DNA from: Sarea resinae | Taxonomy: Eukaryota | Assembly (NCBI GenBank): GCA_026026165.1 | Contig: JAPEUD010000015.1 | Span: 372,001-413,454, forward strand | DNA length: 41,454 nucleotides | Reading direction: 5' to 3' | Part shown: piece by piece, positions 1 to 41,454 of the stretch | How positions within the stretch are numbered: position 1 is the stretch's first letter | Layout of the letters: each line of letters begins with the position of its first letter | Notes under the pieces: generated by a model | Database searches by the model: none | What the model saw: only the letters and a program-made list of their open reading frames with translations | What the model was told of the DNA's origin: nothing | Made by a program: the position numbers and the translations under genes

Positions 1-338
1 GGGTGGGGGGAAGAGAAGCGGCATGAGACGCGACTTGACGATTCGGATGATAGCTATTCTTGTCATATTTGATTTAGTTAAGATGGATTGAATTGAATTG
101 AAATGGAATATGTAATGATGTCGATTCTTCCCTTGCAGAGGGTGTTTTCCATCTAGTGATCTAGTGACCTTGTGGGTGATCTTATGAGCGAGTGAGTTGA
201 GGACGTGTGAGCGAGAAGACCCAAGACCCGGAACTCGGAGATTAGTGGAAATAAAACGAGGCACAGAAAAGATAAGTCTCTATATACGATATTCGCTTTT
301 CAAAACTCCCATATCCACGTCCACGTCTACGTCTGTGT

Positions 339-3026
339 CTACGGAGGCGCCGGCGTCCCAGCGCCTTGTCCCTGTCCTTGCCCTTGACCTTGCCCTTGTC
401 CTTGCCCTTGTCCTTGCCCCGTCCCCGACGTCCAGCTCTGCGCCCCGCCAGCCATGCCACCATTCTCCGCGGTGCCCAAGTCCGGCAGAAAACCCCCGGC
501 GCCACCGGCCTGGCTCTCCAGTCCCATTCCCGCGCCTGCGCCCGCACCCATGCTCATACCCATACCCCCCATGCCCAAGGCGCCCATGCCCATGCTCCAG
601 CCGATGTCGGACCAGAGCTCGTCTTCGAGCATCAGTGGTAGGAAACACTCGTCGGCGCTGAGACCGCGTTGCATGGAGATGGCGGCCGCGGTGGTGGCGG
701 CGGTTGGGTCCGACGACGACGAGGATGGTTGCGCCCATGGACGGCATGGCCCTGATCCCGGTCCTGATCCTGATGGCGCGTTATCTGCTCCGGCTGGGCC
801 GTCAGTACGGAGGAAAAGCGAGATGGTGGATAAGAAGTGAAAAGAAAAGGAGAGAGGGAGGGTTGGGGGGGGGGGGCGGCTGATGTCTGGATGGACGACT
901 TACTCTCGGTGGAATTCACACCGCCACCACCACCGCCGCCGCCGCCGCCACCACCACCGTGCTGGTACAACGACGGCTGGCCGCCGAATTCCTCGCGCCA
1001 GTACCAGATGCAATCGAGGGCCAGGCTCGTGGCCAAGCGGCCGCGGATCCGCAGTCGATCAGTCGGCTCGCCGTCCGGTCGGCGAAACACGCGCTCGCTC
1101 GTCCAGAGCTGGGCCATGATCGTCGACAGCCGAGCGGGCAGATCGTTGTTCTCGACGCTGAATTGCTTCAACAAGGTCACGGCCGTTAGCAGTAACGTCT
1201 TGCCGCCCTCGCGATCGACGAAGCGCGCGAATGGCGATTTCAGTAACCGTAAGAGCGAGAAGCCGGCAAGGATGGCGCCGTGGAAGATGTACGCGGGTGA
1301 GTAGGAGACTAGGGACATGGTTTTGTCGAGCGAGACAATGTGCTCGATGATCTCACAGGCCGAGGTGTAGAGCCTCGTCAGATCGGGGGGATCGATGTCT
1401 TCCAGGGAGCGGAAGAGGTGCAGTACGAGAATTGCGTTGCGCGACATGGCGAGGTAGAGTTCGTCGAGGGCTGGAATGGCCATCTGTTACTCAAACATTC
1501 GGCCCTTAAATGGAAACGCTAACAAACCTGAGAGGGACGAGGATTCCAGTTCGAGGTCTTGTATTTGGCCTTCGAACGCCTTCAGGATGATGCACATGGA
1601 GCGTTCCTGTTGCGGTGTCTCCAAGCCCAGTCCATTGTCGAGCACAGCCAAGCTGGCTTTGCTCAAAAGATTCTGGAGGCGGAGCTGAAAGTAGAGGGTA
1701 TCGGGAAGGGCTTGCCGCAGTCTTTTGCGTGATTCCCGGTCTTGGACCGCTTCGGCGGTGACCATCGGTGCATGGCCGAAACTGAAACACGCTCTGTGAT
1801 GCGTCAGTAAGGCAGCATTATCGCAAGCTGGAGGACTACCTCTGATACGCAATCTGACAATACGCCCAGAGTTTGCTCCGTCTCTGGAGCTCCGACTCGC
1901 TCAAGATGATCTTTGTCTTCGAAAAGTCTTGGCTCATGTTCGGGACGTGAAGACCCATCCTCGCGGCCATATGGATCATCGACCCACTCAGCGTATGCGT
2001 GACATCTTTGAGCGATGAGTTCGTGGGGAAAGGCCATGTCAGGAGGATTAAAAAGGCCTTGATGACTTGAATCGAGCGACTTGCGCCAGGTACCTCTTTG
2101 AGTGAATTGAGAGCTAGGTTGATGACGCGAGTGGCCATGGACAGGAAGAGGGTTGGATCTTTGGCGTATTTGCGCGATCCGACCGCCACGATGACCCAGA
2201 ATAGAAAGGGGCATTGCGAGTAGTGGACGTCGGGGTGGACGCTGCTGTTGACGATGGGGATGATCGAAGAGTAGTGTTGGAAGTATCTGAGCCGTCAGTT
2301 GTGTTGATGCCCTGGGGGCGTTATCAAACATACTCATCGAACAGGTCACTAATCGTATTTGATTCCAGTCTGAGTCCATCCAGTACCCTTGGTGTCGGCG
2401 GTCCATGCGGGCTCACCGTAGGCTGCTGTGCTCGAGTCGCGGAATCCTCGATTTTGTTCCAGTCGGATGCCGCCAGACGAGCGCCTTCACCGGCGATGCT
2501 GTTCGGCAGAAGCGAGGCCGCCGAAGACAGGGCTTCGAGGGTATACGGAGAGCCTCGAGCATTGTGACCTCCATGACCGGAATGGTTCGTGACGGAATGG
2601 ACAGAGAGGCGATTGTGAGCTGACGAAGCTGGGGTTGCTGGTGCCTCGTCCAGTCTTGGTTCTTTGCTTGGCTCATGATCCGAGTCGGAGAGTTTCCTGC
2701 AGATTGGACGTCAGGCATGTCAGGTATTGCGGCGGCGGTGGCAGCGACAGTGATGACGAGATCAAGAGACCATACTTGCGCTTCGGTGTCCTCCGGAACG
2801 GATCCGAGATGCGACATTCGAGATGGAACTTTCGGCATCTGCTGCATGGACTGGCTAGATCCAGATATGCATCACAGCGGACCTGATGGATGTGCGGATG
2901 AGTGGGAGAGGATAGAGGAAGACGGGGACGGGAGAGGACGCATACCTTCTGTTGGCGACATTCGGTGCACGCCTTCTTGATGACGCGCTTCTCGGTGGGC
3001 CTAACAGAGGAAGTCAGCGGCCTGTT

Positions 3027-3080
<54 letters not shown>

Positions 3081-3190
3081 ATTGGTGTTGTTGATGCTGC
3101 TCGTGCTCAGGCCCGAGATGTCTTTCAGGCGGCCGAGTTGACTTACGGTTGAGGCTGGTCGGACGTATCATCGGCCTCGCCAGGCTCCAT
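339..3190 (-). CDS. Zn(II)2Cys6 fungal transcription factor with middle-homology region (Leu3/Sef1-like), about 7 introns
   Basis: Manual splicing gives MEPGEADDTSDQPQPPTEKRVIKKA-CTECRQQK|VRCDAYLDLASPCSRCRKFHLEC (C-x2-C-x6-C-x8-C-x2-C-x6-C). Introns have GT donors, mostly CTGAC/TAAC-type branch sites and YAG acceptors, at approx. 3001-3146, 2883-2945, 2697-2775, 2288-2332, 1794-1839, 1485-1528 and 785-903. Central region reads YFQHYSSIIPIV..CPFLFWVIVAVGSR..LLTWPFP..MAARMGLH..LWAYC. The C-terminus is low complexity (poly-Gly, GM and GQ repeats). Stop TAG at 339-341. Confidence 0.9.
3023..3093. repeat. (TTG)n/(CAA)n trinucleotide microsatellite, about 17 perfect units plus degenerate flanks, inside the predicted first intron of the TF
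   Basis: Directly visible. It lies between the minus-strand donor GTAAGT (3146) and the branch/acceptor GCTGAC..TTAG (3001). Confidence 0.95.
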
Positions 3191-3930
3191 GGTTCGGCGG
3201 CGATGCTACAGACATCGGCCTGCGAGCGTTCCCTCTCTCTCTCGACGTGGACGAAGCTCTCTCCGCGGCCGACGTTGGATGAAGCCAAAGCCGTCCTATT
3301 GACCGCGATTGATCGGGTGCAGGACGAAAAAAGAGGCCAAGGCGTGGGTGAAGAGATGGATTTGCCTGCACCGTACGCGTGGTGGTGTCGCGGACAATGC
3401 AGAGTGCAGTCAGTCGATCGCTTGCTCCATCTCGGCATTGTCGCGCCGATCAGCCGATGATCCCCCTCCCTCCCCCTCGCCAATCCATCATTTAGCGACC
3501 GATGCTCTCTTTCATTCACCATTTGCTCGCCGAATGCTTTCTCTTCCTCGGAGACGAAGAGATCAAGCAAATGCGATAGTGATGGAGGAGAGAGGGGAGA
3601 GGAGAGAGGGGAGAGGAGAGAGGAGAGAGAGGGGAGAAGAGAATCATCATTCCAATTTGGATCCCACGGCTTGCATTTGCTATCAAGACATCTATGGATG
3701 ACCCCAAGGTCGACGGGCTCTATCGTCTACGTTCCGATGATCATGACCTGGAGAAAGTTCTGAATCGTTCCCTCGTTCGTTGATATAAGAAAGAAAAGAT
3801 CCAACTCGATATGTACCCCACGCACGCCAACGCCGCGGCCTCTCTCAGCCAACCCAACAAGGAGCCTCCCTCTCGGCATTCATCCCTCCCCGCCTGCCTT
3901 ATCGAACACTGATACCAACACAGAACCAAA

Positions 3931-5817
3931 CTAATCCCACTGCTTCAAAAATTCCAGTGCACCGTCCAATTCCCTCTCGATCGCGCGCATATGGGCATCA
4001 CTCCTCGGACTAACTCGGATGCGATATGGCATCGGCCTCGTTAGAATGGCACTCGTATATGCATGCTCATCCAGCTCCACGGGCTGCTTGGTCACAGGAT
4101 CCAGCGCCGGCGCGATGTCGAACGCCCACAGCAGCTTCGCCGTGATACGCCACATGTTGCGCTCGGCGAGGTGGATGCCGGGACACATGCGACGGCCGGC
4201 ACCGTAGCCGTAGTGGTCGCGCTTCGCCCAGTCCGGGCCCACGGCGTAGTCGTTGGCGAGTTTGGGATGGTCGAGGAATCGGTCCGGGTTGAATTTCTCG
4301 TGCTCCGGGTAGAGCTTCTCGTTTTGGTGCATGGCGTAGATTCCGATAAAGATGGTCGTGTTTTTGGGGATGAACATGCCTTCGTATTCGTCGTCTGGGA
4401 CACGAAATGTTAGGTCTAGGGCATATATGGCTGGATTCAGTTGCTTACCTTTTGTGACGAGATGAGGAAGGCCGGCGTGGGCGCTGGAGAGAGCGAGATT
4501 TAGAAGGGGTTTCGATATGAAGGCGGAGAAGGATGAAACAGGGGACTCACGTTGGCCGCCATCGCATGCCCTCTTTGACGATAGCATTGACATAAGGTAG
4601 CTTGTCGAAGTCGGAGAACTGCGGCGCTCGGTCCGCGCCACAGACGGCGTCGATCTCCTTGCGCGCCCTGAGCTGGAATTCCGGGTATTTGGCCAGTGCC
4701 AGAATCAGGGTCAACATCTGGTTGGCGGTCGTGTCGGCACCGGCCTCGAGCAGCTCGCCAAACAGATTATTGAAGGCGTGTGGGGACATCGGATACCCAT
4801 TTTTGTTGTACTCGTCCAACTTGGTGTCGATGAGACAGTCGCGCTTGTCGCCCTTGAGCCGGCGCGCGTCGACAATCTCCCGCGCCCGGTCCCATACGTC
4901 ATCCATCGACTGGCGCGTCTTGTAGGCGCGCTTTTTCCATGATCCGGGAAGGTACCAGAGGAAGGGGAATTCCTCGACTGGGGGGTTGGCGCCGGCTTCT
5001 TGGGTCGCGAGCCACTGTCAAGAACAACGAAAGGTAAGTAAACGGTTTTGGTAGGAACTGGAAAGGCGGAAACGGCAACGATGGATGGAGGAGCTAGCTG
5101 TACCTGTTCTAACATATCGTAGACATCTTTGTTCCAGAAAGCATCAAGCGTTTTGGCCCGATGCCCGTAGATGAGGACACCAGCTACTGAGGCCGTGTAG
5201 AGTTTGGCGTAGCTGAAGATGTCCTCGGGATGACGCAATAGGTTGTTCATGAAGACGACGGCCCTGGGAAGGTCAGCCGTGCGTGTTCAGTAGATTCAGC
5301 CAATAAAGCGGCTGCTTACTCGGCCTCTTGAACGTGAAAGTGCTTCTGGTCCAGTTGCATCGGATTGAAGTTGCGAGTCACAATGGATCGCTTGTCCCTC
5401 CATGACGGCCCCTGGTTCTCCAACGTCAAATGATCACCGTGTGTGACAAAATTGGCTACAGCCATCTGTGGTCGATCAGAGTAGATGCTGCCCTTTTTGT
5501 TCAGGAGATCGTTGACCGCCTTTGGGCTGCACAGGACGACGATATTCGTTGGGCCGACCTTGAGCGAGAAAATGTCGCCGTACTGCTTTGACCATTCGGC
5601 AAATCTATGGAAAGATCTTAGTTACAAAAATCGCAAAAATGGTGCATCCTGCTCACTTCTTCCCGAGACCAGTTGTGGGAATCTGATGCGCATTTCCTAT
5701 TATAGGAGCTGTTGGTGGCCCTGGAGGCATCCGGGGATGGCGGTTCCCCATCGTGAACAGTCGAAACCCGGCATAGGCCACGACCACGCCAAGCAAGGCA
5801 TAAATGATAGCAGTCAT
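3931..5817 (-). CDS. Cytochrome P450 monooxygenase (CYP64-like group, which includes aromatic/phenolic hydroxylases), 5 introns
   Basis: N-terminal membrane anchor MTAIIYALLGVVVAYAGF followed by PPGPP..PIIGNAHQIP. I-helix ELLEAGADTT, K-helix KEGMRWRP, PERF-like FNPDRF, heme motif YGYGAGRRMCPGIHLAE. Introns at approx. 5603-5657, 5264-5319, 5015-5103, 4484-4550 and 4396-4448. Confidence 0.95.
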
Positions 5818-7267
5818 GTTGAAAAGATAGTGCCGTTGATCGATGTGTCGAGCTCAGACTCAGTTGCCGGAGACGGCATCTCTATATTAATATTGACCTG
5901 GTATAAATGGAAAGTTTCCGAATTCCGACCTAATGGGCCTCTCGGCTGTAGAGGGTGTGTCGGACTAGGCGAAAACGAGGAACGATTGACCAGAAATGAT
6001 TGACCGCTGGGATGGTAAGGTCGGCGGACCGCGGAGAGTGCGGGGAAGTGTATGGGGAATGTGGAGAAGCGCGCGTATTAGCGCGACAGGGTTCAATCCG
6101 GGGTAATTTCCGGACCAACTTATTGAGTCATTGCTCTCTCACTTTCTACTGCGATCTGCCCCCATCGGCCAGATTGATCCCCGTTCCAACACAGTGTCAC
6201 GCTTAGCGTGTCGGCAGACGTATCTAGGTCGGAGCCGGGACGTGGCTGGAGGGGTGGCCAGTCCCCTTATAGGCGGCGACAGAGAAGGAAGGATGCACAT
6301 CCAGGCTGTCAAAACCTGTAACCGAGCCGCCATTGGGCTTGAGTCCATGAGTAGACATCGTCTTGACGATCCCCCATGGGAGACCGGCCGAGTATCGAGA
6401 GGATGCTGCGCTTTGCGCGACCGACGTGACCCACCAGGGCTGTAGCCACAGGGTCCGCCCTTTGTCCTCATCATGAACTCATTCCCGCTCCTCTTCGCCC
6501 CCACATTTTACTTGTTCTACCCCTGTCCCAGCGAATAAGCATCCGCTTGTGTTCTCGGTTTGACAAGGCTGGGCACATTGAGGTAGAATCTGATTTCCGG
6601 GCCCAGAGACGACGGGATGAATGGAGATTGGAGTGCTCATGAGAACACATAGTAGTGAGTAATGTGAGTACACACAAAGAATATCGTCGGGACAAGGCAT
6701 CGCAGCACATGAGGCAGTTGGTGCTACAAGCACCAGCAAACACCAGACTGAGGGCAGCCATCCATGGCTGCTTCCTCGAGAATCCACCATCATAGACCGG
6801 GCAAGCAATCGGCGATCCCTTAAGAGCGTCTGACGTCCCACATTAGTGCCTTCTTCCTCTAGAGTAGTCTAGGGCCCTCAGCTTCCGCCTTGATCAGCGA
6901 TTGGAACTTACGTGCTCCGGCTTGACCCCCTTATCTAAGCCCGTCGTCGTCAGAGTTGTTGGATTGCCATCGATCTGATTGGTGAGTGCGCGAATTCAGG
7001 GCCGAAGGGTCTAGGGTCTCGGTGGCCAACCCTCCTATCCTCCTCGATCGTCGGGCTACTCGTAAGCTTACTCCAAGTGTCCGGAGGGAGTAGAGTACGC
7101 AATAGAGTAAAGTACGCCACGCTCCGCTCAGCTCCCTTCGGCCATTCATCTAGCGCTTGACGGCAACTGCCCCCCCCCAACTCCGACGGCCTTTCTCCAC
7201 ACGACCTAGTCGCCTGCAGACAGGCATCAGCCAAAGTTCCGCCGGTGGGGGGTCAACATACCACGAC

Positions 7268-7918
7268 ATGTCGGACGACACGCCTGGTCGTGAGATCGAG
7301 GTCCCTTCGCGGGTGACGTTGCAGGTGGGCGGCCGACGCTTTACCACCACCATCGACACGCTGGCAGAGGAGAGCGCGTATTTTGCTGCCCAGCTTTCCG
7401 GGAGCTGGGGACATGCCATCGATAAAGGCAACCTCTTCATCGATGCCGATCCCGACCTGTTCGAGCATGTCCTCCGGTACCTGAGGCGCCGCGTTCTTCC
7501 TATCTTCTACGACCGAGCGAAGGGCCACGACCGCGCGCTCTACGGTGCTCTTCTGGAAGAGGCAAAGTATTTCCAGATCCCGCGGCTGGAGAAGTGGCTC
7601 GAAGAGAAGACCTATCTTCAGGCAGTGACCGTAAAGCTTACTACGTACGAGGTGGAAGGCCTCGACCAGGTTCCGGAGATGAGGCCCGCGGACATGGGGG
7701 CTGAGTATCATCCTTTCTGGAAGACGACAGGAAACATGATATACACCTGTCCGCGCGGCATCTTCAAGCACAAAGGAGATCCGTCGGCGTGTGGTAGGGC
7801 ATGCAGGAATGCGAAGATCATCGGCCGCAGCGATTATGTGGAAGAGGAGGCCTTGAAGACGCTTGTCATCTGCAGAACTACGGTGTTCAATCACCAACTT
7901 TGCACTGCAGGACGGTAG
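7268..7918 (+). CDS. BTB/POZ (KCTD/T1-type) domain protein with C-terminal Cys/His motif
   Basis: VTLQVGGRRFTTTIDTL..ESAYF..LFIDADPDLFEHVLRYLR..LLEEAKYFQIPRL is a KCTD-type BTB signature. The C-terminus carries YTCPRGIFKH..CGRAC. First ATG at 7268; intronless. Confidence 0.88.
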   Translation: MSDDTPGREIEVPSRVTLQVGGRRFTTTIDTLAEESAYFAAQLSGSWGHAIDKGNLFIDADPDLFEHVLRYLRRRVLPIFYDRAKGHDRALYGALLEEAKYFQIPRLEKWLEEKTYLQAVTVKLTTYEVEGLDQVPEMRPADMGAEYHPFWKTTGNMIYTCPRGIFKHKGDPSACGRACRNAKIIGRSDYVEEEALKTLVICRTTVFNHQLCTAGR

Positions 7919-8394
7919 ATCGCCACGTTCTCACGTATAGATATCACCAGGGTATCCGAAATCGTGCTCTGACTTACATCCTTGATTGAAGTCCAATTTC
8001 GAACGACGAAACAGCTACCCTGCCCGCTGCCTCAAGCACTCTCTCTTCGTCGAGCAAATCACCGGGAAGAACAGATGCCATGTGTTTCCTCAAACGTACT
8101 CGATCCGTGCTTAATATACACGAGCTTATTCTCTAGACCCGATAACCCAGTAAGCACGTGCTGAAACACAGAATCCCTTCCATTGAATAGGTCCCGGCGT
8201 TCTGTTTCCCACATCCCTGAACCATCAATCGAGCGCCAAGATTGCCCATCTGGATCCCCATGCTCCGTCTAAGCACAGGTCACAACACTAAACCGAAACC
8301 GTCTTTCACATTGACCTTGTTCAAATATCGTTCCTCTTGCATCGGAAAGCCTCCGCTGTTGTCGGGACCATGACCACGGCATGCTCTGACCAGG

Positions 8395-8910
8395 TCAGAA
8401 CCCACTCCCGTGTTGCATCCCCAAGACCTCTCCCTTTTGCTCCAAGTAGTCATCGTTTTCCTCATCGATGATCTCAGCATCTTCAAGCGCATTGAGGAGG
8501 TCCGTCACGTAGTCTTGGCCGCTCCACCAGAGCTCGTCATTCTTCATCGGGATTGCAGAAGCTATTTCGATTATTTGGGCGATTTGCTCGCTCGTTACCG
8601 TTGCAAAAAGCGGCACCATCTTTAGGAGTTTCGGGTCTTGGCGCGCATCTCGTGTTTCGTACTCGAATTGATAGTGACCGTAGGAACCCGTGGCCTGAAA
8701 GAGGAGTTTCTCGCTGTCCATGTCGCCGTCGATGAAAAGTGCCCAGTGGTCGGAGGATCGTCCTTGCTGGTTGAAAATTGCCAGGCTGAGAGGTATGGTT
8801 GCAGATGAAGACCTCATGACGGCGACATCTTCAGGCGAAGATGGTGATTCAGTTGAACGGTCCGTGGTATATTGGCTCACAGAATGCCGGTTTGACGATG
8901 AAGATGACAT
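8395..8910 (-). CDS. DUF6540-like small fungal protein
   Basis: HWALFID..LFQATGSYGHYQFE..IP..W..QDYVTDLLNALEDAEII matches the recalled DUF6540 pattern (HWALF...NCQDYV..L..L). First ATG at 8910; an alternative ATG lies near 8818. Confidence 0.7.
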   Translation of the reverse strand: MSSSSSNRHSVSQYTTDRSTESPSSPEDVAVMRSSSATIPLSLAIFNQQGRSSDHWALFIDGDMDSEKLLFQATGSYGHYQFEYETRDARQDPKLLKMVPLFATVTSEQIAQIIEIASAIPMKNDELWWSGQDYVTDLLNALEDAEIIDEENDDYLEQKGEVLGMQHGSGF

Positions 8911-9478
8911 GATCGTGACGAATGCTATCAATGTTTTCGTAATGGCCGGTCTAAATGTTGCTGTAGCTGCAAAGAAAGAGCTCTCATCTTGAGAGCCATG
9001 TTATATACTCCCACAAACAAGACTCTGGGCAGTGAATGTCTTGACACGAGACCGTGTCCGGGTACGGAAGTTGCGACCCAGCGTTGGTTTCGCTCTCTGC
9101 CACAGTGAATTTCCTTGAAATCCACCGCTCATCTGCCCATGCCGTACAGAAACAAAGCATCCAGCGATCGCATGCCCTGATCTCTTTCTTGAACGTTGTG
9201 TCTTCCGGTACATCCGACCAATCCAACTGGAGGCTTCCGTCGGTCCTACAAAGCCACCTCTGACCCATCACCGTGTGGCTCATTCTGATGAGGGCAAGAT
9301 CCAGCCAGACCATTGATCGCTACTTGCGGATGGCAAGCTGTGGGGAGGATATGAAGGAGGGGAAGCATCATGACTTGCCTTGTCACGGCCTGGCCCGATG
9401 ATGATGTTGAGATGTTAGTTAGCTAAATAAGCATTAGCGGGCAGTCTGAGATATTGGATTCAAATTTCAAATTCACGA

Positions 9479-9507
9479 CTGCCTGCCTGCCTGCCTGCCT
9501 GCCTGCC
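9479..9507. repeat. (CTGC/GCCT)n tetranucleotide microsatellite, about 7 units
   Basis: Directly visible: ctgcctgcctgcctgcctgcctgcctgcc. Confidence 0.9.
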
Positions 9508-10089
9508 GCCCATAAACAGCATGCCTCCACACGAAGGTTGTTGCCTGCGAAGGTGGGAATAACTTCAGAGCATATCCAGGTGAGGTAGAAGAGTACTCTT
9601 AGTGGGCTACCGAGTCAGTAGAGAGCACCATGATATGGACACGGTTCGTAACCCAGACTTGAGGTCTGATGTCGACAGCTCAACGGAAATGGTGGTGATG
9701 TTGGTGGAGTAGCTCCAGGTAAGCTACCTTAGGTACTGAGTAGGTACGAAGAGTGCCTACTGCTCGGGGCCGAGCACGTTGGTACCACTACGTAGTTGCA
9801 ACGACGTCAGGCACTTACTCCGGAGGATGTGAAACTAATCTCGGGTTGCAGCCGAGATGGCACGATAATGATCTTTTTTCCCTGCGTCAATCTCTCCTCG
9901 ATCAAATCTCAGTTCATTGCATTGCATTGCAGCGTATTGTATTGCTCTTGGCACCACGCCACGCCCCCCGAACACCTCTACACGCCTACATCTATACAGT
10001 CGAACCCTCGACGGCCACCAAGAAAACATCTTCCTCCTACTGTCTGCCCCTTGCACACGGCCCGAGGACATCCATCAAGACGACCGACA

Positions 10090-11349
10090 ATGGGGTCCGA
10101 GGCCATACGCCGCGAGCTTCAATCCCACCAGGACTTCCTCGAACAGACGCTCGAGGACCACCAAGTCAAGACCGCGCGCGGCCTCGCACAGATCGAGCAT
10201 GGCTTTGACGGGCTGTACCACCAGACGGCCAAGGTGTGGCTCAAGCTCGAATCCGTTACCAAGCGAGCCGACGAGGGCGATGCGAAGATCAGGACGATGG
10301 ACAAGAGGTTTGATGCCGTCGACAAGAGGATCGATCGCATCGACAGGCGACTGGGCGTGATCCACCGCAGACTCGAGGATCTCCATGAGCGGTTTGGCAG
10401 AAGCCAGAGGGAAGCCATGAATGCTTCTCGCTGTCGAGCCTGGGAGCCCATCACACCCGTCGGACGCTACAATACCGATGGCCACTACGTCTATCCTGGC
10501 TTGATCCCTGGCACCGTCCGCCAGTTCTGGCTCCTGAAGTCTCCTCCATACGGTACGCTGGCCGTCTCTCCTCGATGGGCTGTCAATGCTAATGATGTAT
10601 CACGAACAGCGGACGAGTTATTCGAGTTGGCCGAATTCTACCAGATCGAACATTTCCAGGACTGGACATTAGACGACGTCCTCGTCGAGGGCGAGCTCAG
10701 TCCCTTGAGCAAGACCGAGATCCCGAGAACCCTCCGCGAAGCCACATATATGTATCCGTCCTTGGCGCATCGAGCTGTGGCTGGAGCTCTTGGTCTACCA
10801 TACGACGAGATCAAGAGGCAGATGGAGCGATTAGAGGACAACATCCCGCGAAACATACCAAGGGTGGTGACGCCGACTGACCGCACCATCTCCGCCGTGT
10901 GGTCATCGCCGAGGGAGCTGCCCGATAGGACGTCGACGATCCCGGACCGGCCACCAACTTCAACCGAACGCGGGGTCTCTGGCATATGGTCCTCTCCTTC
11001 TCGAGATTCCCCTTCGCGTGCAGTCTCGACTAGGCAATCGAATCGGACGTCAACGGACACTTCGGAGGACGGGCAGTCACTGAAGCCCGGCGGTCAAATT
11101 GCGCAGGTAGCCCACGCCGCCCATCCCATGCTCTCCCTGCACGAAGAACGGGAGCGGCCCCATCCACCAAAGCTCGCCCTCCGCGACGAACACGACCGTA
11201 TCACTCCCGCCAACCTCTCCCTCCACGATTCGCGCGAACGCAATGGGAATGGAAATGCCTTGAGGCGAGTGGGCAGTAACGACACAACCACGACAACCCA
11301 GTCCCGCAGTAAGATGGACTGGATCCAGGCTTTGATGGATCGCAATTAA
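10090..11349 (+). CDS. Coiled-coil protein with a Mug135-C-like domain and disordered Ser/Thr/Arg-rich tail; one probable in-frame intron
   Basis: ATG at 10090. Heptads MDKRFDA-VDKRIDR-IDRRLGV-IHRRLED precede N..W.PI.PV..YP..IP.TV..FW.L..LFELAEFYQI..AVAGALGL. Probable 57-nt intron at 10553-10609 (GTACGC..GCTAAT..ACAG). Confidence 0.7.
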   Translation: MGSEAIRRELQSHQDFLEQTLEDHQVKTARGLAQIEHGFDGLYHQTAKVWLKLESVTKRADEGDAKIRTMDKRFDAVDKRIDRIDRRLGVIHRRLEDLHERFGRSQREAMNASRCRAWEPITPVGRYNTDGHYVYPGLIPGTVRQFWLLKSPPYGTLAVSPRWAVNANDVSRTADELFELAEFYQIEHFQDWTLDDVLVEGELSPLSKTEIPRTLREATYMYPSLAHRAVAGALGLPYDEIKRQMERLEDNIPRNIPRVVTPTDRTISAVWSSPRELPDRTSTIPDRPPTSTERGVSGIWSSPSRDSPSRAVSTRQSNRTSTDTSEDGQSLKPGGQIAQVAHAAHPMLSLHEERERPHPPKLALRDEHDRITPANLSLHDSRERNGNGNALRRVGSNDTTTTTQSRSKMDWIQALMDRN

Positions 11350-12489
11350 AGAAGAATAGAATTGCTACTTGGCTCGACGCGAGTGTACAATATCATGACT
11401 TTCTGCGTCTAAATCTGCCTCGAGTCTTTTCATTGAAGTTTTCATTTTCTTTGCACCGCTCTTCCAACGTCATCAACGGCACACAGCACGTACATCCCAC
11501 AGGTGAGTCTCATCTCCACCTCAACCCCACCCAGTCTCAGTATATTCACCGTCCACAAGAGTTGTTTGAAAGCAAATGAACCTGCAACAAATCACTGACC
11601 GCCGCCGCTATCCTGAAGGCCACCACGATCTAACGTACCATATACCAACGGACCTCCAGCTTGTATCTCCATATTACGCTACGGCATTCGGATCCATTTC
11701 ATACTTTTAATACCACATACCATCATATCCAGCCACATACCACTATAGACAAACATTTCCTATGACATCCAGCTATATTCCACCATAGAACCCAATACCA
11801 CTCGGCACATACCCCGTTCACGCTTTCTTTCCGTTAATCCCATCTCACATCCTATAAAGGCCTTTTGTTGATTTTGGCTTGCACACATACACGCGCACCG
11901 GTCCCTTGCTTCTCTGTTCCTCTTCGTTCCCAACCATTCGAAAAAACTTCGCGCCGACGCCACGGGACAGAAAGCAATCACGCAAACCATAGGACAAACG
12001 GAAGAGAATGATATCTGATCCCGCAGTCTTTTGGGATCTGCCAGGCCAGGCCAGGGTGGGCTAGGATAGCATACCACCCAGGAAAAAGTAAGCCAACGGA
12101 AATGGGCAAGGGGGAAAAAGCAAAGGAAAGAAGGGCAAGATAAGGCAAGATGAGGCGGCGAGGAGAAAAGAACGGAAAGACACCTCCCCAGATTTGTGTA
12201 TATATATACCTCTCTCTCTCTATCACCAACCCAGCTCATCCAACTTTTCCCTCCCTTCCTTCCTACCTACCTACCTATTACCTCTATCAGGTAGATGAAA
12301 TATGGTCGGTTAGCGATTTCGTATCCGGACCGTAATCATCACAATAGAAAAATATACTCTACTCTACTCCACCTTACTCATATCCGTATCCATATCCACG
12401 TCCGCGTCCACGTCCGCGTCTACATTATTCTTCCACACGGGCTATGTGTATTGAAAAGAAAAGAAAAGAATTTGGTTCGGCATTGTTTT

Positions 12490-12820
12490 CCGGTTTGTCC
12501 CGTCCCGTCTCGTCTTCTCTCGTGTGTCCTGTTTCTCTCCTGTCCTATCCTGTCCGATCCTACTACCCTATCTTGTCTTGCCCTGTCTTGTCTTGTCTTG
12601 GCTTGTCTTGTCTTGTCTCATCTCATCTCATCTCATCTCGTCTCGTCTTGTCTAGTCTGATCTGATCTCGTCTCTTGTATCAGCACAGGCAAGCAGACAA
12701 GCAGGTAGGCGGGCTAGTATGTAGGCAAACAGGCGGACAAGCAGGTGGGTGGCTGGTAAATAGGACACGCAGGCTGGTAGATAGGCACGCAGGTACGACA
12801 GAGTGGCAGGTACGTAGGCG
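12490..12820. repeat. Compound simple-repeat tract: (TCTTG)n, (TCTCA)n, (TCTCG)n, followed by degenerate GCAGG/GTAGG repeats
   Basis: Directly visible pentamer runs at 12571-12676 and purine-rich GCAGGT/GGCA-type repeats at 12680-12820, between two convergent genes. Confidence 0.85.
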
Positions 12821-13327
12821 CGCTTATAGAACATGATGGACTCAAAAAAGGTAGGATTGAGATTCTCAGGAGTATATACATCAGCCAGCTTGAGTTCGCT
12901 CATTTAGTCAGCCATTCACACACGTATGCATTCATGCCTCCGACGGCTGTCGTGTTGATGATTGTGATTGTGATTGTCATTATAATTATGTTTTATGTTT
13001 TATGTCTATGCCACTAGAATGCTTAACCCATGCATATGCCAATGCCCGTCGCTTATGCCCATTGCCCATGCCCATTGCCCGTGCCCGAAACCCCGACGCT
13101 AGACTAGAAAGAAAAAAATGCACCGGAAATAACACCGATCCTACCACCAGAGGAAAACTTGTCGGGGACCGGTGATCAGTGGTGCTGGATGCAGAAATGA
13201 AAAGACACGAAAATAGGGCTTTTAAGAAAGGGGACGTGAGTCCGAGTGTCTGTCTGTCGTCGATGCCCACTTCCCTTCCCTGACACGCCTGCTCCCTGCT
13301 TCCCGTCTGTAGTCGAATCACCACCTC

Positions 13328-16126
13328 TCAATGTCCCTCGACCATGTTCTGCCCGTCAGTGTCCTCACAAGCTGCCTCCTCAGGCGAGGACAATGGCCTA
13401 GTCATGCCAAGCGGTGAGCTCTTGTAATCCACCTTCGCCGTGCGCGTTGGTGAGGACGCTTGATCGATATCGTTCATGGCCACGTCTGCGTGCTTTCTCT
13501 TCGTACCCGATTTCGGACTCGGACTCCGAGGACAGGCGTTGGGTGACGCCGGACCAAGGGGTGAAGAGGGACGGGCTGGCGAGGACCCAGCGCGAAAGGG
13601 CGAAGGGAGAAGAACTGGAGAGCCAGGACGGGAAGGGGGAGAGCTGGAACGAGACGGGGCAGACCCAGAATGCACGGGCGAAGAGCGGCCGGACAGAGAG
13701 CCGTGACGTGACGGCGGAGACCCAGAGTGCATAGGCAAAGAGCGATCTGGAGGCGAATCTGGAGGCGATGATGACAGCCTATTCGCGTTGTCCAGAAGAG
13801 CCACCGACTTTGAAAGCGGAGAAGGTGGCTTCATGATTTTGGCGCGGTCGAAGTCAATGACCATGACGCGTTGACGCTCGGCGTTCCAGAGCAGATTCGG
13901 ATCGCGAAGGTCGTTCTGGAAGATACCTGCGTTCTTGAGGTCGCGGATCGAGCGTTTCGTTTCTTCTTGCACTTTCAAGAATGGTGGATCCTCGTCTTTG
14001 CCAATCTGGTCAATCATTTCACCGGCGTAGGACATGAATAGCATGTGGACGATACGGACGCGAATGGCGAGAAAGTAGGGCCAGTTGAGGTCGATGTTGC
14101 CGAGATAGACGGGGATAGCTTCGCCTTGAAGATGGCTGAGGATCTGATAGATCTGGCCTTCGTGCCGAAGGTCGGGGATGAATACGTCGATAGTACCTTT
14201 GCCCACGAAGGTATACCCATGCGAGATTAGAGTAACCTTGAACAAGGCCCCACGAGAGCCTTGAAGCCCCAGCGGCTTGATATTATTGTCCATGTCCTCG
14301 TCGAGCTGCTTCAGGACTAGATTGAGAAATGTCTTGATGTCCAAGGAGTGCTTATCGGCGCATTCATCCTTTTGATGCTCGGAGAAATTGGGGCAAGAGG
14401 GGTCCAGAGGTAAGCCGCGCTCAATCCCCAGTAAACATTTCTGTGTACAATACGAGTACTGCTGTTTCCCTTTTCCCTTGCCGGAATAGCTCTTTGGGTC
14501 CGCGCTTCTGCTCCCTTGGGACGGATTCGAATATGATGGCGGAGCTGGCGGCTGTGAGCCCTTGGGACCCTGCCTCGGCGGCCCGGGCGGAGGCCTAAAC
14601 TGGTCGTCGTTGTTACTTGGATTCCCTGTCATAGGGGCGCAGCTGTTCCGCCCATAGTCCGATGCTCGCCTCCGTTTCCGATCTCGAGCTATACAGGGAG
14701 ATGTCCCCGTTGTAGCGTACTTTGTTTGGTTCCTGGGCTTATATGCTGATGAAGGAGACGTTGCGAGTTCATCTTCGGGTATGCGTCTCAAGACTTCCTC
14801 GTAATCGACGGTGAACGTGCTCAGTCCTTGCATTACGTATCTTCGCTCGTTCTGTTCGTGAATGTCTGCTCTCGATGCCATCTGAGCAAAACTCAAGACT
14901 TGAGCAATCGCCGTGCGCATGATGAAGACACCGGAGACGGTTTCGATCTGCTTCACCTCCTCATTTGGTTCTGCGAGATGGTAATGAACAGTATCAGGAC
15001 TCTTCCAGTCAATCATGAGAAAGACGTATGCCTCGCCTGTGCAGACATAGCCATATTCTAGACCACTTTCGATCATGTAGGAATATGTCTGCGCTATTGC
15101 GGTCGCGACAAGCTTGTCGGCGTTATACTGCAGCTTCGCATCCGTGGTCTCGAAGCCCTCAGGGTTATCAAGTATCTGCTCCCGGATGTTCAAATTTCGC
15201 GTTCCATTTTGGAGCACTGCGCGTAGAGTTTTGTTCGTAAGTTTGTGAGGCGCCTTGTATTCGACAATAAGTAGCAAACGAGCCTCATTGTCCTCGCCAA
15301 TCCACACGGCTATCTGGTCCGCATGCGGAGCTCTGTCCCTATTAGGTTTCTTCTTTTGAACCTTTGCGAGACGATCGTTGACATCCGTAGCTTCGGGGTT
15401 GAGTGTATTATCGTGGTTCTCGAAGGTGATGTCGCCAAAGAATCCCGGAACTTGGCGAGCTCGACACGCAGCTATGATGAGTGAAACGTGAGACTCAACA
15501 GCAAATCGTACGTAGGATTCTAGGTCCTTTTCGCTGCCGATTTTCCTCTGAAGGCAAATCTTTGACAACCCGTCTAACCCTGCCGCTGACATGAACATGC
15601 GCGGAGCGGTTCCTGTTTCCGGACTCAAGACAGCATCGACTTCGTCGAACAGGCGTTGTTGAATTAGAGGAAACTCTTCCCACGGTCTCAAGTAGTTAGG
15701 ACACCACTTGTTCTTCGCGGTGGTGATAGAGCCTTGGGTGGCGCGAGAGAGGTTGGTCTGGATCTGCATCCGAGATGAGAGAATCTTGTGGCACTTCGTT
15801 AGGTACTCCTCGAAGGTGGACTCCTGCAGTTGTAGCTGGAGCTGCTGCTGAGACTGCTCCGCCCGCTGTTGAGATTGCTCCGCCTGCTGTCGGGACTGCT
15901 CCGCCCGCTGTTGGTACTGCTCTGCCCGAATTCGGGCCTCTCGCTCAGCCGCGAGCTCCCTTCGCAACCGAGCCACCTCCGGCGATCCGCCCTCCATGAA
16001 AGGATCTTCCTGTGGCGATCCTTGTACGAAATTTGAGGACGGCCTCGGATTCCCCCGTCCACCTCGCTGACCAGGGCCACCGGACCCAGACCCGAAGCGT
16101 CCACGTTTTGGATCGGGTGACGCCAT
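13328..16126 (-). CDS. Spok-like (spore-killer family) nuclease-kinase protein, 932 aa, intronless
   Basis: Domain order: coiled coil with heptad VNTR; T.EEYL..CH..CP.YLRPW..F region; PD-(D/E)xK nuclease (ADQ D270, EYK 289-291, QTYSYMI..GLEYGYVCTGEA.VFL); Cys/His cluster C560-x3-C-x13-C-x5-H-x8-H; kinase fold (GLQGSRGALFKV, FVGKG, QNDLRDPN D739, IDFD D758). This is the architecture described for Podospora SPOK proteins. Confidence 0.85.
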   Translation of the reverse strand: MASPDPKRGRFGSGSGGPGQRGGRGNPRPSSNFVQGSPQEDPFMEGGSPEVARLRRELAAEREARIRAEQYQQRAEQSRQQAEQSQQRAEQSQQQLQLQLQESTFEEYLTKCHKILSSRMQIQTNLSRATQGSITTAKNKWCPNYLRPWEEFPLIQQRLFDEVDAVLSPETGTAPRMFMSAAGLDGLSKICLQRKIGSEKDLESYVRFAVESHVSLIIAACRARQVPGFFGDITFENHDNTLNPEATDVNDRLAKVQKKKPNRDRAPHADQIAVWIGEDNEARLLLIVEYKAPHKLTNKTLRAVLQNGTRNLNIREQILDNPEGFETTDAKLQYNADKLVATAIAQTYSYMIESGLEYGYVCTGEAYVFLMIDWKSPDTVHYHLAEPNEEVKQIETVSGVFIMRTAIAQVLSFAQMASRADIHEQNERRYVMQGLSTFTVDYEEVLRRIPEDELATSPSSAYKPRNQTKYATTGTSPCIARDRKRRRASDYGRNSCAPMTGNPSNNDDQFRPPPGPPRQGPKGSQPPAPPSYSNPSQGSRSADPKSYSGKGKGKQQYSYCTQKCLLGIERGLPLDPSCPNFSEHQKDECADKHSLDIKTFLNLVLKQLDEDMDNNIKPLGLQGSRGALFKVTLISHGYTFVGKGTIDVFIPDLRHEGQIYQILSHLQGEAIPVYLGNIDLNWPYFLAIRVRIVHMLFMSYAGEMIDQIGKDEDPPFLKVQEETKRSIRDLKNAGIFQNDLRDPNLLWNAERQRVMVIDFDRAKIMKPPSPLSKSVALLDNANRLSSSPPDSPPDRSLPMHSGSPPSRHGSLSGRSSPVHSGSAPSRSSSPPSRPGSPVLLPSPFRAGSSPARPSSPLGPASPNACPRSPSPKSGTKRKHADVAMNDIDQASSPTRTAKVDYKSSPLGMTRPLSSPEEAACEDTDGQNMVEGH
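15845..15928 (-). repeat. 21-bp coding tandem repeat x4 (RAEQYQQ RAEQSRQ QAEQSQQ RAEQSQQ)
   Basis: Units on the + strand: ctgctgagactgctccgcccg / ctgttgagattgctccgcctg / ctgtcgggactgctccgcccg / ctgttggtactgctctgcccg. Confidence 0.95.
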
Positions 16127-17204
16127 GATGACTCGGTGTGGAGGGGAGAGAAGATGGATGTAGAGATGAGGGTGGATTGAGATGATGAGAATAGATGTAG
16201 ACGATGAGGATGAAGTGAAAGAAGGTGCAGTAGAGAAAAGAAGCTGGTAGCTGATCTAGGCCTGATGTTGCTGCTGCAACTGTGGTGATGAGGGAAGGTG
16301 GGACGAGGTGAGAGGTGTGAGGTGTGAGGTGGGAGGTGAGAGTTGTGATGAGGGAAGAGCGAGAATGAAGGCTAAGCGTCGAGAAGATGGCAGGGTCAAA
16401 GAGGGGTGAATGGCCATGAAGTGAGGAAGAAGACAAGAAACCCGAAGGTCGGGTGAATGTCCCCGGATGGGAGTGCTATGGCAGCTCCCATCGTGCGTGA
16501 AGTAGGCAGATTGGCCGCATGGAGAGGCTCAGACGCGTGAAGGAGATGGTGAAGGTGAGGAAGACGCGCAGAGAGGTACCTGACAACACGGCTGGCCAGG
16601 TACTCCTTCACCAGTGAATTGGCCAACTGATACCTCCTCGGTACGAAACCGTCAATAGTACGCGAAGGGTTTGATGAGAAGAGGTACGATTATCAGATCA
16701 ATGCGATTAGATAAGATGATATACTCCGGAGTACTGCTGCGTACGGTACTTCGCTACTTCGTCCTTGATTTTACACAGCAGAGACGGCCGAGCCCAGGCC
16801 CGTCCATGACAACCTAGCCCTGGCATCCCTTGGTCATGCATCCTCATCCATGGATCCATCTTCTCTATGGCATCGAAAGTGGAGCGCTGCAGTAGGGAAG
16901 AAAAATCTTATATTGCGTCGGCCTCGGGACCGCGTGCCCCAGCGTTTTCGGTTAGTTCTTCGGATGATGGATCCATGATCGCTCTCATCCGCGTGGGGTC
17001 GGTCCGTCGGTGTGGGGAAGATACATTGGGGTTTGCGGGGAACCTACCTTAGCTTGGGTTCCTTTCCTTGATAGCTTAGGTGGCGTCCACGTTGGCATCT
17101 ATGCATGTCACTGCTAAATAACACAAGACTGCCTGAATATGCCGATTGCTGCCCTTCATTCGACACCAGCATTCGATTGGACCTGATCAGACGCTGACGC
17201 TGCC

Positions 17205-19446
17205 ATGGTCGTCTTCACCTCGCCCAAGTGGGTGCCGCAATTGCCCCCGATACCTTCGTCCATTCCCCTGAATGAGTTCATGCTCGACGAGACTCATGGC
17301 CGTCATCCCTTCGTCTCCTCGTGTCCGCCTTTTACCTGTGGGCTATCGGGCAAGCAATATTCGGCGGCGCAGGTGCGAGACCGTGTCGAGTTTCTTGCCC
17401 GGGCACTGGCGATCGAATTGGGATGGCATCCGAATCGGGGGACTGAGTGGGACAAAGTTGTCTGCATCTTCACCATCAACACGGTCTGTCGGGCGTTCCG
17501 AGTATGAATCATAGTCTCGAGCTGACGTTGAACGACATCTCTAGATTGATACTCTACCGGTAATGTGGGCAGCCCATCGACTTTCGGGCATCGCCACACC
17601 AGTCAATGCAACCTACCGCACACCGGAGTTGATCCACCAGCTCAAATCGTCGCATGCAAAGGTCATGTTTACGTGCGCCTCATTACTACCCCTCGCCATC
17701 GAGGCAGCCGACGCGGTGGGGCTTCCAAGAAGTCGAATCTTCTTGATTGAGACACCCAAAGAAAGTTGGCCGCAGCTACAGCCACCACTGACGTTTCAGA
17801 CTGTGGACCAATTGATAGCGGAGGGGAAACGAGGACCGATGTTAGAGCGGCAAAAATGGGAAGCTGGAGAGGCAGTCCGGAGGGTGGCATTTCTATGCTT
17901 TTCCAGCGGCACGTCCGGCCTTCCGGTATGATTCTCATCGATCGTCTTGCCTGGGGCATCCTGAGTAGACCAAATCGTTAACAACAAAGTTAGAAAGGGG
18001 TTATGATTTCTCATTACAACGTCATTTCCAATGTCCTCCAGATTCGGACTTACGACTATTCAAGCCGATCACCCGAATATCATGACACCATGCTGGGATT
18101 ACTACCACAGAGTCACATCTACGCATTGATCGTCATCTGCCATACTGGCGCCTATGTTGGCGATAAGGTTGTTGTTCTGCCGTCGTTCAACTTGGACTGG
18201 ATGTTGAACGCCGTTCAAGTGCATCAGATAACAGCACTTTTCATCGTACGTGCCCGTCCGAAAGCAAGCGCTTGTAGCGGCCCGACTTTCACAACCATGC
18301 GCTAAACATGTAAGCTCAGGTACCACCAATCGTCGTTCAACTGGTCAAGAATGCAAAACGTCTTGCCAAATACAACCTGAGTTCGGTCCAAAAGATCTGG
18401 ACAGGCGCTGCTCCTTTAGGCAAGGAGGTTGCAGAGGAGATTTTGCGGCAGCATCCCACATGGAAAGTCTTACAAGGCTATGGTGAGAGATTTCGATACC
18501 TCTAATGGGCTCATAAATGCCTTTTCTTTTCTTACCACGTCTCGCCCCTTTGAGCCGATCTTGTATCCTTGAATCTCTTTTAGGGAGCCTGCTGATTGTC
18601 TGTTTTCACAGGACTCACTGAGACAGCTACGCTGGTCTGTGGAACCAACCCCGAAGATGTGTGGCTGGGCTCTTGCGGGTCTCTTATCCCGGGAATTGAA
18701 GCCAGACTTGTCACTCCAGAGGGCGAAGAAGTGTCGGGGTACGATATTCCAGGCGAATTGCTGGTCCGATCACCGAGCGTAGCGCTGGGCTATCTCGACA
18801 ACAAGACGGCGACCGATGAAACGTTCGACTCTGATGGCTACATGCACACAGGCGACGAGGCCGTCTTTCGGCGGGGGCCTGGTGGCCATGAGCATGTTTT
18901 CATCGTTGATCGAATCAAAGAGCTTATCAAAGTCAAGGTCTGTACCCCGCAGCACACGCTCGTCCGATCGAAGCTTTTTCGTCTATGCGAGACATTCGAC
19001 TCCTCACACAGCCTTGATCCTCTGCCGCTTGTGAATCCTGTACGGCTTCGAGATCCGTAGCTAACAGTCAACACTCATCCCAGGGCCACCAAGTCGCACC
19101 TGCGGAACTTGAGGCGCTTCTCCTCAGTCACCCTTCGGTCGCCGACGCGGCTGTAATCTCCAGTCCCGACGATGCGGCCGGCGAAGTCCCGAAAGCCTTT
19201 GTCGTCAAATCCAGTGACTATTCCGATTCGTCCTCCGGCCCGGGCAAAGATGAATCACCTCAAGAACTCGCCCTGGTGCTGGACAACTTTGTTCGCGAGC
19301 ACACTGCGAGATACAAGTGGCTGAAAGGGGGCATTGAATTTGTTGAAAGCATCCCCAAGAGCCCCAGCGGCAAGATCCTGAGACGGCTCTTGAGGCAGTT
19401 GGACCAGGAGAAGAGGGAGGCGAGGGCGAAAACGGCCAAGCTTTGA
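17205..19446 (+). CDS. 4-coumarate/phenylacetyl-CoA ligase-like AMP-binding enzyme with peroxisomal PTS1 (-AKL), 5 introns
   Basis: Motifs FSSGTSGLP|KGVMISHYN, LPQSHIYAL, TGAAPL, QGY|GLTE, GELLVRSP, HTGD, DRIKELIKVK|GHQVAPAELE and IPKSPSGKILRR. C-terminus is TAKL* (TGA 19444-19446). Introns at approx. 17483-17544, 17926-17993, 18246-18319, 18483-18611 and 18938-19083. Confidence 0.95.
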
Positions 19447-20088
19447 TAGGGGGTCTGAAGGGCTTGCTTCGTTTTCGAAGAGAAGAGAGAATATAAATCG
19501 TGTCAGATTGATGATATTGAAGATGTGGGGTAACTACTCCGGAGTCCCACGGCTTTCCTGGTGCTGCACCAACATTGAAGGCGCCAAGGTGCGAATGACA
19601 ACTTCTGCAGCTGTCGTCCGATCTGGCGAGACGCAAGTCAACCGCCAGCAATCTGTGAACGGGGCTCCCAACGTCCGGCGAGTTCGCCGATAGGGCTCCT
19701 GCGTAACATAGTGCTGACGTAAGCCCGAGTATTAGAGGACATGTTTACGCCGCGTCACTGTATGCATTCTACTGCGCAGGACCTCCGGACGTCGTACTAT
19801 GTAGAGAGCCAACCTACCTTAATTAATCAGCACTCCATAAGCGCTCTCAGGGCTCCTTTCATCGTCCATGCACCTACCAGACCAACACCAACAACAACAA
19901 CAACGACTCCCCGCAGTAAGATGGCCAGTGCTGGGTCCTCTATAAGGCGGGAGAGGCCCGGGTCCGGGCTCTGCGATCGCTGTCCGATCATTTCCCGTTA
20001 TTGGAAAAGCACCTGCCGTTGTATCCCCCAGACCCCAGCATCGCACCGCATCCTCCCTTGACTCTCCCTCAATTCTACACTCAGCATC

Positions 20089-21005
20089 ATGGCTGAAGTA
20101 ACTCACAGTGAGCCGTGACGCTTTACTTCTCTGCCAAACCTACTGACATGGCCATAGCAACCGGAAAGGAGTGGGACAAGGTGGCGCCCGTGTTCTTCGA
20201 CGGCCTGGCCGAGTCGCCGACGGACGCGCCGACCGCGGCCATGATCACCGCCCTCGACAACGCCTACCCTCTCTCCCAAGCCACCACGATCATGGACAAC
20301 GGCTGCGGCACCGGCCCCGGTACGACGATGCTGATCCAGAAATGTGCCTCGATGCTGCCGGCCGGCGGCGTGCGCATCCTCGCCACGGACTTTAGCGCCG
20401 GCATGGTCGAGCAGGTCACCGAACAGCGGATAAACGGACTCAAAGACAACAACAAGTTGTGGGAACAGGTGGAGACCAAGGTGCTGGACGCGCACGACCT
20501 CGCGGGCGTCGAAGACGGCTCCATCAGCCACATGATGGCGGGCTTCGTGTTCTTCATGGTAGCGGATCCGCAGAAGGCGCTCCAGGAAGCCCGGCGCGTG
20601 CTCACGCCCGACAACGGCGGCGGCGTGCTGGCGCAGACCAGCTGGCAGGGCAGCGAGTGGCTGGACCTGCTGGGGCTGGTCAAGGTCGTCGCGCCGCACG
20701 CGCAGCTGCCGCAGATGCCCGAGGCCTGGACGACGACGGCCGGCGTGCGCGAGCAGCTGGAGAAGGCCGGCTTCCGCGATGTCGAGGCGCGCGAGGTGCG
20801 CGCACATCTGGCCTTTGACGACCCCGTCACCACGGTCAACTTCTTCGTGCGCCGGCTGCCGCTGATGGCCAAGGTCCGCGCCGGCTTGACCGCCGACGAG
20901 ATTGACCGTACCTGTGAGCTGATGATTCAGCATCTGCGCGAGAAATACACTCAGCTGCCTGGTCGCATGGTCGGCACGGCCATTCTGGGAGTCGGTCGGA
21001 AGTAG
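20089..21005 (+). CDS. Class I SAM-dependent methyltransferase, 1 intron
   Basis: Motif I IMDNGCGTG, post-I ATDFSAGMV, motif II LDAHDL..DGSISH, then ALQEARRVL. ATG at 20089 plus intron 20108-20157 (GTGAGC..ACTGAC..ATAG) gives MAEVTHTTGKEW. Third codon positions are strongly GC-biased. Confidence 0.9.
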
Positions 21006-21339
21006 TCTATAGATACCCCTCATAAGGTAGAAACCCAAGCATTTCCGTTCCCTGGTCTGGGTCAATTGAGAGATGTCGATATGAAATTGCCTGAGTGCGT
21101 CCCATTGAAAGCTTTGAGATGTCAAATATCACACCACCTGGCGTAGTATGCTATGTAGACCACTAGGTAATGAAACCAGAAGCAAACAAGAAATATATCA
21201 ATGCTGTTAATAGTCTCTTGGTCCATCGGTCCAAACACCCCAAACGGTCCAAACACTCCAAATCCTCCAGTCCAGTCCAGCATCGGCGACCCTGCACAGA
21301 AGTCGGGACTACGGATCGTACATCTATCCCTCTACCTGA

Positions 21340-21860
21340 ACCTCTCGATCTGTCTATCTTATACCCTACAAACCAGCTAAATCTTTGTCTGATCCTTCTA
21401 TCCCTCTTCTAGCTGACTAACTTAGATATCAAACTCTTTTTCTTTCTACCGAGATTCTTCCCTTTTCTCCCTTTATATATATATAAAGAGGACTTTGTGT
21501 CTAAAACATGTAGATATCTAACTATATCTCTCTTCTCTCTTCTCTGTTCTTTGTCCTTAGAGCATATACGAGAATAAGACAGTACAAAATAAAACAATAC
21601 AATACAATAAGAGGTATATAAGAGGTATAAAATATAGTATACACTACACTATTGAAAAACCTACAGACTTAGAGACTACTTGATCAATACGTCTCAAAGG
21701 TAAGGTACTCCCTCTTAGCCTCTTGGCCTCTTAGACCACCTCATACCTTAGAGTACTCTTAGATCTGCAGATAAGTCGAAAGTATAGCAAGACATATAGG
21801 GGATCGAGAGGATGAAGACTATTAGAAAGGACGAGTAGACTATAGTATTAGCAGCACGAG
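21340..21860. mobile_element. Small AT-rich, TpA-rich island; probable RIP-degraded repeat relic of unidentified family
   Basis: Abrupt drop in GC with dense TA/TAG/CTA and few CA/TG dinucleotides relative to the flanking genes. No readable ORF. Boundaries are approximate. Confidence 0.5.
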
Positions 21861-22112
21861 CAATTCCAGTATTATTTACTACATTGAAAAGTGCACGCGC
21901 CTAGTTTGTGATACATGGTCCTGTGTTATTTACTGGATTCACTGCATGTATTCAGACGATGCATTCGACAATGTACGCAGATAATGTATTCAGATAATGC
22001 TTTTGCATTCAGATATCTCCATGTACTCATGACTCGTCAACATAATCAACCGCGATTGAGCTGCGTAAAGAGAAAACAAAAGCTATAAAATGCAAGGGGA
22101 TATATCGTCCTT

Positions 22113-23837
22113 CTAGTGCATAACGCCGACCGGCTTCTTCTCCGCATACTCTCGTGGCGGCAGGAAGACCTTTTTCCATCGGAAAGCGGCCAGATCGCGC
22201 ATGACCTCGACGGCGTTGCGGATGTTCTCCCGCATGATGTCGGCCGTGGGGCGCGAGAACAGCTCGTCGATCTCCTCAAGTGTCTTGTTCTTGGTCTCGG
22301 GCATAAGGAAGAGCTGGTAGAACCAGCCAAGCACGGCGATGCCGCCGTAGAAGCCAAGCGTCAGCCCGATCTTGCTCATCGCCTTCTGCATGCGCGTGAA
22401 GTTGTACGTGACGATGAAGGAGCAGAGGAAGAGGTTGGCGTCCGAGGTCGTCATGCCGTACGACCGCAGATAGGTCGGGTACACCTCGGCGGGAATCACC
22501 CATGTCAGGCACGCGTACGAGCCGAAGAAACCCATGTACAGGATCAGGCCCGTAAAGTAAGTGCCCAGCGCTGCCGGTTGATTGCTGATCGGCACCTCGT
22601 AGCTGATGCCGATGAGCAGCAGTCCGATGAAGAAACCGGGAAGCATGAGGGTGGCCCAGTAGCGACGGCCGAAGCGCTCCATGTAGTAGACGGCGGGGAT
22701 GGTGCCGAGGAAGAGAGAACCGCCGCCGACGAGGGACATGAAGACGGATGTCTTATCGTCGAAACCGACCTGGTGCATGAGGACGGACATGTAGTACATG
22801 ACCGCGTTGACACCGGTGAATTGGCCGAGGAAGACCATGATGTTGGCGTAGACGGCCGCACGGCGCGCACGAGGGTTGGTGATAAAGTCCATCCAGGGGA
22901 AGCGCGAATTGGCACGATGTTCATCGGCATTTTCGGCTTCGACGGACTCCTTCATGATGAAGAATTCGGCCTTGTCCTCGTACGTGGCGAGGCCGCGGAT
23001 GCGTTTCCAGACGGCAAATGCTTCCGCGCTGCGGCCTTTGTGCATGAGGAACCGGGGAGATTCGGGAAGGAATACCATGCCGACCAAGAGGATGGTCGAG
23101 AAGACGAGGGATGATCCTAAGATATATCGCCAATTCCCCTGGACATCGACAAAGATGGCCGCAACAACGTAGCCAAGGACTTCTCCGAGCGCGAGAGCCA
23201 TCTGGTAGAGGGACACGAGATTACCTCGCCGGCTAGACGGGACACTCTCGGCGACATAGACGGGAACAGTGCCACCTTCGAGACCAACCCCAGCACCGAG
23301 GATCAGACGGCCGACCATCATCATACCGAACGTGACCGCTCCTGCTTCGAGGCCCGCGCCGATGGTGTAGAGGATGCAAGAGACGATGATGGCCATGCGG
23401 CGGCCGAGGAACTCGTTGGTGGGCGAGAGCAGAAGGGCACCAGCTACAGCACCGAGAGGCATGCCGCTGTTGACGAGGGAGGATTGGCTGGAGGAAAGGC
23501 CCAGATCTTTTGGTAGGTAGAGGTTCGCACCCGAGATTAGGGACTGATCGAGACCGGAGAGCAGACCGCCCATTGAGGCGAAAGCAACGAGGAGCCATGT
23601 GAAAACCTTGGGATCGGAGAATTTGATCTCGTACGAGTGCCATGGAGTGCTGATTGACTGGAGTTGTTCCTCCATGAGGTTGATCTGGGCGGCCATGAAT
23701 TCTTCATTGAGTTTGATGTTTGCCGAGTCTGCGGTAGGGTCTTCATGGTGCTCGAATTCCGTGTCGATGACCTTCTTCTCAAGATCGCCGTCGATATAGA
23801 CGACGTCCTTTTCGGAGTCTGCCTTGTCGTCCGCCAT
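22113..23837 (-). CDS. MFS sugar porter, Fsy1/Frt1-like (fructose/polyol-H+ symporter family), intronless, 574 aa
   Basis: Sugar-porter motifs GGLLSGLDQSLISGA, EFLGRR, GRLILGAGVG, PVYVAESVP..RG, PESPRFL, QFTGVNAVMYY, ERFGRR, AEVYPTYLRSYG and PETKNKTLEEID. First ATG (MADDK) is at 23837; the ORF-track start is TTG. The subfamily call is from recalled similarity. Confidence 0.92.
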   Translation of the reverse strand: MADDKADSEKDVVYIDGDLEKKVIDTEFEHHEDPTADSANIKLNEEFMAAQINLMEEQLQSISTPWHSYEIKFSDPKVFTWLLVAFASMGGLLSGLDQSLISGANLYLPKDLGLSSSQSSLVNSGMPLGAVAGALLLSPTNEFLGRRMAIIVSCILYTIGAGLEAGAVTFGMMMVGRLILGAGVGLEGGTVPVYVAESVPSSRRGNLVSLYQMALALGEVLGYVVAAIFVDVQGNWRYILGSSLVFSTILLVGMVFLPESPRFLMHKGRSAEAFAVWKRIRGLATYEDKAEFFIMKESVEAENADEHRANSRFPWMDFITNPRARRAAVYANIMVFLGQFTGVNAVMYYMSVLMHQVGFDDKTSVFMSLVGGGSLFLGTIPAVYYMERFGRRYWATLMLPGFFIGLLLIGISYEVPISNQPAALGTYFTGLILYMGFFGSYACLTWVIPAEVYPTYLRSYGMTTSDANLFLCSFIVTYNFTRMQKAMSKIGLTLGFYGGIAVLGWFYQLFLMPETKNKTLEEIDELFSRPTADIMRENIRNAVEVMRDLAAFRWKKVFLPPREYAEKKPVGVMH

Positions 23838-24615
23838 TTGGGTGGATTGGTAATTTGACAATGATGAATGTGCTGGCTCTCAAAGGAGCTTTGGGGAGTC
23901 TTGTGCGACGAGTATGCTGGACACCCCAGAAGTGAGATCTCGTCTGGGGATTTTATACTCCCCGTATCTGGGGTTCTGTGGGGTGAGCACCCCAGTGGAG
24001 TGGAACGATGGGATGCCATGCTTCTCCATGGGCAGCGATCTGTATCGACCGTTCGAAGACCGTCGAGGGCGCAAGGTTCAAGGGCCAGGTCAGGTCGCAC
24101 AACCACGACATCAGTAACAGCATCTTCGGAGAGGCCAATGCCAGTGGGGATGTTGGAGCCGACACCAAAGCTCGGCGATGTGACGCTAAGTGGAGGGATC
24201 CTGGGGGTCAGTCGGGCCGACTCCTCGAGGGCGAAGAGAAAAAGGGCCTTGGAGGCCGGTACATCGTCGGGTCGCCGTCCATCCCTGTCTTGGGGTGGCA
24301 GGAGTCACGAGATGCTCCTCGCTCATGGAAGATGGAAGCGGTCGAGAAGAGGGGTCGCGATATCTGGAGCAAGCAATGGCGTGGTAGGTGGGAGCGATGA
24401 ACGGTCGCCTCGAGGCGAACCTTAATGCGATGACATGACCAATCCGTGACTGAAGATCAAGCTCGAACCTGCGTCGGGCTCCAGGAGAGGGAAGGGATGG
24501 AAAGAAGGAAAAGCACTCAGCGTCTTCGATGTCGCTAGTCGTCCCTGGTGATCCGTGGCCATGCAAGGAAGCGGCGTGGAATACGGTGATTGTCATTATT
24601 AACAGATTGAAGATG

Positions 24616-24655
24616 GCAGCGACTGCAGCGACTGCAGCGACTGCAGCGACTGCAG
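24616..24655. repeat. 9-bp tandem repeat (GCAGCGACT)x4 upstream of the transporter
   Basis: Directly visible perfect units. Confidence 0.9.
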
Positions 24656-26169
24656 GCAATATCGACCGGCTAAAGGTGAACGGAAGGTGGAGACGGGGTC
24701 ACGCTTCGAGAACTTAGTACGGAGGACGCTTGACTTGCTACGGCCAGCCCGGTTAGGGCACAACCGAAACGGATTGCCGGCAGTGGCCATTCGAGGCTAC
24801 TCGAGGATAAATCATTAGCCCCGTCCCCGTCACTATCGTAGCACGGCCGATCCGGTAACGCTTCCTTTTGACTTCAGGGTCTTCAGGGTCATGAAGGTCG
24901 CCCGCAGCTGTCCGATCGATCGCGAAAGACTGATCAAGGAAACGGTATTGGAGATGGGTGCGAGTTCACTGGAATACGATCGATGGGATGATCAAGACAT
25001 TCATGGGCACGACGAATATCGGCTGCATATGGCCCTCGGTTCGAAGATCATTCAAGGGGGGTGAGTCTCGCTGCACAGAGCAACAGCGATTGCAGTGACA
25101 GCCCTACGCACAAGTATGGGAAGCCAAACCCTACGGGAAGCCATGGGACGCCATACGGGAGAAAAGCCCTTTGAGCTGAAAAGTACGAGTTTACGATAGT
25201 AAATTCGACGACGACGAAACGACATTGTCTGGATGGGGCAAGAGCATCTTGCGCTCAACGCATTGACACTTGACTCCGACACAGCTTCCCGAGGGAATGA
25301 GCTCATTTCAGACGTGGCCCTGTGCTTCCGTACGTTTTGTGTCTGTTGTTGATAACCTCCTATCAAGAAATTCCCTTCAGTACCTGATTCTTAACCCAAA
25401 GCGCCACCAGAAGGCCATCCGCCATGAGGGCTGCCATTGGGAGCCGGACGGCTGACGCACCGGACCGGCTACTGTTGGCCGGGGCTGACTCAAATCTAGG
25501 GCCGATGGTGCCCACGACATCACATCTGGCGTCGAGGCGGACTGGGCTACCCTCCTCGAGATTGCCGCTTTCTCTTCCCCAGGGAAGATTCTTCAAGGAC
25601 AAAATCTACACTGCCAGACGAGAAAGACTTTTGAACCTGGCAAGGTGAAGATGAACATGTAGATGAAGACAATATTAACGAAGACCCAGCCCAGATTGGC
25701 CTCCGACATGTCTTCCGTGTCATCCGAGAAGACGGCTTCTTCATCAGACCAATTCTCGACTTTCCAATCCTCTCTCTCTCTGTCTCGAACACCGCGATCC
25801 GCAAGGCTGTCCGCTACTGCTCCCGGCCTGCCGAAGCGCACTCGGAGACTGCCCTTTCCCCATATCCTAGGCTCTTCTCTGATGATTGTCTCATCAATCA
25901 ATACTGTACTATGTATGTCGTGATGCCAATGGTTTCCTTCTCATGTTAAAATATCAGCGTAACCAGCCGAGTCAACACTGGAACGCCCACTACCTCGGTC
26001 TATTTCCCTGGTCAATTGGTAGATCTCCACACCCCACCAATCTAATTTACATACAAGCTCTACTAGTCCCAAAGTACATAGACTCTCGACTATTGACGAT
26101 ATTGACGAAAAGTAGAATCAACAGGAAGCGCTGTGACATATTCCCTTGTCGATGTAGTTTGGGAGCTCA

Positions 26170-27997
26170 TCACCACCTTTTAAAGGATCGTAGCAGAGCG
26201 CCCGGGCTCTTCTGCGAAAGCAGGCACCAAGTCCCTATCGTTGTGACAATGGCGGCGGTGCCGAACCACTTCCACAGGCTCGTCTGCGTCTCCTCGACAA
26301 CTCGCCCAAGATACGACGGCTTGACGGCCCGTCGATCCTTGGCGTCGGTTCCTGAGAGGTCGTAGTCGGCCCAGTTGACCACCGACAGCCGATTCTGATA
26401 TTCGACCACGTTGCCGCACCAGTTGTTCGTGACGACCCCGTCGGCATTCTTGTACCAGCTCTGGCAGTTCTCATGTGCAAACGTGCTCGCGTTCAGTCGA
26501 GCCTGGATCTCCGAATTGTACTCTTCCACGGTCTTTCGCGAAGGCGTGATGGAGAGCGTCCGACCGCGCGTGCGGGCCTGGGCCACGGCCTGCACCATGG
26601 CACCAATGAATCGTGATTGCGCCTCGATCATCAGGATGACGGAATTGTGGCCGAGGTTGGTGTTGGGTCCGTAGAGCATCCCGAAGTTGGGCAGCGATTC
26701 CACCGTCACCCCGAGGTAGGCCTTTGCGCCCCCTTCCCAGATATCCTCAATGCTCCGCCCACCCAGCCCCGTGACTTTCATGGGGTGCATGAAATCGACT
26801 GTGCGAAAGCCCGTGGCCAGCACGATCACATCGAATTCGTATTCCTTGCTGTCGACCTCGACGCCGGTTGGTGTGATGCGTTGAATCGAACTGAACTCAA
26901 GATGAACGTGAGGAAGGTCTAGTGCAGGGTAGTAATCGTCCGAACTGAGGATCCTTTTACATCCAGGGGGATAGTTAGGTGTCAGCTTCTCGATAAGCTC
27001 GGGCTTGTTCTTGAGTTGTGCTGTCATCATGGCCGCAGATATGCCTTTGATCATCACGTTAAAGGGAGAATCCTCGACAACAGCGGCATCGAAGAAGGAT
27101 TCCTTTGCCTCCATCAGCGAGGCTCGATAATTCTTCCGCACCCACGGCACATATCGGTAGATTGCCCGCATGGTTGGCGAGATCGGTTTGTCGCCACGGG
27201 GAACGACCCAGTTGGGCGTCCGGTGGAAGACCGTCAGACTCTTGCAAACCTTTGCAAGCTCCGGCACAATCTGGACGGCACTTGCAGCGTTCCCAACAAT
27301 TGCGACCCTTTTCCCCTCAAGCGGAACGTTCCAGTCCCAGCGCGCAGAATGCATCATCTTGCCCTGGAAAGTATGTAATCCCTCGATGTCGGGATAGTGA
27401 GGTTGGTTCAACTGTCCTACCGCAGATACGAGATAGTCCGACCGCATGGAGTATTTGTCGCCGTATTCCGCCGCTTTTCCTCCGTCGACGGTCACGTCGA
27501 GGTCCCAGACATTGTCTTCCTCGTTCCAGTGAGCCCCTCTGACCGTAGTATCAAAGCGAATGTAGCGATATAGATCCCATTTCTCGGCCACAGAGATCAA
27601 GTACTCTTGCATCTCCTTCTGGCTGGCATACTCGTGTGTCCAGTCAGGATTCGGCTCGAAAGACAGAGAGTACAAATGGCACACGACTACTCGAGCGTTA
27701 GCTGTGACCTGGCTCGAAATGCATCGGAAGAGGAACTAACCGTCGCAACTGCATCCCGGGTAGCGATTATCGTTCCATGTCCCTCCGACCTGGTTGGACT
27801 TTTCAAGGATCACAAAGTCGTGATCTTTGTTTCGGCGCAGCAGATCAATGGCTGCGCAAATGCCTTGTGACTGTCAGTGTGGAATTCGGAAGGCGGGACG
27901 TAGTCTTCATACCGGAATAGCCGGCGCCGACGATGATTGTTGTCGTTCGACTCGATTGACCCTTGCTGGGTGTGCGCTCAGCATCGGAGATGGACAT
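26170..27997 (-). CDS. Flavin-containing Baeyer-Villiger-type monooxygenase with C-terminal hydrophobic anchor, 2 introns
   Basis: Spliced sequence shows IIVGAGYS|GI (FAD Rossmann), GGTWNDNRYPGCSCD, fingerprint FQGKMMHSARW, IVGNAASAVQ (NADPH), LATGF and YGPNTNLGHNS. ATG at 27997. Introns at approx. 27864-27912 and 27688-27740. Confidence 0.93.
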
Positions 27998-28921
27998 ATT
28001 GCCTCGGCCGTGGGGTTTTGGGACCCGGCGTCAGTGGTAAAAGTTTATTCAAATAGCGGACGGCAAAGAACAGATATCAACGCAACATGGTGCATTCAAC
28101 TTTCTCTTCTGTAGACCTGAGGGTGATGGGAGCTCGAGCATTTATCTGGAATCCGCGACGAGTCGCGGTCATGGCTCAATGCCGACAGGGTTGGAGTACG
28201 AGGCGTCATAGGGGTCCAGACAGCTACCGACAACAAGACTACAGGACCCGCTCTTATTGGCCGTCTTTACGAAAGAAGAGTAAGAAAATAGTCAGGACCA
28301 CGTACATAGTACTGGAAGTCGGAGCCTGTCCTGGGCTGTGTCCTGTGTCCTGTTGGCCGAGCGAGCCACAGGACAAATGGCGTTAGGGGACGTTCATGAT
28401 TCCAGCGAAAAGCGCTGGACAGACTCCACCCGAGGGTCTGCGATCTACAGCACTACCAGCTCGTACTTGCTGGTAAGCACTAACAGAACCCCTGTGTGAC
28501 TGGGAGCGAGCACTCCAGACCCGGAGTGGGCAAGGAGATGAATACAACAAGCAGTCGCTGCGGGTTCGAGAGGCACAGCGCTTGTTGGACGAGAACAAGG
28601 TAGATCAATGTGATGTTGGGACAGCGATCCATGATGTTGGACAAACACCCGTTCCAATTGATATTGAATCGTCGGACATGAACACTCACATCTATCGATC
28701 GAGGACGTCGCCAACATGGTACATCGCATCTTGAACCTCGGCGACCCCCGCACCTCCAGCTCTTTCGTGGAACAGGCGCAAACTCATCTTGCAGCCTCAT
28801 AAGCCTGGACGGCGCTATTCGTGAGATCAGTTGCTCTCTGTATCTTCTCGTCTCTTGATGCAGTATCGTCCGTGCTGGATCTTTCTAGAAACACATCTAC
28901 CACCGTAAACCAAGGCATCCT

Positions 28922-30220
28922 ATGATGATGATGCGCCCGTGGTCTCTTACAGCACTCGTTCGTATATGTCTTTACGCTTCAATCTAGTGCTGGATCTGAT
29001 CTGAACGCCTAGTCTGCGCTCTTCCTTGCCATTGCTCTGCGCTTTGTGACTTACCGCTACGACTTGCTATGTATAATGATCAGGAACCGGCCAGGCCGAC
29101 TTCTCAATATCACTACCTTCTCGGACTACCAGATCAAATTCCAAGATCTGGTCCGCAACTGCGAGGATGTGCTGTTGGACGAGAAACGCGGGATAGCGAT
29201 CTTGAGCTGTGATCCTGGTCGCGACAAATGGAATACCGTCATGGTATGATGACCTACCTGCCCCACTTTCCCTCACACGGATGCTGAGCAGCCACTCGTC
29301 AGGGCACTTTCATCAACCCCAATACTTCTTCCGGCTCGCTCTGGTATTACCGATACTCCAAATACCGCTTGCAAGAGAGCGGCGCGATTGACCGCCTTCA
29401 AATGGAGGGCTTCGATTCAACCAAGTTGATGGGGTTTCACCCACTGGGAATAGCTCACTGGCCCCAAACGGGCACGCTCTATGTTGTCAACCACGCGGAA
29501 AGTGGCTCAACGGTCGAAGTGCTCAAACTCGACAGACACAGCACGGGCGCCAAATACCAGCGCACATTGTCGCATCCACTGCTCCACACACCAAATTCGG
29601 TGGCCCCAATCTCTGACCACGAGATCTACGTCACCAACGACCACCGGTGGGAAAAGAGAAACGATCCAAAGAAGTCGGTTTTGGAGACATACACTGGGTT
29701 CCCTGGTGGCTCAGTCGTCTATGTGAACCTCCAAACAGACACATACAGAAAGGTGGCAGACGTACACTTTGCAAATGGCATCACAACGCTGAACTCTACC
29801 CACTTGGCCGTGGCTTCCACCACGACACCAGCCGTATTTGTGTACCGGATCGAGCCGCGGACCAAAGCACTTGTAATGACGAAAAAAGTGACATTGCCAT
29901 TCATGGTGGATAACCTGAGTACGGACTCCACCGGCCATCTACTGATGGCAGGACATCCGTCCCCGTCGGCTCTCGGTAAGGCCGCCAAGACCAATCATAT
30001 GTACGACATCGATGGAACAGGCGTAGGCAAGCCGGCAACAGGAAGACCGAGAGGGCCCAGCTGGGTGGCGGAATGGGATGGGAACCCCGAGGGCACGATC
30101 AAGAGTCTGTATGTGGGAACGGAGTTCTCGACCAGCTCGACGGCGGTGAGAGACGCCGACCGAGGAAGGGGGATCGTGGTCGGGCTGTACGAGAAGGGTC
30201 TCTTGCTGTGGAACGAGTAG
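28922..30220 (+). CDS. Paraoxonase/arylesterase-like six-bladed beta-propeller (lactonase/esterase), 2 introns
   Basis: N-terminal hydrophobic anchor, then NCEDV, LSCDPGRDKWNTVM|G, FHPLGI, LYVVNH, TPNSV, YVTNDH, FANGI and MVDNL. Introns at approx. 28958-29012 and 29244-29301 keep the frame. Confidence 0.9.
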
Positions 30221-30637
30221 AGGGAAGTGGCCAAGCAATCACCGTCGGGATCCGATAGCGATCAATTGTGTAACCTTGATGCACACTTCCTTAGAGTTTC
30301 CTCCATGATCATTTACGAGGTTGTCATTGGACCCTGTCCCGTACCGTACGCGGTACGAGGTACCTGTACTGCGTACTACTGCGTGCTATGGGTGCTAAGC
30401 TTTGTTAGTCAGCAGCCGGTTCACGTCATGTGTCAGGTACCCCATAACGCTCGAGGCGATCGCAATTCCAGGGCAACAGGGACACAGGGGAACACGCTAA
30501 TTATAGGTACGACGATACGCTCGCCGTCAATCGCCATTCTCTTTTCCTCTCTTCGTCTCATCACCCCAGTACCGCTCAACTTCAAGTTACCGTCTTTACC
30601 TCCCAACCCTACCGATGACCTCGCGAGCTCGGTCACG

Positions 30638-32500
30638 ATGCTCTTCCGATCTCTCCTCGCCCTCTCCCTGGGATGCGTCTGGCAGATCCAGGCCATCTCC
30701 GTCGACTTGTCCGATAAAGGTTCGTCGTCCACCCGTCTCTCAGCCTCGCAGTCTTGCAGTAACCTACGTCGCAACTTGGGAGATGGCATCATCTGACTTG
30801 GCATTGCCACCGGAGTAGATTCTGTCAAGTCGGCCATGTCGACCGTGGCTTATGATATGATGACATACTATTCTGGAAACAAGACTGGACAGACCCCGGG
30901 CATCCTACCAGGTGAGCGGAGGCAATTGGACGGCGAAACATGATATACTGATACTGGCTACCGAGGTCCTTGTGCGAACACTGCTTGTTACTAGTATGCT
31001 ACTACTTGACTGCGCTACCGACGAATGAGATTCTCACCATGTCAACAGCTGGTGGGAGGCTGGAGCGATGTGGGGCTCTTTGGTAAAGGCATCAAACACT
31101 CTCTCGTCTCCTGCTTTCTGACCACTCTTTCCAGATCAATTACTGGCAAAATACTGGCGATGAGTCTTACAACCCAACGGTTTCCCAATCTTTGATATTC
31201 CAAGCCGGACAAGATGCAAATTACAATCCGTCCAATCAGTCCAAGGACATGGCATGTATACGGGTGGCTTTCGACCTTGTGCAGATATGCTGACGGCTGG
31301 ATCCTAGGGTCTCGACGATCAACTGTTCTGGGCTTTCTCGGCTATGGATGCGGTAGAAGCAGGCTTCCCCAATCCCCCGAGCGACCAACCACAATGGCTT
31401 GCGCTCGTGCAGGCCGTGATCAATTTCGAAGCCCCTCTCTGGGATCCTGCGACCTGCGGAGGAGGGTTTCGATGGCAGGTGTTTTCCTTCAATACCGGCT
31501 ACAACTTGAAGAATACCATCTCCAACGGAGGCTTCTTCCAACTAGCTTCTCGTCTGGCTCGATATACCCAGAATCAAACCTATGCCGATTTGGCCGACAA
31601 GGTGAGTAATAAACTCCAGAGACTGCAGATGGTTTGTGATTGATGAATCAGGCATGGGATTGGATGTCTGGCACCCTACTCCTTCAAACATCCAACAATG
31701 CGACCCAAGTTTATGACAACACCGACTCGAACAATAATTGCACCTCTGTGGACCACACCTTTTGGACTTACAATGTCGGAACGCTGATTATGGGATCAGC
31801 CTACATGTACAATTACGTATGTCGAAAGCCCCCCCTGTGACCTCGCTTTGTGCTCATCCATCCAGACCAACGGTAGCGCGGTTTGGGCAGCCCGCCTGAA
31901 CCAACTCCTTAATGGCGCCGAAACCTTTTTCCCTCAAGACTATGGCGGATCCATCATGTCGGAAATCACATGCGAAAAGACGGTCAATTGTAACAACGAT
32001 CAAAGCTCATTCAAAGCATACCTGTCACGCTGGCTGGCTGTCACTACAGTAATCGCCCCATTCACAGCCGAGCAAATCACGCCGAAGCTACAAGCATCCG
32101 CAAAGGGGGCCGCAGCACAGTGCGTTGGGGGCTCCAACGGCAGAATGTGTGGAAGACAATGGTATACGAGCACCTGGGATGGATCGTCGGGAGTTGGTCA
32201 ACAGGTATGAAGCAACGGCGCGATCTCTCGACAATCTGCTGATTCACTCCCCAGATGGCCGCCCTTAGCATCCTAGGCGCAAACATCATGCCACCCGCCG
32301 CCGCTCCGAAGACTCCAAAGACGGGCGGAAATTCCACCGGCAATCCCAATGCTGGGAGTGGAAGCGGGGCAAGCGCCAATACTGGCAAGCAGGATAACTC
32401 CCCCGTGACAACGGGTGATAAAGCTGGTGCAGCCATCTTGACGATCGTCGTAGTTTCTGGGCTTATTGGCGCTTCTGGTTTCATGATCAGTGGTGATTGA
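30638..32500 (+). CDS. GH76 alpha-1,6-mannanase/transglycosylase, DFG5/DCW1-like, GPI-anchored, 8 introns
   Basis: Signal peptide [30 protein letters not shown], catalytic [37 protein letters not shown] and [16 protein letters not shown]-type tail [17 protein letters not shown]. Introns at approx. 30720-30818, 30912-30965, 30994-31048, 31083-31133, 31252-31307, 31602-31651, 31817-31864 and 32205-32254. Confidence 0.95.
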
Positions 32501-34271
32501 GCGTGTCTGTCGGGTTTCATTCAACTGTAATTTTCCTTGGCGCATTCGCGATAGTACCTCTTCTCTAAAGAGGTGCCTGTATTAAATCTTCCTTTGTATA
32601 GCCAATTTGTATCTATATTTTTTTTTTCAAGGACCCTTTGGCCCTCAAACAAGTGCTTCCGTGGCAGAATAGGTTTATTCAAGACCGGAATCCTGTTGAT
32701 GCTTTGAACACCTTGCTGATTAACCATCGTTAGTCACTATTCCCATCCTGCGTCAATCGCTAAGTAGAGCTCAGAGAATGTCGGACAGAACCATCTATTG
32801 CTTTCACTATCTATCATGAGCAAATGATGCGGCACTGCCGTAAGAGTGACTATCGCCTGACACTCCCCAGAAACTCGTACCGCCAAAGACCGAGAAAACG
32901 ACGGCAACGACATTGGGCCTTGGCTCAGCATCTGCATCAATATCAGGGCCAACAGAAGAGCCCAGAAAAGGTGGCGGAGATGGCGTAGAATGTTGCGGAC
33001 CAGATAGACCCGCGGCGGCAGCAGCAGCAGAGGTCGTCGAGGGCCATGACTTTTGTTTTGTCAGACCAGCTCCTTCTCGCAGCAGTGTCTGCCTTCCGCT
33101 TCTCCCTCTCCTTTTGACCGAGGACTTCTGCGTTACGTTCTTTGTACACGGCGAGCTGCCTTGACCTTGGCCTCTTGGGCTGCATGGCTACTCGGCTGGG
33201 ATCCAAGCTCTCGTTTGCGCCCTTTGTGACGCACGAGCAATGAAAGTGAGAAGCTTCGGAGATCTTACGGTCGAGAGCTTTCTAACCCTATCATCAACAG
33301 ATAGGACGGCCGGTCCGGGCTATTGAGTTGGCGGCTTCGATGGCTTCGGTGCTTTAGCGGTAGATGGCCTGCGGTGGAATGGCCTCCCGGATTTGGTGTA
33401 CCCTCGGTGGTATATGAATGGTACGCCCAGCCTGAATTCCTTAATGCCATATCCTTCCATCTCCTCATCTTCATATGAACTCATTGTTCTCTTCGGCGGT
33501 TTCATTTGTGTGGTACGAGATGTACCATCTCCGCTTCTCTGACAGATTTTCGCCCTTGGAATTAGATTCATCTGAGAGGAAAGACTAATGTGGGTAGGAG
33601 CTCTCAAATGCCTGCACATGATGACGACTCGACAGCGATAGAGCGCTTGATAGTTGGTTGGAGCAAGGATGAACTTTTAAGCGGCGTACAAAGACCCAAG
33701 GTGCGCAGGTTGTCGAGGCGAGACGAAGGTCGGCGAGAATTGTCGATTTATTATCGAGACAGTATCACCATAGTCGTCGGGATAGTCTCTTATAGCTATC
33801 GTGGTAAATATGCCAGGCATTTGATTAGGCTATTGACAACACCGCCCACCACCGTATGTAGACGATGAGCAAATCAATACCGTCAACAGACTGGAATGAA
33901 AATCTGTCGACAGATCTATTGTTGATCTGGATGGACCTATCTACCTGTATCAGGCTTGCTGTTGTACGGTTCAACGACGAACCAGAGCCGAAAAAAGCTT
34001 CTTCAAGGAACTTCATTCGTGATTCAGAAACAAAGTTTCAAGCATTCACAAGTAGAACGTACTGCTATCTCCAGAAGACAGATAGTCCTGGAGGGCACGC
34101 GTTACATTTCTCAGTAAGGAACGAAAAAGGTAGCCCAATCAACTGATAGTGAGGGAGAGAAACATAAGAGCAAAGCGAGCCAAAACATTCGAACAATGCC
34201 TAAAAAGAAGGAATCCCATTCTTGTCTATCGTCGACGCTAACCTGTGCCCCCTCCGCCTGGACTGCGGTCC

Positions 34272-34955
34272 TTAAGCACCGCAAGCGGGCTGAATCTCAG
34301 TCGTCAGACCATCACCTTGGGGGGTGATTGAGATGTCGGCACTTTCATCATCCTGATCCTGGGAGAGTGTGCTGCAGAGATATGACCCATCGCCGGTCGC
34401 GAAGTCGTCAAAGTCCCGCGTGGCGTCTTGATTAGCGTCGTCATCAGTGTAGCCGTCGTAGGCAGTCCCCGAGTAACTCCATGAAGCTGAAAGGCTAGAG
34501 ACGGTCGTGGCATCACGTTTCCCACGTTTTCCCATCCTCACGGCCGTCGGGAGATGGATCGTCAGGATGTTATCGCCGTTGGCGTGTTTTGTCGCAGTAT
34601 ATGTGTTACCCTCACTGTCCCAGACCGAATGAAACTTGCCGTATTCGAGCAGTTGAGTTCGTAAGCCGTCATAGACGGTGCCGTTACCATCATCATGCCA
34701 GATAGCCCTGCGAGTATTGCGCACTGCGTTTTGCCCAGTTTGACCCGTTGGCTGACTTTTAAAGCTTGAAACAACAACGACCAGCAAGCTGGCGATAGTG
34801 CCAATGAGGCAAGAGGGCCAATCCCCACTGCCGCAAGACGCCCCGATTGCTCCCAGGGCGACTCCAGCTATTACCTCATTGAAAACCCATCGGCTGACGC
34901 ACAAGGTACTAAGGACGACCAGATATCCAATGGTAAAGACGCCGGAGATCTTCAT
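34272..34955 (-). CDS. Secreted killer-preprotoxin-like protein (SMK-toxin-like alpha/gamma/beta layout), 227 aa, intronless
   Basis: ATG at 34955 and signal peptide MKISGVFTIGYLVVLSTLCVS. Then a Gly/Ala-rich hydrophobic hairpin with 2 Cys, a dibasic site TRR, a spacer with an NGT sequon, a GKRGKR Kex2-type site, and an 80-aa acidic C-terminal module with 2 Cys. Confidence 0.65.
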   Translation of the reverse strand: MKISGVFTIGYLVVLSTLCVSRWVFNEVIAGVALGAIGASCGSGDWPSCLIGTIASLLVVVVSSFKSQPTGQTGQNAVRNTRRAIWHDDGNGTVYDGLRTQLLEYGKFHSVWDSEGNTYTATKHANGDNILTIHLPTAVRMGKRGKRDATTVSSLSASWSYSGTAYDGYTDDDANQDATRDFDDFATGDGSYLCSTLSQDQDDESADISITPQGDGLTTEIQPACGA

Positions 34956-36799
34956 GTCCGGCAATCCAACGGCGAAGCAAGACAGCACCGACAAAGATTG
35001 CAAGGTATATCAAAACAAGTAACGGGAGTGGTGTCCCGTACTTTGTTTGAAATTCAGGCTCAGAGGGGTCCTGGTTCAATCCGGACAGCTTAGAACCCTT
35101 GACCAGCAGCCGTATCAGTCATACAATACATTAATCAAATGGAACAGTAAAAGTGTGTAGACGTGCCATAAAACTCTGTAAGTATAACAAAAGCTTCCCT
35201 TGAGATGGCCCCTGGTATTCAAGAATATCGAAGATAACCTTAGGAAATGGGAGAGGCCTCGATAGGAGAACAAAACAATATATACTTCCAACGCAAAGAA
35301 AGAAAGGCATAGCTCACCAGATCCATGGACGGCACGATCCTCAAGGCTACTGGGAGAATTGGCAAGGGATTTGCATCGAAGAAGGAGCGCTCAGATTCTG
35401 AAGAGGAATGAGTTAGTTCCGTCAAGCCGATAGGATGCTATTATTCTTTGTGCCGCAATCCATCTGAGACATACAGAGATAAGTATGTCCCCACAGCGAG
35501 GAGCGCAAGCTGTTCGAATCCTAAAAGATCGGCTCAAAGCTCGGTATGTATCCACGGCATCTATGGCACTACTCACTATTCAATGGCCGTTGAAGCCTGA
35601 TGCTCTTGCCACCAGCGATCACGCGATATCTTCACGGATTGGGAGGCCTAACTTGTTGACAGCAAAGGTCTTCTTTGGACCCAGTGTTGGGATGCGTTTA
35701 GACGGCGTAGAGAGTCGAGGATTCAAATCCTTCGGAAATGAGATACAATCGTATTTCATGCGGCACAGAGCGATGATCCGTCTCCAAGCAAATTCTCACG
35801 AGTTGTTTGACTCATTCATTGGATATTCAATCTTACGACTCGATGTATCACAGGTGCCGAAGGCCGATTGCAGGTGCGATAGTATCATTTACTAATTCGA
35901 CCGTCAGCTATGATCGTTGCCGGGCCGCAGTGACAGCTGATGATTGTCTTCTTGGCCGAACAAAAGAAAAGAGGCTAACGTCGATGGAAAGTAAAGATTT
36001 GCAAACTTTGATCTCTGGAGAGGTGAGCCCCACATTAATATACGAGGAGGGAATTTCTTTCCGACGGCGAAGGCTGTGTCGTGCAGCAACCCCGCGTTGT
36101 CTTCCCGCAATTCTTGGCGGCTCCTTTAGCAGCGAGAAATCTGCGGCTGATCGACGGTTGATCACATACTTCTTTCCTATCACTTTGACCGATTGGCTTT
36201 CCCGCGCGGAAGAGCGCATAATCTAGTGCCCAATAGCATCCGATTTAACGAGATTCTCTACCCCATATTGGTGCATATCAGCGCGTAGATACCTGGCATT
36301 CCAAATGGTCAAGGTGAAAGGTCGAAAGCGGAAGAGACACGTTCAGGTCGAGAAGTGGAGAGATACGTACAGAACCAACTTCCTATCCCTGTTCTCTGAC
36401 TATATCGTGTGGTTCGAGCCTTGCGAATACATTTTCATACGGACTAGACAGCTAATCAGCCACTGTGGCTCTGAAAGCAACTCGTCTACTCCTCTAGAGC
36501 GCCTTAAGCTGCTATGAGATCAAAGCCGGATCGTGAATTCGTAGTAAACATGAGGTTGAAGCGACCTGATTTATGTATCTAAGAGATAAGCCGCCCACGA
36601 AGAGCTCTTGAAAGAACCACGACATAAGGGCAAAAAAGGTCGACACCTACAGAAACCCTTTATTTTTTTACCTATCCTATAGTCTCCAGACGGGAGCTTA
36701 TGCTCGCCTTGTCGCACCAGGCCTGATTTTTTATGTGGAGGCACGAAAAGTGACGTCTCTATATCGCGGTATCTGCCTATGCGCACACCTAGTACAATA

Positions 36800-37400
36800 G
36801 GACCATATGCTTTTCCTGCGCTCGCTGCACAATGCATGCTGCTAGGCTAATAGCTAATGTACAAAACAAATAGAGCTGATTGCTAGCATTTTAAAGACTT
36901 TTCTTGAGTGAATGATTTGGTCTAAATATATGATCTCTTTAAAAAGATAAGAATAATTTATTTGTGTGTATTCATTATTTTCTACTAATTTCTACCTTAA
37001 TTGTTCTCTCTCTTATTTATCTCCTCTGTATCTATTATTCTATATACTCTCCTTATCTGTAGCTGTCTCTAATCCGTCTTTTTCTCCTTGTAGCTCTCTC
37101 TTTCTTCGCAAATTTTCTTATTATATCTTCTTGTGCCTCTAAGGCCACCTCTACTAACTTGCACCTCCTCTTGTTCTACCTCTGTCCTCTCCTCCTAGTT
37201 ATCCTCTCTATTATCTGCTTCTTGCTTATTCTTATACTTGTCTTCTTTCTCCTCTAGCCTCGCCTGTCTCACGTCTGTAATATGCTGCTATACTTAGCGT
37301 ATGTATTCTGGCCTAGTCTTTTCATAGACTAGGTCCTAGTTCTGCGACGTCTGATTTGTCTTTCGGTATTGTTAGTTACCTTCCCCTGCTGCAAACCACG
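36800..37400. mobile_element. AT-rich, RIP-like degraded segment (unidentified repeat or coding relic)
   Basis: TpA-rich and pyrimidine-skewed on +. The minus strand reads as a stop-riddled, charged (E/K/R-rich) frame. Family not recognisable; boundaries are approximate. Confidence 0.45.
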
Positions 37401-37823
37401 TTCAGCTTAGCTTAGAAGATCTAGATAGCGGCGTTAATTCCGTTCAATTGCATGCAAATTATCTGTCAGCAGAGTGACCTAAGATCCCTACAACGATAGA
37501 ATAGTGAGACACGCAGTCTTGCTAAAGATCTTAGGATAAGGACCTTGTCTCTAAGAATACAGTCAAGTTGACCTGTAACTTTGCATTCACATCCCCCTCA
37601 GCTGTCATACTACACGCGAAGCCACTGTTCTTTTGTGTGTAAGATAGCAGTCTCTTCATCTGCCTTTAACATCTCTTTAATAGTCTTGAGACACCTACAA
37701 GACAGATCACGTATTGACTTTCGATTGCCTTCTACTCTTCCGCATCTTGTCACTAGGATAGAGTCGACTCAGCTCGATCCTCTCACTATTGAGAGTAGTT
37801 CAGCCTCCTTGTCGCACGAGGTC

Positions 37824-39249
37824 ATGCTGGATACATCTAGGCCTTCCTTAAGGCCCTGTTTCAGAACAGCCAGAAATGTTCAATCGATAGACAGTGGTGC
37901 TGCTGGGGTTTCGGTCCACGTCAGCAAAATCCTTAAGCACGTTCAAGATCTCAAGAACAACCGACTAATCGAAGAAGACTCGCAGCTTGATTTTCCCTCA
38001 GGAGACTTCGAAGTCCAACAGCTAGTCAAGTCCCTTAAGGAAGATCAGGATCAGGAGTTGTGGCAATTCTTCTAGAATGAAGTTCGGTAACTTCAATATC
38101 CACTACCCTAGTATACAGGTAAAGTTTCGCGACGCTAGTGCGAGAATGCACGCGCGCAGAACGATGTGAATGCTGTTACTTCTGTGAATATCGATACAAG
38201 CTATAGGAAGTCGCAGCGTCAACGAAGCTTTACTTGCTAACCTTGCAATGCTAACGAAGTGCCACATCAACAGCTGCGATTACTTTCCTGCAGTCCCTAT
38301 CTTCTCACTTTGCATGCCTTCTTCGCAGCACGATACTATCTCCTTCAAAGTTTGCAACGACATATACACCCAGATATGTAGACTTTGTCGGCGTGACGAT
38401 CAGGCAGGGGGATTCGCTAGAAACATCTCTTTCCTTCTTAGCTCTACGGTCAAAGGTCTAGAGGAACAAGAGGATGCAGTTCTGAATACCAGATTTGATC
38501 CCGATGGACAATTTCGTTCTAGCGACTTTTGAGACGAGGCCACTGTATTCAGACAACCACAAGTGGTGATCGAAGTCGCATACTCTCAAACATACTCCTG
38601 TCTTGAGGTCAAGGCCGAAAACCAGATTTGCCTTTGGGATGGGGACATCATTGTCGTTGTTGGCATATCGGTTGCATACCCTTTCATGGAAAATGGCTGG
38701 CTTTCAATCTGGCAGCGTACCCCCGAGCGCGACCAGACCGGGCATTACGGTTGCATCCAGACACTTACACAAGAGGTACGCCGTTCACGTTGTTCCATCC
38801 CGCGCTACCGTCAAGTTTCCGTCAAGCACGGCCACTAATTCAAGCGCTTACAGCCCTTCCGCCTCCACTCCTCGTACGTCCCTAACCCTCAAGCCGGCAT
38901 CAACCTTCAATTGCATGACTTCATCTTTCACGGCGTCGATCCACGAAGCCTATTGAGGGATTCGATCACTGTACCCGCCGCGACGCTCAACGCCTATGTT
39001 GAGCAGGCCGCCATTGAGGCAAAGTACACCACACAGGGAGGTGGTGGCTTAGAATGGGACCGCAAATATGGCCTAACCGCATTGCAACCCGCTATCCCAC
39101 CTGGATTGCGCGGTACGTCCCCCTCACCGCCCGACGCCCATTGGCCGGCCCGGCTGGCAGAAAGCGGGATTGCGCCAAGTGGGATTGCGACCGCGCGAGA
39201 GCATCCAAACATCGCCTCTGACCCGGCCAGCCTGACCTCCGACCCTTAG
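37824..39249 (+). pseudogene. Pseudogene of a fungal PD-(D/E)xK / Uma2-like restriction-endonuclease-fold protein
   Basis: After removing introns 38087-38273 and 38776-38853, one frame reads ..LWQFF*NEVRCDYF..MPSSQHD..FDPDGQFRSSDF*DEA..PQVVIEVAYSQ..L..A..DGDIIVVVGI..LSIW..PFR..INLQLHDF. In-frame stops are TAG 38073-38075 and TGA 38530-38532. The start position is uncertain. Confidence 0.75.
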
Positions 39250-39338
39250 GGAGCACCCTTTCTATGCGACTCAATCTCGGATCTCTTGCCGTTGCGTTGT
39301 TATCACGGGCTCAAACCTCGCAGGCTGCTCGAGCGAAG

Positions 39339-39520
39339 TTAGGGTTAAGGTTAGGGCTACCTGAACCGCTGTACCGCTGCTACCTACCACCCCTACCTTT
39401 TACCTTCTTTACTGAACCTACCCTACCCTACCCTACCTTACCTTACCTTACCTTACCTACCTACTAACTGACTGACTAACTGACTGACTAACTGACTAAC
39501 TGACTGACTGACCTGACTAT
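39339..39520. repeat. Interstitial telomere-like and helicase-associated short repeats: TTAGGG-TTAAGG-TTAGGG, then (CCCTA/CCTTA/CCTA)n and (ACTG/ACTA)n
   Basis: Directly visible at 39339-39356, 39416-39465 and 39466-39520, immediately upstream of the TLH relic. Confidence 0.9.
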
Positions 39521-39552
39521 AGGTCCTAGGTCCTAGAGGGCACTTACTTGTA

Positions 39553-41433
39553 ATAGTAGCAGCAGTAGTAGTTGTTAATTAGTTGCACTATAAACACAAC
39601 TATTAAGTGCTGCTCTACAGTCAGCATTATTACACTATTAAGAACCTTAACTAGTATCTAGAGTATTAGCATATGCTGCTACTAGAGAAGCGCAGGCGAA
39701 TTATTATAAGCTTATACAACTATATCTTAGCTAAACTATATAAGGTGCCTTTACTCTCTAGGAATAGCCCTACTTTTATAGCCTTTAAAGAGCTCTTAAA
39801 CGCCTTTAAATGCAATAATTATAATTAATATAGCTATATTAGCGTGAGCTAGACAGTAATACAGTAACATTGTAACTAAAAACATAACTAGTAAGTAAGT
39901 AAGTAGAACACTAAGTATTAGCACTTAATTAAAGTGTAGACCTTCTTTAATAGTAGTAGGCTACAGCGATATTTTCCTATCTAGCTAGCAGATAATAATT
40001 AATAACTACAACAGCTGCTTCTTAATGTTAATAATAATAATAATAATAATAATAAGAATCTTTTAAGCTAAGAAGCTTCTAACCTAGCTAGTTAGATCTA
40101 GTGTGAATTTAATGCTTAGTAAGCTATATATAAGCAGAGTTAGGCTCTAATTAAGAGTAAAATATAGAAGACTAATTAGACTAGCTAGTTTAGTTATATA
40201 GGCTAGCCTACTTACCTTTACTATTAGAATATAGTGTATCTTCTCTATACTAGCTAGCTACTAAACTAGCGACTTCTTTAGCAGCAGCAGCGCTAGAGGC
40301 AGGATTTTAACTATATCCTTTACTAAGTAGCTAAAGTTACTTAACTAATAATTAAGCGCTATATAGCTAGGCTTATAACTTTACTACTTAAGCTCTGCTA
40401 CTAGTTATATAGTAAGAAGCGTATTAAAGTCTATCTAAAGCTATTAGGTTAGCTATAGACCTCTAAGGCTTAGGTGCGCTATATTAACTATTAAGTGTGT
40501 CTAATCTGCTATTATTTATATATCTTTACTTACTGCACCTTTATAGCTAATACACTTAATATATAGCTAAAAGATACTAATAAATTGCTATATCTAATAG
40601 CAAAGCAAAACAAGCGCTTATAGGCTATCTAAGAGTCGCTTAAGCTAGATAGTAATAAGGCCTTATAGGTTAACTAAGTGCTAGCCTTTTTATAAGCGCT
40701 AATCTTTTACCTACTACTAGTAGACCTCTTTAATAACATGCTAATCTACTTTCTTACTATACTTAGTATTAACTCTAAAACTAATTAGCTATATATAGCA
40801 ACAGGCTACTCTTACTAGCTAGCTAGAGTAGTCTACTATATATAGGTAATTAAAGCTAAAGCGCTTTTACTAGCAGCTAGGTGCTTATAGTAAGGCCTAG
40901 CTAAGTAGAAGCACTTTCTCTTATAGCATAAGAGATTTCTAGCTAACAGCTTACTAAGCCTAATAAGTATAATAATTAGCCTACTAGTATATACTAAGTA
41001 TATTAGTATATAGAAGCCTAGTATAGTGATAACAAATTAGGCCTAGAATAGTGCTCTATTACTATACTTCTAAGGTAAGCTAATTATAATCGCTTACTTC
41101 TAGCAGATAGCGCACTAGGTTATTAAGGCAGCTAAGGCTATTCTCTAGTAAGAGCTTATATAGTGTAGTAAGGTAAAGGACTACTTTATAGTCGACTTTA
41201 CTAGCATTAAAGACAATATAGCTTTTACTAAGTAGAATTAGTCTTTCCTTAGCAATCTAGCTAACTAGCTTAATTAGAGGCTCTTTTAGATAGTAGTGTA
41301 TATAGCTCTAAACTTCTAGACTATTTAGAAGAAAGAAAGAGAAAAGAAGACCTCTCTAACAATGTAATAGCACTAGCTAAGAACTTAGCCTAGTTAAGGA
41401 CTACTACTAGTAAGTGTAGGCCTTTCTTAAGGG
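39553..41433 (+). pseudogene. RIP-destroyed, 3'-truncated telomere-linked RecQ helicase (TLH) gene: N-terminal DUF3505-like domain and central conserved region only
   Basis: Frame +1 is kept from 39553 to about 41330. Raw translation includes KV*TFFNSSRLQRYFP (39931 on) and LIYFLTILSINSKTN*LYIATGYSY*LARVVYYI*VI..RFLANSLLSLISIIISLLVYTK..AKAIL**ELI* (40741 on). Reversing only C>T and G>A changes restores VQTFF..RYF, HFLAVLGID, YSY.LAGVVYC.RV, FLADGS.SPMS.MISLLAY.K and AE.ILW.ELMW, which are recalled TLH motifs. Confidence 0.85.
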
Positions 41434-41454
41434 TTAGGGTTAGGGTTAGGGTTA
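41434..41454 (+). repeat. Telomeric repeat (TTAGGG)3+TTA at the window end
   Basis: G-rich strand runs 5'->3' toward the end, the correct polarity for a right chromosome end. It is preceded by TTAAGGG. Only 3.5 units are visible. Confidence 0.85.

Follow-up and report, generated by a model that had tools for sequence, protein, structure and literature searches.

An intact, apparently single-copy gene of the SPOK nuclease-kinase family in a subtelomeric region of Sarea resinae

The window analyzed here is a 41,454-nt stretch of Sarea resinae DNA (assembly GCA_026026165.1, contig JAPEUD010000015.1, positions 372,001 to 413,454). On its minus strand, at positions 13328 to 16126, lies a Spok-family nuclease-kinase gene (P0001) that reads from an ATG to a stop codon through 932 codons with no internal stops, as had been described in an earlier note on this DNA. 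That note also called the gene intronless; the open frame stands, and the absence of introns is probable, fitting the single ORF of at least 650 aa found at 64 of 80 related loci. The protein opens with a Gly/Arg-rich extension (residues 1 to 43; 15998 to 16126, minus strand) that is modeled at pLDDT < 50 and is absent from most homologs, which begin with a Met aligned to M44. The start context of M1 is better than that of M44 (A at -3, G at +4), and residues 1 to 43 may or may not be translated. A 1.08-kb intergenic region (16127 to 17204), presumed to hold the promoter and 5' UTR, separates the gene from a divergent AMP-binding gene. At the other end, residues 771 to 932 (13328 to 13816, minus strand) form a disordered Ser/Pro-rich tail with 15 SP dipeptides. 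Within this tail an insertion of approximately 85 residues lies upstream of the conserved C-terminal SPN..KRK motif of the family, the frame of which is preserved beyond the insertion. Several reading frames are open across the tail region, which also carries tandem repeats at 13617 to 13670 and 13745 to 13768.

An N-terminal heptad-repeat coiled coil had been read from the letters, and AlphaFold2 modeled one long helix at residues 49 to 100 (15827 to 15982, minus strand; pLDDT 89 to 97), partly encoded by four copies of a 21-nt tandem repeat (15844 to 15928; 84% matches) specifying AEQSQQR-type heptads. The length of this region varies among homologs. A homodimer model of the helix scored 0.65, compared with 0.00 for the best of three controls, and across runs the contacts agreed by at least 72% and were in register, with pLDDT of at least 77. 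Of 30 proteins solved as one-chain pairs, 21 attained the mark for this score, whereas none of 23 single-chain proteins did; according to the tool's own warning, a pass could stem from predictor memory. Residues 49 to 100 are thus predicted to form a parallel, in-register coiled-coil dimer.

The region that follows (residues 105 to 456; 14759 to 15814, minus strand) corresponds to SPOK2_N (PF27653) and comprises domain 1 and a PD-(D/E)XK nuclease-like fold, with a pLDDT of 89 for the domain model of this half. A script check located the catalytic motif D270...E289-Y-K291 (15254 to 15319, minus strand) at the residues first proposed for it. In the AlphaFold2 model, D270 sits immediately ahead of the strand spanning residues 271 to 276, and E289 ends the strand spanning residues 282 to 290, directly followed by K291. 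A QxxxY motif (Q346-T-Y-S-Y350; 15077 to 15091, minus strand) lies 55 residues past K291. When the N-terminal half was compared with known structures by VIA-align, the best match was BpuSI (3s1s; Z 10.0, rmsd 4.0, 160 aligned), followed by DrdV (Z 7.2) and a Vibrio vulnificus HsdR fragment (3h1t; Z 7.0, 125 aligned), with 2w00 at Z 5.8. By the tool's note, matches at Z 7 do not exceed typical best chance matches, and only BpuSI at Z 10 does. Among the first 15 rows, at least 8 were restriction endonucleases, HsdR proteins or nucleases by title, and 3h1t is also the best HHpred match reported for SPOK3 by Vogan et al. (2019). Foldseek returned no match for the model of this half at E ≤ 0.001. 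Taken as modeled, the N-terminal half folds like the nuclease domains of restriction endonucleases. It is followed by a disordered linker rich in Pro, Ser and Gly (residues 457 to 553; 14468 to 14758, minus strand; pLDDT < 50).

The C-terminal half begins with a Cys/His cluster, C560-x3-C564-x13-C578-x5-H584-x8-H593 (14348 to 14449, minus strand), which the script check recovered at the residues given in the earlier note and all five residues of which are at least 90% conserved among 46 homologs. Residues 556 to 770 (13817 to 14461, minus strand) form a small kinase-like domain, identified from the AlphaFold2 model, its fold and a PDB profile. Its K643, E656, D739, N744 and D758 are invariant in the alignment of 46 homologs. 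The catalytic loop (D739-L-R-D-P-N744, within NDLRD; 13895 to 13912, minus strand) has Q in place of the family consensus H737, and the DFG equivalent is D758-F-D760 (13847 to 13855, minus strand), for which the family consensus is DFE. The kinase fold that had been claimed, with its Lys, D739 and DFD, was recovered. Foldseek matched the C-terminal domain to protein kinases and Rio2 at E values of approximately 1e-5, and a profile of the family alignment matched kinases in the PDB (E 6e-7) and no other fold. A phmmer search of the PDB with the protein gave weak kinase matches only (best E 0.095), and a scan with a Pfam set lacking PF27653 gave only subthreshold hits to APH, DUF6594 and DUF874. 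From the model, the C-terminal domain is assigned as a small Kdo/APH-like kinase.

Membership in the SPOK family (PF27653 SPOK2_N plus kinase; IPR052396) is nearly certain. The precomputed PF27653 assignment was present for all 47 proteins of the first homolog search and on all 120 matches listed of 709, the query being included in both sets; PF27653 is SPOK2_N, and the aligned part passes the threshold for naming. Clusters to which the Atlas's model of the protein aligned bear the name "Spore killer 2 N-terminal domain-containing protein." Catalytic and motif residues, including Q346 and Y350 of QxxxY, are invariant or at least 90% conserved among the 46 homologs. The Spok-like architecture proposed from the letters is supported by SPOK2_N, the fold and a motif spacing matching that published for SPOK3, and retention of the nuclease Lys (K291) and the kinase Asp (D739), likewise proposed, is upheld by the motif check and by homolog conservation. 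Comparison with SPOK1 to SPOK4 was made through the published motif positions and domain map of SPOK3: no Podospora protein was present in the first two homolog searches or among the 120 matches listed of 709, and none of 193 proteins was a representative with SPOK3 residue numbering. The second of these searches, made with the family alignment, yielded no further full-length relatives.

The family is very large, with 1,634 clusters at 50% identity (E ≤ 1e-30), and intact homologs of the gene are very common, numbering in the thousands. The protein itself is divergent. Its identity to the nearest database relatives is about 30 to 45%, with the closest at 42 to 45% among the matches listed, and its end branch in a tree of 39 proteins measures 0.89. 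In that tree it groups with lichen-forming and Leotiomycete sequences and not with Sordariomycete ones, and class labels are clustered (10 changes versus 24.8 in shuffles). It agrees with the family at 97 of 108 highly conserved columns (0.898, versus a family median of 0.972); among the 11 that differ are C273A beside D270, W427E, H737Q in the catalytic loop and E760D. Searches for Spok in lichen-forming fungi or Lecanoromycetes found incidental mentions only and no relevant literature, and the locus tags of six named homologs had no literature match.

Telomere repeats, (TTAGGG)n, occupy positions 41434 to 41454 (plus strand) at the end of the window, 25.3 kb from the ORF, which bears out the subtelomeric position claimed for the gene. 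The region from 39 to 41.4 kb is strongly RIP-like (TpA/ApT, 2.07 to 2.77; (CpA+TpG)/(ApC+GpT), 0.75 to 0.32); the gene, with indices of 0.56 and 1.17, has no RIP signature, so that its freedom from RIP damage was correctly read. Among the sequencing runs, the stretch was found in one sample, its probable source, with no RNA run listed as carrying it, and two other organisms of the same sequencing study gave short low-complexity matches only. On the contigs of this sample, depth is flat over the gene (348 to 352), and no extra pieces at least 80% alike to the gene body were found. The gene is apparently single copy, and the earlier claim that no close second copy exists holds on these contigs, which form its whole basis.

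The window contains 92 further stop-to-stop ORFs of 110 aa or more, none of which matched DUF3435 or a transposase (E ≤ 0.001), in agreement with the report that no Starship captain is visible there, and no long terminal repeats were found around the gene. Within the window, nothing marks the locus as Starship cargo; a captain could lie past the left edge. The base composition of the gene resembles that of its neighbors, and its divergent partner is an ordinary AMP-binding gene. Dispensable-looking metabolic genes make up the neighborhood. None of 14 neighboring window ORFs recurs beside any of the 80 related loci, and no DUF3435 was found beside the relatives in 96 flanking ORFs of 250 aa or more (96 of 124 deduplicated ORFs; the other 28, set aside, were or overlapped the ORFs of the homologs themselves).

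These observations lead us to regard P0001, with a probability of roughly 80%, as an intact, apparently single-copy, subtelomeric SPOK nuclease-kinase member of Pezizomycotina; a toxin-antidote mechanism is suggested by homology. [quoted passage not shown] The Podospora literature reports that the nuclease Lys is needed for killing and the kinase Asp for resistance, that SPOK1 with the kinase Asp mutated causes DNA damage in Escherichia coli and yeast, and that toxicity and rescue operate in vegetative cells. Toxin-antidote activity of the present protein is possible rather than probable, and a natural role as a meiotic driver is unlikely. The proposed toxin-antidote or meiotic-driver function of this copy gains no support from the evidence assembled here: among six Fusarium homologs with intact motifs, two were toxic in yeast and four had no effect. 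Because these four were inert, motif conservation is a weak predictor of Spok activity.

The account of the gene's role that fares best, at a little under even odds, is that it is a resident, nondriving member of the family: a nuclease-kinase whose role is cellular or related to conflict, or else a former toxin-antidote that keeps its open frame but whose killing has decayed. The size of the family, the inert Fusarium homologs and a conserved-column match below the family median all favor it, as do the single copy, the neighbor-like base composition and the divergent AMP-binding partner; the clustering of class labels on the tree fits long residence in lineages. Against it, neither domain has lost a catalytic residue over 932 codons, a point in favor of ongoing selection on both activities, and the Spok literature compared here describes no nonselfish function for any family member.

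An active single-gene spore killer, in which nuclease activity derived from the ascus of a heterozygous cross would kill noncarrier spores while the kinase protects carriers, would agree with the two intact catalytic centers, with the subtelomeric, nonsyntenic locus and with a coiled-coil repeat resembling that of driving Podospora Spoks. We nonetheless consider it unlikely. The window and the probable source sample give no sign of copy-number expansion, presence/absence polymorphism, a transposon or a Starship; the branch leading to the protein is long, and 11 conserved columns are changed; and just two of the six tested Fusarium homologs were toxic. Published opinion bears on both sides, as Podospora Spok2 is reported to drive as a single copy, whereas single-copy homologs were judged probably nondriving by Vogan et al. 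(2019). Still less likely is a working single-protein driver whose lineage-specific Ser/Pro-rich insertion (15 SP sites), placed immediately behind the kinase domain, would serve as a phosphorylation substrate within the protein, tuning or timing the antidote.

Improbable as well is a vegetative addiction module, which would stabilize the chromosome or chromosome end that carries it through postsegregational killing, in mitotic growth or once hyphae have fused. Such a role has been proposed for Fusarium spoks (the FuSpok model), and a 2026 preprint reports a spok that limits dispensable-chromosome loss in a manner that depends on hyphal fusion. It would also be in keeping with the activity of Spoks in vegetative cells and with a location 25 kb from a telomere among metabolic genes of dispensable appearance; however, the 413-kb contig bears no sign of accessory status, and a Starship is absent from the window. 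That the frame is open by chance or belongs to a pseudogene of recent date, to which the several open frames of the tail and the 43 N-terminal residues without a counterpart in most homologs might point, is scarcely credible in the face of 932 stop-free codons, 97 of 108 conserved columns matched, a confident fold (pLDDT 89) and an SPN..KRK motif in frame past the insertion.

Regarded as an intact member of the SPOK family, the gene has its practical value now as a divergent test case for yeast or E. coli assays, one among thousands of homologs. To our knowledge, no meiotic driver has been described in lichen-forming fungi, where its nearest named relatives are found. Should it prove active, tested Spok toxin-antidote function would extend well past Podospora and Fusarium, and features beyond the catalytic residues that decide Spok activity would become easier to identify.

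Among known systems, type I (HsdR) and type IIG (BpuSI) restriction nucleases have in common with the Spok-like protein the PD-(D/E)XK fold, with D...ExK on neighboring strands. Sequence similarity to them was undetectable in PDB sequence searches, and the Spok-like protein lacks a methyltransferase or translocase and has a kinase fused instead. The closest correspondence is with Podospora SPOK1 to SPOK4 (Spok1 of P. comata; Spok2, Spok3 and Spok4 of P. anserina), which have the same order of parts: a repeat-encoded coiled coil, domain 1, the PD-(D/E)XK nuclease, a linker, the C-x3-C-x13-C-x5-H cluster and the kinase. They too are encoded by a single uninterrupted ORF with QxxxY and the catalytic Lys and Asp, and the 21-nt repeat described here corresponds to the variable repeat with which Spok coding sequences begin. 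In Podospora, an intron lies in the 5' UTR. The spacing of 21 from D270 to K291 equals that from D219 to K240 in SPOK3, QxxxY lies 55 rather than 54 residues past the Lys, and in the Cys/His cluster the last gap is x8 instead of x7, with the other gaps identical. The AlphaFold2 segments (residues 49 to 456, 457 to 553 and 556 to 770) match the SPOK3 domain map with a shift of 51 residues. In contrast, the 932-aa protein is about 150 to 200 residues longer than the Podospora Spoks (2,334-nt coding alignment, approximately 778 codons), carries the Gly/Arg-rich N-terminal extension and the tail insertion of approximately 85 residues, and reads QND and DFD where the family has HxD and DFE. In the window, the present gene is in neither a Spok block nor a Starship.

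Family and architecture are also common to FuSpok1 and FuSpok2 of Fusarium poae and other Fusarium Spok homologs (IPR052396), candidates among which were assessed by the same conserved residues as those used here. The toxic FuSpoks come from multicopy clades that have expanded recently, in accessory regions or Starships, whereas P0001 is apparently single copy and has no close relative (closest identity 45% among the matches listed). Intact motifs and an apparent single copy are features that it has in common with Clade I homologs such as NECHADRAFT_82228 (Fs_82228), which occur at one copy per genome. If the gene were active, it would resemble the wtf drivers of Schizosaccharomyces pombe, in which one gene supplies both poison and antidote (Vogan 2019). 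The two systems share no homology: wtf genes use two transcripts, whereas SPOK genes encode one protein with two enzymatic domains.

The Spok-like gene comprises a single ORF of 932 codons, from ATG to stop, at 13328-16126 on the minus strand. The residues that the earlier note had picked out in its protein, P0001, were each located by script, namely D270, E289-Y-K291, D739 (within NDLRD), the DFD at 758, and the Cys/His cluster C560-x3-C564-x13-C578-x5-H584-x8-H593, and the sequence observation was thus confirmed. E289, K291, K643, E656, D739, N744, and D758 are invariant across 46 homologs, while conservation is 90% or higher for D270, Q346, Y350, the three Cys, and the two His. The heptads of the coiled coil, the length of which varies among homologs, are encoded by four copies of a 21-nt tandem repeat (15844-15928). 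Dense short tandem repeats with periods of 5 to 40 were also seen just downstream of the stop codon (12538-13086).

A homolog search yielded a set of 47 proteins including P0001, with 29 to 42% identity across 44 to 81% of the query (71 to 81% except for three shorter matches). All are from Ascomycota wherever the source names an organism, and PF27653.1, a domain named SPOK2_N in the ESM Atlas, was precomputed for every one. The Atlas model of P0001 aligned with clusters titled "Spore killer 2 N-terminal domain-containing protein," and the assignment of P0001 to the SPOK family is sound. This family is very large: when 1.84 billion cluster representatives were searched with a profile, 6435 matched at E ≤ 0.001, of which 3207 reached 1e-10 and 1634 reached 1e-30. 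Using residues 284-680 as the query, 709 relatives were identified, the best 120 of which shared 38 to 45% identity; the nearest named among these 120 were from lichen-forming fungi, e.g., Caeruleum heppii, Circinaria calcarea, Xylographa, and Lobaria. A literature search found no paper on Spok homologs of lichen-forming fungi.

Within this family P0001 is unusually diverged. The other 46 sequences have 108 columns conserved to 85% or more, and P0001 agrees with 97 of these (0.898; family median 0.972, lower quartile 0.90); the 11 changes include C273A, W427E, W438F, H737Q, and E760D. The start Met of the homologs aligns with M44, leaving residues 1-43 as a Gly/Arg-rich extension; the start context is better at M1 (A at -3, G at +4) than at M44 (T at -3). 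Homologs carry a conserved L..ISPN.KRKR motif within about 10 residues after the kinase. In P0001 the two are separated by a Ser/Pro-rich insertion about 85 residues long, the motif staying in frame as SPN...KRK, and the 162-residue tail contains 15 SP dipeptides. A quick IQ-TREE analysis covering 39 proteins gave P0001 an end branch of 0.89 and paired it with a sequence from Phylliscum (Lichinomycetes) at an SH-aLRT of 95, a pairing that is unsure because both branches are long. The pair fell within an 18-row clade (support of 99) whose sequences come from lichen-forming fungi and Leotiomycetes or are unnamed; of three class labels in the tree that were checked, Phylliscum and Amorphotheca agree, and Caeruleum is incertae sedis in NCBI.

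The placement of the gene near a telomere was borne out, with TTAGGG repeats running from 41434 to the window end, 25.3 kb from the ORF. The gene likewise shows no sign of RIP (TpA/ApT, 0.56; [CpA+TpG]/[ApC+GpT], 1.17). The AT-rich stretch at 39001-41433, adjoining the telomere, is strongly RIP-like (2.07 to 2.77 and 0.75 to 0.32 for the same ratios; GC, 0.31 to 0.45) and is probably a degraded repeat; its ratios show that the lineage has undergone RIP-type mutation. An isolated AT-rich island was also noted at 21001-22000, between methyltransferase and MFS transporter genes (GC, 0.398; TpA/ApT, 1.12). The window holds 93 ORFs, read from stop to stop, that are 110 aa or longer, and Pfam scanning of the 92 besides the Spok-like gene revealed no transposase and no DUF3435 Starship captain, as the earlier note had reported for the captain; within the window the gene is not flanked by long repeats, either direct or inverted. 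By Pfam, the neighbors include an AMP-binding enzyme gene divergent from the Spok-like gene, a BTB protein, DUF6540, and a GH76 enzyme. A 517-aa open frame at 9796-11346 (plus strand), 2 kb beyond the 3' end of the Spok-like gene, had no Pfam match at E ≤ 1e-5. The subtelomeric genes at 1800-5300 and 17200-27700 (Zn2Cys6 transcription factor, P450, AMP-binding enzyme, methyltransferase, MFS sugar transporter, and FMO-like oxidoreductase) resemble a small secondary-metabolism neighborhood. The minus-strand Zn2Cys6-domain ORF contains a (TTG)n microsatellite (3014-3114; about 100 nt) that would encode a poly-Gln tract.

A single sequencing sample, the probable source, was found to contain the stretch. 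In its contigs, the gene and its flanks showed a flat word depth of 348 to 352, and nothing else with 80% or more similarity to the gene body was found there. The gene may be single copy, a reading that agrees with the absence of RIP in it. In metagenomes, 80 loci encode relatives (28 to 41% identity). In 64 of these, one ORF runs uninterrupted for 650 aa or more, while the other 16 are truncated at contig ends or are interrupted; a gene without introns is thus the norm in the family, and a remark on false introns in a 2025 paper in Genetics is consistent with this. None of 14 window neighbor ORFs recurred in the flanks of the 80 loci, and no captain was present among 96 flank ORFs, which range from housekeeping genes through NACHT/WD40 NLRs and ankyrin and patatin proteins to transposons. 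Two family members lie at most about 6 kb apart in two loci (L067:6181-15220, with a NACHT-domain ORF between them, and L070:9905-15878), and an NWD-type NLR (NACHT_N, NACHT, WD40) at L041:803-5173 lies upstream of a Spok homolog, some 4.5 kb away, as also in L043 and L048.

Foldseek searches with the whole P0001 model returned protein kinases only (CurKC kinase domain, p38, CK2, and Rio2; about 155 to 195 aligned columns, E of about 1e-5). Residues 100-460, modeled separately from 88 sequences (pLDDT, 89.1), had no Foldseek match at E ≤ 0.001. With VIA-align against 48,161 chains, the top row for this model was BpuSI (Z, 10.0; rmsd, 4.0; 160 aligned), followed by DrdV (Z, 7.2) and the Vibrio vulnificus HsdR fragment 3h1t (Z, 7.0; 125 aligned; 17% identity); only BpuSI clearly exceeds the Z of 8 below which scores can reflect a common arrangement. 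SgrAI, NgoMIV, BsaWI, EcoR124I HsdR, NucC, and a fusellovirus nuclease came after these. At least 8 of the 15 top rows are titled restriction endonuclease, HsdR, or nuclease, and DrdV, SgrAI, and NucC (two rows) are nucleases. In the P0001 model, D270 lies just ahead of strand 271-276, and strand 282-290 ends at E289 with K291 just after; such placement of D...E-x-K around two strands is the usual PD-(D/E)XK arrangement. Vogan et al. 2019 (PMC6660238) give 3h1t as the best HHpred match of SPOK3. When residues 44-460 were modeled as a homodimer, the score was 0.65 (best of three controls, 0.00), a mark reached by 21 of 30 proteins solved as pairs of one chain and none of 23 solved as single chains, although such a score can arise through memorization by the model and is not a demonstration of binding. 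At least 72% of contacts agreed between runs (pLDDT of at least 77), in register along residues 50-100 with a second symmetric patch at 179-237, and the model is consistent with the prediction of a parallel dimer for SPOK3.

Vogan et al. 2019 describe, for SPOK3, an N-terminal coiled coil matched at the nucleotide level by a variable repeat, a domain 1 assigned no function there, a PD-(D/E)XK motif at 219-240 with K240, QxxxY at 294-298, a C-x3-C-x13-C-x5-H-x7-H cluster, and a kinase with catalytic D667. Against this map, the D-to-K spacing is 21 in both proteins, QxxxY follows the catalytic Lys by 55 residues in P0001 and 54 in SPOK3, and the Cys/His clusters differ only in the last gap (x8 versus x7). 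AlphaFold2 (47 sequences) predicted order at 49-456 and 556-770 and disorder at 1-46, 457-553, and 771-923, boundaries that equal the SPOK3 domain map plus 51 residues. Over residues 100-224 of P0001, domain 1 may belong to a single extended unit for nuclease activity and dimerization, since the structural alignments to restriction nucleases begin inside it and the predicted dimer also involves helices 179-216.

Known Spok function rests on Podospora and Fusarium. For SPOK3, K240A abolished killing and D667A was toxic unless the wild type was present (Vogan et al. 2019), and the kinase-Asp mutant of SPOK1 was toxic in Escherichia coli and yeast, with DNA damaged (Urquhart and Gardiner 2022). 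Among D-to-A mutants of six Fusarium homologs with conserved catalytic residues, two were toxic in yeast and four had no effect (PMC12693581); the toxic pair, FuSpok1 and FuSpok2, came from a recently expanded multicopy set. Single-copy clade I homologs were argued to be probably nondriving by Vogan et al. 2019. A 2026 preprint reports that a Starship-borne spok limits dispensable-chromosome loss, with killing requiring hyphal fusion. The Spok-like gene has the motifs, but none of the other marks of active drivers, i.e., expansion, polymorphism, and mobile-element context, was seen in the window or in the contigs of the probable source sample. Because of this combination and the unusual divergence of P0001, we put the chance that it would have toxin-antidote activity at roughly one in three, and driving in nature seems improbable. 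As a driver, P0001 would be a candidate among thousands of similar genes.
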